Positions 1-57,644 of a stretch of 57,644 bases of DNA are shown here, piece by piece; positions within the stretch are counted from its first letter, which is position 1, and every line of letters begins with the position of its first letter. The notes under the pieces were generated by a model. That model worked only from the letters and a program-made list of their open reading frames with translations. It did no database searches and had not been told where the DNA came from. The stretch is taken from positions 1 to 57,644 of the forward strand of contig QPGO01000032.1 of the NCBI GenBank assembly GCA_008632985.1, in the 5' to 3' direction. A program made the translations under genes and the position numbers. The stretch comes from Psammoneis japonica. Lineage: Eukaryota.

Positions 1-1770
1 CAGTCAAAAACAAACCAGCCACCCATGCTGATTCTCTCACATTTGCTCCAGCCTCATGCAACGCCTTGTCAACCATGGATTCACCTTCAGCCACCAAACT
101 CAACTGGCATCAGGCAATGACACAAACAACAACTTTTTGTTTTGCCCAACATGCACAGAACAAAATGAGTCAAACAAATGATGGCAGCACGCGGTTGTCA
201 CACTGTTGACTGCAAAGGTGAGCAACAGCACCCAACTGACAAACACAGCTCCTCCAGCACCAAGCTTCTGCAGTGGAACAATGGCTCAAGCCACAGCACT
301 CTTGGCAATGAGAGCACATTGTCAAATGAAAGCAGTGCACAGCTGTTGCCAACAGTTGTCCAAAAATCCATTCCAAACACCATTGGGTTCCAAGAAGTTG
401 AGCACCAATCGCACTGCCCAATTGCTGCGGCACAGGTTGTGGAATCCAATGACTTCCTCAGATCCCAAATTGACTTGAGTTGCATCTGACAATGAGGCCC
501 ACCCCCTGCAGCTCCAAAAAAGCATCACAAAGACAAAAACAGCAAAAGTGCCATTTGCACTCACACCACTGCCTCAGCAAACAGAGTGCTCATTGGCAGT
601 GCAATGTGGCAACACTGCTGCTGCACCTGCCCTCTTGTGATCAGCTGGAGGCTCTGTGGAGTTGGCGTTGTTCAACAAGGTGACCCTCAAAATTTTTTTG
701 AAGCCCATGTTGCTCACAAAGTGTTGGCACTGTCAGCTGCAAAGTGCCGCTGCTTTGTTCTAGAAAATGCAAAACAAAAAGGCTGCTGGTGGTGTGAGCA
801 AAACAATGTGCCAAACACAGCCAGCTCCTGTGCACCACAAAAACCACTGCATGACAAGACACGCACTCCTTGCACAGCAGAACACTTCAGTTTCTTGCCA
901 TGGGGCCACAGTGGATGCGCTTCAGTTGCAGAAAAGGCAGGGGTTCAACAGGATGGAGTCAACATCAGCTTTGAAGTGATTGTTGCATGTGGGTGAAACA
1001 AGTGCTGTTGTTGCCAATGGTGGTTGTTGACTTTGTGCACTCATCATTGGAAAAGCTCCTGAAGCTGCACCAGGCAGTTGGGCAGCAGCTGATTTTTTGG
1101 ACAGGACAGCAGAAAAATCCCCAGAAAGCAAAGTTGAGCATCACAAGCACCCCCGTGTGGTTTTTTGTTGGGTCGCTCAAGGCTGCCACTCATGGTGGCC
1201 TGCTGAGAATCACACAGATGTCCTCTCCACCCTCCTTGGCTGCTTTCAACAACAACATCAACAAATGCTCCTCTTGAGTGGCTCAGCATCACCCACTTTT
1301 TCATTCTCTCTCTTTTAGACCCCTGCTCTTTCCCTCCAGCAGCCAGCGAAACCACCCTCGCTCCTGCACCTGAGCCAGGCTCCCTGCTTGCCACTGGCAT
1401 TTTTGTCATCATCTTATCTTGTGGAGCCATTGCTGGTTCCATCTCACTTTCTCAGCCAGCTCTGAAGGGTCTTCCGCATCTGCACTGTGGCTTTGCTGCC
1501 TTTTTTTTTGGGGGGGGGGGGGAGAGCCTGCAGCAAGGACAAACAGAGACTGGATGGGAGTGCGAACAGGAGCCAGGGGTCTTGTCTGCCATGACTTTCA
1601 TGGCCTTTTGTCGTGGCTTTTGCGACCCATCATTTCCACCGCGACTCCTTTGGCCAGGCACCATTTCAACTGCGTGCTGGATTGCGTGCTGCCTCCCGAC
1701 TGGTTTGAAGATTTCTTTTTTTTTGCACTGCACAGCTTTGTGCATGTGGCTGGCAATGTCACCCGTCGTG
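1..1770. repeat. TpA/CpG-depleted degenerate repeat or TE-like block
   Basis: About 3 TpA by eye (761, ~1316, ~1415) in 1.77 kb, few CpG, and abundant TG/CA. TpA returns abruptly at ~1775. No recognisable protein. Confidence 0.65.
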
Positions 1771-2089
1771 TCATTACCGCATTTACTGTACAGCATATGT
1801 ATGTATGTCCCTCCTCCCGTTTATCATTATATATAGATATTTTATAATCCATATGACATCGACCAACACCTCTCACAATTTGGAACGCGAGCGACGGCCG
1901 AGGGAAAACAAACTAACCGAGCTTTCACCATTCACCAAGCAAGCACCACTAACCTGTCGCCTGACTTCAGAGAGACGCCAGAAAAACCCATATTTCCGAG
2001 GTGATGAAAACTACTAAGAAGCTGAAAAGCAATAAGTATCGATTGGCAATCTTCGTCCAACCGCTTCCGCAGCATAGCAAAAGGGGGCA

Positions 2090-4004
2090 ATGAAAATAGC
2101 ACTCGCATCCAACAAGGTACATAGAGGACGAGGTGTTCTACAAATTATTTTGACGCGGACGAAAAATGCTTTTGCTTTCTTTGTTATCCCACTGATTATG
2201 TGGAACGCCATTCGAGTTCAAAAGAAGTTCAATCAGTACGACAATACTCACATTTACCATCCGCGAGAAGTGAACACGGCGCTGAAGCAGGCCAAAAGCG
2301 GTGGTTCAACCCCGGAATCTTCATCAGAAGAGCGAACCACAGTTTGTTGATGTTGTTCGCCAGTTGCATACTTGGACTACGAATCTCCCAAACCTTGAAA
2401 GCGAAAATACACTCATGGTCGTATCGCATCGTGAGCTACTCTTTGGTTGTCGCTCGTTCGAGGATTATTTGTCCCCAAGATACCACACCTTATATCTGTT
2501 TTCAGAAGACCTCGTAGAAGGGTTTGGAGTTGATAAAGTCGTCCAGGATGTCACACCAGAAACGTCTGCTGGCGCCCATTTGTTCTACACCAAGGGACAT
2601 GCTGGAACCGCAATGGCCAGGAACGTTGGTGAGCAGTTTGCTGCGCACTTGGAATCTCTCGGATTCCCGATAGAAAACCTGGCGGTTGCAGCTTGTGATG
2701 TTCATCAACTTCCTCAAGAGCATGACTTGTTCGTTCCGACAGAGACAATCATTATGAAGATGGCAAAGGACTTGGCCTTTGCTCAACAGCTCCGCAAGAA
2801 TGGCGAGTTCATTGTAGATAATTATGACAGCAGTGGTAACACGAGATGTGCAAGCAAGGATTTGGACCTAAAGATTCCAAAAAGTCAAATGGAGATACTG
2901 GCCATGAACACAATCTTATGGGAGACTGTACCCGATATGACTAGAGTTGAAGCTTTCCATGGGCTTGACGTTGGACATTGGCAAACCAAACAGAGGCCCG
3001 AAAGACTAATTAGGGGATCAGAATCAGTGCCATGGCTCTACGACGTATCTGAATTTACGGAGAATCACTTGCTCATGTATGATTTGAAGGTCCTGCGCAG
3101 GATCAAGCAAATCGCGCCATCCTACATCTCGTCTTCAAAAGTCTTTTTTGAAGAGCAACATACACTCGGAACTGTTGCCAACAATTTCAATGCAACGATA
3201 ATCCGGAACAATGACGTCTCATTCCACCTTGACCTCTATACGTCACGTCAAGACCCTTCCATAGTAGAGATTAATTGGGTCAGAGGCAAAACATTTCAGT
3301 TGATGGGAGAGGTGTTGACGCCAAGGTACGACTTCAACACCCAGATTGAAACCTACAAATCATTGACGCCGTTACCCTGTCGATGCTATCGCCTTGGAAA
3401 GCTGCCATCTGTATAAAATTCAATAGAACGACTGGTTACCCAACAATGGACACATCACGGGTACTTCACTTACCGACTGGAACATGAGAATGATGGTGGA
3501 CGGTATTTCAAGTATTTTGGCTATAGGAGAGTGAAGCTACAGAGTCTACATCAACCAAAGCCGTTGTTCGATATGAGATCGACGGTGTGTTTCCCGGAAA
3601 TAGAGTACTGCGACTTTCGAGGGGTTCGGCTGAAAACGACAAAACTTGGACCCGCCTCTTATCTATCAGAACAGGCGATGGAGCACTATGGACTCTCTTC
3701 ATGTGCAACTGTCTCGTCTCTGAATGCAGTCTTGGAGCACAGATCAATTTTCACTGCTGAAGAGCGAGCGCAGAGATCCATTGAGATCCCTATTAAGGAT
3801 TCAACCATGGAAGCGCTCTACATTGGCGAGGGCTCTAATCAATCCGACATTGCCGATCCCTTTAGCTGCTTTGATCGCTACTCCCCTTCTTGGAAATCAC
3901 TAGTGAACAACAAGATGTATGCGTACGTTCCATTACAAGCAAAAACTCTACGGTCTCCAAAGGAAATGGTAGACAGGGTGCTTAGACAGAGCGATGAGTT
4001 GTAA
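2090..4004 (+). CDS. Hypothetical protein, probably type II membrane; split across ORFs 2090-2350, 2301-3416 and 3531-4004
   Basis: 371-aa ORF with normal composition. The upstream frame has a hydrophobic anchor (NAFAFFVIPLIMWNAI). Joins between frames are unresolved. Confidence 0.5.
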
Positions 4005-4612
4005 GCAAAATAAAAGTACAGTAGTTTTCCTACTTTTGCTTCCAAATCGAAAGCTACAAAATAGCGTGTGGCACTACCTTGTGTCAATGCTAGTCGTAAT
4101 TGTACAGAAGTCGATAGATGCGTCACCAACAAACAACGAAACTTGGACCTTTCTTTTGTCGATCATGACAGACCACCAAGCAATCCAGATAGACTTATCG
4201 CGCCACATCAGTCTGTCATGATCGGATACAAATTTTCAAATTTCTGCATGCGGTCACTATCAATAAAATAGAGCTTTATTTTGAAAATTGGATCATCCAA
4301 ACATATGAGCATGTATTGACGAGCACGTCCAGTGTCAATGCGTTGAGTCCAATCAGTATCAGGTTGGTGAGCGTACATACCGGTGCGGTACTGTAACCAC
4401 GCACACGGAAAACCTGAACCCGAGACCCACCGACCACCGACCAGCCAGCGCGACCCACTCACAGTTCATTTTTCATTTGACGGCCTGTTCGAGTTCCTGT
4501 TTCCTGTGGTGGGAATTGTTTGCATTTCACGCCTTGTTCTATCGTTGCCGTTACCGTCTTTACTATCTACTGTAGTGCCGAAACAAGCTTCTTACAAAAA
4601 GTATTTTGAAGG

Positions 4613-6272
4613 ATGCACACAGACGGAGAGGTGCGATCACGAAGGTCGAGTGCGCAACGGTTGAAAGAGCGAATGCTGCCGAATGTCCCACCGGCACGAG
4701 GAAATGATGTCAGCTTTATGGACCCGTCAAGAGTAGCCGGTCCCTATTCCGACTCCTTGTCGCACTCGCGAGTTCGCAAGAAGAAGCATCGCTATTATCT
4801 ACCGACATGGAGAAGATGGTTTTCAATGAACACCCTGCTTGCAGCTTTATCCATATCGGCAATAATCCAAATTATTATCAAGATACCCTACGTCAGAACA
4901 AAGAGCTACACACAAACCATTTTACGACATCGAGGAAAGTCGATGAGTACTGTTGAAGAAAGAGGCATCTCGTCATTTGATCGCAAGCCCATTTCTTTAG
5001 TTCTTGACGAGGATTTCTCTGTTGAAAAGATTAGGTTGAGCTGGTTCAAAATAAAGGAGAAAGAACCAAAACAATACGACCCTAAATCAGTGAATTACAG
5101 AACAAATGTGGCGGGTTTTCGGCACCCGTCGTATAGATTAAATGGAGAAAAATGTGTGGCAATGTATGACTGGCAGGAATCGTTTAGGCCGACGTGCAAC
5201 AACATTCACGAACTAGATATAGAAAATGCTCCCCGCTACGACAGCGCCCGAATGGTAGCCAATGGTTATTACAGAGATGTTTGGGACTTCAAAGAGGATG
5301 TTGCTGGTAATAAGACAAGCTGGGCTATAAAGACTCTCCGCTACGACAAAGACTTCGATGACTGGGAGTTTCTCAGTGAGCAAGCAAGAGATGCGACCAT
5401 TTCCGAGCAGCTGACCTTTTCTCCGAATGTTGCCAATATCTACAATTACTGTGGTTTGACGTCGATGTATGATTTTGCTCACAATGGAACACTGCAGGAC
5501 CACTGGAATAATCTTGGGCACAGTGAAAAGCTTCGTATATCAGCCTTTATATCTCGGGGTTTGTCGGACTTGCACACGTTGGGTGGCGGGAAGTACCCAC
5601 CGATCTCTCATACCGACATTGATGGTAGGCAGTTTATCTACTTAAACGGCAACTTCTTGCTGAATGACTTCAACAGTGCCGGAGTACTTTTATGGAACGA
5701 AAAGAACAAGAAGCCTTGTAAATGGACTATGTGGCGCCCGGAAGATAATGTAAGACTGAACGCTTGTTCGGAAATCAATTTAATTTTGTGATGTAGCCCC
5801 ACTCGTTTCTCACCAAAGTGTTTACCGACAGAATCGTGCACCGGAAGAGTTCGTTGAAAAGACAAATCCCACTGATGAAAAGATTGACGTTTACTCGTTG
5901 GGTAAGCATTTTTTCTTATTGTTTGAGTTGATTTTGCGGTAGTCTGTCGGTAGCTATCGTTGTGCGTGTACTTTATTCTCATTTGTTGCTCCATATCTAT
6001 CTCTAGGCAACACGTTTTACAAATTTTTGACCGGCAAACGAAAATATTACGATATCAGCCAGGAGGCGGCTACCAAACGGATATTGGAGGGAGAAATTGC
6101 CACGTTTCCTGAGGAAATTGAGAAAAGCAACGATCCTGTTCACGTTGCTCTGAAGCATGCCTTTCGTAGAATGCAAATCAAAGATCTCGAGAAACGAGCT
6201 ACTGCAAAGGAAATTGCAGACTACCTGGAGGACGCATGGAAGAAATATGAGAAGGAAATAATGAACAAGTAA
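4613..6272 (+). CDS. Membrane-anchored protein kinase, PKDCC/VLK-like; exons 4613-5749, 5832-5901, 6007-6272
   Basis: TM segment followed by ANGYYRDVW, WAIKTL, HTDIDGRQF, LNDFN, NRAPEE and KIDVYSLG. GT-AG introns 5750-5831 and 5902-6006 restore the frame. Confidence 0.85.
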
Positions 6273-6809
6273 GAAATGGCCACAACAACGAAGACAAGAC
6301 AGCGAAATTCCACGATAAAGAAAAGAGAGGGACTCCTCTCTATGAGTTACTGTGCAGATTGGATAGCAAAACTCGAAACTGGCTCTTGTTGTAGTCGTAG
6401 CTACTTCTATTTGAAATAGAGCTTGTTAGCTAGAAAAGCATCAGTTCCATGCAGACCTGCTTTCCCAATTTTTTGATATCGAGAAAACAGAGCTTTTCTT
6501 TTATTCTGTCACAGATATGTTTGAAAAGGTATTGTTCCCCTTTATGTAAGAATATTGATATTTTTTAATATACAAACTACATACCGTTATATCACATTTT
6601 CGCCGCCACCATGATCCATGATGATGGCGCACCTCATCCCGCATTCGCTCCGCTTTATTGCTTTGCAACAGTATCTACGTTCATCGTTAAAATGCAACGT
6701 CCTTTCACTAAAAGCAGTGTAGCTCTCCTCCCTCAGCACTCCTACTGCAATAGATTTGTCAAGACGATAGGGAAATCGTGGTTTTATTGGACAAGATTCT
6801 GTTTGAAAA

Positions 6810-8499
6810 ATGTCGACGAACGGAGTAGTGAGATCCAGAAAGTTGATCGCAACAGGGTTGAAGGAGCGAATGTCACCACATGTACCTCCTACTGGGGATA
6901 GCACCCTTGTTGGCACCTCAAGAATCACGGGACCATGTCATGATCCCTTTTCAAAAAAAGATAGGCCTACCTACGTCTTGAAGAACGTGTCGTTGAAAAA
7001 GGGAACACGCTGCTTTGTAGTAATCACTCTGCTTGCAGCTTTTTCAATATTTGCTATACATCGCATCACAAGTTCAATGCCCATCAGAAAAGGGGATCTC
7101 TCACAACCATTCGATTTCTTTCCGCAAACGTCGATGAATGTGGCCAAAGAAAAAGATGAATTCTCAACGTTTGATCCCAAGCCTATCTCTGTGGTTATTA
7201 CTGCAGACGGATCAACAGAAAAGATTGAGTTGAGGTGGTTTAAAATCAAAGAGAAGGAACCAAAGCAATACCCTCCCAATTCTGTCAATTACAGGACAAA
7301 CTCCACAGAGTTTTTGTATTCGCTTCGAGCTCATGGAGAACATTGTGTCGCATTGCATGACTTTCAACGTACTTTCCATCCGACATGCAACAACGTCCAC
7401 GAGATCGATATGGAACTCGGTATTCTTTCTGAAAATGCAATAATGGTAAATAAGGGACACTACAGGGATGCGTGGGAATACAAGGAGGATATCGCGGGTA
7501 ATAAAACAAGTTGGGCATTGAAGACATTGCGCATGAACCTCGGAATTGAAAGGGAGAGGCTTTTGGAGCAAGCGATTGATGCCACTATTTCCGAGCAGCT
7601 GACGTTTTCTTCGCACGTTGCCAACATTTACAATTACTGCGGTTTGACATCCATGTATGATTTTGCCCACAATGGGACTTTGGATGCCCATTATAAGCAA
7701 CTCAGTCTCAAAGAACGGCTTCGCACAGCTGCTTTTATTTCTCGAGGATTGGCAGACGCGCACACATTGGGCGGTGGCAAACACTCACCGCTTGCTCATA
7801 CCGACATTGCTGTGAGGCAGTTCTTATATATAAATGGCAACTTTTTGCTGAATGACTTCAATTGCGCTGGGCTCCTCTTGTGGGACGAAAAGAAGAACGA
7901 GCCATGTAAATGGAGAATGGCTCGTGTTCAAGATAAGGTAAGCATGACTGTCAGGATTTGAATGGGACTTTGAGCTTGCCTATGACCGGCTCTTTTCTCA
8001 CTTTGACGGTTGCCGTAATACTGTATAGAACCGTGCTCCTGAAGAGCAGTATGAAACAGACACCCCCATTGATGAGAAAATCGACGTGTATTCTTTGGGT
8101 AAGCTTTGTAGCGCCAATTATTTATTAAGTTGCTATTCCGGGTGTTTGTCTCACAAAGAAAGCTGGTGCTCTAACCCTTTCACTATTCTTGCTTGTGTAG
8201 GTGCCATTTTCTACAAATTCCTGACGGGTGAACGGAAATACAATAAAATGCGCACAAAGGCAGCTGCTGAGCTGATAAAGGCGGGAGACATTGCCCCCCT
8301 TCCCGAAGACGTTGATAAAAGCCAAGATCCTGTCCACGTTGCTTTAAAGCATGCGTTTCTCAAGACCCAGCAACTGGATCCTACAAAGCGAGCGACTGCA
8401 AAGGAGATTGCCGACTACCTTGAGGACGCATGGAAGAAATATGACCAAGACACGCGGGATCTGGAAGAAAAGGAAAGCAAAGAGAGAAAGGAAGACTAG
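6810..8499 (+). CDS. Tandem paralog of the PKDCC/VLK-like kinase; exons 6810-7937, 8029-8098, 8201-8499
   Basis: Same motifs (WALKTL, HTDIAVRQF, LNDFN, NRAPEE, KIDVYSLG) and the same two intron positions as the upstream copy. Confidence 0.85.
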
Positions 8500-8739
8500 A
8501 GATGAGTATAATGACGATAGACTATATATGCTAGCTCTAGACCTAGAGAATGTTAAGGAAGATACCTAATAGTTTTTGCAATGAATGGAGATAGCCCGCC
8601 CACCGCCCGCGTTGCTTCCGGCGTTTTTCAACCGCGGAAAGGACCTTGTGCTTACCGCGCGACCGCCGAAGATAGAAGCGCGAAGCGGAGAGCCCACAAT
8701 GGCCTCATTCATCTCAAAAGTGCCGCAGAAGCAGCGACA

Positions 8740-10791
8740 ATGAATCCCTGGTTAAGGCACACGATAAACCCGTCTCGTCTCCAGCGAGCACTGAGATACC
8801 AGTCACGTCAACAAACATGGAATAATGCTGTGTGGAAACGAAGCCACTTTGGTGGTTTTGTTGGAACGCCTCCCATGATGCCGGGGCAAACATCTCATCT
8901 CGACAGCCGACAGCTTCAGATTCGTATCGCCCAAACCCTCTTTTCTCACGTATGGCCGAGCTCCAAAGAGGACGATGAAACCGTAACGTTACGAAAGCGT
9001 CGTGTCCTCTTGTCACTGGGTCTAATGGTGGGTGGAAAGGCAGTTACAATTCAGGTGCCGTACTTGTTCAAGTACCTCGTGGATAGTATGCCCTCGCAAG
9101 AAGCTATTCTGGCAGATCCGACCGCAACAGTCGCTTCCGTTCCAGTTGCCATCTTATTGGGGTATGGTATTTCTCGTGCAGCGGCTTCAGGTCTACAAGA
9201 GTACCGCAATGCCGTCTTTGCACACGTCGCTCAGGATGCGATTCGACGAGTGGGTCGGTCTGTGTTTGACCATGTGCATCGAATGGATATGCAATTTCAC
9301 CTTAGTCGAAATACAGGACAGCTATCGCGCATCTTGGACCGTGGTAATCGGAGTATTAGTTTTGTGTTGAATGCTATGGTGTTTCACGTTGTTCCGACCG
9401 CTCTGGAAGTGGGTGTTGTCACTGGTCTCATGGGATATCATTTTGGGGCGCAACATGCCCTTGTTGTACTTGGAACGATTGGTGCGTACACTGGATTCAC
9501 CTTTGGCATTACACAATGGCGAACTCAGTTTCGACGAGATATGAATCGACTCGAGAATGAGGCGTCTGGGCGTGTCGTGGATTCTCTGCTGAATTACGAA
9601 ACCGTTCAATACTTTAACAATACCGAACACGAAGGAAGGCGATATGAGGAATCGCTTCGAGGTTACCAGAAAGCTGCCTTGAAGGCTCAAACCTCTCTTT
9701 CTCTCCTTAATTTTGGACAAGCTGTGATTTTCTCAGTGGGGTTGACCGGTATCATGTATTTGACTGCTGGAAACATCTTGGAGGGCACAGCTACTGTGGG
9801 CGATCTAGTTCTGGTCAATGGGCTGCTGTTTCAATTGTCGGTGCCACTCAACTTTATCGGTTCCGTCTATCGTGAGGTTCGACAGGCTCTGGTGGATATG
9901 GAAGCCATGTTTATGCTGAATGATACCAAGCCAGCCATTGTGGACCGCCAAGGTGCTCAAGTGTACCATCCTGAAACGTCGGGCACCAACATTTCTTTTC
10001 GAGACATTCACTTTGCTTATCCAATGCGTAACGAAAGCTTAAATGCGGACAAGGACACACAAGATGAAGTAGTGTTTTCCGACAATATGGACAAGCGCCC
10101 TATTCTCCGCGGTGTAACAGTCGATGTCAAGGAAGGAAGCACCGTGGCATTTGTTGGTGCGTCAGGGAGTGGAAAGTCAACCCTGTTGCGTCTGCTGTAT
10201 CGATTCTATCAACCCGACAGTGGCAGCGTTTACATTGGCGGACAAGACTTGAATGACGTGACTGTGGATTCGGTGCGAAGAGCCATTGCGGTTGTCCCTC
10301 AAGACACAGTGTTGTTTCACGAGAGCATCGGATACAACATACAGTACGGCAACCTGGACGCTCCGTGGGAAGATGTGGTGGATGCAGCCAAGAGAGCCCG
10401 CATTCATGACACTATCATGAGCTTCCCAGAGGGCTATGATACGGTGGTTGGCGAACGTGGTTTGAAGCTTTCTGGTGGAGAAAAGCAACGCGTGGCAATT
10501 GCCCGTGCCATTTTGAAGGATGCGCCCATTATTCTTTGTGACGAGCCGACTTCCAGCTTGGACAGTGAAACAGAGACTGACATTATGACCAATCTAAAGG
10601 AGGTGGGCAAGAATACTACTACTTTGATTATTGCGCACCGTCTGAGTACCATACAAGACTGTGATGAAATTTGTGTACTCCATCAAGGACAGGTAGTGGA
10701 ACGAGGAACACACAGCGAGCTGCTTGCCATGGGAGGGCGTTATACGGAGCTCTTGAGAATGCAGCAAAATCACAATCACATCGATGAGTAG
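8740..10791 (+). CDS. ATM1: Mitochondrial ABC half-transporter, ATM1/ABCB7 family
   Basis: ABC membrane domain, Walker A GASGSGKS, signature LSGGEKQR, Walker B ILCDE. Arg-rich presequence from the Met at 8740. Confidence 0.93.
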
Positions 10792-11021
10792 TGTGAAGTT
10801 TTTACCAATCCAAAAAAAAAAGACGCGTGAAGTTCATGTGGATGCATGACGGACTGAAGCGATGAGCGAGTAAGCGAAAGGTCGTTCACCACGTTTTGTT
10901 GGATGCTGCCTCTGTCGCTGCTCTGTACATCTTTGGCACTATTGGTGGTTTACAACCTATTCGTACACGTAAAGAACATCGTTTTGATGCTAACTTATAG
11001 CTCGAATGAGACATGATCCTA

Positions 11022-12676
11022 CTACTCTGAATCGGACTCTGTATCCGTATCTTCGTCCTCCGTGTCGGAAGTATCTTCATCGTCTGCAAAGAGACTAAAG
11101 CGGTTCGCCAACACATTTCCTTTATCACGAAGCCACGACCGGCAACCCAAGGTGTTGGCCACGATTGTGGCTCCTCGTCGCATGCCCATGAGATTCCCTC
11201 CGTCGGGACCCAAATTCAGACTCGCCATGCCTCCTACAACGAAAATGTTTGGATACCATTCCAAATCCTCGCTAATGATGGGCAATCCCGAAAAGACCTT
11301 GGTCTTCTTTGGTGAGGTAGAGTTGTTGTGGATTAGGTTTTGACAAACTGGATTCTGTGTACAATCCGGTCGAATGCCGCATGCAGCCACGACACCATCA
11401 AATCGATGCACCTGGGAGCCAATTCCAATCACGAGCGGTGACTGCTCTCGGCAACAATCACAATTCTCCATGTTGTTGTCATTATCAAAAGCCTCCCGCC
11501 CAAGCACCATTTCTTCCGAATAAATGAAATTCGGACTACCCACCAACCTCTTCAAGCGTCCTTGGGATTCCAATTCTTCTACTTGTCGCATATAGAACGG
11601 CGGAACACTTCCACCGCCACGCGCCATTTTGAGAAAGGACAATCGGTCTTGTAGGGATTGATGGTAAAAATCAGACTGGCATTTGTGAACCTTGCGACGA
11701 TCGACCCAGTCCAAGCCAATATCAAGGTGCTTCTCTACCAGGGGTCGTCGGCTGCACAAGGTAACCTTACGATTCGAATCTCCGTGCCTCAGCGCCAATT
11801 GCGCCACTTGAACGGCCGTCAATCCTCCACCCACCACTAAAATGTCATTCCATTCCGAAGGAATCCCATGGGCTTTCAAGGAAGCATCGAGACTTGTCCA
11901 GTGCATCAAACGTGATTCTGGCACCTGTGCGATTCTTTTTGGAATAATGGGCTTGCCGAGGGCGCCCATGGCGAGAACGACAGCATCTGCAGTTACCGTG
12001 TCGCCACTTTTCAGCGTCAAGGAATGCTACAATGGAAAAAAGAAGCAACGAAAAAGCAAAGTTGGCAAATTTGAACGAATGTCATCCACGATTTCCTAAT
12101 ATAAGTAAAAAGTTTCGACTTACCGTAACGCGCTTTGACTGGGTCTTTTTCTTCTCGCTGTTGTTTGTCTCAATGTCGACTACCGCGTCGGACAAAAAGT
12201 CGTGAGGCAGCCGTTTGGCTGTCGCTTGGCAAAAGTCGTAAAAGAGTTTGGAGGACGGCATGTCCCACAGACCGTTATGAGCTTCCCGAAGGGATCGAAG
12301 TCGTGCAATGTCGGTACAACCCGACGCGAGAAGCTCATCTTGGCGTCCCTGAACCACGGCAAAGCGCGAGCAAGGCGTCCTCATCAAACGCATCGGGATG
12401 AGCCATGGCCGGTGATCGAAGGAAATTGATTTCAAGTTTCGAAAAGTTCTCATTCCAATCCGTCATCCACTCTCCGCTGGGATCAACGACACAAACGCTT
12501 CGTTTGGGTGATGCTCTGGTAGTGCGAACCGAAAGAATCTGATTGCGTTGCGTGTCCGTCAAGTGATCCAGTGAGAATGATTCTTGGAGGGCACTGAGCG
12601 TAGCCAGGCCGGCAGGCCCTGCACCAACAATAACAACATCGTAATGTTTGCGGTTCAATCTGTCTGTGCCTGTCAT
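11022..12676 (-). CDS. FAD/NAD(P)-dependent oxidoreductase (flavoprotein monooxygenase-like); one intron and one frameshift
   Basis: VVIVGAGPAG (FAD), LRSP motif, LVVGGGLTA (NAD(P)), IFVVG...GPDGGNLMG. Intron at about 12030-12124. Confidence 0.8.
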
Positions 12677-13018
12677 TGTTGGGACGTATATTATGAATTA
12701 TGAGAGAGAGAGATGGCATTGTAGGTACGCATACACCGTAAGGAGGCTAACGAAAAAAAGAGAGATTTTGTGAGGAGCGGAGATGAAAGAGGCTTTTTCA
12801 AAGGAAAGTAGGCCTTTCAAGAGGCTTTTAACGAATAGTTTATTTAACAACTTTGATGGTAATATTAAATACGTTAAGCCTACCGTTAAATACGAAGAAA
12901 AATAAAGTCAAAAGCCTTTCTTACAGAGCGACCGCCTTTCTCAGCTCGCTTGTTTTCGGGCGACGGGCGGGCGACGAGGTGGAGGCAAGTTTATTTTTTG
13001 AGCTTTACAACTGCAACC

Positions 13019-16000
13019 ATGGCGGATGCTGGCAACAACGGAACGGCTAGTAGATCCCCCAGAGCACAAAGTGGAGGATCTCCAAACAACGTCATTGAGC
13101 TCTTGTCTGACGATGAGGTGAATGACAAGCCTCCGGCTCTGCCTCCTCAACGACCCAAACGTGAAAGTCCTCCGTCGTAGCTGCTGTTGCTGATGCTTCC
13201 AGAAAATCCTTACAGGGCGGCCTTGTCTTGGAAGAAGATATTGATCACCTCGTCACGAGTCGCAATACTGTATCGGATGAAAGTGACGAAGACAGCTCCA
13301 AGGTTACTCTGGGTTCTTATGTGCAGCAACAGGATCAATCGAAAGCAGTCGGGGGTAACGTCGTCCTCTACCACGATCCCGACTTTGAAAGCACACCGGC
13401 ATCCATCGAAGGACACAGCCGTTCCAAAAAGGTTGAAAAGTGTCGATGCTCTCCTTCTCTCCCTGTTGCTTTGTCTTATAAATCCAAAGGCCCCAACAAA
13501 GGCCGTCCTTACCATCACTGTCCCAAAACATCAACCAATGCCGATACTTTCGATGGGCCTTTCAAGCAGAACGTATGCACTGGTATCGATTTGGACCTCA
13601 TACGGGCCATGTGATTGTGCGTGATGGGGGATTTTCAGCCAACGACTTGGTGCAAGGCAAAGTGGGGGATTGTTGGTTTCTAAGTGCCCTTGCAGTCATT
13701 GCGGAGCGTCCCGACCTAATCATGAGGTTGTTTATGGGGAATGATGCAAGTGCACTCAACAACCCGTATGGCATTGTTCAAGTCAACCTATTCTTGGATG
13801 GATATTGGAAGACGATCGTCATGGACAATTTCCTTCCTTGTATCATTGATAGCGAGGCCGAGAATGAGCTACAGCAGGCTATGCAAGCAAGTCTAGCTCA
13901 TGCTCCAATGTTTGCGTCGTCTTCCTCATCGACGTTGTCAAATCAACAGTCTTCTTCCAAGTACGACCCGCATGCACTGTCAGACAAGAATCGGCAGGTG
14001 CTAGCGGAGACACAAAGCTTCCTGGAAGAGGATCGAAAGCGGCCTGTCAATCCATACGCAAAGAAACCTCCGTGCAATTTCAAAACAAACGCAAGCCGCA
14101 ATAACTCCTCATGATATCGTCCACTTCTGTCCCAAATAAACTCGGCCGACTCGTCACAACGGAGGATCTGGCATACTCCAAGGCTAGAAAACAACAACTT
14201 TGGGTACCCTTTCTCGAAAAGGCCTATGCCAAGAGTCATGGATGTTATCAAGCCATTTCGGGAGGCCATGTAGCGGAGGCATTTTTGGATTTGACGGGCG
14301 CTCCTACTTTGGTATACAACTTGCACAATGATCCCAGTTTCGATCCACGGTCCTTTTGGTACAAGCTATTGACGTATCGCAAACAAAGGCTTCCCATGGG
14401 ATGTGGAACGTCGTCCTCGGCGGCTGGGATTATTGGAATGCATGCTTACTCGATTTTGGACGTCGCGAGATTCGAAACGTCGGTGTTGAATTCTTTCGCG
14501 AGAAGCTTGCCGATCGATCTTTGGGCAATGTCAGTGGGTTTACAGACTTTGATGGCACTGTTCGATTGCTTCGTATTCGAAATCCACACGGTCAAGGTAC
14601 GTTTTAGCGTGAATTTTGCGAGCAACACTAAACACAGATTTGTTGCAGTTCTGACTCTAGCTTTACGCTTTTTCTACGTATAGGCGAATGGAAGGGAGAG
14701 TTCAGTGACAAGAGTGCGATATGGGAAAAGCTTCTGCAGCATACTGGCCGAAGCGAGTCCATGAATAGTCCCGGTCTATCTTCACTGGAACGGACCATGA
14801 AGAACGACGGGACGTTTTGGATTGACTATGATTCCTTCCTGATGGGTTTTAGCAATGTGGACGTGGTTTTGGCCTTCATGGGAAACCACGCAAAAAGTTT
14901 TGCATCGAACTTTCCTGAAAAGAAATCAAACAATCGGTGTACACGGGCGTTTGAAGTGAGCTTGCTAGACATTCAACCGGGAGTCCCGTCGCGTGATACA
15001 GTCGAGTTATATGTCATGGGGATCCAAAAGACACGGCGAGGCTCGTACCACGGTAGAGCAGATCGAAAGGTCTCGTACAAGATTTGTGATTTGGGTATTC
15101 TTGTCGGCAAAAACGATGGTGGGAGAATGGATGGGGAGGGAACTACTAATGAAGAGATAGAATTTGATTCCGTGGAAGGGCAAATGTTCGGGTTCCGGCA
15201 GAATGGTCACTACCGGCTGATTCTAAATCGAAAGAAGAGCAAGAGTCTTGTGGTGATGCCGGTATCATTTGGTCATCCAGCTGCTACTGATAAAGAAAAA
15301 AGCTTTGTGCTTCGGTTCGTTGCGGATGCTCCTCTGCTAATCCGGGAGATACCCACGGTTCCGAGGATGGACAAGGTGTTGCAGAAGTTCTGTTTCGAAC
15401 CGGATCCTTATTCTGCTGGGATCAGGCAGAGGAAGAAACGAGTTTTGCTAGAGGATACAGATGGGATTCAGATGTATGGGGAGCCGCTGTATCGTGTCTT
15501 CCAAGTCGATTGTCTTGCCAATGGAGGTGGCGTTGTGTTTGTCTACTTCTGCGTCAACGACATGCTCATGCAGAAGAAAGGTATCAGCCAGCGTGACTTT
15601 CGATTGGATTTGTCCATTGAAGCAACCTGTCGCGGTATGACTTGCCGATTGGATAATGGCTTCTTGGCCCACGAGACCCTAGCAAAAGGCAAGAAATTCG
15701 AGGCTGCATGGAGAAAATTTGAAGCGAACTTTTCTGCGGAATCAAAGACCCGCTTGCTGATGGTGTTGGTACAGTCAGGTCAAGATAGTGAAATGGGCAC
15801 TGTCATTTGCAGGAAACAAGAAACACGGAAGAGCGCCCCGGGTGAAGGACTAAAGCAGACCAACATCACTCTTTCCGGTTCACTGGCGTCCGGCGACGGA
15901 TCTCTTACAGCAGCTGACGGATATGCTCGTTTGGGTGTCTTCAATGGAATCGATTCCGCCTTTCCGGAGAAGCATCGTGCTGCAAGGTTCGGACGAAGCG

Positions 16001-16590
16001 AAGTATCAGGGATCATGTCTGATGCCCTACGTCTTGATTTAGTTGATGATGATTTGGAACGCGCCTTGGCGTTATCGCGAGGAGACACTGAAATGAGAGA
16101 AGCGATTGATCTGAGTAAAGAAGAAACCGCTTCATCGGAAGAAAAGCAAATGGCATTGGCTCTTCAAAATAGCATGGCTGAAACAAACGCCGTTGACCAG
16201 AGTCTACAAGAAGCAATATCCGCATCCTCAAAAGTCGCCAGAAAATCCGTGGAAGCATCTTCTATAACCTTTGACAACGACATAGAGGAAGCCATCAGAC
16301 GTTCTCTTCGAGAGAAGACCGCGGTCGCCACGGGGGGAGGAGGTTTCTTTGATGTCGATACTTCAACACAGAATGATGCACACTTGAAGCCCCCAGCCAC
16401 AAAGCGGCGGAAAAATGACCCAGACGTTATTGAGCTCATGGATGACGAAGACGATGGCGAGGGAAAAGGGGACATCGCCACAACAGCGGCACAAACTTCG
16501 AACCAAGCACCTGAGCTTGAAGAGAAACGACGACTGGCTGCCGAAGCCGCGGAAATGCGCTTTGCCCGTCTTTATCCCAATCCTAAGTAG
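13019..16590 (+). CDS. Calpain-family cysteine protease with zf-GRF, UIM, SIM and VIM-like motifs; several frameshifts, intron 14598-14683
   Basis: QGKVGDCWFLSAL (catalytic Cys), LEKAYAK, HAYSILD (His), RIRNPHGQGEW (Asn). CRC...GPNKGRPYHHC zinc finger. UIM-like helices. Confidence 0.85.
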
Positions 16591-16759
16591 GGAAGATAAA
16601 AGAGAACCGCGGCACATCATAACCTCACCACACAATCATCTATTTCAACCGACGACCCTGGCACTCAACAAAAAGGTGTACCATAGCGTCCTAATTACTT
16701 CTAAGACCGATTGTAATTATCTCCGTTTGGATTCGACGTTGCTTGAGTCGATGACCTGA

Positions 16760-18180
16760 CTGTTTGCACCCCACCCAAGGTTCAGATGGTGATGAATGAG
16801 TCAACATGAACATCAATGTGACCCTTGCAGTTTTCTCAAGCGTGCATGTGTTGGATCTGATCGAAGGTTGTAAATGTTTGTTCATGGCTCCTTTTTCTTC
16901 TTGCAATCGTTGCTTTTGCAATCTGGCCCAGCTCACACATTTTGAGAGTCCTTGCAACACTTGAACATTGGTCTTCTGACTGGTCACCAAAACAGTCATC
17001 ATTGAGTGCAGCAGCTTGTTCCAAATTTTGTCCATCTTGCAAAAATTTTCTCATCAGGTCATGTTTCTTTAAAGCCAGGGGCAGACTTTACTTGCTTGGG
17101 ACACTCTCAAAGACTGCAGCGCAAATGCAAAGTCATGCACGTTCTTGGCACCTGATGCTGTGGGCAGCAGATCTTTGCTGTTGCAAGTGTGAAAATTCAC
17201 TTTTTTTGAGCTCGTCTGGACACTCACATGATGGATTTTGAGCTCTTGCTGCCACTTGGTCTGAAGAAAAAAGCACACAGGATGTCATTTTTGTGCGCCA
17301 TTTAAACACTTGTGTTCAAAGAAGGGCAGGAGGCACTGTGGACAATGACACGAGATGACACAGAAGCTGCAGAGTGCAGTGTGCTGGGCATGTTTCAGGC
17401 ACATCTCTGGGGGCAGCAGCTGTTTCCAAAGAATCTTGTGGAGAACTTGCAGCAAAACATGGACAGTTTGGAGAGTTTCATTTTTGGTGCACCACGCATT
17501 TTCGTGCAGCGTGTGCACACACCACATGCAAACTTTTTTGCGCCGCTGCTCTGTCGTGCAGTTGTGACTTGAGCCATGAAACAAAGCTGAGAATTGCTCT
17601 CTCAGCCATGTGCCAATGAGCAGATGCACCCCTCCTGCTGTGCTCAACAGCACTGTGAGAGCTGCTTTTGCTCTTGCACCCAACGCATCAGAGAAGCAAT
17701 GGCGCAATCTTGCAGCAAGCATTTCTCTCAATGTGGAGCACAGAAAACTGGTGCCATTGTGAGTGTTGGGGGGTGCAAGCATGCCACACAATGCTCTGAC
17801 AAAGCAATGGCTGTGTGAAAGCCTGGGCATTGTTTGAAGTGTGCAACAGGATGCAAGCCGTGTGCATCGTGCACTCCACCAGACAAGAAACAACAGCGCC
17901 GCCATTGAGTGCACGACTCGAGCCTTGCCCCCAGCTTCTCTTGCATTGGCACACATGTTTGTGACAATGCTGTGGCAAGGCACCCACCCAAGTGAGCCAT
18001 GAGAAATCAAGAGATGCAGCACAATTCATTGTGATGAGAGAGGGCCGAGGCACTCCGGCCATCCACACAGCCTGTGTTGAGGAGGGTCGAGCAGCAAGAA
18101 CAACACAGCACAGCTGAACACACCACAAAAGTGGATGATTGTGTTTTTTCAGAAGAAGATGCACAGCCTTCCAGCAGCCT
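16760..18180. repeat. TpA/CpG-depleted degenerate repeat or TE-like block
   Basis: Only a handful of TpA, strong TG/CA enrichment, and spurious Cys/His-rich ORFs in all frames. Confidence 0.6.
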
Positions 18181-18461
18181 CTACACTACCACTCTATCTA
18201 GCTAGGGCCCTAGAGCAGAGATGCCACGAAAAGAGCGGTTCCAGCCATCAGTGCGTTTTGGCGTTTTCGGTCAAATTCGGTGAAAAATGGAGATGGCTCA
18301 CTTGTTTCGTGGCAAAACCCCGACAAACGCACTGCCAGAAGCACGTCCGACCACAGGCTCCGCGCCGCAGCAGCCCCCAGCTCTTTGGACACACCATGAC
18401 AACCATCGCACTTACGTAGCTGTTAGAAACTTGTGCGTACCAGTGTTCAAGTTGTCGGAAA

Positions 18462-19205
18462 ATGACAATGGGACCTTCATCACCACTAGATGTTCAGGTC
18501 ATACCATGGATCTTGCTGTTTCTGGGGTTTCTCTTGGGACGATCCGACAGGGATTCCAGCATGACAGTGTCACTTGAAGCGCTCGTTGCAACGTGGCAGT
18601 CTTGGGTCAACACGGTTTTGGTTCCCATCTATGGCATAGCTGTCTTTCTATTCATCGCACCGCGTCTCTGGAAGCAGCTGAATTTGAAGCAATTTGTCAG
18701 AACAGCGCCTGCACCTGCAAGAGAAGAGGAGGAACCGCTTCTGGGAGAAGAAGAGGAGGTTGACGAGGAAGGTCCGAAAGGCCTGACTGGTGCCTACAAA
18801 TTAGTCAAGAATGATAACTTTGATGGATTTTTGGAGGCACAGGGTGTTCCGTGGGCATTGAGACGAGCAGCTGACAAGGCACGACCTACCCATCGCATTA
18901 CACACCGGGGAAACAAGGTTCGAATTCAAATACGCGGCCTTATCGAGAGTGAAACCACCTACCAAATAGACGGGCCTCCGGTCGAAGTCAATATTCGTGG
19001 ACGCATCTTTCGGGACAAAGTAGTGTATCTGGATTCAGGAGATGGCATTCGAGTGTTCAAGGAGGCTCAGAAGGAAAACTACAACATTGAAGTGACGCGA
19101 AGGTGGTCCTCAGACCGGAATACCATAACCATGACGAGTCGTGCCATTTTTACAGATGGACAAGAGCCCGTTGTGTCCGTGCAGCAATTTGAACGAATTG
19201 AATGA
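18462..19205 (+). CDS. Fatty-acid-binding protein (calycin) domain with N-terminal TM segments
   Basis: LTGAYKLVKNDNFDGFLEAQGVPWALRRAA matches the FABP N-terminal motif. Two hydrophobic segments and an acidic linker precede it. Confidence 0.75.
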   Translation: MTMGPSSPLDVQVIPWILLFLGFLLGRSDRDSSMTVSLEALVATWQSWVNTVLVPIYGIAVFLFIAPRLWKQLNLKQFVRTAPAPAREEEEPLLGEEEEVDEEGPKGLTGAYKLVKNDNFDGFLEAQGVPWALRRAADKARPTHRITHRGNKVRIQIRGLIESETTYQIDGPPVEVNIRGRIFRDKVVYLDSGDGIRVFKEAQKENYNIEVTRRWSSDRNTITMTSRAIFTDGQEPVVSVQQFERIE

Positions 19206-19881
19206 GAAGAACATGAAAATATGGAAGAGAATGGGTCGAAAGTTAAAATAAGAGGGACATCTTGCAGACCACGACCAACCAGACATGGTATGTACTTTTG
19301 CCCTTCTGAAGCAAAGAAGCATCTGGACCAGCAGCTACCACTGCAAGCTACTTTGCATTGTTTGGGAACCCACTTTCAACGGGCTAGAATCAAGGAAGTG
19401 AGCGAGGTTCCGTATAGGTGTTCAAAGACTAGGTATCTATCGAACCTTTTTAGCAGAAGTAGGGGCCCTACCTTGTTTAGTTTGGCATCCGTCGACTGCG
19501 TATGTAGGCATTGAGGCAGTTGTTTTTGTTTCTGCATTATGGTTCCACTAATGAGCATTACTCAAAAATGCCAAACGAGTTTCTTTTCAGTACCTTGAGA
19601 TGGTCTTGCAATAATGGCCATTCGAAACAAAAAGCAAGTTCTCAAAATTGTGAAATCTATTTGAATTTACTGGATGTCTATGCTATTTACATGAAGTGCC
19701 GTTGTCCACGTGATTGGCTTTGTACATGTGATGGCTTGAAGAGAAATTACGAACTGAAGCGCGATGCTTTATCGTTCAATGACCTTGGGCTTGGCTTCTG
19801 TTCCATGGTGGCAGTGAACAATGCCTCGTCTTCCTTGTCGAAGAACGGTTTAAGCTTGGTCTCCATTGTTGTCCGCCAAGT

Positions 19882-20130
19882 TCATCTCTCTCCCATTTCA
19901 ACATAGAAGCCCCAGTTCTCCGGAGGAAGTTGGGATGCGCTATGGTCAAACGAGTCCCTTCTGCTTGGGCTTTCACATTCGGCCAAGGAAGAAAGTGAGG
20001 CGTAGGATTTTCTTGTGTCTGGGCTACCCCATCCGTTGCTTCGGCTGAGTGGTCTTGGTGTTTCCATACCGGTAGAAAGGGATAGTGAGGCTAGTGCCAC
20101 GGCGGTAGCAATGTCTTCTGGTGATGACAT
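19882..20130 (-). CDS. Small (82 aa) Ser-rich protein ending in NWGFYVE
   Basis: ATG at 20130, preceded by an A/C-rich leader. C-terminal motif shared with the divergent neighbour. Confidence 0.55.
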   Translation of the reverse strand: MSSPEDIATAVALASLSLSTGMETPRPLSRSNGWGSPDTRKSYASLSSLAECESPSRRDSFDHSASQLPPENWGFYVEMGER

Positions 20131-20332
20131 GATTTTTTGTTTGCGGGTGTAGGTTGTTGTGAACGGTGAAATATGAAGCGATTCGTATTTTATGAGCGGA
20201 TTGATTGCTTCTGTGATTGATTTGTTGTCACAGCTCGTGATGCCGCTTTGATGTGATGGCGCAAAATGGGAATGATCATGATGACATCCGGAAAAGCACA
20301 ATGATGACGATGACATCATCGTTTCTCACTCT

Positions 20333-20701
20333 TGACGTTGTTTTCTACGCGATGTAGGGGCCACGTCAAAGAAACAGTCATCTGACGAATAATGAGGTAC
20401 AAGATAACCAGCGTCATCTTCAGAAATATCTCAAAGCAGTCATTTGAATACGAGATATCAAGTGGATTAGATATTTCAATTACTTAAGGTGTGTCACTGA
20501 TGTCAGAAGGCGATTTCAAACGTTCTTGTGGTCGTCACTCGTGAGTCGTGCTTGCCTTTCTGGTGTCAAAATTGACCTGCCACGTCTGCGAATCCTCAAC
20601 GTTGATTGGTCCATTGACGATGTTCGGAGCTCCTAAACGTCATGTCGATGTCACGATTGCGTATGCGTCACCGACTCTGTTTCGCGTCGAAAGCCACGTC
20701 A
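20333..20701. promoter_or_regulatory. Cluster of TGACG[T/C] bZIP/CCRE-like elements in a bidirectional promoter
   Basis: TGACGT at 20333; ACGTCA at 20363, 20637 and 20696; GCGTCA at 20411 and 20665. Confidence 0.5.
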
Positions 20702-20872
20702 GATCATTTTTGCCATCACACGAAATGAATCCTTTGGCATCAACCTTCGCGCTTCTTCTCACAATTGCTTTTTCGGCACAAAAACGACGTCCGGTTCGAC
20801 AAAAGCCTTACCTCCCAGGGCTCTCTCTCCCATTTCCTCATCTTTCTTTCGACAAGTTCCTTATAACCTAAA

Positions 20873-21157
20873 ATGCCAGCTATTTTGAACAAGAGCTTCA
20901 GCCACAGACGGCAAATCTTTGCAAGAAGACAAGACCGAGCCATGCCTACGACCGTACCAATTTCAGAAGGAAGACCATCAATACATGGCATGCCAAAACG
21001 ATTTGGAAGCACAAGTACACATTCAGCATCCTCAAATCTTTCAATACTTTCCGATGAATCTGAAAGCTCATACTTGAATGGTGCCGCACCACGAGGTCCC
21101 GTCGCCGACGACAGTTCATCAAGTGACTGGGGTCACTTCGTGGACGTCGTTTGGTAG
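20873..21157 (+). CDS. Small (94 aa) Ser-rich protein ending in DWGHFVD
   Basis: AAAATG start context. C-terminal WGxFVD motif resembles that of the divergent ORF. Confidence 0.6.
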   Translation: MPAILNKSFSHRRQIFARRQDRAMPTTVPISEGRPSIHGMPKRFGSTSTHSASSNLSILSDESESSYLNGAAPRGPVADDSSSSDWGHFVDVVW

Positions 21158-21514
21158 TTACAGACGGCGCTTTCCTGCTAAACAAGCTAAGAATCTGCCC
21201 ATGAGCTACTGCACGGTTAACGTGGACTGGAATGTAAATTGAAAGAGGCGGGCTATTACGTACCTACGCATAATGCTATACATTAATATTAGAATTTTTG
21301 AAACACTCCATATATCTCTCGGTTTTTCAATTAAAGTACATCATTATTTTTGGAATCATCTCTACAGGTTCGTTTTGTGGTAAATCTTGTTGCTCGGGAC
21401 GCACTAAAAAGGTAAAGCCCAAGTGAAAACGGTCTCCACTTCTTACTGTGTTGTTTGCGCGGCGTTCAGTCGTGATGGCGTTTCGCGCATGCTGGAACTC
21501 GTCGTATTGCTAAT

Positions 21515-23871
21515 TTACTGCCTCCGAAATGCAATCAGCAATCCCATCGGCATCAAGCGACTGCGGTATCGAGGCATCGGGGTTGCTCCATGCAATACAT
21601 CGCCGTTGGAATTCACGTGGACCACTTCTCTTACAATTCGAACCACGATTTCCTGTGTTCCTGGTATTTGTCGCGCACTGGGATCAGCATGGATTTCAAC
21701 GCTTTGATCTGTAGAGAAGAAGTAGACGTACATTCCGTAGCATCCAAAGATGAACCAGAACACGGCAACAATAGCCAGGCATCCCAAGAATAAACCGAGA
21801 AGCACAGTGTATCTATCCCAGGCCTTCCCTAAAGGAGTTGGCGATCGATTGGTGGGACGTTCGAGGATTCAAGCTTGGTTTTCACGTCCTTTTCACCTTT
21901 CGCAGCCAGAGATCTAACCACAGACCTAACCGACCGTGACTGTTCCTGCGTGCTTGTTGGTTTCGGATGCAATATTCGTGCATCAGACGGCTCCTTTTTC
22001 TCGCCAGCTTTACTGCTGTTGGTTACTGCTGGCTTGGATTCCCTGCGAGCAAAGTCTCAACTTTTTCATTTCGACGCTTTTTGATTAGTTCATCAAGGGC
22101 TCTATAAAACTGATCGGTAGCTGGAGTATCATCTGCAAGATTTGGTATTGGTTCCAACGAATCTCGAATAGGTAAAATGTACTCGTGCTCAAGGTCGAAT
22201 GCATGTGGATCCACCTCTTCGCGATTTGACAATTGGCCATCCTGATCGCCTCCTCTTCGAGCGTCATGTGGGTCGCTTGCTATCCTTTGGCGGCCTCCCA
22301 TTGCTATTCTGAACGTTAGATTGCATGGGAGTCACTTGTTGCGCATCATTGTCGTCTGCATCAAGGGTTGGCTGCTTCAGATCCTCCATATCAAATGTTT
22401 CGTCCTCATCCGGAACTTTTTCATCACCGTGTTGATCTTTCACTCGCTCCGCATGATCTGGTGTGAACGACGCTGCCGAAACGTCTCGTGCGCTTATCAG
22501 GGACAGTCGCTTCGCTCTTTCAGATACCTGTCTCTGAAGCAGCTCTACATTTACAACTTCACTGGCATGCTCATTCCAGTGCTGCTCTAACTGGCGAGCG
22601 GTATCATCCCCGTCCTCAGCCTCGCCGATCGTTTCTTTGAGTGACTGTGATTCGGAACCCATGGCAGATGTTTCTGCTCGTTCGTTCAAAATGACATTGC
22701 TAGGTAGACTGTCGGCATCAACGTCTCCTCCTCCTCCTGAAACTATGTCTCGTATACTTGAGCCACCACTCCCGCCATCGCCTCTACCTAGCGAGCTGAG
22801 TATAGCTTGTTCCGCAGTAGCATCTGGATCTCCAATCAAATGTGGATCAATATATGTCTGTCGCTCGTATCGATTGCGATCTCGTCTCATTTGAGCCCGA
22901 GTATTGGCATCCATCGAGGCCGTTGATATTGGCCGGTGAAGTTCATTTTCCATTTCCAGCGCATGACACAGGTAGGCTGTTACTTCTGCAAACGCCAAGG
23001 TCGCGGCTGGATCTGCAAAGAGTTCAACCGCAGCCCATACACACTCTGACGTGTCATGCAACAACTTTTTCGTCCGTCCAGTGGAGGCTGCATCTACCAT
23101 ACGACAACCCAATACAGACATTTGTTCCAGCAAGGATTTCATTTCTGGAGTACTTTGGAAATAAGAAAGGCGGAGAGACGAGGTAAGAAACAAAAGAGAG
23201 CGACAAGTCAGCCACGCGGCCCAACATATACAACTTACTGTAGCGCTTCTGACAATTTAACTAAGCACGCCATTGCATCCACAAAAGCTTGTCTCGATGC
23301 TTCACTGCTCGCACAATCCACAATATCGATACCAACAGTCCCAACTCTGTTTCGAAGATCCTTTCCATGGTCTGTTTTGATCAGTACAGATTGAATGTGG
23401 TAGAGACTGGAAGAGACGATTCTTAGCCAGTCCTTTACACGTTGAGGAGTATTGTCTCGAGCAAAATCTTTTGCAGCTGCCCACAGAGCCGGAAGCAAAA
23501 CGGTTCGAGTTACATGGAGAGGTGGGGCAACAATTTTTCCCGTTGTCGAGAGTGTCGCGCCGCCCGCAAATTTGAGCAGTTCCAACATTCCAAGCAGAGC
23601 ATTTGAACCCGTAGTCGCAGCCATTTGACCCAACTTGTCCTGAATTCCAGCAGAAGAACTCTGCGCATCATTATTCTCACTTTTGTCGATAGAATCTGCG
23701 GATGCGTTGGAACCGAGTGATCGTCGCGGTGGCGAACTCTGACTGGCTTGAGCTCCAGCAGAAGGAGATTCTTCCGGGGGCCCATGAGGCACCTGTGCGT
23801 TCCGTTCCTCCTCCTCTCGGTGGTGTCAAACACACTTGAGAATTAAAAGGGGTGTCATTCGCCCTTGACAT
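21515..23871 (-). CDS. Hypothetical protein with a C-terminal TM helix; multi-exon and frameshifted
   Basis: Consecutive protein-like ORFs 23235-23792, 22264-23193, 22023-22301 and 21515-21805. Probable intron near 23157-23237. Confidence 0.6.
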
Positions 23872-24188
23872 GTTTTATGCCTCCAAGGAAGGCGTGCTGT
23901 GTGTGATGGGACGCTGATAATGGGCTGAGCTGATGACTGATGATGATATCGTTGAAATGCTTGACGTTGTTACTTTACGTTCCAGTTTACCTCGTCGTCC
24001 ATTCTCACTTTGAACTTCGCGCGCAACACAAAGCATGCGAGTTCGAACGCGCTATAAGCAAAGCTCGTAGGTATAGAAAAACGATCAATTCGATTGGATC
24101 TTTGGAAGCGCGATAATGACAGTAACTCACGCCGCCGCGCCATGGCGTCAAAGTCGTCTCGCCCATTGCGTGAACCTTGGAATCAACG

Positions 24189-24631
24189 ATGAACTTGCGC
24201 CTTAGGTCGTTGCTATGCGCTGCAACACTCATAATACACGTGTACCAGACGCTCGGCTACTCAGCAATGCCGTCTTTGTCTGTTCGGATCAGAAACTCGT
24301 CAGATGGTTCTTCGTCTCGGTGTTTTGTCAGCAGCGGCTTTTCTTTTCAAGACGAGAACACCTCTCAACTGCTGGTTTCTGTACAAAAGCCACTAGGTAT
24401 CGTATTGGATCAAGACGGGATGGTGGACCGGTTGTGGTGTCGGATGTTGACCAAGCTGGATCAGCGGGAAAGGCGGGGGTTCAACCCGGCGACGTTTTGT
24501 TGGCTGTCCAGAACGCGGACATGTCGAAACTGCCTCTTGAACAAGTTTTGGCAATGATCGGTCAAGCTCCCCAAGTAGTGAATTTGAGATTTATGAGAGT
24601 GGAGGAAGTGAAAGGTCGTTCTAGAGTCTAG
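24189..24631 (+). CDS. Single-PDZ-domain protein with signal peptide (possibly plastid-targeted); frameshift at ~24420
   Basis: KPLGIVL...GSAGKAGVQPGDVLLAV...LEQVLAMI...VNLRF is a PDZ pattern. Hydrophobic N-terminus. Confidence 0.8.
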
Positions 24632-25453
24632 AGCAGGGCACACATTGCGTGATGAATCTTCGGAGAGCATCATCCATTACCGTATAGCTACGAAGGCATG
24701 AGGCTAAACTTGAGAACGCCGTTCAGGCTTGGCTCGGTGAAACTTTGTTGAAAAATGATCTTTTCTTGTAATTTACAACAAAATGAAACACAAGTGACTT
24801 CTGCAGTATCTCTGGCGTATGGTTGGAAGGATTTCTTTGAACCGCTCGCTAACCCCAATCACTAAATATGCAGTCAGCAGTCGTGTATCCCATCATTTGA
24901 TAATGATATACCTTTTCAGTTGTTGTGTGAGCCCATTGTGCAGATTGCATCAAAACTTGTCACTGCTTTTTTTTTCATTGGACCGCCAAGCTCAGCCATG
25001 TCGAGTTTACCCACTACGCTCCTTGCTATAGAAAATAGAGCATGGAAAGAAGGAGCCCTCTAGACTCTAGTTTTCATCTGATATACCTTCCTCCTTTTCT
25101 AAACCATTTGCCCAGCATCACGCTGCCCGCGTACGGTCAGCCATCGCAAAGACTAATAAGCGCCTAGTCAGTAAGACATTCGCTCTTGCTGATACTGTAC
25201 AAGTGCTAAAGAAGCAATCACAATCTCATCATAACAAGTAGTTCCCGTTGCAGCACAGGGACAAGAACAATCCTGGAACCAAACAGTTGATTCATCATTA
25301 TTGGTCGCATCATCCTTGAGTACCCCACGAAGAGGAGCGCGCATGTGGGCGATAAACACCTTACGACCATGTAGCAGGGAACAGCAGTCCAGTAGAAACG
25401 CTTTAGTGTGTCATTCTGGAGCTTCCTTTCTGTATAAGAACCCTCAAGGATAA

Positions 25454-26103
25454 TCATGCGCTGCCTGCCTGAGAGTCACCAGCTGCTATGGCGAAGTCTC
25501 GAAGGTCAATCTCCGACACCTGGATAGCTCGCTTTCGAACAACGCAAACGAACATTACTCGACCCACACTCACACAGAACCGTCTCGGAACGATAGCAAT
25601 ACTTATCGAAGCAATGCACAATGCAGATGCCGATTGTTTGTCACGTACTGACGATGGTTGCATTATCGGTGTAACGGTCCACGTGGAAGAGCAGGTACCG
25701 GCGCCATTCAATATATCTTCGGTATAAAATGTAATTGACTTTGTTATGCTCTCGTCGTCGTCATCAGTAATCGCCACGACGGTCCAGTCTGACGAGAAAA
25801 ATTCCTTCCGCTCCGTCAGACGTGTCACTCGAAGCCGTGTACCTAAGCGAACGGGATCGCCCTTTTTGAAGAGCCAATCTTTCGTTCGAGTGAATACCAC
25901 TGAAAGACGGAAACAATGAAACTGTTGAGCGCCTGAATCGCAACATTCAGGCATACATAACCTAACAGAGTTTTCGGCTCACCGAATGTAACTGGGTGTG
26001 AATCAATGTCAAGGTATTTTTCCCAGACAGCAGAAGCGGGAGCGTGAATTTCTCGCTCTACTGACACTGCAAACTCCAGACAGCGTTCCACAAGAGTGCC
26101 CAT
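25454..26103 (-). CDS. SRPBCC/START-like (polyketide cyclase-like) protein, one intron
   Basis: VSVEREIHAPASAVWEKYLD N-terminal motif. GTGAGC...TTTCAG intron at about 25902-25983 joins to GDPVRLGTRLRV. Confidence 0.6.
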
Positions 26104-26400
26104 GACACTCTCTAGAGTGATAACAATGGATCGTCAAGAACAAACCATATGCTTTAACTCATGGAGTCTACACAAAGCGGCTACAACTATCCCAGCAGCA
26201 ACCTACTGTACAGTATTGTATCATCGTCTCTCATTCTGAGGAGGTTACGCCGGTTTCGCCCTGCAAGACTTCAGTGTTCGTGGTATGCGAACACCAGCTG
26301 TGCTTGCGGGGCAATTGAAAACCGGTGACGTGTCCTGCCTGTGCGTCATCCACCCACATCTGAAAATCACGACCCTCACATTTTTTTTTTATTTCTTCTC

Positions 26401-26428
26401 TTGTTTGTTGTTGTTGTTGTTGTTTGTT
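26401..26428. repeat. (TTG)n microsatellite
   Basis: Imperfect TTG run. Confidence 0.7.
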
Positions 26429-28289
26429 GAGTGGGAGAGTTGCTGCGGATAGCTTGCAAGATGGCAAACTTCTCTTTACCGAGTACTGTGGCATGTTCAA
26501 GTCTATCATGGACGGTCAAGACCCGTGGATTGATTTGCACGAGTCGACACGGACCTTTCTTACGGCTATCGACTTGCCCTCGGTGCATCCATTTTGTCTT
26601 GACGAAACGTTAGAATTCCCAGCCGCCAACGTACCTCCAATGGGAGGCATGTGGGAACATAATCACCATTCATCGCTAATGGATGTTATTCTTACAGTAT
26701 TGTGGCAAGCAGCCCGGCACTGCTTGCCATGGGAGAGTTGTGGCTTCGACTCTTTGCTTCGGCTCTGGCTCCGCTTGGAATCGCATACCTCATGTGGGAT
26801 CAAGCGAAACGCAAACGAAACCACAAGGAATCCAACAAGGATCCAACGCCTCGGTTGCTTGTAAAGCTTTCATGTCTCTTGAGCGTCGCGTCGTCAGTGG
26901 TACTCATGACGGACACGTACTATGTTTGGAGTATGGGCCACAAAAAGGAGCCATGTTGCTTTGCCTTTCGACGTTGTTATCGTTTGGAGCGTGTCACCGA
27001 CACGGAATGAAGCGACTGTCTCGGGCTTTGTTGGCGCTTATTGTTCTTGCCGTGTTTCTTGTATCATTCCCGCCTCAATTCGGCGGTGGACCCGACCTTG
27101 TTCCCCGTGAAATTCAAGAGGGGCTGTACTACAGTTCCAACAATGGACTTGTCAAACAGATTGCAAGCATTGGCCGATTCATTCACGCACCTATACCGTA
27201 GAACATGGCGCCACACCTTGGATGCCGACTGGAGATTCGCGCACCGGCATTCCGTTTTTATTAAATTTCTGGCCCGATCTCGAATGGCAACGCGTTTACG
27301 CCACAACGGTCGATCACGAAGTGGTTGCGTTGGATATTTGCTTCCCACCTACCGGACACGATCCGACCAAGGCGGTGTACATGATTTTGCATGGGTTAAA
27401 TGGAGGAAGCGAAGAGGAGTATATAAAGGACTTGATTCATCGTCGCTCTCGGGAGGGTCACACCATGGTGATTATGATTGCACGTGGTCTCATGGATTTG
27501 CCAGTCAAGAGTTGGAACGTCTTTCACGGTGCACGCATCGATGATGCACACACGGTTGCAACATTTCTTAGACGTGGGTTAGCCTATAATCAAATGTTGG
27601 TGGGAGTAGGATACAGTATGGGCGCTATTATTCTATCCAACTACGTCGCCCGCTCCGGGGAAGATTGTGCCTTTGATGCCGCGATGGCGGTGAGTGGCGG
27701 ACTAGATATGCGACAGCAGCTCTACTTTGAGCGCGCCAAACGTTTGTGGCAGCCCATGCTTGTTTCCGACTTGAGACACAAGTTCATTCTGGGAAAATTT
27801 GGGGAACGGTATCGCCAGAGACTGACCCAGAACCAGGTGCTCGAGCTGATGCGTGCTGTTTCTGTGAGCGGTGTCGATGAACACGCAGTGGTTACCTACA
27901 ATGGATTTAACAACATTACCCACTATTATGCCGAAATGAGCGCGCTTGGAGACTTGTCTACGGACGAGCTGCGCCGTCAAGATGTATGGAACAACAAAAC
28001 CGACGTTGGCCGCATTTCCAAAGTTAGCATTCCTTTTTGCGTTCTCCACGCCTTGGACGATCCGCTCATTTCGTGGCGTACAGTTGCATCTACAGAGGGC
28101 ATGATGCACCCGACAAACTTGGTTGAGACTGGGTCGGGAAATGTGATGGTTCTGCTTACCAAAGCGGGAGGTCACGTGGGTTGGCCGACTGGCTGGCTCC
28201 CCCAATCCAACAAGTGGATGTGGATGAGTAATGTTGTGAAGGGATATGTGGATGCAGCTGTGGCAGCCAAGTCTGAACTAGCGAAATAA
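26424..28289 (+). CDS. Alpha/beta hydrolase, ABHD1/3 (YheT-like); 5' exons uncertain
   Basis: ILHGLNGGS, GYSMG nucleophile elbow, ALDDPL (Asp), GGHVGW (His). Confidence 0.85.
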
Positions 28290-28499
28290 TTAAACCGTGG
28301 AAGGTCCATTCGCTGACCTAGTCTTAAAGTTCCCGACGCAAGGAAGTTGTTCGTCGATCATTGCCTGGCACACGTTAGTACGGAGTGATGGATCATCGTG
28401 AAAACATTATGGAACATCGTTGACACTTGTCGCAGAAGATTTGATTTGCTAGGTATAATTAGGATCAAGATGATGTCACATTACACGCATTTATCTTCT

Positions 28500-30200
28500 C
28501 TGTCCACTTGAGACATGCTTTTCATTCCATTTCGAAATCGGATTCAAGAATCTCGAACCAACATTGGGATCAAGCTTTCCTTGACCCACAGGAAAGCATT
28601 TTTTCTACATTCACTATTTTGGGAGCAAAAAACTCACAATGCTGTAGACAGGTGTTGAGGAGCATTTCACGAAGTCCATCGACACCCAGTCCGGCCTGGT
28701 CGAGCTTCCCACACAAGGTGGTGACGCAATGTCCTCCACAGTGCCTTTTTTTATCATCATGTGCCTTTGGCTGTGTGAAAGTTCTCATGAGCTCCTTGAA
28801 AATCTTGGGTGGCTTGTTAAATGAGGAGAAATGCTCTGAGTCCATTGTGGTGTTGCAAAATTACAAAGCAGACACAAGTCTCTGTCAGCGGCATGCAATT
28901 CCCTGTTGTCTCTGCAAAGAAGAAAGCAACTCAGCCAAACACTTGTCAACTTGGACACACAGTTCTGCATGGTTGGCTGGCTTCCATCCATGGCTTCAAG
29001 GTTGGGCACTCAAATTGCCTGTGGCACCCAAAAGATCCAACACAATGTGCTCTTCTTCTCTGCAACACAAATGTTGTTGTCAGAAATTCCATCAAAGAGG
29101 GGAAACATGAGAAAAAGCATTGAAAACAGCTGGAGTCTGAGTCATGAGCACAGATTCGCCAGCATGGTCTTTGATGCACTGGGTGCTTGAAGTGTCATTG
29201 GCAAGAACTGTGTGGGGTTAAAGAAATTTGTCATGTCCTCCTTGAGGAGCATGCCCTTTGGGCTCCAAATCTCAGAAGGCTTGTCAACCACAACTTGGGT
29301 GTTAACTTTGAACTTTGATGACGAGCACTCCACCAACTGAGAATCTTTCTTTGGCAGGATCATGAGAGAAAGCACTTCAAAAACCTGCCACTCCCAGCCC
29401 AATCACTTGTTTCTCTCTGGCTTCTCTGCGCATCTTTTGGGGGGCAGCACACCCAGATCCTCACAAGCCAACATGCTGTGTTCATCCACATGTGCAGGCA
29501 TCATGTGGGCCACAATGTGCAGCAAGTCAACAGTGTGCAGCAGAAAACATGCAGAAGTGTGCATGACCCTGCTGGCATCTTGGCTTTTGTGCCCTGAAGG
29601 GTGCGCGCAAGCAGATCCTGCACAGAAGTTGCCACATTGTGGGGAAACAAAGGACGAACAATGGACTTTCTGTCTGAGGAGTTTGTGCAGCACCTGCACA
29701 AACTGTGAAACTTGAAGCAAAAAGTGCATTTTTTAAAGGTCTTGTTTGGTGTCCAAGCATGTTTTGTGTATCTCAAGAGCACCCTCCCGTGGCAGCGCTG
29801 TCGGTCACACTTGGCTGTTTTCCTTTACACCAGTGGAGAGTGACTTTCAGAAAAAGAGACCTTGGCATGCTGAACTTCCTTGCTCCTCACCTCTGCTTGC
29901 TGCTCAATGACTGTGACACAGCGCATGTCATGGTGAAGGGCGGAGAAGAAACATCTGATGAGTGTGAACTCTTTCTCATTGAGTGCGACCGGCCGAGCGA
30001 AGCGGAGCGATCGAGCTCTTTGGATCACTCGTCTTGCCGTTGGTCGGATGAAGGCACTGCTTGCGCCATATTTTTTTTTTGCGTTCCGCCGGCGGCTGAG
30101 GTGGCGGAATTTATTTCTCGAGGTGTTCGTCGGCGCGTTGTTTCTGGGGAGAATCGTCAAGATGTTCCTCTCCCGATGAGAGCTTCGGTTTGATGAATTC
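28500..30200. repeat. TpA-depleted degenerate block with a decayed minus-strand ORF
   Basis: Sparse TpA. Fragmented protein-like ORFs at 29825-30160, 29142-29402 and 28570-28845 of unrecognised family. Confidence 0.5.
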
Positions 30201-30293
30201 GTGGGAACGATAATGGAAATCGAGCATCAAAAGCTTTTGTATGGGAGCTCACGTTTTCAAGGAGAAATCCAGAGATACAGACAGAAGTAAAGT

Positions 30294-31810
30294 ATGAGTG
30301 ACAACTCTTCATCTTACAAGGGGATATGGTTTGGTCGACTTGCCGACGGGACGGAAGCTTCGGTGTGTGACTTGGTCATGCAAGAAGCGACTGTCGTTCA
30401 AGCCGTCCGAGTTCGTTTGGTTGGTCGAGATCAACCTCTGGATTACAACGGAACTCTAGCATGTGCGCAGTACCTACGACAGCGATACCCAGAATTGAAT
30501 CGCGAGGAACAGCCGTCCTTGTACAGCGAATGCCGATTTTCAAGAAATCTTCTCAGTGAAGAAGATGCCTCTCAATCCGTTGTTGTGAATGTGCAAAATG
30601 AATCTTCCCCGTCTGTGGAGGCCTGCCGCTTAGCCGTGCTTGACCTGATGAACCACAAGGTGCATCAGCATCCGGGTAGCTTGTCTCGGTTGGGATGGCG
30701 TTTGGACGTTTTGTATGCGCTCGACGGGAACGATTGTGTCACTTGGATTGTTTTCTCGTCGACCCACACTGCGGTGGATGGCGTCTCTTGTCATGTTGTG
30801 CTTCAGGACTTTCTCGCTAGCTACTCCAAGCTCTTGGAACAAACGGCGATGAGCTGGGTCCTCCACGCGAACGCTTGCCACTTTACTCGGCACTTCCACG
30901 AGCACACCTTCCTCTCCGCTGGTCGTCTCGTGTCGTCTACGGAATTTTGGGGTGGCTCGCCAGTCACGTTATGGAAATGCCTGGAGCACCAAGTCCTGTG
31001 CTATTGACAGAGTCTGCTACATTGCAGGCCAGGAAGGCAAAAGAAGAACGTCAGCTTGCTGGCATTAGCCAATTTGAAGGTCCTTATCATGTGGATTTCA
31101 TCGAGATAGATGCCAGCACCGCAATTACGCTCCGTAAGGTTGCACGTTCCCTTGGTTTGACTGTTGGATCTCTCGTTCAAGCCGCCTTGTTTTTCGCCGT
31201 GGCAAAGCGATTCTTTCAAGAACATCCAGAAGCATCAAGCTTGAAAATGAACCTTCCAATGTCAGTCAACATGCGTCCCCACCTCTTGCCCCCGCTTCCA
31301 AACAACGTATTGGCGCCTCAACAAGGTGGGCTAGATGTCGAGCTGAAGACAACTCGAGCGGCAGTCAAGGACGCAACCAATAATGACAAGCACCTTTTAA
31401 CCTTGCTTCAGTCCATTGCAGGCGATGCTCGTAAGCAAGTCAAGGCTGCTTTTGAAAAGCCTGAAAATCTGACGCCCATGAACAATGATATCCTGTTGGC
31501 TTCCCTCTTTCGTAATGGCCTCGATAGGGTCCGCAACATTCAGTACATTGGAGACGTGTGGCTAAGCAACGTGGGTGTGTTTAAGCCCCCAACCATGGAT
31601 TCTATAAAGGTTGAGACAACGCTCACGTTGAATCCCACCATTGTTCCTTCATACGAACTCGTGTGGTGCAACACTGTGGCGGGAGGAAACATGACGGTAT
31701 CGATTGTGGTGGACGAGACCATGGGGCGCAACAAATCGAGTGCTACTGCTTTTTGGAGGAAGTTCAGAGCAGCCTCGAGCTCCTTTCGCGGTTCTAGAGA
31801 AAGCCGTTGA
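30294..31810 (+). CDS. CoA-dependent acyltransferase (condensation/alcohol acetyltransferase fold); frameshift at ~30880
   Basis: HxxxDG motif (HTAVDG), LTVGSLVQAAL, MSVNMRPHL, LSNVG. Confidence 0.75.
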
Positions 31811-31855
31811 CTGTACAATACTTGTAATATTATAATTCGTTCTTTTCCCATGGAT

Positions 31856-32581
31856 TCAAATCGTCTTCCTCTTCTTCATCGTCTTTGATGTTGGAGGAAA
31901 GCGCAGACGGTATGTTTGCCTTTGGCGGTCTAGGAGCTGGAATTGCAAACCCGTCGTTGCCCATGTGCTGTTTTGGTAAATAATATTATTTGTATCTTCG
32001 TCGTCCTCCTTTCGAGAATCATCCAAGTATCCCAGTAGCAACGTCCCACGAGCCTGGAAACAGATTCAGGACAACCTTATGAGGCTCTGGCAGTAGCAAA
32101 CAAAAAAAGTAAAGCCCACGTTAGTATAACTATGTACTCACCCATCGGCATTAACCCATCGATGGTACTTTTCAAAAAGTGAGGTAGCATCCCTTCCTAG
32201 ACACGGCTTGAAGATATCTTTGCCGCCCGGATGATAATGCAAATAGGGACTGATATTGTACACTTTGCCATGAAGCGAGATCCATCCATCATGAACTTTA
32301 TTATGCTTTTTGATTTCATCTCTTGTAATCTTTCTCAAACCCGCCCCTTTGCGTTGTGCCAAGTCCTTGGAGCACTTTGTGAGCGTCACCCAATCCGACA
32401 AGCCAAAACCTTTGCGTAACGCAGTCTTGTTGCGTCCTGTTGATCTACCTGCCGCTGATTTCGACTTGGCTGATACTCGTGCTGACGGCGGGAGCGTGGA
32501 ATCATTCATGAGCCTTTGGTCCTCCGCTTCCTTTTTCATGGTGCTCAGCGGTTGCTCTGGCGGTCGCTGTTTGTGCGTCAT
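31856..32581 (-). CDS. Cytochrome b5-like heme-binding protein; intron 32054-32141
   Basis: HNKVHDGWISLHGKVYNISPYLHYHPGG...GRDATSLFEKYH. Confidence 0.88.
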
Positions 32582-32699
32582 CGTGTGATACTTGCAAGTA
32601 AGTCGTTATTGTAAGGACAACAGCATGGCAAATGGCAACGCAATCATCAGCATGTAGTTATAGTCAACATCGAAAAACCACAAACCACCGTCCATCCAA

Positions 32700-34990
32700 C
32701 GTCCGTGAACGTCCGCGAAGCGAAGTTTCTCTCGCCACATTTTTGGGCCGGTGGAGCTTTTTTTTTTTCAGCACAGTGCTGCCCTGCCCTGATGCTGTGG
32801 TGGCAACTCAGCTCTCTTGATGCAAGCAGAGCAGCAAGATGCCGGACTGAGAAGGGGAGCATCAGGAAATTGTGGGGTCCAAGGAGTTGGGGGCAAGAAC
32901 ATGGCCAAAAGCAAAGATGGGCCAGCACCACATGGGAAAAAGACTGAAGCGAGAGAGGGGAGTCTGCAGCAGTCAAGTCATCCATGTGACTCCAACAGGG
33001 TGTGCCTTTTCTGTTTTTTCTTCATTTCAACCAGATGTTTGCTTCAAAACATGTCAAGTTGTGTTGACATGTTTGCCACACTGAGCCCACCTTTTTGTTT
33101 TTGAGATGTGCCACACAGACAGCGTCAGCTGAAGAGCTTCCAACACTTGTTGCAGAAGTGTGGCCTCTCATGTTTGCCTCAAAACATGTCAAGTTGTGTT
33201 GACATGTGGTGCCAGACTGAGCCTGCCTTTGAATTTCTGGCATGTGGTGCCAGATGGCATCAGTTTTTTTTTGGCACAGTTGCTCACCTTTTGCCATGGT
33301 GCCCTTTGCTGCATGTGCACACACTGTGCTGCTTGGCCAATTTCTTGACATTGCTGGGCTGAGAGGATTTCCAAGCTGCTGGCCACAGCAGTCCAGGTGG
33401 TGACTTCAAGGGATTTGAGCCTTGTGACAAAAATGGAAAATGTCATCAATTTCTTCACCTCTGTCTGTGTTTGAAAATGTGCTTGCCACGCAAGTCAAGG
33501 CTTTTGGAGTGACGCTTGTGCAGATGACTGGGGCTTTGACTTCAGTTTGTCAGTTTGCAATGTGAGCAGCTGGGGGGAGGGGGGGGGAGTGCACAGTGTA
33601 ACCTTTGCTGCTGGTGGTGACATGTGCTGCTTGGCTTCACAACAAGCAAGCATGGCTTCTTTTCACAAAAAACCACTGCAACAAGCTGCAGTTTGCAAGG
33701 GTTTGCTGCATGCAATTGCCCTGCTTCTTGTCTCCAAATTGACCTGACCACATTGCTCTTGGCTGCATTGTTCATGTTGCTGCTGTTGCGATTTGCTCAT
33801 GGCTTTGGCCACAAGTGATTGCAAGCCCTTGTTGTTTGACAAACGCTTCGCCGGCAACAACAACTGCAGCCAACTTTCATTCCATGTCTTTTCCATTGCG
33901 ATGTCAAACAAAATGCTGCAACAAGCTTCCACATCAAATGCATCACAACTCACAGCCATGCATCTGGACTTTTTTGGAGACACAAAAGGAGCTGCCCCAG
34001 CTTCCTTGAACAGTTGTTTTGTTGGCCCCTTTTTTGGCAGAGAGAACAAATGACATCAAATCTTGACATGTTGGTGCTCTTCCTCCATTTGCCCATGTGC
34101 AAGCACATTGGATGGAAAATTTCACAAGGTTGAAAGTCATTGCCTTCTGGCAGTGCAGAGATCATGACACAATGACCCCAGCCTGGCATCAGTGTGCAGC
34201 AGCATTTTCCACATGACCACCACCAATGCTGCACAAGCTCAGCTCATCCACAAGAGCAGCCACACCACACTCTCTTTTCCTCAGCATGTGGCAAAACAAA
34301 GTGGTGCTTTGCTCCTGCACATCTTTGCTTCTGCAACAGCATCATTTTGCAACAAGAGCCAAGGTGCTCTTTTGTGCAACTTGCTTGTTGTGTGGAGCCA
34401 GCTCTGCACACAAAAGGGGCAAGCACAGCCACTCGGCGGGATGTTGCCTGCTTCATTGGTGCACAGGCTCCACATGACAAGAGAATTTGTGCAGCAGATG
34501 GATTGTCAGGGCAACACACCCAAAAATGGGGTGCGAAGCTGCTGGACTGTTTGCCAACCTTGCCCTGGGAACTCAGCAGTGCTCACAACAACACATTTGA
34601 GGCCTCAGTCGGCCATGCCTGCTCAAGCCCAAATGTGTGTTGCTTTTTTCAATGGTGCAATGGGACAATTTGGGTCAGCTCCCTTTTGGAGAGCACTGCA
34701 AACATCTCTGCAGTTTCCATGCTCCAAATGAGCTTTTGGGAGTGACAGGCCAGCATCTTGGCCGGGTGTCAAAGACAGCCTGCCCCATCACATGATTGCT
34801 TTGCCATAGTTGTGACAACCAAGTGTGTGGTCTGTCTGATTGTCAAGCCAAGTCAAGCAGAAGTGTCAAGTGACACACCTCATGCCAGTTTGCAGTTTCA
34901 AGCTCTGGCAATCGCTGTTCGTGTCATCGCAGGCGTTGTCTCGGCGGTGCACCGACGTCGCACTGACAAGCTGACAACATCCACACATTT
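32700..34990. repeat. TpA/CpG-depleted degenerate repeat block containing duplicated hairpins
   Basis: About 2 TpA by eye (~33599, ~34807). The inverted repeat ACATGTCAA-gttgtg-TTGACATGT occurs twice (33047-33074, 33184-33207). Confidence 0.65.
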
Positions 34991-35343
34991 TCATGTAGAG
35001 AAAAAAGTAATAGTGATGTGATCCACGATTCAAAAGCATGCCGCTTGGAAGATGAAAGGAACAGCATTACATCCAGGCCAAGGTCGCTCCAGACACCTTA
35101 GAGGCATTTCCCCTCTACTAGAGAGAGTAGCTATTCGCCACCAAACACTAAACGCATACTTGAAAGGAGATTTCACTGATTCTCGAACAAGTCGTGCAAG
35201 CAGTTTTCGTCTCGGTCATTCCCCCCAAAACATCAAACAATCACGCGTCTGAGCAGTCTTTTCGGGTCACCCGAAGGATAAACCGGGTTTGCAAAAGAGA
35301 TCCGAGGCACAAAGTTATTGTCATAAAATCACGAAACGACGAG

Positions 35344-37227
35344 ATGGACGACATCGTGAAATCCTTAGTTTCACCAGTTGCTGCCATGCCCGGGAATTGG
35401 GCTGGCGGTTTCAGCTCAATCGTCACTGTGCTCTCCATTTTTGTGGCAGCGAGCCTCTTGTTCGCTCTGTTTTACGTATTTCGCTGTGTAAAGTTCATTG
35501 ATAGGGAAGATCAACTCGTTGTCGAAGGTCTCACGGAACAATTCATTATAAATGGACCAAAGGTGGCTTTCTTGCCGCTCCTGATCAAGTCAAGCCTTAT
35601 CAGAAAGGTGCAAACTTTGGGATCGATGGAGTACTGTGTTATCAAGAACAAAACATCGGGAGAGAAACGCGTCGAGGTTGGACCCCAAATGTTATTTCTT
35701 CGCTCCTTACGACGAGATTCTAAAAAAGAATGGATTGGAGAAGCGAAAGGCCAAGTCGCTTAAAGCCAACGAGTATGTCCGATTCGTTGATGAACAATCG
35801 GGGCGGGTACGTGTTGAAAAAGGAGAACGCGGTTGTGTCGTTCCTGGGCCCGACGAAATGTTCATGGATGGTGACAAGATGCAAGCTCTAGAGTTACGTG
35901 TGTTTGAATATGTCAAGATCATCAACAAAAGGACAGGTGCCGTGCGGACTGAACGTGGTGAGCAACTGGTCTTTCTTGGACCGTTTGAAGAATACATGGG
36001 CTCGAAGCAAACTGCCGTCGAAGTTGATCGTAAGTTTATGGATCAAATGCGTCGATTGACAAAATCATGTTTATAATCTCTACTCACATGAAATATGTTT
36101 CTGATTTTCGCAGAGGAAACTGCTGTCTTGGTAAGAAATAAGCGGACGGGCCAGCAGAATCTGGTTACAAAGAAGATGCTCTTTGTTCCTTCCAACGACG
36201 AGGAGATATTGGAAGTTCGCCCGTTGATAAAGCTTGCTGACTATGAGGCTAGCATAATCAGGGATGAGACTGGCAAGGACGTTTTCTTTTTTGGGAGTAA
36301 CGAGGAACAAAGGAGCTTCTTCTTGCCGCCACACTCGGAAATTGTGATCCTCCTGTGGTCTCGGGGGCGAAGGAGGGAACGACGGGACTTAAAAATCAAA
36401 AAGATTGATTTGCGTCCGGTATGTTATCGGTGTCTCTTTATCTATTCATCGTTGCATTACTGCTAACCACCACTACACTTCATCTAACAGATGTACATGA
36501 GCTTCGAATTCAATTGCCGTACCAACGACAACGTTGAGCTCGTTCTGGAAGGTTCTTTCTTCTGGGAAATCATCGATCTCCAGGCTATGATGAAGTTCAC
36601 CAATGACACAACCGGCGACGTGTGCAACCACGCTAGAAGCCGCTTCATTGAACTCGTCTCCAAAGTAACTCTTCAGGAGTTCATGACGCAGTTCAACAAA
36701 ATTGCCGAACAAGTTCACCGCAGCGACAACAGCGACTTCTACAAACAACGTGGAGTTAGTATCCACTCGCTGGAAGTGACGGGTTATCATTGTGCAGAAA
36801 AGTCCACAGCCCGTATCCTTGAAGAGATTATTCAAGAAACCACAATCGCATGAATCGCCTTCAGCAGCAGGAATCTGAAAACGAGGTTCAACTCAAACAG
36901 ATTCGAGGCGACATTGAAGAAGAGAAAGCCCGTGGTGAGCTTCTCGAAATCCAGACCGCTAACAGCAATGCTAAATCCAAGATGGAGGGATTGGCAGAAG
37001 CGGAACGCGTGAAAAGCTTTTTAGAAAATCTGTCCGAGAGCTTCCCTGACATGGATGATGAGACCAGAATAAGTCTCTGGCGCACGCTCCGCAAAGAAGA
37101 TGCACTCAAGGCGGTTTCTCAAGGCAATGCGAAACTCTACTTCACTCCCAAGGATGCCAATCTCAGCATTGAAAATCACGATCACGTCCATGAGAGCGGT
37201 TGGGTTGACGGTCATGACAGTCCTTGA
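35344..37227 (+). CDS. Major-vault-protein-like / SPFH (band 7) protein with an N-terminal TM helix; two introns, frameshifts
   Basis: Repeated units of the form L..xEY..I....G..RVExG...FL.PyEE, then a band-7/shoulder domain (RTNDNVELVLEGSFFWEIID) and a coiled coil. Introns at about 36030-36114 and 36419-36490. Confidence 0.7.
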
Positions 37228-37865
37228 AGTGTCGCTTTGTCCTTATTCGTCTCCTCTAGTGGTTGAAGATATTTGCTCAGTCATGTTTACTTTAGAAGTC
37301 AATCATTTATCCTTTCGTGGGAACTTCACAGTGGTCTTCCCAGTCTTGATCCCCGCACACATATCCATGGACCATTTCACATAGCGTACGCAACTGAAGT
37401 CAGACCGATTGTCCAGAGACGGTGTCGCCGAGCATTCAAGGTGGCGGCAGTGACCCCAACAACAACTACAGGTTGTGGTATCACCACGAACGCGAGCCCA
37501 TCGACACGCATAACTAGACACCAAGAGCAACGATTGCATAATCGATCGAAACACAGTTGTCGTCATGTTGACACGTTCAGCACGAGAAAACTCTGCAAAA
37601 ATGATAGAGAAGAGCTTCCGTAAGTGTACTGAGAAGCGATTCTTATCATTGCAGGACTCGACAAGAAATCTTGCGGGGTATCGACTATTGTAAAAACCTG
37701 GGATCGTCCTTGTGCTTGGCGTTTTCGTATTGCTTTTTTTGAAACGACAACTCGCGCTCAAAGCTATCGTAAACTTGATCGTCTGTGTGAATCCCCATTA
37801 CAGAGTCCAATCGCTTCGATAAGCGATCTCTCCAGTGACGAGGTTTCTTTGGCTTGCCGGATTCG
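37115..37865. repeat. Copy 1 of a local segmental duplication: 3' end of the MVP-like gene plus a 3' remnant of the convergent gene
   Basis: Near-identical to 38835-39810 apart from internal deletions. Confidence 0.85.
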
Positions 37866-38800
37866 CTGGCGAGAGGTTCTTTGCAGAATATGTTGCCTTG
37901 GCTCAAGCGTTTCTCATACAAAAAATGAGAAACATTGCGGTGCAACCCCCCCCCCCCCCCCCCTCTCGAGAGAGAGAGAGTGGCAGCCGGGAAGGTCGTT
38001 TGTTGTTTGATTCTTTCTCGCTTTCCCTGCTCATGTTTACGGTTATCGAGCCCGTTTCCAACAATCTTGACATCGAGCGCTCCCTTGATTTCTTTCTGGT
38101 GCATGTAATCAGACTTGGTCCTGGTTTCTCGGCTTGATGGTGGTTTCAGCAAGCATCGGATTTCAGTAACAATTGGACCGTCCAGGGTACAAAACATGGC
38201 CTTGTCGCCCTCCCGTAGGTAACCAGACACCACCAGAGCATCTACAGTTATGTATAATCCGTCCATTGCAAGTTGGCGCACCACATGATTTTTCTTCCAT
38301 AGCTTGCATTTAGCCGTTTCAGCATCAGGACATCTTGAACTCCCTCTCTCGTCACCGCCGATGTTGCTACGAGCGGGACAAAGTATGAGTTTGTCCGATT
38401 TTCGCCCAGCCTCCCAATTCCCAGTAAAAGTTTGAGTTGACGCACTGTTGCAGTTGAACCTTTGCTTCCGTAGAGCGACTGCGAAACTCTGACATCGTAC
38501 CCTCGGGTTGTGTGGCTCAGACCCTAAACGACTCATCGACTGCACTGCATCCCAACCTTTTCATTGTTGCCCGATCATTCACCTTGCTTCGATAGTGTGA
38601 AGACTGAGATTGTCTTGCGAGTGTCTGACGTGCGTGTGTCATTGTCGACCTCGCTATGGAGTCCGCCAGAGTTGACACAACAACAGCCGCCTTGGAATGA
38701 ACACAACGCAAGTTCGAATCACCAAAAAGAAAGGCAAGTAGAATCATTGAGCGATGAGAATGACTCACGGTAAGTTTCTTGAGCTTTCGCCCTTTCTGGG
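37330..38800 (-). pseudogene. Degenerate paralog of the 39026-41456 gene
   Basis: Shares ESGKPKKPRHWRDRLSKRLDSVMGIHTDDQVYDSFERELSFQKKQYENAK and the last exon, with deletions and stop codons. Confidence 0.65.
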
Positions 38801-38834
38801 TTCTACCAAACTTGCGGTGACCAACACATTTCGG

Positions 38835-39810
38835 TTTCTCAAGGCAATGCACTCCCAAGGATGCCAATCTCAGCATTGAGAATCATGATAACATCCACGA
38901 GAGCGGCTGGGTTGACGTTCATGATAGTCCTTGAAGTTTGTTTCCGAGTGGTTGAAGATGCCCATGCATATTCAATTCAGAAATCAATCAACAATCCACT
39001 TTGTGAGAACTAATGCTGGCCCGAGCTAATTCCTATCGTGCTCGCTCCCGTCATCATGCTCATCATCGTCGCTATCATAATCACTATCAGAGTCATCTTC
39101 CCAGTCTTGATCCCCGTACACATATCCATGAACCATTTCACCTAGCGTGCGCATGCCAACCAATGTCAGACCGATTGTCCAGAGACGGTGTCGCCGAGCA
39201 CTCAAGGCGGCGGCAGTGACCCCAACAACAACTACAGGTTGTGGTATAGCACCACGAACGCTAGCCCATCGACACGCATAACTAGACACCAAGAGCAACG
39301 ATTGAATAATCGATCGAAACAGGGTTGTCATCATGTTGACACGTTCAGCACGATCCAGAAAGTTCTACCAATTTTTAGAGAGAGCAACCGTGAGTGTACT
39401 GAGAAGCGACCCTTGTCATTACAGGGCTCGACAAGGAATCTTTCCCATGCGACTTACATCAAACGTCAGTCTGTTTCCGCTTGCGGTCCTTCCAAAGAGA
39501 ACAGATACAATATTTCCCTCCTCCTCCCAGAAAGGTACCTCATCTTCCCTGCTTTTGCCCGTCTTTTGGGATGGGTGAGTGCGCTTTCGCTTTGCCTTGT
39601 GTTTCTTATTCTTTCCGGGGTATCGACTATTGTACAAAAACATGGGATCGTCCTTGTCTTTGGCGTTTTCGTATTGCTTCTTTTGAAACGACAGCTCGCG
39701 CTCAAAGCTATCGTAAACTTGATCGTCCGTGTGAATTCCCATTACAGAGTCCAATCGTTTCGATAAGCGATCTCTCCAGTGACGAGGTTTCTTCGGCTTG
39801 CCGGATTCAC
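38835..39810. repeat. Copy 2 of the local segmental duplication
   Basis: Begins with a truncated copy of the MVP-like 3' end (tttctcaaggcaatgc...gtccttgaagt). Confidence 0.85.
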
Positions 39811-41456
39811 TGGTGCGAGATGTCGTTTCTTCGGGTCCCCACAAGACGTTCTCTGCTGCATTCGCAATGTATTCACCGAATCGATCCAAACTATCTGGTT
39901 CTGGCTTGACATTGCCGTACGGTGAGTAAATGCGTTTTCGTTTCTTCTTGGCTGTTCTTTCGTCTTGTCGTGGTGACTTTGGCTCTTCTAAAGAAGTATG
40001 CGTGGTTTGTGTAGAGGCGTCCTTTGTCTTGGGTTTGCCTGTGGACTTTCCGTCTAGACTCTTCGGAAACGACACTGTGTCCTGTGACTTTGGCGGCAGC
40101 CGTAATGAGGGCTGTTCTTTTTGCCCGACCGCGTTTCTTGTCTGTCGCTGGTCTTGGCGTGTCCGGGATTGCCTCTGTCGTGTATGAGCATTTGAGTATG
40201 TATGTTGTGCGTCGTATGGCCGAGGTCTCGGAGATGGACGACGACGACGCGGTTGTGCCGACTGTTGACGCGGCGGTATTCTTTCTACATTCTTGACTTC
40301 ACCATCCACATCAATAACAGCCGCCGTTACATCAATGGGCTCGTCTGCACTACGGTCGACCGTGTGTTTCTTGACATAGTACCAGTCCGGTTCTCGAATC
40401 AAGCCGTCGTCGCTGTCTTGGTGGCCGCCTTCCTCCTCCCACCATTCCTTTGCTTGATTGGTAACTCGTCTTGCCTTCTTGACGGCTCGCTCTGCCACCT
40501 TGGACAATCGACTGGACAGGTGCGTGTTGCTGGCAACTTTGAAACGCGGCGAGGCAAGTCTTGCGCCGTTTGCTTGGCGTTCGATGTCTTGTCCATGACG
40601 ATGTGGAGAGGCGTCTTGTTGGATTCCAATCGCATCTTGCGCTTTTGTTGTCGACGTCTCCGGCTCAACTCTTGCTGCTGCTGTTCGTCCTTTTCTGATA
40701 TTCTGGCTGATATTGAGTATGTCATATCTTGTTTTTGCTTGGTTTGGTCTTAGCTGCGTTTTTCGAGACTGGTGCACTAGATCTTCCAACATGGCACGTG
40801 TTGCTGTTGGTGGGTACACAACACCTCGTTCATCCAGCTCATCCAGCAGTTGAGGTATTGGAACTCGAGGCGAAATTACTGGTTTTGAATTTTGCTCTGC
40901 GCTGTTACGTACGGGCACCTCGGGTGGTATTGATGGCACCGCAGTGTCCTTGTTTTTCAGGAGTGCCTCCAGCTCGGCACGCGAAGCGGTTGGAGGATAT
41001 TCGATACCCCGGCAATCTAAGTCATCTAAAATCTCCTTGATTGGTATTTTCTTTATAGTCTGATGCGAAGAAGCGGCCTGTCTGCTTTGACGAACAGAGT
41101 CTCTAGCTCTGCACGTGTCACGGTAGGTTCGTATCGAATTCCTCGTTCCTCCAATTCCTGCAGGAGTTGCTGAATGGAATTTTCTTTGTTTCGAATTCCT
41201 TAGCTGCATTCTCGTCCGACACTGACATTAACAATGTTTGTCGTTGACTCGGTCTAGTGTGTACATAAACACAGCCGCCACGATCACCAATTATTGTTTC
41301 CTGGCGGACATTGCATTTCCTGCGACACAAGCATGAACGAATTCCTCTGTGCCGGATTGACGCGTTGTTTCTCGGTGATGGAACCCACGCCAAAATAACG
41401 CTCCTTTCCAACATAAGCAACACAAGCAATACCTTTAATAGTTCGAAGCTCACCAT
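39026..41456 (-). CDS. Hypothetical protein with signal peptide, two HeH/LEM-like repeats and C-terminal TM segments
   Basis: MVSFELLKVLLVLLML...LAWVP leader. Repeats IKEILDDLDCRGIEYPPTASRAELEALL and IPQLLDELDERGVVYPPTATRAMLEDLV. Intron at about 39365-39457. Confidence 0.7.
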
Positions 41457-41709
41457 GGTATACTTTCTTGCCATCGAAAGGAAGAGTGTTGCGAGAGTTG
41501 TTGCGACGCGTTGTGACACGTGTGATCGCGATGAGGCCCCATTGGCATCAGTTTCCTCGCGCGAAAATCGCGTGATAGAGAAAACTTGCCTCCGACGTCA
41601 GTCCGACGTCCGATTTCGCCGTTTCTTATATGAGTTTTTGTTTTGTTCCGGCAAAAACTTCCAATCTCTGTGGCCATGACAGGCAGCGAATAGCGGATGA
41701 CAACTTTGC

Positions 41710-43130
41710 GTGTTGATTGAAACTATTGGGGCTATAATAATGATTTGCCGCTGTTCTCATTATGGACACTTCAAGAGACTGCAGCAATGGTACCACACGC
41801 CGTCGGCTCAGGCGACAATTCTCGGCTTGGTCTTTCTACTCGTGTTTGCAGCATACTTGACGATTCAAGCTTTTGCCGCACGGACCTATGGTGATGTGTT
41901 GGCATCCAACACCACTGTAGCGCTCTATGCCGTCTTTACGGTAGCTTGTTTCATTTCTCCCAAAGTTACACTCTTGTTGGGACCTCGAAGATGCCTCGTT
42001 TATGGAATCTTGGGTTACGTCGTGTTGGTTGTAGCTTCGTTGGCGTACTTTTTGGAACTAGTCAGTCCTTCGGTTGTTATTCTTGCTGGAGCAATCAATG
42101 GAATTGGATCTGCACTCTTGTGGAATGCTCAGGGTGTCCTTATTTTACAATACTCGGACCGAGGAAGCAACGGAGGGACCCTGTTTTCCATTTTTTGGGC
42201 ATTCTTCAACGTTTCAGCCATTGTAGGAGGACTCGTTTCCTTTTTCTATTTTCATAATGATGACGAAACAAGCGGACTGACGACATTGTACGTCATCTTT
42301 TTGGGGTTTATCCTGGCGGGTGCACTCTTATCCAAACTGCTCCTTGCTCCCAACGTGCTGAATTCTGCGGGAGCAGAGTCGGAGAGTATGAACACGTCTG
42401 AGAACTCCCGCCTCGTTCCGCCAACAGAGGAAGCCTGTGTTCATTTGGAAATCAATAGCCCAAATGAAAAAGAGGACTGCAAGACACTAGACTCGTTTGG
42501 CATGCGCTCCATGACCATGCTCTTGCTTTTGTTCTTCTACACGGGTTTCAAACAGCCGTACCAACTCGTCACCTTTGGTGATCGGTACTTTAATGACGCA
42601 ACCTTGGGTTGGAGGTTGTACTGTTTTACTTTTTCAACATGTTAGGTGGAATCTTGACGGGCCGTTTATTGGACGGTGGCTTTGCAACAGTGTACAATCA
42701 TCGCTCTGTCGCCATTCACTGCTTGGCAATCTTTGTTGGGATTACGGCTCTTGGGAATCTTTCCGCCTTGTACCAAGAATGGCCATGCAAAGACGCTCAA
42801 GACGATGCGATGTGCGTCGTGGCGCTAGACTACAGACAAGGGCAGATTTGGATTCCAACCCTGGCATACATTTGTTGGGGTATCACCGACGCCGTTGTGC
42901 AGACGTATTGCTACTGGCTCATGGGTTTGAAGTGTGACTCGCAATCCAAGCAGTCCGAGGCGATTGGCTTTTACGTATGTGTACAGAGTCTTGGGTGGTG
43001 TCTTGGATTTCTTGCTCTACCGGCAAGCCGAATGAGGCCCGTTACACAGCTCATGTGCACCGTGTTTAACTTTGTTCTGGGGACGGCGATGGCACTGGCG
43101 GAGTTGCCTCGACGAACGAATCCTACATGA
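41710..43130 (+). CDS. MFS transporter, UNC-93-like; frameshift at ~42610
   Basis: About 12 hydrophobic helices. LGPRRCLVYG, GIGSALLWNAQG, GTLFSIFW. Confidence 0.82.
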
Positions 43131-43381
43131 AGTACATGCGCTGGATACAGCTTGCAATGGAACCACCACTTATCTACGGCACGCATTTATATACTTCTGA
43201 AGGGCTTCATTTTAAAGTTTACGAAAAGCAACAAGTATGATGGTTGCAAGTGAACCAGCAGCTCCTTGAGCTCAACTTTCATGCGGCCCCCCAAGACACA
43301 TATTACGGGATGAAAGCACAAGAGAACCGCTCGCCCTTCGTCAAAAGGCTGAGTCGCTCTCTGGTGTGTCCATAAACTAAA

Positions 43382-45722
43382 TTAACGGTCCACTCTTTCG
43401 ACGTCGATACAAGCCGAACCGATACTAGGGATTCTTCTGTATGATTCCAAGACAGTCTTAGCTACGGCTTGAGCCATCTTGACGGGCACCGCATTTCCAA
43501 GCTGCCTTCTCTGCTGCTGCCTTGAGCCATAGAGGACAAAGCTGTCCGGAAAAGAAAACAACCGTGCAATTTCACGACATGTCAACTTCCTATCGAGCTT
43601 GTAATGCCACACGTCTTCGCTTGTGCAAATGGTAGTTGACGGACTGTTGCCATCAATTCGTTTGTCGTCGGTACTCATTTCCTGCTCACTGCTTTCGTGG
43701 TTGTGAACAATCCCGTTTCCCAGCTTGACAAGCCCACCGCGATGTGGAGGTGTCGTCTCCAAGTCCACCAAAGCCTGTTGAACCGTCACATGATGCTTCG
43801 GTGTTCCTGGTCCGTGGGTTTCCTGTGGTCGCTTGGGAAGAGGGAATCCAGCTTTTGCGATGAACAAGAACAACCGAAAACGCGTTTGCGGATCACCGTA
43901 GTCAGCAGCGCAAAGCTTCGTTACTCGGACCTGGTAATTCATAGCGAGCAAATCGCAAACTAGTTTGATCAAGTGTTCATGGTTCGATTCTCTAAGCATG
44001 CCCGAGACATTCTCAAAGGTAGCTGTCGTTGGCTGAAAATGTTCTACAGCTCGAGACAGACAATGGCAAAGAATATTGTTTTCTTCGCGATCGTCATCAG
44101 ACCCAAGAGTGTTTGCAATTGAGTAGCCTTGACAAGGGGAACTTGCATGTATATGGTCGGGCTCCTGAGAACGAAAAGGGACAAGGAGGTAAGCAGTGCA
44201 TCAAACAACACACAATGAAGCAGGCACTTTAGATACCTCTTGGGATGGATAGCCTGGCTGGCCATTTTCGCAATCTTCGAGAAATTCGTTCGAGTCGCGA
44301 GCGTAAGCGATTCCTCGAGTAGCAAGAGAAGCTTGTAAGTTGACGTCCTTGTCTACCATCCAGCTTGCACCGAAGCCTTCTCGCTCGAAACCGAGGCTCA
44401 TGCCGCCTACGCCTGAGAACAACTCGAGCACTACATGGATATTGAGATGGTCAGATTTCGACGACATGAACGGTAGCACTCCAAAGACTTTACTCGCTTC
44501 ACTCACCTCTGGGCTTCTGTACGGCGCACTGTTTCATTACTTCCTTATCAATTTTTGTCTCGAACGCAAAGTCAAAGTTTGACTGTCTGTGAGTTTCAGA
44601 AGTGAACTGAAAACCTGAAGGAGTGCGCTGCTCTAGTGCTTCCGCCAAATCAAAATAGTCCGGAAACGTTTGTTTACGCAAGGTTCTCGCTTCCTCAATT
44701 ACAGCAGGGTTAAGATCCTCGTCTCGAACCCACGTAAGCTGCTTGTAATCGCCTTGCCATTTTATCTTGTATTCCCATTGACCTTGACGCCGCTGTCTGC
44801 AATCAACGACTTCTTCGACTTCGTATACATCAGAATGGTCTGTAGTCAAATCGTGTCTCGTACCTTGAATATCACTCGAATCTGCAGTGTCCCAATTTGG
44901 ATTCTCTGCCTTTTCCTTCGTCTTGCGTTTCTTTGTTTTCCCGGCGCCGTCAGTGTCACTTGTATCCATAGCGTCGCGTTTTACACTCTTGCCCCTTTTG
45001 GGTTTTGGTAGTATTTTTGTTTTCCTGGTGGCTGCAGTGCCGGTTGCAGCTGCAGAGTCTCGTTTTACACTCTTGACCTTTTTGTTTGCCGCAAGCTTGC
45101 TTGTTTTCGCTGCATCCTTCTTTTCTTTCGGCGGTCGGCGTCGACGCAAGAGATGACCCTCAGTAGCCGACGAATCATGCACCTCGTCACATGGAAGAAT
45201 AGCATATTCACCGAGGACGCCTTTCCTTACACCGTCCCATCTAACAAGCACCTCGTCCGCAGCCACAACGAGGGGCAAGCGCAAGGCGGCCAAATCCACT
45301 GTAGAAGGATCGACGACAGCACAAGTATAGCCCTGTTTTGTCGTAAGCACTGCGCCGGGCGTGAAGGAACTTTTCTTAGATTTGAATTCTTGAATTGATG
45401 CAACAGCCTTGATATCTTCAATCTTTACTTTCTTTCTCTTCTTTGCTTGCTTCTTTCTTGACTTGAGAGGCTCTTGTTTGATTTTCTTTTGCTCAAACCC
45501 TAGCTTCGTTGGGGGTTGCCTCTGTCGGGACGAGCGACTGTTCAACGATGGAAGAACCACCGCACTCTCCTGTACGACATTAATTGTGTTTCTCCACGGA
45601 GCCTCTTTGTACTTGACAAGCATCTGACCAGGTTCAAGGTCATACTCCTTGTGCAAAGCAGGATCCACAGTGATAGCCGGGTGAGCACTTTCTACGAGTA
45701 CTTCAGTGCCATGATCCATCAT
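43382..45722 (-). CDS. Chromodomain-containing C5 cytosine DNA methyltransferase, RID/DNMT4-like; exons 44507-45722, 44237-44430, 43382-44164
   Basis: Chromodomain YEVEEVVD...EYKIKWQGDYKQLTWV. Motif I LELFSGVGG, IV HASSPCQGYS, VI FENVSG, VIII PQTRFR, IX RKLTCREIARL, X QLGNAVP. Introns 44431-44506 and 44165-44236 give an intact frame. Confidence 0.92.
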
Positions 45723-46029
45723 GGTGTTTCGGCTTGGCGTAAGATAGGAAAGATACTCAGCACTCCAGTAGCAGGCTTATCGGTAGTTCCCCAGTTACTA
45801 GTCACTCAATGACAGAGCGCAGAGCGCGAGATGGGAAACGCAAATTCAACCCCCGCCCTCTGACTGAGCCGCACCGTTAGCTACAACAAGGAGCGTAGCG
45901 TATCTTTTTAGTTTATGGTCCGGTCACGTAGGTAGCTCCGAGTTTATGAAAAAAAAAGAGAGGAAAAGGAGGAGGGGAGGAGAAAACGCCATACGTTCAA
46001 TTCGCACGTACGACGGACAGACGTTTTAC

Positions 46030-48090
46030 GACATTCATGCTGCTGCAACAAAAACAAACCAACCATGATGCGGCAACAACCGATGTTTGATCTTGCCACC
46101 AAACCTTTTCCTGCCAAAAATGTCAATGCATGACATCCACATTTTGCTGTGACAAGTGTGTCAATTGCAAGAGACGTGAGAGAAAACCCAAAAATGAACA
46201 ACAAAAGCTCCTTCCTGCAGCTGTGCCGCTGCCCAGACTGCACATTTTCACAACTTGCACAGCAACAGCCAATGTTCTGTTTTTGCTGCCAAACCTTTCC
46301 TGCCAAAATTGCCAATGATCAGCATGCTGTGCTGTTTCTCTTTGGCAAGTGCGCCAGCGAAAAGAGAGGCACAGCAGGAAAAAACCCAGGCAAGCGGGGC
46401 AAACGCAAAGGCCCTTTGCGCGGTTTTGCCACAAGGCTCAGGCTCTCAGCTCTCACAGCTTGTGCACTTCAATTTGAGTTTGCACTTGGCAGATTGAAGG
46501 CTGACTTTCAGCAATCAGGTGTCAGGTTCTGCTGTCACACTGTGCCTGTGAGCAGCAGCGCCAAGGTTGCTTGGCAATCCAGCAGCCAGCTCTCTGTGAA
46601 AAATGGTTGCAAAAGGAAAGGATCTGCCTGCTGCAACACAAGAGACAAGCAATCAAGAGTGCATTTTCCTGTGGTTTGGTGTCAAAGAAAATGTGCTTGT
46701 TTGTGGTGCTGTGCTGGCAAGGCCAGCTGCGAGGCACAGCCCAGCCAGCCAGCCGCCGCCAGCACAGCCAGTGGGTGCTGGCCTCCTCTCATGATGTTGG
46801 CATTGGGCCACATCATGCAGCTGTGCCACCACAGTCAAATGACATTTCTGCCAGCTCTGCATGAAAAAATGATTGCAAAAGGAAAGGAGCCATCTGCGGC
46901 GCAAGAGACAAGCAGCCGCCAAGCTCCCCCCATGGCGGCGGGCTGCTTGAAGTGCTGCAGCAGCTGTGCTCTGTGCTGGCCATCCAACAGAGATGAGTGG
47001 ACCACAATGTTGGCTGCAAGATGAAAGGACTGTGTTGGTCACAACTGGCGCCAAACAAGTGCGGGAAATTTTCCTTTCATCCGAGGGAATTTGGGGGCTG
47101 CTGAGAGAGGAGCCCCCCCCATGACCCAAAACCCCGCTCATGCTCACATCTTGATTTCCCCCTCATTGGCTTGTCAAATGAAGAAAACAATGAGGCTTTC
47201 CTCTTTTGTTTTGTTGCACAATGTGCACCAGATTTGCCACACCAATTTGAGCTTTTGTGGGCTTGCTTGGAGCAGATCACACTTGAAGAGACCATGGAAG
47301 CACATCTTTTTGTCCTTGAGAAAGTGCCTCCCAATGGTGCCTGCCTCACTCACTGAGTGCATCACACAAAAAGAGGTGTTTTGGCAGCCAAAGGCTCTGT
47401 GCAAATCAACTTCTAGATGAGTGGTTCATGATGGTTGCAACCACGCATTGAATCACTGATCTGTTTTTTCCTTTTCTCATTTTCTTGCATTTCCTTGTCT
47501 AGGAAATTCAGCGCCAAATGAGGAATTCCCTGTGATCGAAAACCTGTGACAACGCGGTGATTGGCACGCTGACAATGATTCCGTCTGTGGCGTCGCTGTC
47601 AAATTTGCACTGGAAAACCATGTGGGTTTCTGCTTGTCGCTGTCAAAATGGAATTGTGTCATTGTCAAATTCTGCACAAACCCTGGTGCATTTCCTACAC
47701 AGTTTATAAAGAGCTGCCTGCGCAGCTGGACGATTGCCGTTTCCTGCACGAGGCATCGAAAAAAATGTGGCCGCAACGTGAGCAAAGACTTCACAACACA
47801 TAATTTGCGTGTGCAGAGTTAAAGACACATTTTTCGTGCATTTAGTTGTTCAAACATGAATTTACTGTGCAAGGTTTTGGCGGGAAATTTTGTGTTAGAA
47901 TTGGTTCCTCCTTTGTGGTGGGAACTCTGGACACGAAGTGAGGAGGTGTGGAACCCGGGCTGGTTTGGATTGCCATGCGCGCGAGCATCAAATTTTAGAG
48001 CTTTGATCTTTACTTGCCACCAATCATTTTTTAAAAAATTCTCACGCTTAAATGATGGGTTCGCAATCAATCAATGTGCGACGTAATTCT
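46030..48090. repeat. TpA-depleted repeat block with internal imperfect direct repeats
   Basis: 46070-46130 resembles 46260-46320, and 46587-46652 resembles 46852-46915. Almost no TpA before ~47400. Confidence 0.6.
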
Positions 48091-48428
48091 ATGTTTATGT
48101 TTTAATGTTATGTCAAAAAATGGCGATTTAATTATTGTATAAGTGTATGGATATATTATAATAAGAGACGTGGGTTTCCCCTTCTTTTTGATAATTCTGG
48201 TGTGATCGTTCTATGGTAGATGATAAGAGAACTGTCCTGACGTTGTGTGTCACTGGTTGCTGAGTGTGTCTGTCATTGTAATAATGTGCTGACATCGATT
48301 TATTAGATTAGACCCTTTGTTTTCTATCGGTTGTTGCCGGGCACGCCTGCAAGCCCGCGCACAAAGCTTGGAACATTTTCCAAAATGTAGAAATGATTCC
48401 CACATGCAGTGTCAAAATGTTCCATGTG

Positions 48429-51400
48429 TCAATTGGACTGCAAAATGTCGTCACACTGTTCGTTGGTGAAGCATGTGACACTTTTTCCTTCCATCAACCG
48501 GAGCAGGGTGTCATGCCCGTCCGGCAGTCTGCACAGACTTAAATCTCTCTTCAGCGGTTGCCGAAGATGCAGACCATTTCTGGTCTTGACCCTGGAGAGC
48601 ATGACATGTGCCCAGTTTTGTGCACAGCTCCAGCTGTGTACAAACACATTGTGACACCGCTTCCTTGAAGCTTGTGTCCTGCAGTCGCATTGTTTGTTGT
48701 GAATGGCAATTGGGTCACTTTCAGTCCGAGCACATGTTTCTCTTTTTCCTCAGCTGTCATCTGTTGGGTTGGGTCCTTCAAACAGGCTTTGAAAGTGGAA
48801 GACTTAGGCTTGAGCAAAAAGGTGGGTGGATCGATGCTTTTGTTGCTGTGCTTGAGTTCTACATTGTCCACCTGGGATGCTGTGACACCTCGAATGGATG
48901 TTCCACAGTCCAAGACCACTTGCGATGAATGTTCTCCTGGTTTCAGCACGACTTTTGCCACAGTTGCTTGTGTTCCATTCGCAATGCCATTTGCCACATT
49001 TTCATTGCACGGGATCACAACTCTACATCCCTTGTGTGTTCGTAACACTGGATCAAGCCTGCCAGATTGCATTTCCACATCGCTCTCTCCACAGTTTTTC
49101 CAGAATGTTTTGTGCACCGGGAAAGGCCTGTGCTGTCTTGCTCCGTCACGCACTTGTAAATCGTCACTGAAAATGGCTAGAGAGTCCAAGACTTCTCCAT
49201 CTCTTTGGTGCAGTCTCTTGGTCCTTTCCTCAAACAAGGCTGTGTTGATGGAGTCTCTTTCTTTGTTTCTGCATGGTGCACATTTGATGTTCTCTGGCAG
49301 TTGCTGACCCTTTCTTGCTGCTCTTTCATTGATTTTGTCGACATCTTCGAGAGTCGCTTCGCCATCTCTAAATCGTTTTAGCAAACTGCCCCATTCTGGA
49401 TCCTCACTGAATCTGTGCATCCCATGCAACTGGATGTGGCAGTTCACCCATTCCTGGAATTCGGCACAGGTCTCCTTGTGTGGAGGGTGCATTCCGTGTC
49501 CAACTGGCTCGAGTTGTCTTAGGTCCCCTGCAAACACCATGTCCACACCCCCACAAGGCCTGTCTAAATTGGATTTCACGACAGATAGATTAGCATGTAA
49601 TTTTTCTAAATCTCTTCTGCAAGCAAATGACATTTCGTCGACAATCAGCAGACGAGTGTCACTCCAGCTTTCCATTTGTGTTTCTGTTGTTTCTTTTTTC
49701 CTGTTTGGATGGGCAACTCTGTGAATGGTGTCTCCTTTCAGAATTGTCGCTGCAACTCTGGTCATGGCAGTGACAGCAATTGTTTGTGCAGTGAATGGTC
49801 GTTCAATTAAAGAGCAACATTCTCTTGCGTGCAAAACAACAAGATCGATGACAGTGGATTTGCCACTTCCTCCTGCTCCATGCAAGAAACAAATTAACTG
49901 TGTGCCTCTTCGTTCTCGCACTTCAACTAACTTGGCTAATCTCCTGCATTCTTTGTTAAATTCGTGTCCAATTCCTCCTCTTACATTGCCACTTGCTTGT
50001 TCTCCCAGAGCGTCTTTGCAGCACGTCAAAATGAAAGTTCCTGCCATGACTTCAAAAGCACGACTTTGATGTGGGTCTAGCTTGGCTTTTTTTGACCAAT
50101 CAACTGAGCTTTTGGCTGAGCCGTCAGCTTCAAGGACATCAACGGCTTCTTCCGAATTAGTTGTGTCTTGGAAAGATCGTCGAATGCGTCCAGTCTTGGT
50201 CAGCAACACTCGAACTACATCTCGTTTCCTAATTTGAGGCATGGGTTCTTCATCTGCTTGCATGCTGTTTTCATTGTCTTCTTCATTGACCTCAATTTCT
50301 GGTGGCTCCATTGTTTCTACGACAGGGACCGAATTGATGACAGTGTTTTGATCTGAAGAAGCCATGCACATGCATGCCAAGTGCTGACATCCTGCAAGGT
50401 GACTTCCCTTCTGTCTGGTTTGTTTGCCACTTAAATTCGTGGGTGCGGCTGCTTCATCATTCGCTTCTGTCCCGTCTTCGTGTTCATGGTTCACCAATTC
50501 ATCTAGAAGAGCATCAAGCATTTGTCCTTGCAAAGCCGTTCCAATGTCGTCTTCGGTGTCGCTTTCGCACCTTGCACTAAATTCATCATCGTCCGATGCA
50601 TGCTCACGGGTGGTGCGTTTGAGAAAATCTGATGTGCTTTTTAATCGCAGACAATTGGATTTTGCATCTTGCAGATTTTGCAAGAATTTCAGATTTCTTC
50701 AGTGACGATTTCTCTCTCCACCGCTTGACGGAATGATTGCAAGCAGGTTTGATCGAACAGTCGCACATCTGAGGCAGTCCGACATGATGTGAACAAAGCA
50801 AGAGCTGGCTTGCAACATGGCTCTTTTTCAGGCAAGGATGGTGCATTGCTGTCCATGAGAGAACTGCCGAATTTTGCTGCATCTGGGAAATCACACTGGT
50901 GTGTCTTAACCAAGCGAGTGTCTTGTCTTGGTTTGATGCCTTGCAGAAATCTGTTTGATCTTCTTTGACAAGATGGATGGGTGCAGGTGGAGTTGTCGAA
51001 TTGGCAAAGAAGACCTTCATTTTTCTTGGCATTTNNNNNNNNNNNNNNNNNNNNNNNNNNNNNNNNNNNNNNNNNNNNNNNNNNNNNNNNNNNNNNNNNN
51101 NNNNNNNNNNNNNNNNNNNNNNNNNNNNNNNNNNNNNNNNNNNNNNNNNNNNNNNNNNNNNNNNNNNNNNNNNNNNNNNNNNNNNNNNNNNNNNNNNNNN
51201 NNNNNNNNNNNNNNNNNNNNNNNNNNNNNNNNNNNNNNNNNNNNNNNNNNNNNNNNNNNNNNNNNNNNNNNNNNNNNNNNNNNNNNNNNNNNNNNNNNNN
51301 NNNNNNNNNNNNNNNNNNNNNNNNNNNNNNNNNNNNNNNNNNNNNNNNNNNNNNNNNNNNNNNNNNNNNNNNNNNNNNNNNNNNNNNNNNNNNNNNNNNN

Positions 51401-54297
51401 NNNNNNNNNNNNNNNNNNNNNNNNNNNNNNNNNNNNNNNNNNNNNNNNNNNNNNNNNNNNNNNNNNNNNNNNNNNNNNNNNNNNNNNNNNNNNNNNNNNN
51501 NNNNNNNNNNNNNNNNNNNNNNNNNNNNNNNNNNNNNNNNNNNNNNNNNNNNNNNNNNNNNNNNNNNNNNNNNNNNNNNNNNNNNNNNNNNNNNNNNNNN
51601 NNNNNNNNNNNNNNNNNNNNNNNNNNNNNNNNNNNNNNNNNNNNNNNNNNNNNNNNNNNNNNNNNNNNNNNNNNNNNNNNNNNNNNNNNNNNNNNNNNNN
51701 NNNNNNNNNNNNNNNNNNNNNNNNNNNNNNNNNNNNNNNNNNNNNNNNNNNNNNNNNNNNNNNNNNNNNNNNNNNNNNNNNNNNNNNNNNNNNNNNNNNN
51801 NNNNNNNNNNNNNNNNNNNNNNNNNNNNNNNNNNNNNNNNNNNNNNNNNNNNNNNNNNNNNNNNNNNNNNNNNNNNNNNNNNNNNNNNNNNNNNNNNNNN
51901 NNNNNNNNNNNNNNNNNNNNNNNNNNNNNNNNNNNNNNNNNNNNNNNNNNNNNNNNNNNNNNNNNNNNNNNNNNNNGCCACAAACTCTGGGTTTGTCCAG
52001 TGTTTAGTGCAATGAGGGCAATGTGCGAACATGCCGTTTTTTGATTTCTGACCATGCTTGTGCCTTGGGCATCGAAGCTGCTGATCACTGACTGTTTTAG
52101 GCACAGTGCGACAGGCAAGATTGACAGTGCAATCATGATCAAAAGTCTCTGTGATGGAAAGTCGAGTGTAATCCTCGCTGCATGTCAACCCAGTTGTGCA
52201 GATCCGACTGGTCAGTTTGGATGGTGTTCTTTTACCATCACGCCTAAAATCTCTGTTGTCAGAATGCAGATTGTCTCTTGCTGTGTTCATGTCTTCAAAC
52301 CATGCCTGAATGTGACCGTGTGCCGAGAGTCTACCTTGTTCTTCCATTGCAGCCATGAAAGCGGAGGGTCTCCCCATGTAGAACTCAAAATCTTCTCTGG
52401 GTGAATTCCTTTTTAAGTCCCATCCCATTGCTTCTTCTATGACGATTTCCAACAACATTTCGAATGCAAAAGCCATGACACCCGGGTGCTCCACACGAAG
52501 CTCGTTTCTTGCCTCAGCCTTTTCGGTTGGTTCTTCATCCGACATTTCTGTCACATCTCTGCCTTTGTCGACGAGCATGTCCGTGTGAATTTGAGCTAAA
52601 AAGGAACTGGCATCATCGGGGCTTGTCGTTAAAAATGCTCCAGGTTGTCCAAAGTGGCGTTGGCAGGTTTCAGCATTTCTTCTCATTTTTTTTGCTGCTT
52701 CATTTGCATGTGGAACAGATGCCGACACCACATCCACTGCACTTAAGAAACGATGTCCCAATGCGCAATTCCTGCGTTCACCGGTCTGTCTGTCACACAT
52801 GGCACGGTCGACGTCGTCTTGTGTCAGTTCATTTGAGAATTGTCTGGCTTGATTTTTGTCTCTTGCTTTCCATCCAGCACTGTGCACCATTCGTTGCTTC
52901 ACAGTCAGATTGCACAGGGTCAGAACAAAGAGTTGCTTGTGGAAATGGGGCTGAGAAATGCGGGCCAAGTGATCTGCGCAATGTGCTAGATTTGTGCAGT
53001 CGGCGAGACTCCCGTCTTCTTTCATTCTTGTTTCATTGATGCCGCCACGCCCACAAGGAAATTGCAGCAAGCAAGCATTCACCAGGTTGTTGTCCTCAAA
53101 GTCACTGACTGATTCTTTCAAAAGATCAGCTTTGAATTCAATGTCAAAACCGCTTGCAGCTGCATCGTGCACCAAGTCTTTGAAGCTGTCTAAATTGCGT
53201 TGTCCACCAGTTGTTGAAGAAACGGTGCCATCGGGGAAATGAACACTGCAGGACTCCGTGGTTTCAACGTTTGCATTTTCGCTTTCGTCCAAACTGCTGT
53301 TGTCCACTAAAACTGGATTCTGTAAATTACTTCGCACTTCCTCTAGATCGATGTCTTGATTCATCCAATTCTCGCGGTGATGGACAAGCCATTCCAGTGC
53401 TCTCATTACACAGTGAGTCCTGATTTTGTTCTTTTGTCTGGCCATTTGCCTTTGCTCTGGTGTCATTTTGCCGGACACCAACACAACCACATTTTGATGA
53501 AGGTTCAACACGTCAAAGTGCACAATGGTGCGGGCGATGCTCTTCATGTTTATCTTGCAACAGGAAAGACTGCCTTGCAGTTTCTTCTGTTTGCCACCGA
53601 CAAAACTGAAGCAGCAGCCATGTGTTTTCACAGGTGTCAACAAAGCCAGTTCTGCTTCGGCAAGACACGATAATTCAGGTGGTGGTGTTCCAAAACAGCA
53701 ATTATTTGCCATTGCGCATGGAGGCACAGAAGTGGTGCAGAGACTCCTTTTACAAGGCCTGCAACAAGTGAATCCTTCAGACCTTCTGTTGTCGTTCGGA
53801 ACAACACATCGAGCTCTTGGCAAAAGTGACAGGTCGGAAATCCATCGGCAATCCCGTGGAATGTGGTCGTCATCAATGCGACAACAATCGTGTGGGTCTT
53901 CCGACACTTGGTTCCATTCAGATGGAGTTGACAGGTGTCTGGCTTCTTTCAATTTATTGACAGAAAGTCGAGCAGTCTGAGACGGTTTCAACAATCTGTC
54001 ACACACCAAACAAACCCAAGGGACGCACTCGTTTCCATTCCTGCAACAAAGCTTCTCAAAACGTCTGTTCACATTGTCTCGGTGCCTGGTGTTGCTGTCA
54101 TCCACAAGACAGCTTGCAACGGCAGGCTCACACTGCGCAAAGACAAGTTGAACCAACAACGCAGCAACAGGTGCACACCAGATAACACGACGACCCATGA
54201 GACTTGTGATGAGAACAATCTGAGTAAAGTCAACATGATCAACAGATGGTGGACAATCCGACCTGCAACTGGTGTTCCCAGTCACTGCAGGGTCCAC
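48429..54297 (-). pseudogene. Helitron RepHel (HUH endonuclease plus PIF1 helicase); frameshifted, with assembly gap 51035-51976
   Basis: Rep motifs PGAFLTTSP and EEQGRLSAHGH. Helicase motifs GAGGSGKS, LIVDEMS, AGDLRQLEPV, MHRF, GHKLQG, HVMLSRV. Confidence 0.92.
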
Positions 54298-55182
54298 TTC
54301 CAGTGTTTTCTGGACTCAGCAGACGAGTGTGTGTAACAAATCTTCAGCATGTCAAGAGTGCAATGAACAATGATGAATGCGACATGACAAATCTGCAACC
54401 GGTGTTTCCCGGTCTCTGCAGACTCTGCGACCAGTGCATTCTGGTCCCCGCAGATGTTGTCTCAGCTGCAACTGGTGGTGCTTTGTGTCGAGATGGCTGG
54501 AGAGTCTTCCTTTGCAAAAGTTCAGATCTCATGAAAAATGAGGGTTGAAGCAAACTTCCGTGCATGATTGACGGACCCGACACGTTGTAGATCGCTCGTC
54601 TTGATTTACTTGACACGTCATCGTTTGCTCGTGCGTTCTACATTGGGATGCACTGCTGACAGCAGCGGCATCACACCGGTGAGGTTATGAACGTCAGCGG
54701 GAACGATGTCTTGTGGAAGTTCAATGTGCGATGATGCATCTCGTAGTTGAAGTCGGTTCTACCCACTGCGACTGTACGACGTTTGTGCGACTGTGACGCC
54801 TCACACCTCGATCTGCTGCCAAGTGTAACAGATGTGTGTTGTTGCAGTGTGTCCTCATGATCGGCACGTTCCTTTCATCCCACTTGTGAATCATGTCATC
54901 TCGCAATGCATGCACTGACATTGAATCATTCGAGTGAAAAGATTCCAAATTTTAGAAAGATTTCCAGCCACACCTTTCTTTCGCACAATTTTACGTAGCC
55001 TGTCATGCTGGTCCTTCTTTCCTGCGTCTCGCAGTGGAAATTGTACGCAACATGAGTGACGTGCCCACACGACCGTTGCTGCACGACCGCTGCTGTGTCA
55101 GCTCTTCGTGGGAGCTCAGTGACTGGTGACCTTGTTTTTGGCTCACAATTTTGTGCCAATCAACAACGAAAGACTTTGTAAG

Positions 55183-56052
55183 ATGGCCCGTAAAACGCAA
55201 GGTTCTACCAAGAAGTTGGGCGCTTCTCCAACCAAGAAACAGCAGTCTCCCATCAAGTTTTCTGCTTCCCTCATGAAAAAAATTACCCCTGCCAAGACCG
55301 TTGGTCTCAATGATGAAGATGTGAAGGCCGAAGATTTGTTGGCCAAGACGGGCATCAAGGTTACGAAGGTGTCTGGTGGTGCCGCAAGCGACACTGCCAG
55401 CAAGGATGCTAATCTACGAGTGGCCAAGATCACCGAAGGCAGCAAGCAAGGCTTGGCATTCCGTTTGGAGCCCAAGGGGACAGGTGACCCCTCCGGTGTG
55501 TGGGCAGAGAAAGTGTTTTTTGATGCCATGCGCTCAGGCAAGTCTTGGGTTGCCAATTCAGGGTTTGTGCCGCACACCAAGCAGTGGCACCACAACAACG
55601 CATCGATGAAGAATGGAAGGGATTGCTCCATTCGTCTCTTCGTGATTTACGTCGAGGAGACCCCGTCCGATGAACAAGTCAAGATGTTAGCCAAGTGCAT
55701 TGCTGCCAAGTTGAACAACGACCCGGACGACAACACTGCCGTTCACATTGAGGACGACTGCATCTGGATCCAGGATGGTGTGTGGGCCGATGTGATTGGC
55801 AACGACCAGGCTTTAACGGAACTCCATAAGGAGGGTGGTGACTTCCACTTAGGATGGCATGAGCAGCACAAGAACTTGCTTCACAGTTGCCTTCGAACGG
55901 GAACCTTGACCATGGATTTCTGCCGCATGATTGGTGCTCCAGCAGACGAAGCGGCTGAGGATCTTGATGAGGAAGATGGGGTGTTGCACGATGACCAGAT
56001 GTCTGATGACGAGGAGAACGACTTGCTGCTTTGCGACAGCGACGAGAACTGA
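55183..56052 (+). CDS. Unknown protein, divergent from RepHel; probable Helitron accessory or captured gene
   Basis: Open 289-aa frame with a Lys-rich N-terminus and acidic tail, inside the TpA-depleted domain. Only one Tyr. Confidence 0.55.
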   Translation: MARKTQGSTKKLGASPTKKQQSPIKFSASLMKKITPAKTVGLNDEDVKAEDLLAKTGIKVTKVSGGAASDTASKDANLRVAKITEGSKQGLAFRLEPKGTGDPSGVWAEKVFFDAMRSGKSWVANSGFVPHTKQWHHNNASMKNGRDCSIRLFVIYVEETPSDEQVKMLAKCIAAKLNNDPDDNTAVHIEDDCIWIQDGVWADVIGNDQALTELHKEGGDFHLGWHEQHKNLLHSCLRTGTLTMDFCRMIGAPADEAAEDLDEEDGVLHDDQMSDDEENDLLLCDSDEN

Positions 56053-56463
56053 GACATTTTTCCCCGGTCTGGCCTCCGCTCTTTAGTGCGCAGTGCAGCA
56101 TGTAAATGTTTAGTCCATTTGGTCAAACATTTTTTTTATTTACTTGGCAAGCAAGACTTGCATTGCGTGCGACTGTGGCAAATCGTGCACATTTAAATTA
56201 TGCACTTAGCAGTCATTGAATGCTGCATTCGTAGCCGGCTCGTTTTCTGCATGATTTCAAAATCAATTGGCACTCGTGTCTCAATTGTTGTGCACATCTC
56301 TTTTCTGACAGTGATTTCAAAATGTCATGTGTTTGGCCTGCCTGACTTGCATTTCCGGTTGTTTCCGCAAAGTCTGCTTTTCAAACTTTGTGCCAGTGCA
56401 CAATTCACCAAATGAGACTGAGTTGCCAATGCACGGCCTCAGCATGGCAGTGAGCCAGTGATG

Positions 56464-56750
56464 AAGCCATCCCACTAAGAGACCCAGCCCGGTGTTCACA
56501 CCTCAGACCCATCTCCTCTGGAGACCAGTCCACTGTGGCACCAGTGTCGCGGCCAATCTCATTGGGTCACTTTTTGCTGCTCCTTGCNNNNNNNNNNNNN
56601 NNNNNNNNNNNNNNNNNNNNNNNNNNNNNNNNNNNAGCCATCCCACTAAGAGACCCAGCCCGGCATTCATGCCTCAGACCCATCTCCTCTGGAGACCAGT
56701 CCACTGTGGCACCAGTGTTGTGGTTGATCTCATTGGGTCACATTCTGCTG
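56464..56750. repeat. Direct repeat, two copies of about 115 bp flanking an N gap
   Basis: agccatcccactaagagacccagcccgg...ctcattgggtcac occurs twice. Confidence 0.85.
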
Positions 56751-57038
56751 GTGCTTGGTGGTCACAGGGTGCAGTTGGCAATTGCAGGGTGCAGGGCACA
56801 GCAAATGCAGGGTGCGGCAAGAACCGCACAACTCACCGGTGCCATGAAAATGTGATGCATCAACACGGCAAGGGACACTGATGAAGTGGTCCCACACAAG
56901 GACCCAGCACACTGTGCCTTTCCCTGTCACATGTGTTTTGAGTGTGCAGTGGCATTGCTGCATGCTGCAGTTGTGGCCGTTGCTGCCGGAGGCTGGGAAA
57001 ATTTTCTTTTTTTTTGAACAAATCCCCCCAACATGTGA

Positions 57039-57290
57039 CACGTGCAAATCCTGCATGTCGTTCCTCACAACCCCTGTCAATGGCTCACTCGTTCGTGTGT
57101 GCAACACATGTGCGGAGTGCAACAGGGAAAAGATTCCTCTGTACGGTGCACAGCACAGCACTGGTTTAACATGTGATGCAGTGCTGCACTGCACGTGCAA
57201 ATCCTGCAGGTCGTTCCTCACAACCCCTGTCAATGGCTTGTTCGTTCGTGTGTGCAACACACACACGGAGTGCAACAGGGAAAAGATTCA
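57039..57290. repeat. Direct repeat, two copies of about 100 bp
   Basis: cacgtgcaaatcctgca...gcaacagggaaaagattc at ~57039 and ~57192. Confidence 0.9.
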
Positions 57291-57644
57291 TGCGGTGAAC
57301 CACAGCATTGGTTGATGCACGACACTGGATGAAAAAAAAATGGCACCACAAGATGTGCCATGAGTCACCCCAATCAGTCCGGCAAAGACAATGCCACCCT
57401 TGCGTCGCTTGGGAAAATGGTCGCTGTGAAAACAAGCTCCAATTGTGGGGGCAGCTTCATTCACACCTACAAGGCTCAGACGCCTTCTTCGTCGAGAGTT
57501 GCGGCACTGGCACATTTGATAAACAGAGAACCCGTAGCTAACGAAGGCAAGTGGTCTGCTGAAAAGATGATGCATCGAGCCAACAAAAAGGCTGCAAAGA
57601 TCGAAAGTCTAGAAGAACTGCCTGCACAGCTTGCGCGTCATTTC

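Follow-up and report, generated by a model that had tools for sequence, protein, structure and literature searches.

A predicted chromodomain-bearing, DNMT4-type cytosine methyltransferase gene in the diatom Psammoneis japonica

The contig QPGO01000032.1 of Psammoneis japonica (assembly GCA_008632985.1), analysed here over its full 57,644 nt (the window), carries a cytosine methyltransferase gene beside a tract of heavily mutated repeats. This locus raises the question of what type of enzyme the gene encodes, whether the gene is intact, and whether its product has any part in the fate of the neighbouring DNA. A first-pass annotation had described an intact methyltransferase with an N-terminal chromodomain, resembling the fungal RID/Masc1 enzymes, and had named it a prime candidate for marking the repeats that are mutated. 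The gene model, the domains of the predicted protein and the genomic setting are described below and compared with the known families.

The gene is located on the minus strand (45722..43382) and consists of 3 exons and 2 GT-AG introns that predict a product of 730 aa, with the stretch 43382..45722 corresponding exactly to the interval from the first ATG to the stop codon. Exon 1 (44507..45722; aa 1-405 and the first base of codon 406) lies within an open reading frame at 44499..45776 and ends at the donor AG/GTGAGT, with the junction at 44507/44506. It is followed by intron 1 (44431..44506, 76 nt, GTGAGT...TAG), exon 2 (44237..44430; aa 406-470), which carries motif I and is defined by its splice sites and a PF00145 match, intron 2 (44165..44236, 72 nt, GTATCT...CAG), exon 3 (43385..44164; aa 471-730), which carries motifs IV to X, and the stop codon (43382..43384), all on the minus strand. 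Both introns have to be removed for the frame to be maintained, as the unspliced exon 1 frame meets a TGA at 44501..44499 and the unspliced exon 2 frame a stop at 44201..44203. The spliced coding sequence of 2193 nt encodes 730 aa and a stop codon, with no internal stops. The number of residues between YP and HIH across intron 2 is that of the family consensus, and the spliced protein matches the family profile described below in one contiguous segment over both junctions (profile positions 4-323, aa 402-715, 382.8 bits). The earlier view that the frame is intact once two introns are removed is thus borne out.

A Helitron-like element is found 3 kb upstream of the gene, and a host-like UNC-93 gene is located on the 3′ side. 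Dinucleotide composition over the gene is genic (TA observed/expected 0.52, CG 1.00) and unlike that of the adjacent repeats. Capture of the gene by a mobile element was considered and set aside, as the genic composition and the flanking genes speak against it. More broadly, the gene could be a silent or decaying copy, either unexpressed or a methyltransferase gene borne by a mobile element, and the proximity of the Helitron-like element and the fact that relatives among 1.84 billion representatives reach no more than 48% identity would fit such an origin. However, the 730-aa frame is free of stops over its three exons, the splice sites are canonical, the protein scores on the family profile as members usually do, the composition differs clearly from that of the adjacent mutated repeats and the UNC-93 gene flanks the 3′ side. 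A silent or decaying copy is very unlikely on this evidence.

The C5 cytosine methyltransferase domain (aa 402-715; 43430..44519, minus strand), identified with both Pfam and the family profile, is split by both introns. All six of the motifs that were checked are present and in order, namely motif I FSGVGG for SAM binding (aa 410; 44402..44419), motif IV PCQ within HIHASSPCQ (aa 480; 44129..44137), which includes the catalytic cysteine C481, motif VI ENV, the canonical form (aa 521-523; 44006..44014), motif VIII QTRFR (aa 563; 43874..43888), motif IX REIAR (aa 667; 43562..43576) and motif X GNAVP (aa 693; 43484..43498), each on the minus strand. Pfam PF00145 is matched in exon 2 (E 3.1e-5, 24 bits) and in exon 3 (E 4.6e-36, 125.3 bits), both above the cut-off of 22 bits. 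The domain is complete, as had been proposed. The target recognition domain (TRD) between motifs VIII and IX is 99 aa long, with a family median of 101 aa, as opposed to 217 aa in a CMT3-like and 191 aa in a MET1-like anchor sequence, all of these lengths coming from a crude regular-expression measure.

When the protein was compared with chains in the PDB, those named DNMT1 were the best matches (E 3.6e-17), followed by HaeIII and HhaI, and DNMT2 and tRNA methyltransferases were found near the threshold (E 7e-4). Entries 4fsx and 7ubu, titled only 'DNA (cytosine-5)-methyltransferase 1' and which we take to be ZMET2/CMT-type, match at E of about 2e-15. DNMT3 and DNMT5 chains, though represented in the PDB, are absent from the matches at E ≤ 1e-3. 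These matches bear on a second alternative, in which the fold is retained but the protein does not methylate DNA, acting instead on an RNA substrate like DNMT2 or as a chromatin-binding regulator. An RNA substrate has been hypothesized for RID-like enzymes by Grognet 2019, and the function of diatom DNMT4 is stated as unknown by Hoguin et al. 2023 (Commun Biol, PMC9998398). According to the same study, Phaeodactylum tricornutum has no DNMT4, and removing DNMT5a by itself already leads to loss of methylation. However, all six checked motifs are canonical for DNA C5 methyltransferases and the closest matches among solved structures act on DNA, with DNMT2 and the tRNA methyltransferases far behind, and a role other than DNA methylation is considered unlikely.

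Placement of the catalytic domain was addressed with a profile HMM built from 126 relatives, from which the 730-aa protein was left out. The protein scores 382.8 bits, compared with 273-456 bits (median 396) for the training members, and the held-out members from Skeletonema and Seminavis score 391 and 354 bits, respectively. Non-members score lower, with bacterial methyltransferases at or below about 240 bits and anchors of the DNMT1/CMT/DIM-2 type at 108-152 bits. A neighbour-joining (NJ) tree of 373 domains, based on 305 columns of an HMM-guided alignment with Kimura distances and 100 bootstraps, covered the family, bacterial methyltransferases and the DNMT1/CMT/DIM-2 anchors. In 88 of 100 bootstraps the first sister group of the 730-aa protein consists of family members alone. 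A split that sets off the 134-member family was recovered in 69 of 100, and the next group outside it is the DNMT1/CMT/DIM-2 anchors rather than bacteria, though in only 43 of 100. An arrangement with the 730-aa protein as the earliest branch of the family, sister to the other 127 members, was seen in an NJ tree from a MAFFT alignment with a bootstrap value of 11 of 100 and was rejected, as the HMM-guided alignment nests the protein inside the family.

All family members with an organism name are diatoms, and include Amphora, Cylindrotheca, a Bacillariaceae MAG, Skeletonema menzelii, S. marinoi, Seminavis and Thalassiosira profunda. The commonest motif IV context in the family is HIHASPPCQG, compared with VLVGGPPCQG in the bacterial matches, and motif VI is ENV in all eight of the commonest family forms listed. 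The histidine preceding motif IV, to which attention had already been drawn, is confirmed (HIHASSPCQ) and is a family-wide signature; a literature search on the motif IV string SPPCQ returned no match. Word-index searches with exon 3 reached at best 38% identity among proteins of near length and 44% among longer proteins, and only partial matches of 26-41% were found in JGI metagenome contigs. One profile search screened proteins of 764-2180 aa, a range that leaves the 700-760 aa class, in which Thaps3_11011 and Fracy1_250079 are expected, outside.

The methyltransferase domain begins near aa 402 of 730, so that a long N-terminal extension precedes a C-terminal methyltransferase. The same organization, a C-terminal methyltransferase of ∼310 aa with a long N-terminal extension and, in some members, a chromodomain ahead of motif I, is found in diatom DNMT4, for which the domain starts mostly at residues 268-586 among the complete-protein entries (Hoguin 2023, PMC9998398). 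DNMT6 differs, with the domain starting at residues 8-229 in the 30 of 74 DNMT6 entries compared (Hoguin 2023). In that study, assignment to DNMT4 was by reciprocal best hit to Thaps3_11011 (PMC9998398); here, the link to DNMT4 is drawn from the architecture and from named relatives in species with a listed DNMT4 (Skeletonema marinoi and S. menzelii). The catalytic domain also resembles diatom DNMT4 in family, as judged from the profile score and the NJ tree, in the H-x-H-x-S-x-PCQ form of motif IV and in the ENV of motif VI. By profile score and tree the catalytic domain is typical of this diatom family, which from its architecture and named relatives corresponds to the DNMT4 of the diatom literature. 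The first-pass reference to DNMT4 homologues in diatoms holds for this enzyme.

Outside of the family, the best scores are those of bacterial Dcm-type C5 methyltransferases (30-38% identity, E down to 1e-24 to 1e-33). In these enzymes, too, the domain is compact and the TRD short, and they reach about 240 bits on the family profile, but they have no introns, chromodomain or long basic N-terminus, and their motif IV is GGPPCQ rather than the HASxPCQ found here.

The proposed likeness to RID/Masc1 was sustained only in part. Hoguin 2023 recovered a moderately supported grouping of diatom DNMT4 and RID/DmtA, which is perhaps paraphyletic (PMC9998398). A remarkably short TRD of about 80 aa is described for RID in PMC6709928, as is a non-canonical motif VI, EQT/EET, for the RID/Masc1 group. 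A short TRD (99 aa) is shared with RID/Masc1/DmtA, but motif VI is ENV and not EQT/EET. A BAH domain, present in 14 of 18 RID entries (Hoguin 2023 Supplementary Data 4, PMC9998398), is also missing, with no Pfam match to PF01426 in the 730-aa protein at E ≤ 1, and a chromodomain is found instead.

The predicted chromodomain (44628..44825, minus strand) includes a Pfam match at aa 300-342 and a modelled fold extending to about aa 365. The match to Pfam Chromo (PF00385) has an E value of 2.4e-5 and scores 24.6 bits, 0.5 below the cut-off of 25.1. The best phmmer match of this segment in the PDB is CDYL2 (E 3.6e-7), followed by CDY, Chp1 and HP1. In an AlphaFold2 (AF2) model from the single sequence, aa 301-360 have block pLDDT values of 74-88 and form strands at 302-310, 316-322 and 329-333, then helices from 339 onwards. 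Every Foldseek match listed for the model is a methyl-lysine-reading chromodomain, and the TM scores normalised to the target are mostly 0.5-0.73. Pfam, the PDB search and the model thus agree on the presence of a chromodomain, as first annotated, and the fold is predicted with confidence. Its ability to bind methyl-lysine is not assured. Against the CDYL2 residues that we take to be the positions of the methyl-lysine aromatic cage, 2 of 3 positions align (Y of VYEVE and W of KIKW), but at the third D-Y replaces the Y-G of CDYL2, with D at the aligned position and Y one residue later.

A chromodomain and a C5 methyltransferase in one polypeptide are also found in the plant enzymes CMT3/ZMET2. 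However, the CMT3-like anchor (P0394) has its chromodomain (408-461) within the catalytic domain, separating motif I from the remainder of PF00145, with a BAH domain ahead of it. The chromodomain described here lies N-terminal to motif I (aa 300-342, with motif I at aa 410), as had been pointed out, and is not accompanied by a BAH domain. The CMT3-like anchor differs further in its TRD (217 aa as against 99 aa) and in its score on the family profile of only 108 bits.

Fusion of a chromodomain to DNMT4 is not new, as nine chromodomain-bearing diatom DNMT4s, including those of Thalassiosira miniscula and Fragilariopsis kerguelensis, are listed by Hoguin et al. 2023 (PMC9998398). The protein described here departs from these in spacing. 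The chromodomain lies some 65 aa upstream of motif I, compared with gaps between chromodomain and methyltransferase of 205-312 aa in the nine published entries and of 198-381 aa in four database relatives, and this is the shortest spacing among the 14 such proteins. The 730-aa protein also falls outside the NJ clade formed by the four chromodomain relatives in 100 of 100 bootstraps, and its chromodomain scores 33 bits against human CDYL2 but ≤23 bits against the chromodomains of the four relatives. A more speculative reading is that this lineage acquired its chromodomain-DNMT4 fusion in a second, independent event.

The region ahead of the chromodomain is made up of two hydrophobic blocks, each followed by a basic linker. 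These are block 1 (aa 1-60; 45543..45722), linker 1 (aa 61-119; 45366..45542), block 2 (aa 120-185; 45168..45365) and linker 2 (aa 186-296; 44835..45167), all on the minus strand. The lysine-rich linker reported earlier is evident as two Lys/Arg-rich segments, with 36% K+R in linker 1 and 28% in linker 2. The description of the two blocks as Tudor/PWWP-like was not supported. Neither block has a Pfam match to Tudor, PWWP or Agenet domains even at E ≤ 10, the sole Pfam match at that threshold being DUF6982 (E 0.13). Two relatives (P0269 and P0318) carry the Pfam Tudor domain PF21743, but hhalign of the blocks against these Tudor segments gave a probability of 0.15%. An Atlas feature search with aa 1-205 returned no usable match, and the same search with the whole of exon 1 gave weak chromodomain-like clusters (0.84). 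The two blocks are unlike each other in local alignment (z 0.05), and the possibility that they are repeats of one another was dismissed. In the AF2 model from the single sequence, without an alignment, pLDDT is below 50 over almost all of both blocks and carries no information on their fold. No relatives of the first 296 aa were detectable, and the stretch preceding the methyltransferase is also unmatched in other members of the family.

The tract adjoining the gene at 46-57.6 kb is depleted in both TpA and CpG, and such depleted sequence makes up about 40% of the window. The main signature in the repeats is loss of TpA to TpG/CpA. This is A:T to G:C chemistry, and a cytosine methyltransferase therefore cannot cause the TpA loss. 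The one published account of a TpA signature that was found proposes an ADAT2-like adenosine deaminase, and methyltransferases are not mentioned in it. Marking of the mutated repeats by this enzyme, as suggested earlier, finds no support here, and the dominant change is of the wrong chemistry.

These observations also bear on a RID-like role, in which the enzyme would recognize or mark repeats, perhaps premeiotically, and direct repeat-restricted hypermutation as in RIP/MIP. The literature grouping of diatom DNMT4 with RID/DmtA, the short TRD and the position of the gene next to the depleted tract are consistent with such a role. However, the grouping may be paraphyletic, the BAH domain of most RID entries is missing and motif VI is ENV, both here and in the commonest family forms, rather than the EQT/EET of Masc1/RID. 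The dominant A:T to G:C change lies beyond cytosine methylation or deamination, an adenosine deaminase has been proposed for it in print, and with about 40% of the window consisting of depleted tract, adjacency is expected by chance. A RID-like role is accordingly highly doubtful. An extended form, a two-enzyme, RIP-like defence in which the chromodomain-DNMT4 reads a heterochromatin mark, methylates the DNA, drives CpG decay and licenses a separate adenine-directed mutator of TpA, is very improbable. If it were true, a chromodomain-DNMT4 related to the fungal RIP enzyme would delimit hypermutated domains in a diatom.

The reading preferred is that the locus is an intact diatom nuclear gene for a DNMT4-type C5 methyltransferase with an HP1/CDY-type chromodomain that is predicted to guide methylation onto silent chromatin, to which we assign a probability of roughly 0.6. 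If it works as in CMT3/ZMET2 and other proteins with chromodomain readers, this domain would bind a methylated lysine of histone H3 in silent chromatin, either H3K9me or H3K27me. Once bound, it would hold the catalytic domain there, such that cytosines of transposon-rich DNA could be methylated. The likely function of the basic linkers is nuclear import or unspecific contact with DNA. Methylation of this kind could add to the CpG decay of neighbouring repeat tracts, but not to the loss of TpA. In other diatoms the relation between DNMT4 and methylation is not a strict one, as 2 of 4 diatoms with methylated transposable elements are without DNMT4 (Hoguin 2023, PMC9998398).

On present evidence the gene is an unexceptional representative of a family already described. 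Among diatom DNA methyltransferases, only the chromodomain-bearing DNMT4s hint that histone marks and DNA methylation are directly connected (Hoguin 2023, PMC9998398). To these the gene adds a clean example at the genomic level, with its exons defined. The short distance between the chromodomain and the catalytic domain makes the protein well suited to assays of peptide binding and of activity. With both TpA and CpG lost from the repeats, the gene could help to separate methylation-driven decay of CpG from the action of a TpA mutator.

The methyltransferase gene lies on the minus strand, and the span of 43382..45722 assigned to it in the first-pass annotation is exact, with the stop codon at one end and the first ATG at the other. 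It consists of three consecutive open frames with canonical splice signals between them. Exon 1 (45722..44507), whose last base is the first base of codon 406, is separated by a 76 nt intron (44506..44431, AG/GTGAGT...TAG) from exon 2 (44430..44237), which carries motif I, and a 72 nt intron (44236..44165, GTATCT...CAG) precedes exon 3 (44164..43385), which carries motifs IV to X and is followed by the stop codon (43384..43382). Without splicing, every exon frame runs to a stop. The joined exons form a CDS of 2193 nt, specifying 730 aa and a stop, with no internal stops. The spliced product gives a single contiguous match to the family profile (HMM 4-323, aa 402-715, 382.8 bits) that crosses both junctions, and the 6-residue spacing between YP and HIH at the intron 2 junction is the family consensus. 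Homology supports the predicted spliced gene model, in agreement with the two introns and intact frame originally described. A UNC-93-like gene on the plus strand (41701-43130), found in two overlapping frames with an intron or frame change near 42600-42645, is convergent with the methyltransferase gene, the stop codons being ~250 bp apart.

Pfam DNA_methylase matches exon 2 over motif I (E 3.1e-5) as well as exon 3 (E 4.6e-36). Six C5-methyltransferase (MTase) motifs are present in order (I FSGVGG, IV PCQ, VI ENV, VIII QTRFR, IX REIAR and X GNAVP). A Pfam Chromo match (E 2.4e-5) covers aa 300-342, its 24.6 bits falling just short of the 25.1 cut-off, and the best match of the chromodomain among PDB sequences is CDYL2 (E 3.6e-7), then CDY, Chp1 and HP1. 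In an AF2 single-sequence model, aa 301-360 is the sole confidently predicted part (block pLDDT 74-88), modelled as three strands then helices. Only chromodomains are found among the Foldseek matches listed, with the best E-value (3e-3) modest because the query was a largely disordered 405 aa model. The chromodomain and full C5-MTase domain first recognised by eye are thus both present, the former supported by three results besides Pfam. As was also noted then, the chromodomain precedes motif I, unlike that of the CMT3-like anchor, which is inside the catalytic domain. Of the three residues in CDYL2 that we take to form the aromatic cage, two align with the window protein and the third is shifted by one residue.

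When 1.84 billion representatives were scanned in full with HMMER, 149 proteins passed E <= 1e-30, with a top identity of 46-48%. Nearly all are 200-1500 aa long with the MTase at the C-terminal end, and the minority that are named to organism are all from diatoms (Amphora, Cylindrotheca, a Bacillariaceae MAG, Skeletonema menzelii, S. marinoi, Seminavis and Thalassiosira profunda). A family profile was trained on 126 relatives, excluding the window protein. The score of the window protein (382.8 bits) compares with 273-456 bits (median 396) for the training members, 391 and 354 bits for held-out Skeletonema and Seminavis proteins, up to about 240 bits for bacterial enzymes, and 108-152 bits for the reference DNMT1/MET1, CMT3 and DIM-2-type anchors. 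In a neighbour-joining (NJ) tree of 373 domains and 305 columns, built with a purpose-written routine, the database protein P0236 is sister to the window protein within a 10-member group that includes Seminavis, T. profunda and S. marinoi, and the first sister group of the window protein is composed entirely of family members (88/100 bootstraps). The 134-member family forms one split (69/100), and 12 eukaryotic DNMT1/CMT/DIM-2 anchors form the next group out (43/100), in line with the poor support for a DNMT4 and DNMT1 grouping reported in PMC9998398. Bacterial Dcm-type enzymes outscore the eukaryotic anchors on the family profile, yet the latter are nearest in the NJ tree. An earlier MAFFT-based tree that placed the window protein at the family base was discarded (support 11/100).

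The window protein belongs to the diatom clade named DNMT4 in the literature. DNMT4 homologues, noted in the first-pass annotation as reported from diatoms, are listed in 31/60 diatom species by Hoguin et al. 2023 (PMC9998398), who describe an N-terminal chromodomain in nine DNMT4 proteins, a grouping with fungal RID with moderate support, and a function that is unknown. The layout of the window protein is that of the published DNMT4 rows and its architecture has therefore already been described, whereas in the DNMT6 rows (30/74 listed) the MTase starts at residues 8-229. However, the gap between chromodomain and MTase is ~65 aa, compared with 205-312 aa in the nine published chromodomain DNMT4 rows and 198-381 aa in four chromodomain-bearing database relatives. 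These four form an NJ clade without the window protein (100/100), and its chromodomain scores <= 23 bits to theirs but 33 bits to human CDYL2. The short gap, NJ exclusion and weak chromodomain likeness hint at a separate fusion event in this lineage, although deep NJ nodes are weak.

A resemblance to fungal RID/Masc1 had also been proposed. Two features mark the Masc1/RID group, a motif VI that reads EQT/EET and a short, ~80 aa TRD (Grognet et al. 2019, PMC6709928). The window protein has ENV, like the commonest family forms, but its TRD, at 99 aa, is short too. BAH, present in 14/18 RID rows (Hoguin Data 4), is absent from it by Pfam. The assignment to the diatom DNMT4 clade stands, but two of three testable RID hallmarks (EQT/EET, BAH) are missing. 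H-x-H-x-S-x-PCQ in motif IV is a signature of the diatom family, and a literature search found no mention of the "SPPCQ" form.

The N-terminal region has a pair of hydrophobic blocks, aa 1-60 and aa 120-185 (36-37% hydrophobic), set between Lys/Arg-rich linkers (36% and 28% K+R), consistent with the Lys-rich linker reported earlier. The blocks correspond to two segments considered Tudor/PWWP-like, but this label was not upheld. Pfam finds no Tudor/PWWP in exon 1 (E <= 1) or in the blocks alone (E <= 10), and hhalign of the N-terminus against the Tudor segments of relatives P0269 and P0318 gives a probability of 0.15%. An Atlas search with the N-terminus gave no usable match, no N-terminus of a family relative matches the blocks, and the blocks show no mutual similarity (z 0.05). 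Predicted pLDDT is < 50 across nearly all of both, which says little because they were modelled without an alignment. Pfam Tudor PF21743 (PTM/DIR17-like) does occur in two family members, P0269 (761 aa, named T. profunda; Tudor and MTase) and P0318 (1047 aa; Tudor followed by Chromo and MTase, phmmer detecting a further Tudor-like copy), and the architecture originally envisaged therefore exists in the family. Hoguin 2023 (PMC9998398) applies the word "Tudor" to DNMT5b and UHRF1 alone, and 0/56 DNMT4-family rows of Data 4 include such a domain. Further members have other N-terminal modules: P0122 carries four HA domains (PF03457), P0282 (1779 aa) has ankyrin repeats, and P0197, P0219 and P0225 each have a Top1-type zinc ribbon. 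Such modules seem to be freely exchanged within the family.

In 2 kb bins, genic parts of the window have TpA O/E of ~0.5-0.7, CpG O/E of ~0.9-1.1 and TG/CA O/E of 1.05-1.26. In depleted tracts (1-2000, 16001-18000, 28001-30000, 32001-36000 and 46001-57644) the values are 0.10-0.35, 0.30-0.74 and 1.5-1.7, with TpA and CpG depletion coinciding. The methyltransferase gene is genic in composition (TpA 0.52, CpG 1.00). Its 5′-end adjoins the last tract, which contains, ~3 kb upstream, a minus-strand Helitron-like element (48551-50698 and 52100-54315; PIF1 helicase, Helitron_like_N and DUF6570 ORFs; N gap 51035-51976) with TpA O/E of 0.16-0.20. Just 5′ of the gene (46000-46400), a short motif, ccaaacctttcctgccaaaa, and its variants recur in TpA-depleted DNA. 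The adjacency means little because ~40% of the window is depleted tract, bearing out the initial caution that it may be coincidence. Deamination of 5mC leads to CpG loss, and a cytosine methyltransferase could contribute to it in this way. However, the conversion of TpA to TpG/CpA replaces A:T by G:C and therefore cannot be due to a cytosine methyltransferase. Nothing found here supports the proposal that this enzyme marks the mutated repeats, and a guiding role in repeat mutation is at most conceivable. The sole paper found on the TpA-loss signature proposes an ADAT2-like adenosine deaminase, and its available text does not contain "methyltransferase" (Mettrop et al., bioRxiv 10.64898/2026.01.13.699255).

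The gene is real and intact, and encodes a further chromodomain-bearing diatom DNMT4 in an unusually compact arrangement. By analogy with chromomethylases, we infer that its chromodomain would read a histone mark and guide an active MTase to silent DNA, where cytosine methylation would be its most likely role.

Follow-up and report, generated by a model that had tools for sequence, protein, structure and literature searches.

Context-dependent loss of TpA from a Helitron and other blocks of a diatom contig, consistent with adenine-directed hypermutation

In the literature that we searched, TpA-directed hypermutation of selfish DNA is described in a single 2026 preprint and for a single alga. 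In mutation-accumulation lines of the chlorarachniophyte Bigelowiella natans (Rhizaria), the main text of that preprint reports de novo conversion of TpA to TpG/CpA, with integrated NCLDV and virophage DNA as the targets; two viral inserts carried 231 mutations, 230 of which were A>G/T>C, all of them on TpA, and an ADAT2-like deaminase is suggested (Mettrop et al., 10.64898/2026.01.13.699255). None of the terms CpG, context, flanking or trinucleotide appears in the same main text. Our literature search for diatom TpA hypermutation found none, including a word search in the accessible text of the preprint 10.1101/2025.10.24.684338. Among adenine deaminases, parts of one study describe native TadA as dependent on UACG and the evolved TadA-8e as preferring UA, with no downstream preference (PMC12296453).

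The window analysed here, by which we mean the whole stretch of 57,644 nucleotides, comes from the diatom Psammoneis japonica (Stramenopila). Its TpA loss is restricted to sharp-edged blocks, against host genes. One TA-poor, CpG-poor and TG/CA-rich block carries a Helitron and reaches the window end (48400..57644), with observed/expected (o/e) ratios in 500-bp windows of 0.05-0.32 for TpA, 0.25-1.08 for CpG and 1.4-2.0 for TG/CA. Two blocks are nearly saturated: 46027..47414, which runs 1387 bases from one TpA to the next and where survival against background density is 0.03 for TA and 0.32 for CpG, and 32661..34807, with 2 TpA in 2147 bases and a TG/CA o/e of about 2.0. Further hypermutated blocks lie at 28600..30069, at 17089..18413 and at 1..1775, the last truncated by the window start and with a TpA o/e of 0.00-0.07 up to about position 1500. 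Across the blocks TpA o/e falls to 0.00-0.2, the longest TA-free run being 1387 bp, and TpG/CpA o/e is raised to 1.5-2.0.

These blocks share with B. natans, as its preprint presents it, TpA to TpG/CpA transitions on both strands within foreign or selfish DNA, a long-term low TpA with high CpA and TpG, and clusters enriched for transposon domains. That host is a rhizarian and ours a stramenopile; its described targets are single-copy viral inserts, whereas here a Helitron and other multi-copy repeats are affected, and depletion here is far deeper (o/e 0.00-0.2, against a Rho of 0.45 reported for the NCLDV insert). Fungal RIP is comparable as a genome defence that acts on repeats through transitions at one dinucleotide, on both strands, and leaves sharp-edged blocks of skewed dinucleotides. 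However, RIP converts CpA to TpA (C>T), so that TpA goes up and GC down, whereas in our blocks TpA becomes CpA/TpG (A>G), TpA goes down and GC up. The C>T change at CpA and the TpA excess that mark RIP are not what the blocks display, TpA o/e being 0-0.2 and CpA/TpG 1.5-2.0.

The domain-less blocks outside the Helitron we infer to be repeats or other selfish DNA. A Pfam search of 46027..47414 returned no domain, and a Pfam scan of the 104 ORFs of at least 70 aa in the non-Helitron blocks gave 0 credible matches and one sub-threshold hit to DUF7916 (18 bits, cut-off 27). No deaminase is encoded among the ORFs scanned in the window. When the window was compared with itself, the blocks proved not to be copies of one another, the only repeats being short tandem repeats and two gene-region duplications, and changes can therefore not be polarised inside the window. 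Copies appear to exist elsewhere: 46000-57644 is matched at 80% likeness or more by 1415 contig pieces of run X1, and 1034 of these are less than 99% alike, which points to a large number of diverged copies. This comparison uses the number and likeness of pieces, summed depth not being equal to copy number; runs X2 (1 piece matched) and X3 (0 pieces) were not used. The X1 copies differ by transitions at 398 of the 451 listed places (88%, unpolarised), and at least 10 CA<->TG double differences occur among 40 of their 457 variant places.

The same run bears on the possibility that the signature is an artefact, in which a true TA with a modified base is miscalled as TG/CA in heavily modified repeats. 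No record names the platform on which the window or X1 was sequenced, and modified bases can give systematic miscalls on some long-read platforms. Nevertheless, 71% of sampled 31-mers of 41000-50990 occur in X1 contigs (longest 315 kb), and contigs assembled from 31-letter words require accurate reads; X1 is possibly the window's own source sample and hence does not count as independent support. The signature also appears in metagenome contigs of several unrelated assemblies, and the Illumina data described in the B. natans preprint carry it as well. We consider an artefact very improbable.

The PIF1-like helicase half of the Helitron is a mutated pseudogene on the minus strand at 48551..50698 (Pfam PIF1 E=1.8e-14, AAA_30 E=6e-12), and its Rep half, with DUF6570 and Helitron_like_N (E=6.6e-15 and E=8.8e-11), lies at 51977..54315, also on the minus strand; within the element, 51035..51976 is an N run with no readable sequence. 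DUF6570, Helitron_like_N and PIF1 thus place Rep and helicase in one reading direction, and the best relatives share 46-50% identity. The copy is dead, with a frame break near 50690 and every conserved tyrosine replaced, and the reading frame of the helicase half is open only because its TAA/TAG stops were erased. Tyrosine makes up 0.1% of residues in the helicase half compared to 3.1% in 48 homologues, and 0.3% in the Rep half compared to 3.2%. Of 12 conserved tyrosine columns in the helicase half, 0 are retained (5 Cys, 6 His, 1 Leu), and all 5 of those in the Rep half are now Cys (TGY). Taken together, conserved tyrosines are kept in 0/17 columns and other conserved residues in 423/557 (p=7e-11); the replacement codons are TGY in 10 cases, CAY in 6 and TTA in 1.

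These codons weigh against a reading without any mutation, in which the blocks are foreign or selected DNA whose own original composition already avoided TA and CG. The non-Helitron blocks of the window, with no ancestor available and no credible Pfam match in any of their 104 ORFs, would be compatible with such an origin. In 16 of the 17 columns, however, conserved tyrosines were replaced by one or other of the two one-step products of TAY. Most relatives are normal in TA and tyrosine content: TpA o/e is at least 0.5 in 67 of 80 related loci, and the homologues are neither Tyr-poor nor TA-poor. The CA<->TG double changes between copies and a directional pair described below, with 79 forward events and 0 reverse, argue in the same direction. 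Native composition is already contradicted for the Helitron, where TpA loss is mutational and not compositional, and for the blocks as a whole we give it next to no credence.

Loss was not uniform across sequence contexts. In 48400-54300, where 4959 non-N bases were counted, dinucleotide o/e is 0.17 for TpA, 0.60 for CpG, 1.70 for CpA and 1.48 for TpG. The initial annotation had proposed that the TpA sites surviving in this region are mostly YTAR and that RTAY is essentially absent, which the counts confirm. YTAR accounts for 33 of the 58 survivors (CTAA 11, TTAA 10, TTAG 7, CTAG 5), YTAY for 14 (CTAC 5, TTAC 5, TTAT 3, CTAT 1), RTAR for 10 (GTAA 6, ATAA 2, ATAG 1, GTAG 1) and RTAY for 1 (GTAC), with 0 each of ATAT, ATAC and GTAT. 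In the 40294 bases that lie outside the blocks and hold 1553 TpA, the bias is opposite in direction, with 235 YTAR (15%), 480 YTAY, 373 RTAR and 465 RTAY (30%). Thus, in the comparison of NTAN tetramers between blocks and genic DNA that had been suggested, the YTAR bias belongs to the blocks and genes do not share it. The Helitron differs from this background at p=3.3e-17 (chi-square) and from a 1:2:1 expectation at p=9e-9. Six other TA-poor blocks, holding 68 TpA, give 24/25/15/4 for YTAR/YTAY/RTAR/RTAY (p=3.4e-7 against background). The answer is unchanged when 34 unmutated relatives of the Helitron family (8487 TpA) replace genes as the background; in a wider set of 67 controls the four fractions are 0.17/0.28/0.23/0.32.

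A strand-symmetric model of independent hits, with four parameters giving one rate for each base 3' of the adenine, describes the 16 NTAN counts with a deviance of 6.4 on 12 df, compared to 125.2 for the null. The fitted rates are T 2.3 > C 1.2 > G 0.4 > A 0.05, a spread of about 40-fold in the window. The Helitron alone gives T 2.30, C 1.28, G 0.17 and A -0.30, and the other blocks alone give T 2.29, C 1.06, G 0.62 and A 0.31, independently in the same order. RTAY sites, hot on both strands, disappear first and YTAR sites, slow on both, remain. The two strands are hit independently, and the loss is specific to TpA. Since survivor counts are blind to the difference between A>G at TAY and T>C at TAY, polarity rests on smaller samples, namely 16 tyrosine codons, 46 YTAY/RTAR events in one pair of elements, and one simulation. 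It is A to G beside a 3' pyrimidine. In forward simulation, TAY to TGY polarity (logL -9494) outperforms a flat model (-9540) and the mirror model (-9600), although it does not reproduce the data perfectly (chi-square 122.9 on 15 df). Starting from background sequence, the simulation yields TG/CA of 1.63/1.66, compared to 1.65/1.73 observed, and an ApT of 0.83, compared to 0.79 observed; it explains part of the rise in GpC (1.11, compared to 1.26 observed). Product trinucleotides are enriched 1.98x for TGC, 1.47x for TGT, 1.26x for TGG and 1.09x for TGA. The target suggested earlier, TAY to TGY (equivalently RTA to RCA), is borne out by survivors, products and polarised events, but the rates are graded as T > C > G > A and do not switch between pyrimidine and purine. 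The tyrosine codons carry the expected trend weakly. The motif VI Tyr to His change had been noted to follow a purine as predicted, and 5 of the 6 His changes do so; where the conserved codon follows a purine there are 5 Cys and 5 His, and where it follows a pyrimidine 5 Cys and 1 His (p=0.31), and the observation thus generalises poorly.

Direction can be seen in two related environmental elements, L026 and L050, which are contigs from different assemblies. Among 97 TA sites of L026, 11 are kept in L050, 45 have become TG and 34 CA, with 0 changes in reverse. The 165 substitutions consist of 104 A>G/T>C, 21 G>A/C>T and 40 transversions, and 83 of the 104 A>G/T>C changes fall on TpA; GC rises from 37.7% to 45.5% and CpG o/e falls from 1.07 to 0.59. 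Direction in the diverged part of the pair was taken from composition and from 4 of 5 polarised differences in the adjoining part. Polarising the diverged part itself with the outgroups L027 and L029 was attempted and given up, as these align only where the pair is 99.6% identical; an assembly join could account for how suddenly identity gives way to divergence. Hits per strand by 3' base are C 29/53, T 22/43, G 14/45 and A 14/53 (pyrimidine versus purine, p=7e-4), so the order is C >= T, unlike the T > C of the window. Survivors are YTAR 8/23, YTAY 0/31, RTAR 3/21 and RTAY 0/22. YTAR sites, which had been thought to be hit on neither strand, are accordingly slow and not immune, 15 of 23 being lost in L050. 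Products are also polarised, with 20 TG and 8 CA from YTAY and 6 TG and 12 CA from RTAR (Fisher p=0.016). A runs test for strand-coordinated clusters in L050 found 35 runs compared to 39.7 expected, which is not significant and lends no positive support to a processive single-strand deaminase. Unrelated environmental copies of related Helitrons obey the rule as well, though not every TA-poor relative does. L002 follows it partly (T 0.67, A 0.33, C 0.26, G -0.04), and L054 does not (22 TpA, of which 2 YTAR and 14 YTAY). L018 has no context effect (81 TpA), a CpG o/e of 1.24, a GC of 55% and uniformly low TA; it was dropped as a replicate, as it looks like a different base composition and not like hypermutation.

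CpG is lost to TpG/CpA in the same blocks, 1.6-5.3 times more slowly than TpA. CpG survival ranges from 0.18 to 0.84 across nine blocks, and the two losses co-vary (Spearman 0.80, p=0.01). The NCGN contexts, whose counting had been proposed alongside NTAN, turned out to matter little to CpG survivors (deviance 16.0 compared to 21.5 for the null, all blocks); a flank rule for CpG loss was weak, the Helitron and the other blocks disagreed, and we claim none. Passages of Hoguin et al. (2023, PMC9998398) describe diatom TEs as methylated. The simplest reading of the CpG loss is a process of its own, 5-methylcytosine decay in the same domains, with which the CpG o/e of 0.07-0.7, the gain of TpG/CpA and the small flank dependence agree. 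Such decay covers the CpG half of the signature only and is unable to remove TpA. As the B. natans regions are described as essentially without C>T, the coupling to CpG seen here is without precedent.

It is conceivable that the TpA loss comes from T:G to C:G over-repair, in which a TDG/MBD4- or Vsr-like activity, brought to methylated chromatin against 5mC deamination, would also act on replication-error T:G at TpA. CpG decay in the blocks implies cytosine methylation, and the two losses go together. E. coli very-short-patch repair depletes CTAG, and that system likewise links cytosine methylation to an activity turning TA to CA/TG in a sequence context. Yet CTAG, its classical victim, is a survivor here (10 observed, 10.9 expected), and TpA loss far outpaces CpG decay, by the same 1.6-5.3 times, which is hard to obtain from rare replication errors. 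Efficient T:G to C:G repair ought moreover to protect CpG, which instead declines. The rate given in the B. natans preprint, about 1000x background and on in some lines only, resembles an induced enzyme. We regard over-repair as quite improbable.

We propose that TpA-directed A to G hypermutation struck the Helitron together with six or more further repeat blocks and that a DNA adenine deaminase was the agent, a combined reading for which our belief and our doubt are about equal. In this reading the A of TpA is changed to G on either strand, giving TpG, or CpA when read from the opposite strand, and each strand is struck independently at a rate set by the base after the A (T > C > G > A). The agent might be a nucleic-acid adenine deaminase acting on DNA, producing inosine that is read as G, and would be steered to silenced, cytosine-methylated repeat chromatin; the accompanying CpG decay would come from the usual deamination of 5-methylcytosine there. 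Our best guess for the enzyme is a DNA adenine deaminase with a 5'-T requirement, as TadA/ADAT-type enzymes require 5'-U. Since TadA reads UA in the published sections cited above, such a requirement fits this family, which is strict for U/T 5' of the edited A. TAC is fast in the window and fastest in L050, but TAT is lost faster than TAC in the window, an order undocumented for the TadA family in those sections.

Because the data are strand-symmetric, A>G at T-A-Y and T>C at R-T-A are the same events, and a thymine lesion would serve as well: the T in R-T-A could be modified or oxidised, for example by a TET/JBP-type hydroxylase to 5-hydroxymethyluracil, and mispair with G or be repaired to C. 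The strict neighbour would then be the 3' A and the graded one the 5' purine. Dinoflagellate 5-hydroxymethyluracil is located preferentially in TpA, which counts in favour of a lesion. Known selective DNA-modifying enzymes, on the other hand, are mostly strict on the 5' neighbour, which favours a 5'-T before A; the context is TC/CC for APOBEC (PMC10960570), TC for DddA (PMC10442228) and UA for TadA (PMC12296453). An excised T should also yield transversions, and these are rare (53/451 places in X1, 40/165 in L026/L050). We think a thymine lesion unlikely. Deamination might instead have struck RNA, through ADAR-like hyperediting of double-stranded repeat RNA followed by reverse transcription. 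A>G on both strands would follow, and, according to the Discussion of the B. natans preprint (10.64898/2026.01.13.699255), ADARs favour an A preceded by U. In our data, though, TpA specificity is near-absolute (83/104 A>G/T>C changes), sharp-edged non-coding blocks are hit too, and sites followed by G or A are lost slowly, whereas ADARs prefer a 3' G and edit after A as well. A Helitron is moreover a DNA transposon without an RNA intermediate. This route is hardly credible.

Relative to B. natans, the graded 3'-neighbour rule and the parallel CpG decay are new, and the rule appears to be unreported in the main text of that preprint. The same chemistry in a diatom window and in environmental Helitrons gives the phenomenon a wider reach, over the SAR supergroup and into ordinary transposons, and the flank rule is a quantitative footprint that any candidate enzyme must reproduce on TAT/TAC/TAG/TAA oligonucleotides. 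More tentatively, diatoms and chlorarachniophytes, perhaps with many other protists, may share an adenine-editing defence, a 5'-T-A-Y-3' enzyme recruited by the repeat or heterochromatin mark of cytosine methylation; we consider this possible but doubtful. If it were true, selfish DNA would be pushed from TA and CG alike into TG/CA, the gradient TAT>TAC>TAG>TAA would be a fingerprint for tracking down the enzyme, and the system would be the chemical mirror image of fungal RIP. One practical consequence concerns annotation: as TAA/TAG stops and tyrosine codons are erased, long false ORFs arise in all six frames of the mutated repeats, a potential trap for gene prediction in genomes of this kind.

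The window, ~48% GC, consists of compact eukaryotic DNA whose genic parts are interrupted by sharp-edged blocks. In these blocks TpA and CpG are almost gone and TpG/CpA are raised twofold. They lie at 1-1775, 17089-18413, 28600-30069, 32661-34807, 46027-47414 and from ~48400 up to the window's end, the last of them holding a Helitron. At their extremes (500-bp windows), observed/expected (o/e) ratios are 0.00-0.10 for TpA, 0.07-0.4 for CpG and 1.7-2.05 for TG/CA; the DNA around the blocks has ~0.56, ~0.98 and ~1.17, respectively. Runs of 1387, 1208, 938 and 879 bases are entirely free of TpA. If all TA (~0.6) and CG (~1.0) were converted half to TG and half to CA, both products would rise from ~1.2 to ~2.0, which is the value observed, with GC nearly unchanged. 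The dinucleotide arithmetic of the blocks thus fits conversion of TA and CG to TG/CA.

The long ORFs of the window encode ordinary cellular proteins, including an ATM1/ABCB7-type transporter (8557-10788), an ornithine-monooxygenase-like protein, an UNC-93-like protein and a C5 DNA methyltransferase. The named closest relatives of the transporter are all from diatoms, led by Fragilaria crotonensis (70%) and Seminavis robusta (69-70%) and followed by Ditylum, Attheya, Thalassiosira, Chaetoceros and Nitzschia; its best match among unnamed sequences has 78% identity, and no identical sequence is recorded. These relatives place the host among the diatoms. The Helitron is encoded on the minus strand in two halves, a DUF6570 plus Helitron_like_N part (54315-51977) and a PIF1-like helicase (50698-48551), separated by a run of N (51035-51976) and a frame break near 50690. 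Its relatives reach at most 46-50% identity and are of metagenomic origin.

The initial annotation held that the TpA sites surviving in the Helitron are mostly YTAR, and tetramer counts bear this out. Among the 58 survivors in 48400-54300, 33 are YTAR, 14 YTAY, 10 RTAR and only one RTAY. The same bias in genes would have spoken against the proposed sequence context; genes are instead biased in the opposite direction, the 1553 TpA of non-block DNA comprising 235 YTAR, 480 YTAY, 373 RTAR and 465 RTAY (p=3e-17 for the difference from the Helitron). The other blocks, though unrelated in sequence, share the YTAR bias (68 TpA: YTAR 24, YTAY 25, RTAR 15, RTAY 4; p=3e-7), and the outcome is the same when 34 unmutated Helitron relatives of the same family serve as the ancestor proxy. 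The survivor bias is real and far above chance.

A model in which the two strands are hit independently, at a rate that depends only on the base 3' of the adenine, was fitted to counts of the 16 NTAN tetramers pooled over all blocks. It leaves a deviance of 6.4 on 12 degrees of freedom, compared with 125.2 for a single rate, with fitted rates of 2.31 for T, 1.16 for C, 0.44 for G and 0.05 for A. Separate fits to the Helitron and to the other blocks give the identical order. The fit requires no shielding of palindromic sites (TTAA observed 18, predicted 19.6; CTAG 10 and 10.9). The proposed TAY target with independent hits on the two strands thus accounts for the counts, but the preference is graded, T>C>G>A, rather than a switch between pyrimidine and purine.

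Survivor counts are strand-symmetric and so cannot separate TAY→TGY from TAY→CAY; the choice of TGY is decided by tyrosine codons, mutation products and a pair of environmental copies described below. Conserved tyrosine codons became Cys five times and His once after a pyrimidine, and Cys five times and His five times after a purine, a pattern in the predicted direction that alone is not significant (p=0.31). With strands pooled, the products exceed background expectation by 1.98x for TGC, 1.47x for TGT, 1.26x for TGG and 1.09x for TGA. When background sequence was mutated in silico, TAY→TGY gave a log-likelihood of -9494, a process with no context -9540 and the mirror rule -9600. The TAY→TGY simulation also yields the observed drop in ApT and part of the rise in GpC, and its fit is imperfect because genic DNA is a proxy for the ancestor. 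Product enrichment, simulation and the polarity of the environmental pair agree on the TGY direction that had been proposed. They support and refine the reading as TpA→TpG mutation that depends on context and acts alike on both strands.

The loss of TpA in the Helitron is mutational. We aligned each protein half to its homologues (alignments of 49 and 59 sequences) and took columns with at least 60% homologue agreement. Tyrosine is the consensus in 12 and 5 columns and is kept in none of these 17 in the window copy, where it is replaced by Cys (TGY) ten times, His (CAY) six times and Leu (TTA) once; other conserved residues are retained in 423 of 557 columns (p=7e-11). Tyrosine content is 0.1-0.3% in the two halves versus 3.1-3.2% in homologues. 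The Helitron family itself is not TA-poor, since TpA o/e is at least 0.5 in 67 of 80 related metagenome loci. A public sequencing run whose contigs contain the window stretch is possibly the window's own source, and it documents diverged copies rather than giving independent confirmation of base calls. At a likeness of at least 80%, 1415 pieces of its contigs align to 46000-57644, mostly at 80-99%, and transitions account for 398 of the 451 places at which these copies differ from the window. The 40 places listed include ten adjacent CA↔TG double differences, which is what would be left by independent opposite-strand hits on ancestral TA or CG.

Environmental DNA supplied an independent replicate: scanning metagenome contigs with the helicase alignment recovered the 80 related loci, most of ordinary composition. 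TpA is nearly absent from L005 (7761 bases, or 7.8 kb; TpA o/e 0.03, CpG 0.30), L022 (2786 bases; 0.05 and 0.14) and L016 (TA-poor from about base 500; 0.09 and 0.46), and the signature is therefore present in other genomes too. Rates fitted to these three loci (T 2.14, C 1.61, G 1.18, A 1.02; 35 survivors) follow the same order as in the window. TpA o/e is 0.19 in L054, 0.35 in L050, 0.36 in L046 and 0.37 in L002. Pyrimidines exceed purines in L046, L002 follows the 3'-base rule only in part, and L054 and L018 do not follow it. L018 was dropped as a replicate; it looks like a case of another base composition rather than of hypermutation.

L050 (1-2465) and L026 (967-3486) are two copies of one element. 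They share ~1300 bases with a single difference and then switch abruptly to 1.1 kb at 13-20% divergence, mostly TpA changes. This switch marks either a sharp boundary of hypermutation within the element or a point at which the assembly joined two copies. In the diverged part, L026 has TpA o/e 0.99, CpG 1.07 and 37.7% GC, and L050 has TpA 0.16, CpG 0.59, TG 1.84, CA 1.70 and 45.5% GC. Of 97 TA sites in L026, 11 are unchanged in L050, 45 read TG and 34 read CA, with no reverse cases; TpA sites account for 83 of 104 A>G/T>C differences. Sites survive in L050 at 8/23 YTAR, 3/21 RTAR, 0/31 YTAY and 0/22 RTAY. Counted per strand, adenines followed by C were hit in 29/53 cases and those followed by T in 22/43, compared with 14/45 for G and 14/53 for A as the 3' base (pyrimidine versus purine, p=7e-4). 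YTAY gave TG 20 times and CA 8 times, and RTAR gave TG 6 times and CA 12 times (p=0.016). Polarity in the diverged part rests on composition, because alignments of the outgroup loci L027 and L029 are confined to the near-identical stretch, where they polarise four of five differences as A>G/T>C in L050.

In all blocks TpA loss is paired with CpG loss (Spearman 0.80 across nine sub-blocks, p=0.01), and a single agent behind both is possible. CpG loss is the slower of the two (hazard ratio 1.6 to 5.3), and a search of the blocks for a flank rule governing it gave no clear one. Most simply, CpG loss would reflect 5-methylcytosine deamination in repeats that carry methylation, and such repeats are reported in diatoms (PMC9998398). 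Both losses would continue for as long as a sequence stays in that chromatin state. Directly adjoining the block that starts at 46027 is an apparently intact minus-strand gene (43385-45776). It has an N-terminal chromodomain (24.5 bits, slightly below the Pfam cut-off of 25.1) ahead of a C5 DNA methyltransferase domain (E=4.6e-36), with methyltransferase motif I in its own short exon (44533-44204). This predicted architecture matches that of diatom DNMT4 enzymes, which are described as related to fungal RID, nine of them with an N-terminal chromodomain (Hoguin et al. 2023, PMC9998398).

Full-text literature searches returned one account of a comparable process, given for Bigelowiella natans in a 2026 preprint. 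In mutation-accumulation lines of this species, two integrated viral regions are reported to mutate at ~1000x the rate of the rest of the genome, with 230 of 231 changes being A>G or T>C, all at TpA; 124 clusters of windows poor in TA and rich in CA+TG occur in its genome and are enriched in transposon domains, and the authors propose an ADAT2-like adenine deaminase (10.64898/2026.01.13.699255). The preprint's main text mentions neither flanking-base or trinucleotide context nor CpG. The same searches found no report of TpA hypermutation in diatoms, and the main text of a recent diatom-transposon preprint leaves TpA/CpG dinucleotides, hypermutation, deamination and Helitrons unmentioned (10.1101/2025.10.24.684338). 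The diatom process is of the same kind as that of B. natans; the lineage, the transposon targets and the quantitative footprint are new. It is also the chemical mirror of fungal RIP. ADAR-like editing was considered and rejected on three grounds: the changes are almost wholly restricted to TpA, purines are the 3' neighbours with low rates, and a DNA transposon is what is hit. A strict T/U 5' of the edited adenine is shared with TadA-type enzymes, of which the native form is reported to read UACG and the evolved TadA-8e to read UA with no downstream preference (PMC12296453); we would regard this likeness as resemblance, not membership. That the TpA loss is at once mutational, TpA-specific and faster before a pyrimidine we hold with high confidence; for the whole statement, adenine deamination on DNA included, we put the chances at about even. 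The quantitative 3'-base footprint makes a search for the enzyme testable.

GpC o/e is 1.26 in the blocks versus 1.02 outside, and 1.57 in L050 versus 1.19 in L026, a rise only partly accounted for by the TAC→TGC/GTA→GCA model (predicted 1.11). Two genic duplications, 4959-6250/7152-8444 (1.3 kb, 68% identity) and 37112-37875/38832-39819 (~0.7 kb, 82-93% identity), show TpA and CpG at normal levels; duplication by itself has therefore not set off the process there. In the mutated blocks, the loss of TAA and TAG opens several of the six reading frames over long distances (for example 46027-47414 and 48400-57644), and 37 stop-to-stop ORFs of at least 100 aa overlap 46000-57644; since they arise from erased stop codons, such ORFs are no evidence for genes. 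Between two mutated blocks, 47500-48400 has CpG o/e 0.90-0.93 and TpA only partly lowered (0.25-0.63). Many contig pieces of the public run still align there, and this stretch may be a younger repeat inserted in older mutated DNA.

Follow-up and report, generated by a model that had tools for sequence, protein, structure and literature searches.

A broken, multi-copy Helitron of Psammoneis japonica depleted of TpA, CpG and tyrosine

A contig of Psammoneis japonica (QPGO01000032.1, assembly GCA_008632985.1; 57,644 nucleotides, analysed over its whole length and hereafter designated the window) carries a RepHel Helitron that is almost free of Tyr, which raises the question of how a transposon can lose a single amino acid while its reading frames stay open. 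The original prediction ascribed the loss to a repeat-targeted conversion of TpA to TpG or CpA and knew of no described system of this type. As argued below, the element is probably a dead, multi-copy Helitron in a sharply bounded block, where transition processes at TpA and at CpG have operated together, the TpA process being of the kind reported in the marine alga B. natans (bioRxiv 10.64898/2026.01.13.699255).

The Helitron, broken, hypermutated and present in many copies, lies at about 48330–54560 on the minus strand (Table 1); its edges are approximate and were placed where the densities of TA and CG regain their normal levels. Pfam matches were obtained to DUF6570 and Helitron_like_N in 51977–54315(−) and to PIF1 in 48551–50698(−), whereas the Rep segment expected to hold the catalytic Tyr motif is unreadable because of the run of N at 51035–51976. 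At the first frame break, a single other-copy contig contains one extra base after 50693 (depth 289.1/289.1), which would bring the Rep and helicase frames into register, and at the second, other copies contain one extra base after 48652 (depth 574.1/904.1, two contigs). The palindrome close to the block edge may, tentatively, be the Helitron 3′ hairpin.

Table 1 Features of the window (O/E, observed/expected ratio; X1, a sequencing run)
Feature	Coordinates	Strand	Evidence
Hypermutated Helitron block	48330..54560	−	200-bp profile, Pfam domains, TpA O/E 0.17, CpG O/E 0.60
Rep part of RepHel: DUF6570, Helitron_like_N, HUH motif 'HGHIQAW'; 779 codons open, 2 Tyr	51977..54315	−	
Run of 942 N within Helitron, splitting the element	51035..51976		
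Rep-frame ORF resumed past N run; 114 codons, 0 Tyr	50692..51034	−	
First frame break, Rep versus helicase frames	50689..50698	−	ORF coordinates, other-copy contig
PIF1-type helicase ORF, 715 codons; conserved Tyr to His/Cys in 10/10	48554..50698	−	Pfam, homologue alignment
Second frame break, separating motif V (ATAGHKLQG) of the helicase from motif VI (HVMLSR)	48650..48655	−	
C-terminal helicase piece, third frame	48429..48749	−	
Imperfect G+C-rich palindrome, ~15–20 nt before block edge	48350..48376	−	Fold z-score only −1.41
Unmutated AT-rich spacer	48000..48330		TpA O/E 0.65–0.81, CpG 0.87–1.31
Multi-copy block adjoining Helitron, close to saturation	45950..47950		Summed word depth 896–1,962 in run X1
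Right-hand depleted block	54800..57644		TpA 0.21, CpG 0.61
Saturated island I1	1..1000		1 TA, 9 CG; TpA O/E 0.02, CpG 0.15
Saturated island I2	16900..17900		TpA 0.04, CpG 0.29
Island I3	28450..29600		TpA 0.17, CpG 0.21
Saturated island I4	32760..34700		1 TA and 14 CG in 1.9 kb

The stretch 48429–54297 showed O/E ratios of 0.17 for TpA, 0.60 for CpG, 1.70 for CpA and 1.48 for TpG, as compared with TpA ratios of 0.60 and 0.52 and CpG ratios of ~1.0 in the gene DNA at 3000–16000 and 35000–45500, so that the strong TpA depletion originally noted was borne out by the comparison of Helitron and genes within the window. Against the local baseline, 58 TA were observed versus 190 expected (Poisson p 3e-29) and 162 CG versus 270 expected (p 7e-13), corresponding to depletions of ~70% and ~40%, respectively; CpG, which had been described as still fairly common, is common only relative to TpA and is itself depleted. 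On the coding strand, the balance relative to eight intact relatives was −31.0 per kb for TA and −17.4 for CG, and +16.8 for TG and +26.6 for CA. Thus, TA+CG is down by 48 per kb and TG+CA up by 43 per kb, with the YR total at 239 per kb in the Helitron versus 244 in the relatives, and the coding-strand gains favor CA over TG (~61:39 in the window; 62:38 at a metagenome Helitron locus, L004). Of the stop codons, only TGA is left, with TAA and TAG nearly absent. The predicted inactivation by missense change (Tyr to His/Cys, among others) instead of stops therefore agrees with the long ORFs that remain, because TA>TG/CA abolishes TAA and TAG, and the one stop that it can generate is TGA (from TAA). 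Moreover, the surviving TA showed a strong flank bias (ATAT gone, TTAA kept), whereas a flank bias was looked for among the surviving CG and none was seen, nor was a TCG effect. This difference is expected if a sequence-selective enzyme acted on TpA and a generic decay on CpG.

Tyr accounts for only 3 of 1,609 RepHel residues (0.19%), one of them in the out-of-frame tail, in accordance with the two in-frame Tyr first counted; Cys (4.7%) and His (3.9%) are abundant, as had been stated, versus 2.86% Tyr, 1.54% Cys and 2.76% His in 12 host ORFs within the window (4,861 residues). The best 60 of 120 listed homologues contain 2.3–4.9% Tyr, save three Tyr-poor ones, and among the matches listed 7 of 120 homologues fall below 1.8%. 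When the helicase was aligned with those best 60 of 120, all ten conserved-Tyr columns were changed in the window (His 6, Cys 4), as against 58 of 258 other conserved columns (Fisher p 7e-7). Conserved Tyr are replaced also at residues 232, 234, 421 and 610 of the Rep part (by H, C, C and H) and at residues 42, 48, 73, 93 and 99 of the C-terminal helicase piece (by C, H, C, C and C). The overall outcomes, His 9 and Cys 10, are near parity and show that both strands were affected, in line with the prediction that TpA is converted to TpG or CpA by a process separate from CpG decay. The four motif readings singled out originally are all present, and relatives carry the predicted residue: HVMLSR has Tyr at the position concerned in 25/25 relatives and FPCG in 18/30, PCGG stands against a consensus PYGG, and ATAGHKLQG against ATTGHKLQG, the last change spanning a codon boundary, T|A. 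In a rougher tblastn consensus built on metagenome loci, likewise none of 14 conserved-Tyr columns was kept (10 His/Cys, 2 Phe, 1 Met and 1 Trp).

The same signature was found in other blocks of the window, the saturated ones having TpA O/E values of 0.01–0.05 and the five saturated islands CpG values of 0.12–0.40. Next to the Helitron, 46200–47399 contains no TA at all and has a CpG O/E of 0–0.32, and the right-hand block contains a Tyr-poor ORF, 55123–56052(+), together with short direct repeats differing by CA/TG doublets. Islands I1–I4 gave no match in a Pfam search and no similarity when compared mutually, even in a purine/pyrimidine alphabet; I4 starts ~150 bp upstream of a cytochrome-b5 gene. 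In the 200-bp profile, blocks switch to normal DNA within ~200 bp, and a sharp edge is marked by the spacer at 48000–48330, which is non-coding and flanked on both sides by hypermutated blocks (29 TA in 48000–48399). CpG loss runs parallel to TpA loss (r = 0.74 across 113 windows of 500 bp), with a CG:TA log-loss ratio of 0.40–0.57 in 8 of 10 blocks. CpG decay was rightly rejected as the cause of the TpA loss, yet it acted within these blocks too. In contrast, ordinary mutation spectra were found for two gene duplicates (86% and 69% identical) located in normal DNA. Targeting follows discrete, sharp-edged blocks and not homology, and 'repeat-targeted' in the sense of RIP is not supported, in view of these duplicates, the untouched AT-rich spacer and the single-copy main target described in the B. 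natans preprint.

Comparison with other copies revealed that mutation continued after they had separated. Multi-copy status is shown for 45900–54400 by run X1, possibly the sample behind the window assembly. Other copies of the Helitron in this run differ by transitions at 141 of 151 variant places; of the 40 differences listed, 22 pair up as 11 adjacent CA<->TG doublets (one re-paired by hand), three are TG in the window versus TA in the other copy, and four are CpG-related. Such doublets also occur at direct-repeat mismatches in depleted DNA (6/13, 6/8 and 6/17), versus 2/76 and 12/512 at gene-duplicate mismatches in normal DNA. Furthermore, the same signature (TpA O/E 0.03–0.13, CpG 0.12–0.46) recurs in three (L004, L073 and L047) of the 80 Helitron loci from metagenomes. 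L004 retains a single unbroken ORF of 1,882 codons, whose residues include 83 Cys, 71 His and 2 Tyr; its 23 conserved-Tyr columns read C in 13 cases, H in 6, F in 3 and Y in 1.

On this reading, A>G changes at 5′-TA-3′ on either strand turn TpA into TpG or CpA, while CpG turns into TpG or CpA in the same blocks. Most likely, an enzyme deaminates the adenine in DNA, leaving hypoxanthine, an activity that may be aimed at silenced transposon or foreign chromatin and may serve in defence; the CpG loss would most simply reflect deamination of 5-methylcytosine within the same silenced blocks. We infer the deaminase, the chromatin-based targeting and the defence role, whereas the signature, the Tyr-codon polarity, the both-strand action, the limitation to blocks, the continued mutation of separated copies and the CpG co-decay are shown. 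A modified base at TpA in silenced DNA, for instance a thymine or adenine, mispairing at replication, would give the same TA>TG/CA without enzymatic adenine deamination; in sequence, deaminated A looks the same as a modified T or A that miscodes, the both-strand symmetry and palindromic target suit a symmetric modification, and the near-constant CG:TA log-loss ratio would suit a single chromatin state in which two dinucleotides are modified. We nevertheless regard this reading as unlikely, since a full-text literature search gave no report of a TpA modification linked to such a signature, the sole mechanistic proposal in print, that of the B. natans preprint (bioRxiv 10.64898/2026.01.13.699255), is deamination, and an ADAT2 enzyme is reported to deaminate A and C in DNA (PMC10354150).

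Deamination could also be placed elsewhere, on a rolling-circle single-stranded intermediate during transposition, so that copies land already mutated, as in an APOBEC model moved to adenine. TadA- and ADAT-type enzymes act on single-strand substrates, and the depleted block coincides with the apparent extent of the element. Since a single strand is transferred, however, TA>TG alone would be expected on it, whereas both outcomes were found and the coding strand gained more CA than TG; blocks without Helitron features show an equal or stronger signature, and in B. natans the integrated DNA mutates in place (bioRxiv 10.64898/2026.01.13.699255), making this route quite improbable. Slightly more improbable still is an untargeted, genome-wide instability of TpA and CpG eroding unselected DNA, with the blocks merely old: the gene DNA is indeed low in TpA, but the ~200-bp edges, the non-coding spacer between two blocks, the retention of 200 of 258 other conserved columns in a Helitron that lost 10/10 Tyr, and the long ORF kept in L004 despite loss of essentially all TA speak against mere age. 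The chance is very remote that transposon RNA was hyperedited from A to I by an ADAR-like enzyme and returned to DNA by reverse transcription. The 5′ U preference of ADAR matches TpA, as the Discussion of the same preprint points out, but Helitrons are DNA elements without an RNA-copy step, the strands are about equally affected, non-coding blocks are saturated, and the CpG loss would be left unexplained. Finally, a sequencing or assembly artefact, such as miscalling at modified sites, appears negligible. The window does contain N gaps, and X1 contains only 0.52 of the words sampled from 48429–51030; yet X1 contigs of at least 90% identity cover 28 of 30 bins, 333 of 1,085 placed pieces are at least 99% alike, the signature recurs in diverged Helitrons of three independent metagenome assemblies, and the Tyr to His/Cys replacements are coherent.

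The preferred reading, joint TpA and CpG transitions in targeted blocks, invites comparison with known systems. Fungal RIP likewise concentrates context-specific transitions in mobile DNA, disables the element and leaves sharp-edged mutated blocks, but it consists of C>T mostly at CpA, creates TpA and stops, reduces GC and has duplication as its trigger, whereas here TpA and stops are removed, GC stays at ~0.47–0.50, and 86%-identical duplicates are untouched. Decay of 5-methylcytosine shares the CpG>TpG/CpA changes in the same blocks and survivors without flank bias, and accounts for only roughly one-third of the element's YR turnover (17 of 48 per kb), but is unable to remove TpA or to turn TAY codons into CAY/TGY. 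APOBEC3 and ADAR also act as deaminase-type, context-specific mutators of mobile or foreign nucleic acid, ADAR with its 5′-U preference; they edit C>U in single-stranded cDNA or A>I in double-stranded RNA, changes heritable only via reverse transcription, whereas the changes seen here affect both strands of a DNA transposon and of non-coding DNA. In the natural tRNA target of the ADAT2/TadA family, A34 is always preceded by U33, a TpA-like context, and no gene for such a deaminase is present within the window. For one enzyme of this type, amphioxus BjADAT2, deamination of A as well as C in DNA is reported, in the contexts 5′-GAA-3′ and 5′-TCG-3′ (PMC10354150), unlike the TpA context and the TCG-independent CpG survival seen here.

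The closest counterpart is B. natans, so the original view that no such system had been described does not stand. In its mutation-accumulation lines, two integrated viral regions gained 231 mutations, of which 230 were A>G or T>C, all of these on TpA at ~6e-7 per site per generation, and G:C>A:T was rare (1/231); an ADAT2-like deaminase and a role in defence were proposed, the targets were integrated NCLDV and virophage DNA, and TpA-depleted CDS were enriched for transposon domains (DDE endonuclease and reverse transcriptase) (bioRxiv 10.64898/2026.01.13.699255). The dinucleotide rule is identical, acts on either strand, operates only in discrete parts of the genome and leaves the same lasting footprint, with TpA scarce and CpA+TpG raised. 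The target here, however, is a multi-copy Helitron with unannotated blocks instead of viral inserts, several blocks are saturated, and CpG, never mentioned in the main text of the preprint, is lost along with TpA; this loss, about half the TpA log-loss, compared with the rare G:C>A:T of B. natans, means either that the host differs or that the systems are not identical. Collectively, the TpA hypermutation process itself is already in print, and new here are a Helitron as its target, the CpG co-decay, the flank bias of survivors and three metagenome Helitron contigs bearing the signature.

The minus-strand Helitron of the window proved to be extremely poor in Tyr and TpA, as the original prediction had stated. 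Its 1,609 residues include only three Tyr, of which one belongs to a tail out of frame, with Cys at 4.7% and His at 3.9%, compared with 2.86% Tyr, 1.54% Cys, and 2.76% His in 12 host ORFs of the window (4,861 residues); the observed/expected (O/E) ratio of TpA was 0.17 against 0.52–0.60 in gene DNA, and where the local baseline predicts 190 TA, 58 were observed (p = 3e-29). In an alignment with the best 60 of the 120 listed homologues, which are about 50% identical to the element and contain 2.3–4.9% Tyr apart from three Tyr-poor exceptions, all ten conserved-Tyr columns were occupied by His (6) or Cys (4), whereas 58 of the 258 other conserved columns were changed (p = 7e-7), bearing out the expected direction of replacement. 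A tblastn consensus of fetched metagenome loci yielded 14 conserved-Tyr columns, none kept: ten read His or Cys, and the rest (Phe, Phe, Met, and Trp) were excluded from the His/Cys tally. Every readable conserved Tyr in the element was replaced, and the four altered motif readings cited in the original prediction were all found in the sequence, with the predicted ancestral residue carried by the relatives.

The element shows the organization of a RepHel Helitron, with an N-terminal Rep/HUH endonuclease domain and a PIF1-family helicase downstream (see table); 'HGHIQAW' is HUH-like and aligned with the HxH of relatives, and helicase homologues were matched at E 1e-141 with about 50% identity. 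A run of 942 N (51035–51976) splits the element and covers the segment expected to carry the Rep catalytic tyrosines. Two frame breaks lie near 50693 and 48652 (ORF coordinates), at each of which contigs of other copies, assembled from a sequencing run designated X1, carry one extra base that would align the reading frames on either side; full-length relatives have single ORFs of about 1,500–2,010 codons. The family is abundant in X1, the one sequencing run that contained it, where 1,085 contig pieces with 90–100% identity were placed along 45900–54400 with summed word depths of hundreds to thousands, and multi-copy status is demonstrated for this interval only. X1, which contained only 0.52 of the sampled words of 48429–51030, may be the sample behind the window's own assembly, and no RNA run with the element was found among the matches listed. 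Two X1 contigs (depths 61.9 and 123.6) link 48778 and 48782 to 52181, skipping about 3.4 kb, and represent a deletion derivative of the family. As for the ends, which in Helitrons are a 5'-TC and a hairpin followed by CTRR-3', an imperfect G+C-rich palindrome about 15–20 nt inside the edge of the mutated block is at most a tentative candidate for the 3' hairpin, its fold being indistinguishable from shuffles (z-score −1.41); the 5' end was not located, and Tandem Repeats Finder gave no rows for 45000–57644.

Mass balance on the coding strand against eight intact relatives revealed that the depletion is conversion and not composition. Per kb, the element had lost 31.0 TA and 17.4 CG and gained 16.8 TG and 26.6 CA, while the four pyrimidine-purine dinucleotides summed to 239 in the element and 244 in the intact relatives. 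The process acts on both strands, because the polarised Tyr outcomes were divided between His (9) and Cys (10). A mild coding-strand bias of CA over TG in the gain was seen in two independent hypermutated Helitrons, about 61:39 in the window (48429–54315) and 62:38 in the metagenome locus L004, and has no explanation here. Copies in X1 differed from the window at 151 places, 141 of which were transitions; among the 40 best-supported listed differences, 22 positions formed 11 adjacent CA↔TG doublets, three had TG in the window and TA in another copy, four were CpG-related, and 11 were other changes. Such a doublet is the pattern left by one ancestral TA or CG resolved separately on opposite strands, so that the process went on after the copies had split; the copy-specific doublets are evidence solely for this continuation. 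Tyr columns, mass balance, and doublets all point to mutations at TpA giving TpG or CpA, as in the hypermutation described in the alga Bigelowiella natans. This polarity was drawn from proteins and copy comparison. A scan of metagenome contigs with the helicase as query found no close relative, and metagenome relatives from the profile scan, at ≤54% identity, were too distant for polarisation at the nucleotide level.

Features of the window and their dinucleotide O/E ratios
Feature	Coordinates	Strand	TpA O/E	CpG O/E	Basis or remark
Island I1	1–1000		0.02	0.15	
Gene DNA	3000–16000		0.60	0.98	CpA 1.11, TpG 1.17
Island I2	16900–17900		0.04	0.29	
Island I3	28450–29600		0.17	0.21	
Island I4	32760–34700		0.01	0.12	
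Gene DNA	35000–45500		0.52	1.02	CpA 1.17, TpG 1.13
Island I5	45950–47100		0.04	0.40	
Depleted block	45950–47950				200-bp profile
Unmutated AT-rich spacer	48000–48330				200-bp profile; 29 TA in 48000–48399
Depleted block, Helitron	48330–54560				200-bp profile
Element	48429–54297	−	0.17	0.60	CpA 1.70, TpG 1.48
PIF1 helicase, downstream of Rep	48551–50698	−			Pfam PF05970, E 1.8e-14
DUF6570 and Helitron_like_N	51977–54315	−			Pfam PF20209, E 6.6e-15; PF14214, E 8.8e-11
Near-normal patch	54560–54800				200-bp profile
Depleted block	54800–57644				200-bp profile

The depletion is confined to discrete regions at both 1-kb and 200-bp resolution within the 57.6-kb window, as in Bigelowiella. In the 1-kb profile, gene DNA is broken up by five TpA-poor islands (I1–I5 in the table) with GC contents of 0.46–0.52 and, in all but I3, TG/CA of about 1.9–2.0; I4 retains a single TA and 14 CG in 1.9 kb. 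Ordinary gene DNA (3000–45500) is itself rather low in TpA (O/E 0.52–0.60), no 1-kb window exceeding 0.79, and might conceivably be touched by slight leakage of the hypermutation. The islands contained no Pfam match (64 further ORFs and 18 long ORFs), and mutual comparison of the islands and their flanks by blastn and in a purine/pyrimidine alphabet gave no homology above the reversed-sequence control except one tandem pair spanning a 48-N gap. An ORF of 309 codons in depleted DNA (55123–56052, plus strand) encodes one Tyr and an acidic C-terminus; it had no match in Pfam or in the 80 fetched Helitron loci, and is probably a hypermutated gene of another element.

The CpG deficit is limited to the same blocks, as expected of methylation-driven decay, the methylation here being predicted. 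Across 113 windows of 500 bp, TA O/E correlated with CG O/E (r = 0.74) and inversely with TG/CA (r = −0.85), and the CpG:TpA log-loss ratio, at assumed baselines of 0.56 for TpA and 1.0 for CpG, was 0.40–0.57 in 8 of 10 blocks, including the Helitron and the metagenome loci L004 and L073, with exceptions in I3 (1.3) and the locus L047 (1.45). CpG decay is thus a real companion process. The earlier argument that dismissed it was sound in that CpG decay has no power to explain the Tyr loss, yet these blocks do lose CpG as well. In DNA of normal composition, about 170 bp from the hypermutated-block edge at 45950, lies a minus-strand chromodomain ORF (PF00385; 44502–45776) followed by pieces of a C-5 cytosine DNA methylase (44204–44533 and 43385–44200; PF00145, E 4.6e-36), whose closest protein-atlas clusters are bacterial-type methylases; this gene (43385–45776) may be connected with the CpG loss, or its presence there may be a coincidence. 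Protein-atlas searches with the methylase and with an ATM1-like transporter gave no indication of the host's taxon.

As internal controls for triggering by homology, two gene duplications located in normal DNA were examined. The duplicates at 37100–37900 and 38800–39850 are 86% identical over 544 aligned bases, with 45 transitions and 31 transversions and only 2 of 76 mismatches at doublet positions, and those at 4600–6300 and 6800–8500 are 69% identical, with 12 of 512 mismatches at doublet positions. Both show ordinary spectra. Homology is not the trigger, and the description as 'repeat-targeted' in the RIP sense is not supported. For short direct repeats in depleted DNA, doublets accounted for 6 of 13, 6 of 8, and 6 of 17 mismatches.

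The TA that survive show a clear flank preference of the process. When 122 surviving TA in depleted DNA were compared with 1,288 in normal DNA as symmetrised tetranucleotides, the ratio of shares (depleted/normal) was 0 for ATAT (0 versus 91 sites), 0.10 for ATAC, 0.20 for ATAG, 0.56 for GTAC, 0.73 for ATAA, 1.0 for CTAC, 1.5 for CTAG, 1.6 for GTAA, 3.2 for CTAA, and 4.6 for TTAA, giving a preference of A>G>C>T before T, which is equivalent to T>C>G>A after A; since TA is its own reverse complement, survivors give no means of telling a −2 from a +1 preference. The polarised Tyr events (n = 19) lean, not significantly, to a pyrimidine after A, a purine preceding 8 of 9 His and 6 of 10 Cys outcomes. 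Surviving CpG had no flank bias (0.76–1.49), and the three depleted metagenome loci followed a similar TA trend on 53 sites.

Loss of TA also removes stop codons. Per kb of trinucleotide positions, TAA fell from 8.3 in normal DNA to 5.5 in the Helitron and 1.5 in the islands, and TAG from 8.1 to 3.6 and 0.6, with TGA steady at about 19–22, so that heavily mutated DNA retains long ORFs. L004 (TpA O/E 0.03; 11 TA in 6.6 kb) has one unbroken ORF of 1,882 codons encoding 2 Tyr, 83 Cys, and 71 His, and its 23 conserved-Tyr columns read 13 Cys, 6 His, 3 Phe, and 1 Tyr. A functional Helitron that merely avoids TpA is ruled out, as both the window element and L004 lack nearly all conserved Tyr. If the reading as TpA hypermutation holds, removal of TAA and TAG leaves dead elements with very long ORFs, which gene callers will report as proteins; this would be an annotation pitfall, such proteins being Tyr-free and rich in Cys and His. 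Seven of the 120 listed homologous proteins are of this type (Tyr <1.8%), with His or Cys at conserved-Tyr positions other than those of the window. Among the 80 fetched metagenome Helitron loci, three (L004, L073, and L047) combined TpA of 0.03–0.13 with CpG of 0.12–0.46, and the other 77 had TpA of 0.28–0.98. Two loci with locus-wide TpA O/E of 0.36–0.37 and CpG of 0.51–0.53 (L002 and L026), and a third (L018; overall TpA 0.53, CpG 0.55) whose composition becomes normal from about 7.5 kb, may represent elements in which mutation is incomplete or come from hosts with a different baseline. The locus L043 (TpA 0.28, Tyr 1.4%) was rejected as an instance of the signature, having CpG of 1.24, TG/CA of 1.10, and GC of 0.55.

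The most likely explanation is hypermutation of the Bigelowiella type, which would hit TpA in a Helitron block under silencing and be accompanied in the same blocks by CpG decay of the 5mC type. The lesion behind it may conceivably be a modified base that miscodes rather than a deaminated adenine; we consider this improbable, even though sequence alone leaves the two indistinguishable. Deamination of the single strand exposed by rolling-circle transposition is contradicted by the strand symmetry of the outcomes and is very unlikely. Slightly less credible still is an untargeted genome-wide bias, which would have to produce the sharp block edges and spare the intact spacer between them. RNA editing is at odds with the class of the element and highly implausible, and an artefact, given that independent assemblies carry the signature, has a negligible chance of accounting for it.

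A bolder reading, possible but unlikely in our estimate, makes both losses the work of a single block-targeted DNA-deamination system with two substrates, adenine at TpA and (methyl)cytosine at CpG. Its host would belong to a lineage outside Bigelowiella, and the system would be common enough to turn up in unrelated environmental assemblies. If so, a marked transposon or foreign insert would be driven to a TA- and CG-free, TG/CA-rich state with its reading frames open, and the near-constant CG:TA log-loss ratio (0.40–0.57 in 8 of 10 blocks) and common edges would reflect one machine and not two coinciding processes.

Under the preferred reading of TpA hypermutation with accompanying CpG decay, a heritable A:T>G:C hypermutation of DNA at TpA would be the mirror image of RIP in fungi and of APOBEC editing in animals; to our knowledge, it is known so far from one preprint on one alga. 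The window, showing either the Bigelowiella system at a new target or a second lineage, would then reveal what such hypermutation eventually makes of a classical DNA transposon, tie it to CpG decay in the same blocks, and provide the first flank preference for the responsible enzyme. For base editing, interest would lie in an enzyme able to deaminate adenine within a defined dinucleotide of double-stranded genomic DNA. Together, the window and the environmental contigs would suggest that the process extends beyond a single culture strain. New here are a Helitron as the target, the loss of CpG alongside TpA at a roughly constant ratio, the preference for certain flanks, an end state with open ORFs, and the finds in environmental contigs.

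Collectively, the observation made from the sequence is confirmed and its interpretation supported in part: TpA hypermutation is real and striking, but it is no longer undescribed. The original prediction knew of no described system that does this, and is overtaken in this respect by a preprint dated 2026-04-14 (bioRxiv 10.64898/2026.01.13.699255), the main text of which reports a rate of about 6e-7 mutations per site per generation, roughly 1000-fold over background, for two viral regions integrated in the genome of B. natans, as measured in mutation-accumulation lines; 230 of 231 mutations there were A>G or T>C, and these lay on TpA. The same text describes 124 genomic clusters depleted in TpA and enriched in CpA and TpG, an enrichment of DDE-endonuclease and reverse-transcriptase domains in TpA-depleted coding sequences, an ADAT2-like deaminase as the proposed agent, and transposons as suspected further targets; it makes no mention of CpG, GpC, Helitron, or tyrosine. 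Full-text literature searches found no other description of the TpA signature. An ADAT2 of amphioxus can act on two bases in DNA, deaminating A at GAA and C at TCG (PMC10354150). The Bigelowiella spectrum, as given in the preprint's main text, is almost free of G:C>A:T, whereas CpG O/E here is 0.60 in the element and 0.12–0.40 in the islands; its target is integrated viral DNA, and ours is a Helitron and other blocks without domain matches. Fungal RIP converts C to T at CpA, leaving excess TpA and premature stops, whereas the depleted blocks show the opposite, with TpA of 0.01–0.17 and fewer TAA and TAG; RIP is moreover triggered by duplication, whereas duplicated genes in the window are without the signature.

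What the first reader, a model, noticed from the sequence alone, without database searches (positions are those of the whole stretch)
56464..57290. Paired repeat copies differ by TG versus CA at homologous sites
Seen: ggTGttcaCAcc versus ggCAttcaTGcc (56.49/56.66 kb); ggctCAct versus ggctTGtt; acacaTGTGcgg versus acacaCACAcgg (57.1/57.26 kb); also gcCAcc versus gcTGcc (46.1/46.29 kb). TG<->CA needs two transitions unless both copies derive from a TA or CG ancestor mutated on opposite strands. This indicates independent, near-saturating mutation after duplication. It does not by itself distinguish TA from CG ancestry.
Basis: seen in the sequence. Interest (0 to 1): 0.72.

Follow-up and report, generated by a model that had tools for sequence, protein, structure and literature searches.

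The report
TA-erasing mutation scars in diatom repeats
Two short neighbouring duplicated stretches beside a dead Helitron transposon in a diatom genome differ mainly by TG-versus-CA swaps, most likely because each copy separately lost its TA steps to a local mutation process so far described only once, in an unrelated alga.

Summary
Every quoted TG/CA contrast is at its stated place. Such double transitions are far above chance: 6 in the two pairs against 0.24 expected, reached by 0 of 20,000 simulations.

The pairs lie in an 11.5-kb island (about 46030-57480) where TA is almost gone. In 56250-57480 there are 5 TA (O/E 0.07), CG O/E is 0.39 and CA/TG O/E is 1.9. Neighbouring genes have TA O/E 0.55 and CG 0.97.

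- In the Helitron inside the island, 0 of 19 conserved tyrosines (TAY) survive: 13 Cys, 5 His, 1 Phe. Twelve of 13 conserved CGN arginines survive.
- Between copies, CG is mostly kept: 31 CG/CG against 8 half-changed columns.
- An independent sequencing run shows the same transitions-only pattern (44:2). It has 6 TA-versus-TG/CA sites and 2 CG-versus-TG/CA sites.

CpG decay is a minor contributor here. It cannot be excluded for pair D1 or for the older 46-kb and 33-kb blocks.

The host is a diatom. The closest known case is TpA hypermutation in Bigelowiella natans (2026 preprint). This scan had already noted the same process on eight other pieces of this genome.

The parts
56465..56586 (.). 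Repeat D1, copy 1 (ends at the N run)
   Evidence: 89% identical to copy 2. Carries TG 56493-4, CA 56499-500, CG 56548 and 56550, CCA 56555-7.
56588..56635 (.). 48-N scaffold gap between the D1 copies
   Evidence: Bridged by one contig of run X1 (record 3, 56541-56653).
56636..56757 (.). Repeat D1, copy 2
   Evidence: Carries CA 56664-5, TG 56670-1, TG/TG where copy 1 has CG/CG, and TTG where copy 1 has CCA.
57039..57136 (.). Repeat D2, copy 1 (weaker similarity runs on to 57166)
   Evidence: Carries CAC 57086-8 and TGTG 57109-12.
57192..57289 (.). Repeat D2, copy 2 (weaker similarity runs on to 57313)
   Evidence: Carries TGT 57239-41 and CACA 57262-5. A contig of run X1 has CA at 57239-40, CA for CG at 57247-8, and CACA for TGTG at 57251-4.
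46030..57480 (.). TA-depleted island that holds the repeats, the Helitron and its flanks
   Evidence: TA O/E 0.20, CG 0.59, CA 1.64, TG 1.57. Left edge after the TA at 46027; right edge near 57468-57520.
52009..54297 (-). Helitron Rep part (DUF6570 + Helitron_like_N), dead copy; the ORF runs on into the 942-N gap
   Evidence: Tyr 0.3%. Of 11 conserved Tyr columns, 9 are Cys, 1 His, 1 Phe.
48551..50683 (-). Helitron PIF1-type helicase part, in a different frame from the Rep part
   Evidence: of 8 conserved Tyr columns, 4 are Cys and 4 His. 13 of 13 conserved Arg are kept.
55123..56052 (+). ORF of unknown family inside the island, 0.4 kb from D1
   Evidence: one homolog (30% identity). Its 8 aligned Tyr face C, C, C, H, H, F, L, M in the window.
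46073..46128 (.). Older pair, copy 1 (partner at 46262-46317), with GCCACC / GCTGCC
   Evidence: The block 46030-48000 has TA O/E 0.09 and CG 0.40.
46262..46317 (.). Older pair, copy 2
33035..33128 (.). Further island pair (partner at 33170-33263) with 3 TG/CA columns
   Evidence: The island 33-35 kb has TA O/E 0.01-0.03 and CG 0.14-0.22.

Best explanation
The TG/CA columns are the scars of a local mutation process that rewrites TpA to TpG or CpA. It makes A:T to G:C transitions, with the outcome set by which strand's adenine is hit.

The process acted separately and almost to completion on each copy of two small tandem duplications. It also acted separately on the version of this region seen in another sequencing run. 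Where both copies lost the same ancestral TA, half the time they ended as TG in one and CA in the other.

The process is confined to a transposon-bearing island, made up of a dead Helitron and its flanks, and spares the neighbouring genes. Ordinary CpG decay runs alongside it at a much lower rate in this part of the island.

Shown:
- the island-restricted loss of TA;
- the near-exclusive transitions;
- the Tyr-to-Cys/His read-out;
- the retention of CG in the same copies;
- TA-versus-TG/CA polymorphism.

Inferred:
- that the four quoted columns themselves were TA, since they were not polarised one by one;
- that the chemistry is adenine deamination in DNA;
- that targeting goes by chromatin state or element type.
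For: (1) Composition. In 56250-57480 there are 5 TA (O/E 0.07), 31 CG (0.39), 144 CA (1.88) and 134 TG (1.89). Non-island DNA of the window has TA 0.55, CG 0.97, CA 1.18, TG 1.17.

(2) Coding read-out in the same island.
- Conserved Tyr columns: 0 of 11 kept in Rep (9 Cys, 1 His, 1 Phe) and 0 of 8 in the helicase (4 Cys, 4 His).
- Conserved Arg columns: 16 of 18 and 13 of 13 kept. These include 12 CGN codons kept, against 1 CAG that could be a decayed CGG.
- For the Rep part alone, Fisher p = 0.00016.

(3) Reversion test. Turning each TG/CA back to TA moves the protein towards the homolog consensus at 35 + 28 = 63 sites. Turning it back to CG does so at 11 + 5 = 16 sites. In the unmutated ABC-transporter gene of the same window the figures are 0 and 6, with Tyr 17/17 and Arg 32/32 kept.

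(4) Copy comparisons.
- Five island pairs, summed alignment length 447: TA/TA 1, TA/x 0, CG/CG 6, CG/x 6, TG/CA 11.
- Window against run X1, 795 columns in 6 segments: TA/TA 4, TA/x 6, CG/CG 25, CG/x 2, TG/CA 14.
- With one rate for all CG sites, these counts predict about 0.75 + 0.02 CG-derived TG/CA columns out of 25 (my arithmetic: x squared over 8 times the kept count).

(5) Polymorphic share in X1: 6 of 10 TA columns against 2 of 27 CG columns (Fisher p = 0.002).

(6) Run X1 differs from the window by 44 transitions and 2 transversions. It shows TA or TTA where the window has CA or CCA (56448, 56455-6). It shows TG/CA where the window keeps TA (57143, 57469, 57520, 57535).

(7) The ORF at 55123-56052: 8 Tyr of its only homolog face 3 Cys, 2 His, F, L and M, and none faces Tyr.

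(8) Precedent: TpA to TpG/CpA hypermutation measured in mutation-accumulation lines of Bigelowiella natans (abstract and passages).
Against: - No third, less-mutated copy of D1 or D2 was found. The four quoted columns are therefore assigned by regional statistics, not by direct polarisation.
- CpG loss is real in the island (CG O/E 0.39 in 56250-57480). D1 itself has two CG/TG columns and only one shared CG. For D1 alone, CG ancestry of some of its three TG/CA columns is therefore not excluded.
- If the ancestral sequence had gene-like composition, the missing CG would be about as numerous as the missing TA (my arithmetic). The CG share of all TG/CA excess could then reach roughly a third.
- A one-rate model also underpredicts for TA: about 1 of 25 from the surviving TA counts. 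Both readings therefore need a burst that left few survivors.
- Extra transitions beside the YR step (CCA/TTG, CAC/TGT, CCA/TTA, TTG/CCA) show the process is not strictly TpA-limited.
- The X1 data are Logan contigs, and 6 further differences were not listed.
Confidence: 0.75

Rival explanations
1. Ordinary CpG decay. The columns were methylated CG, and 5-methylcytosine deaminated on the top strand in one copy (giving TG) and on the bottom strand in the other (giving CA).
For: - CG is depleted in the island: O/E 0.39 in 56250-57480 and 0.14-0.40 in the 33-35 kb and 46-48 kb blocks.
- D1 shows CG/TG twice.
- The island pairs at 33 and 46 kb have 4 CG/x columns and no shared CG.
- One X1 contig has CG where the window has TG (56959). 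Another has CA where the window has CG (57248).
- Diatom transposons are a known target of cytosine methylation (passages of PMC9998398).
Against: - It cannot explain the loss of TA (5 left in 1183 bases) or the Tyr-to-Cys/His changes at 18 of 19 conserved columns.
- In D2 and the X1 segments CG is kept: 5 + 25 shared against 0 + 2 half-changed, while 3 + 14 TG/CA columns occur.
- CGN arginine codons of the Helitron are kept in 12 of 13 columns.
- Reversion to CG gains 16 sites, against about 12 expected from the control's background rate (6 per 2.2 kb).
Confidence: 0.13
2. Assembly or sequencing artefact. The D1 'copies' would be overlapping contig ends or haplotypes placed on either side of a gap, and the TG/CA contrasts would be base-calling errors.
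For: D1 copy 1 ends exactly at the 48-N run and copy 2 begins right after it.
Against: - A contig of an independent run spans the gap with the scaffold's spacing (record 3).
- D2 has no gap between its copies.
- The same TG/CA contrasts appear as two contigs of equal depth (74 and 74.2) over 57113-57223 in that run (records 6 and 7).
- The pattern is confined to TA-poor islands and is mirrored in the protein read-outs.
Confidence: 0.02
3. RIP-like cytosine mutation running the other way. On this reading CA and TG are ancestral and TA is the product, as in fungal repeat-induced point mutation.
For: - The differences are transitions at YR steps in duplicated DNA.
- Some copies show TA where others show CA or TG.
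Against: - RIP enriches TpA, whereas here TA is nearly absent.
- Conserved Tyr codons have become Cys/His, which fixes the direction as TA to TG/CA.
- Non-island duplicates of 86-92% identity keep their TA.
Confidence: 0.02
4. RNA-level A-to-I hyperediting (ADAR-like) fixed into DNA by reverse transcription.
For: - Clusters of A-to-G changes with a 5' T/A preference resemble ADAR neighbour preferences (recalled, not tested).
- Extra hits occur at TAA/ATA-type contexts.
Against: - The targets here are a Helitron (a DNA transposon), non-coding tandem duplicates and their flanks.
- Both strands are hit within a few bases of each other.
- The copies diverged in place after a local duplication.
Confidence: 0.03

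Closest known systems
TpA hypermutation of integrated viral DNA in Bigelowiella natans (Mettrop et al., bioRxiv 10.64898/2026.01.13.699255; abstract and passages read)
   Same: - Almost only A-to-G and T-to-C changes falling on TpA, giving TpG or CpA depending on the strand.
- Confined to foreign or mobile DNA within an otherwise normal genome.
- Long-term signature of TpA depletion with CpA+TpG enrichment in 1-kb windows.
- TpA-poor coding sequences enriched for transposon domains.
   Different: - The host here is a diatom (a stramenopile), not a chlorarachniophyte.
- The target is a Helitron with non-coding tandem duplicates, not giant-virus or virophage inserts.
- Erasure is near-complete: TA O/E is 0.07-0.2, against 0.45 reported for the viral insert.
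- CG is also lowered here, and some hits fall beside rather than on TpA.
- No mutation rate was measured here. The preprint does not mention diatoms (0 occurrences).
Repeat-induced point mutation (RIP) of Neurospora and other fungi (features recalled; abstracts of PMC2621366 and PMC3318451 seen in listings)
   Same: Dense transitions at a preferred dinucleotide that kill repeated or mobile DNA. Both copies of a duplication are hit independently.
   Different: - The direction is opposite: RIP makes C-to-T changes at CpA and creates TpA, whereas here TpA is destroyed.
- Duplication alone does not trigger the process here, since non-island duplicates of 86-92% identity are untouched.
- No link to meiosis can be tested.
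CpG decay by deamination of 5-methylcytosine
   Same: Also yields TG on one strand and CA on the other, so two decayed copies can show TG against CA. It is probably at work in the same islands.
   Different: It leaves TpA alone and would remove CGN arginine codons rather than tyrosine codons. Here the reverse is seen.
APOBEC/ADAR-type editing of retroelements and viruses in animals (recalled)
   Same: Enzyme-driven clusters of transitions used against mobile or foreign nucleic acid.
   Different: Those enzymes act on C in single-stranded DNA or on A in double-stranded RNA. Here the changes are A:T to G:C in resident chromosomal DNA on both strands, with no sign of strand-coordinated runs (runs test p = 0.44).

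Membership tests
TpA-to-TpG/CpA hypermutation (Bigelowiella type) | The changes are almost only A:T-to-G:C transitions. | tested here: met
   - 44 transitions to 2 transversions between the window and run X1.
- D1 10:3 and D2 7:1.
- The direction is fixed by Tyr (TAY) to Cys (TGY) or His (CAY) at 18 of 19 conserved columns.
TpA-to-TpG/CpA hypermutation (Bigelowiella type) | The changes fall only on TpA. | tested here: inconclusive
   - TA is the erased class (O/E 0.07).
- Reversion to TA gains 63 sites, against 16 for CG.
- However, CCA/TTG, CAC/TGT, CCA/TTA and TTG/CCA show extra transitions beside the TpA, and CG is also lowered.
TpA-to-TpG/CpA hypermutation (Bigelowiella type) | The process is restricted to foreign or mobile DNA, with neighbouring genes spared. 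| tested here: met
   - Islands at 1-1.4, 17-18, 29-30, 33-35 and 46-57.5 kb contrast with genes at TA O/E 0.5-0.75.
- The ABC-transporter control keeps Tyr 17/17.
- A Helitron lies inside the island.
TpA-to-TpG/CpA hypermutation (Bigelowiella type) | An elevated de novo rate measured in mutation-accumulation lines. | not testable with these tools
   Only standing differences between copies and between the window and one run are available.
CpG decay | CG is the depleted, fast-changing class and TA is unaffected. | tested here: not met
   - 6 of 10 TA columns are polymorphic, against 2 of 27 CG columns.
- 12 of 13 CGN Arg codons are kept, against 0 of 19 Tyr codons.
- CG is nevertheless lowered (O/E 0.39), so this process contributes.
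Fungal RIP | C-to-T at CpA that enriches TpA, triggered by duplication. | tested here: not met
   TpA is depleted, not enriched. Non-island duplicates of 86-92% identity are unaffected.
Helitron (context of the island) | A Rep (HUH) domain followed by a PIF1-type helicase on one strand. | tested here: met
   - Pfam finds DUF6570 + Helitron_like_N at 52000-54297(-) and PIF1 at 48551-50683(-).
- The helicase ORF aligns to residues ~1158-1836 of ~1900-residue homologs.
- The element's termini were not identified.

The most novel reading that the evidence does not exclude
Diatoms may carry an active, locally targeted DNA adenine-editing defence. It would erase TpA from transposon-bearing chromatin, work separately on each copy and perhaps each allele in vegetative cells, and still be running. 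Three observations point that way.
- Two equally deep variants in one run differ by 12 transitions in 51 bases.
- The edge of the island differs between the window and that run.
- At that edge the process creeps into the adjoining open reading frame.

If so, the TG/CA columns could serve as a built-in clock and strand recorder for that system.
Probability: 0.45. Interest if true: 0.85.

Novelty: new member of a known kind. Interest (0 to 1): 0.6.

Why it matters
A mutation process that rewrites TpA in chosen stretches of chromosomal DNA is known from a single 2026 preprint on a chlorarachniophyte.

Finding its signature near saturation in a diatom Helitron island would have three consequences.
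- The process would be shared between, or convergent in, distant algal lineages (stramenopiles and rhizarians).
- It would kill DNA transposons as well as viral inserts.
- It would act independently on duplicated copies, so paired repeats and alleles could be used to time it and to read its strand choice.

In practice it also warns annotators. TA-free islands give long spurious ORFs because TAA and TAG stops are rare, and they give Tyr-free, Cys/His-rich pseudo-proteins. TG/CA contrasts in such genomes should not be read as CpG decay by default.

Tried and rejected
- **Further copies of D1/D2.** None was found by any route.
  - Two scans of metagenome contigs with purine/pyrimidine-degenerate cores: 0 hits.
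  - The scan's own index: 0 look-alikes.
  - The window in plain code and in purine/pyrimidine code: only the known pairs.
  - No whole genome is held for this window.
- **Runs X2 and X3.** Nothing was laid. This says nothing either way.
- **The AT-down / GC-up argument.** ApT O/E is 0.79 and GpC 1.26 in islands. I expected this to separate TA erasure from CpG decay. Simulation on the window's own non-island DNA gives only 0.91-0.94 and 1.04-1.07 under either process, so the argument does not discriminate and is dropped.
- **Single-stranded Helitron intermediate.** A sense-strand bias would have hinted at this target. The Rep part shows 12 Cys: 2 His at Tyr sites, but the helicase part shows 6: 6, and a runs test is not significant (p = 0.44). 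Not supported.
- **One-rate models of site loss.** They underpredict TG/CA columns for TA as well as for CG (from one search counts). They are used only to compare the two classes.
- **RNA genes or known domains in the repeats.**
  - Rfam: 0 matches in the window.
  - Pfam on ORFs across D1/D2 and the flanks: nothing below E = 0.05.
  - Tandem Repeats Finder does not report D1/D2.
- **Literature on TpA erasure in diatoms.** Six full-text searches listed no such paper. Only listings were seen, apart from the Bigelowiella preprint (abstract and passages) and PMC9998398 (passages). The preprint's supplements were not seen.

Full report
**1. What is there**

The window is a eukaryotic scaffold with two N runs, 51035-51976 and 56588-56635. 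Its ABC-transporter gene (8581-10791) has its best named relatives in diatoms: Fragilaria crotonensis and Seminavis robusta at 69-70% identity, plus Ditylum, Attheya, Nitzschia and others. No whole genome is held for it.

They lie in two pairs of direct repeats.
- D1: 56465-56586 and 56636-56757, 89% identity, spacing 171.
- D2: 57039-57136 and 57192-57289, 92% identity, spacing 153.
- The 46.1/46.29 kb contrast lies in a third, older pair, 46073-46128 / 46262-46317.

In purine/pyrimidine code, D1 is identical over 106 nt and D2 over 80 nt. So every difference in these cores is a transition.

**2. Is it more than chance?**

I kept each pair's numbers of transitions and transversions and placed them at random.
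- D1+D2: 0.24 TG<->CA columns expected, 6 observed (0 of 20,000 simulations reach 6).
- All five island pairs: 0.76 expected, 11 observed (0 of 20,000).

Controls outside the islands behave differently.
- Duplicates of similar divergence at 37.1-37.9 / 38.8-39.8 kb (92% and 86% identity) show 0 and 1 such columns and keep 7-8 shared TA.
- A 66%-identical gene pair at 4.6/6.8 kb shows 6 among 512 differences.

**3. Is it an artefact?**

D1 flanks the 48-N gap exactly, which at first looked like overlapping contig ends. One public run (coded X1; Logan contigs; 35% of the sampled words) holds this region.

Laid at 80% likeness, it gave the following.
- One 114-nt contig runs from 56541 to 56653, across the gap, with the scaffold's spacing.
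- Two 111-nt contigs of equal depth (74 and 74.2) cover 57113-57223. One is identical to the window. The other differs by 12 transitions.

Overall the run differs from the window by 44 transitions and 2 transversions. Of the 40 listed positions, 28 form 14 adjacent TG<->CA doubles. Six further differences were not listed.

The pattern is therefore biological. It also separates versions of this region (alleles, strains or paralogs; I cannot tell which).

**4. Context**

Dinucleotide mapping shows sharply bounded islands.
- Islands lie at 1-1.4, 17-18, 29-30, 33-35 and 46.0-57.5 kb. There TA O/E is 0.01-0.26 and CA/TG O/E is 1.4-2.2.
- Genes have TA O/E 0.5-0.75 and CG about 1.
- Pooled, islands have TA 0.12, CG 0.45, CA 1.74, TG 1.67. 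The rest has 0.55, 0.97, 1.18, 1.17.

The finding sits in the sub-island 56250-57480. Among its 1183 called bases there are 5 TA (O/E 0.07), 31 CG (0.39), 144 CA and 134 TG (1.88 and 1.89).

The island contains a dead Helitron on the minus strand.
- Rep part (DUF6570 + Helitron_like_N) at 52000-54297.
- PIF1-type helicase part at 48551-50683. It aligns to residues ~1158-1836 of ~1900-residue homologs.

The D1/D2 units match no Pfam or Rfam family.

**5. TA or CG ancestry?**

*(a) Coding read-out.* I aligned the Rep part with 25 homologs. Four of these (P0002, P0010, P0024, P0025) are themselves Tyr-poor (0.0-1.9% Tyr), and I left them out of the consensus. I aligned the helicase part with 24 of the best 30 of the 150 listed homologs. 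A column counts as conserved when at least 60% of homologs share the residue.

| Part | Conserved Tyr kept | What replaced Tyr | Conserved Arg kept |
|---|---|---|---|
| Rep | 0 of 11 | 9 Cys (TGY), 1 His (CAT), 1 Phe | 16 of 18 |
| Helicase | 0 of 8 | 4 Cys, 4 His | 13 of 13 |

Twelve CGN arginine codons are retained. One CAG could be a decayed CGG. For the Rep part alone, Tyr against CGN-Arg gives Fisher p = 0.00016.

*(b) Reversion test.* I turned each TG or CA back to TA, or back to CG. I then counted the sites where the protein moves towards the homolog consensus by at least 0.3 in column frequency.

| Sequence | Back to TA | Back to CG |
|---|---|---|
| Helitron (Rep + helicase) | 35 + 28 = 63 | 11 + 5 = 16 |
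| ABC-transporter control | 0 | 6 |

In the control, Tyr is kept at 17 of 17 columns and Arg at 32 of 32. Most of the CG gains are therefore background.

*(c) Copy comparisons.*

| Comparison | Columns | TA/TA | TA/x | CG/CG | CG/x | TG/CA |
|---|---|---|---|---|---|---|
| Five island pairs | 447 (summed alignment length, gaps included) | 1 | 0 | 6 | 6 | 11 |
| Window against X1 (6 segments) | 795 | 4 | 6 | 25 | 2 | 14 |

- If all CG sites decay at one rate, the expected number of CG-derived discordant columns is (CG/x) squared over 8 times CG/CG. That gives 0.75 + 0.02 of the 25 observed (my arithmetic).
- In X1, 6 of 10 TA-bearing columns are polymorphic, against 2 of 27 CG-bearing columns (Fisher p = 0.002).

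*(d) Single-step states.*
- X1 has TA or TTA where the window has CA or CCA (56448, 56455-6).
- X1 has TG/CA where the window keeps TA (57143, 57469, 57520, 57535).
- CG against TG/CA is seen twice (56959, 57248).

*(e) The ORF at 55123-56052*, 0.4 kb from D1, has one homolog. The homolog's 8 aligned Tyr face C, C, C, H, H, F, L and M.

**6. What speaks the other way**

- CG is lowered in the island.
- D1 has two CG/TG columns and only one shared CG. For D1 alone, a CG origin of some of its three discordant columns cannot be excluded.
- In the older 33-kb and 46-kb pairs no CG is shared (4 CG/x, 0 CG/CG). The GCCACC/GCTGCC column is therefore undecided.
- If the ancestral sequence had gene-like composition, the missing CG would be about as numerous as the missing TA. 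Simulation with 75% TA loss and 40% CG loss roughly reproduces the island values. Up to about a third of all TG/CA excess could then be CG-derived.
- The one-rate estimate from surviving TA also underpredicts, giving about 1 of 25. Both readings therefore need a near-complete burst.
- No third copy was found, so the four quoted columns are assigned by regional statistics.
- My estimate: most of these columns were TA. The figure is about 80-95% under one rate per class, and at least about 60% under the least favourable composition argument.

**7. Mechanism**

The most likely process is repeated A:T-to-G:C transition at TpA on either strand. It is confined to the transposon-bearing island and acts independently on each copy.
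- A hit on the top-strand adenine gives TG.
- A hit on the bottom-strand adenine gives CA.

Among sites lost in both copies, about half become discordant.

A rough consistency check for D1+D2 (220 columns; my arithmetic) runs as follows.
- Six discordant columns imply about 12 doubly mutated sites.
- The 39 concordant TG/TG + CA/CA columns match the sum of about 32 expected from the non-island density and about 6 concordant mutated sites.
- This suggests that nearly all of the erasure post-dates the duplications.

Further points on how the process behaves:
- Extra transitions next to the YR step (CCA/TTG, CAC/TGT, CCA/TTA, TTG/CCA) indicate it is TpA-preferring rather than TpA-exclusive.
- Strand choice is mixed at short range (runs test p = 0.44).
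- There is no consistent sense-strand bias: 12 Cys: 2 His in Rep against 6: 6 in the helicase.
- Duplication alone is not the trigger.
- Adenine deamination and chromatin targeting are inferences, borrowed from the proposal in the Bigelowiella preprint.

**8. Comparison with what is known**

The closest description is the 2026 preprint on Bigelowiella natans (abstract and passages read). It reports:
- mutation-accumulation lines with T/A-to-C/G changes only at TpA;
- the changes confined to integrated giant-virus and virophage DNA;
- genome-wide clusters that are TpA-poor and CpA+TpG-rich.

It has no occurrence of the word diatom.

Six full-text searches listed no paper describing this in diatoms (listings only).

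Fungal RIP runs in the opposite direction. CpG decay is a partial contributor.

Eight earlier notes of this scan describe the same TA erasure on other pieces of this genome. I used them as leads and tested the claim afresh here.

**9. Verdict**

The open TA-versus-CG question is resolved in favour of TA for the 56.4-57.3 kb pairs, at about 75% confidence. It remains undecided for the 46-kb column.

The case is a new member of a recently described kind. It is of moderate-to-high interest mainly as a diatom instance, and because paired copies record the independence and strand choice of the process.

Noticed in passing
window 48000-48350: A TA-rich, AT-rich patch (28 TA, O/E 0.84, GC 0.365) sits unmutated inside the TA-erased island. 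It lies between the end of the Helitron helicase ORF and the extreme 46.0-48.0 kb block. It may be a later insertion or a protected stretch.
   Followed up: partly
window 56084-56232: A small stretch that keeps 9 TA within the island, just after the ORF at 55123-56052.
   Followed up: no
proteins P0002, P0010, P0024 (homologs of window 52009-54297): Helitron Rep homologs from other unnamed metagenome contigs are themselves almost Tyr-free (0.0%, 1.0%, 0.7% Tyr) and rich in Cys and His. The same erasure seems to occur in other organisms or samples.
   Followed up: partly
window 57468-57540: At the right edge of the island the window keeps TA at 57468, 57520 and 57535. The only X1 contig laid there has TG or CA at these sites. 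In the ORF 57333-57644(+) these read as Y-to-C, I-to-T and V-to-A. The island edge therefore differs between versions and reaches into the adjoining reading frame.
   Followed up: partly
window 37112-37882 and 38832-39828: A local duplication (74-92% identity) outside any island keeps its TA and shows ordinary differences, including CG/TG and CG/CA. One sub-stretch has 5 TA/TG columns and 0 TA/CA columns, which is unexplained.
   Followed up: partly
window 4605-6299 and 6802-8492: A tandem pair of genes of unknown family (ORFs 4613-5791 and 6810-7961), 65% identical at the DNA level, with normal TA content.
   Followed up: no
window 44499-45722 (-): An ORF with a weak chromo-domain match (E = 2.4e-05, just under the Pfam cut-off) and normal TA content lies about 300 bases from the left edge of the island.
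   Followed up: no
window 52009-54297 vs 48551-50683: Strand choice of the erasure differs along the Helitron. Lost Tyr codons read 12 Cys: 2 His in the Rep part and 6: 6 in the helicase part.
   Followed up: partly
window 56768-56830: A run of GCAGGGTGC-like short repeats lies between D1 and D2. An X1 contig differs here by four TG/CA doubles.
   Followed up: no
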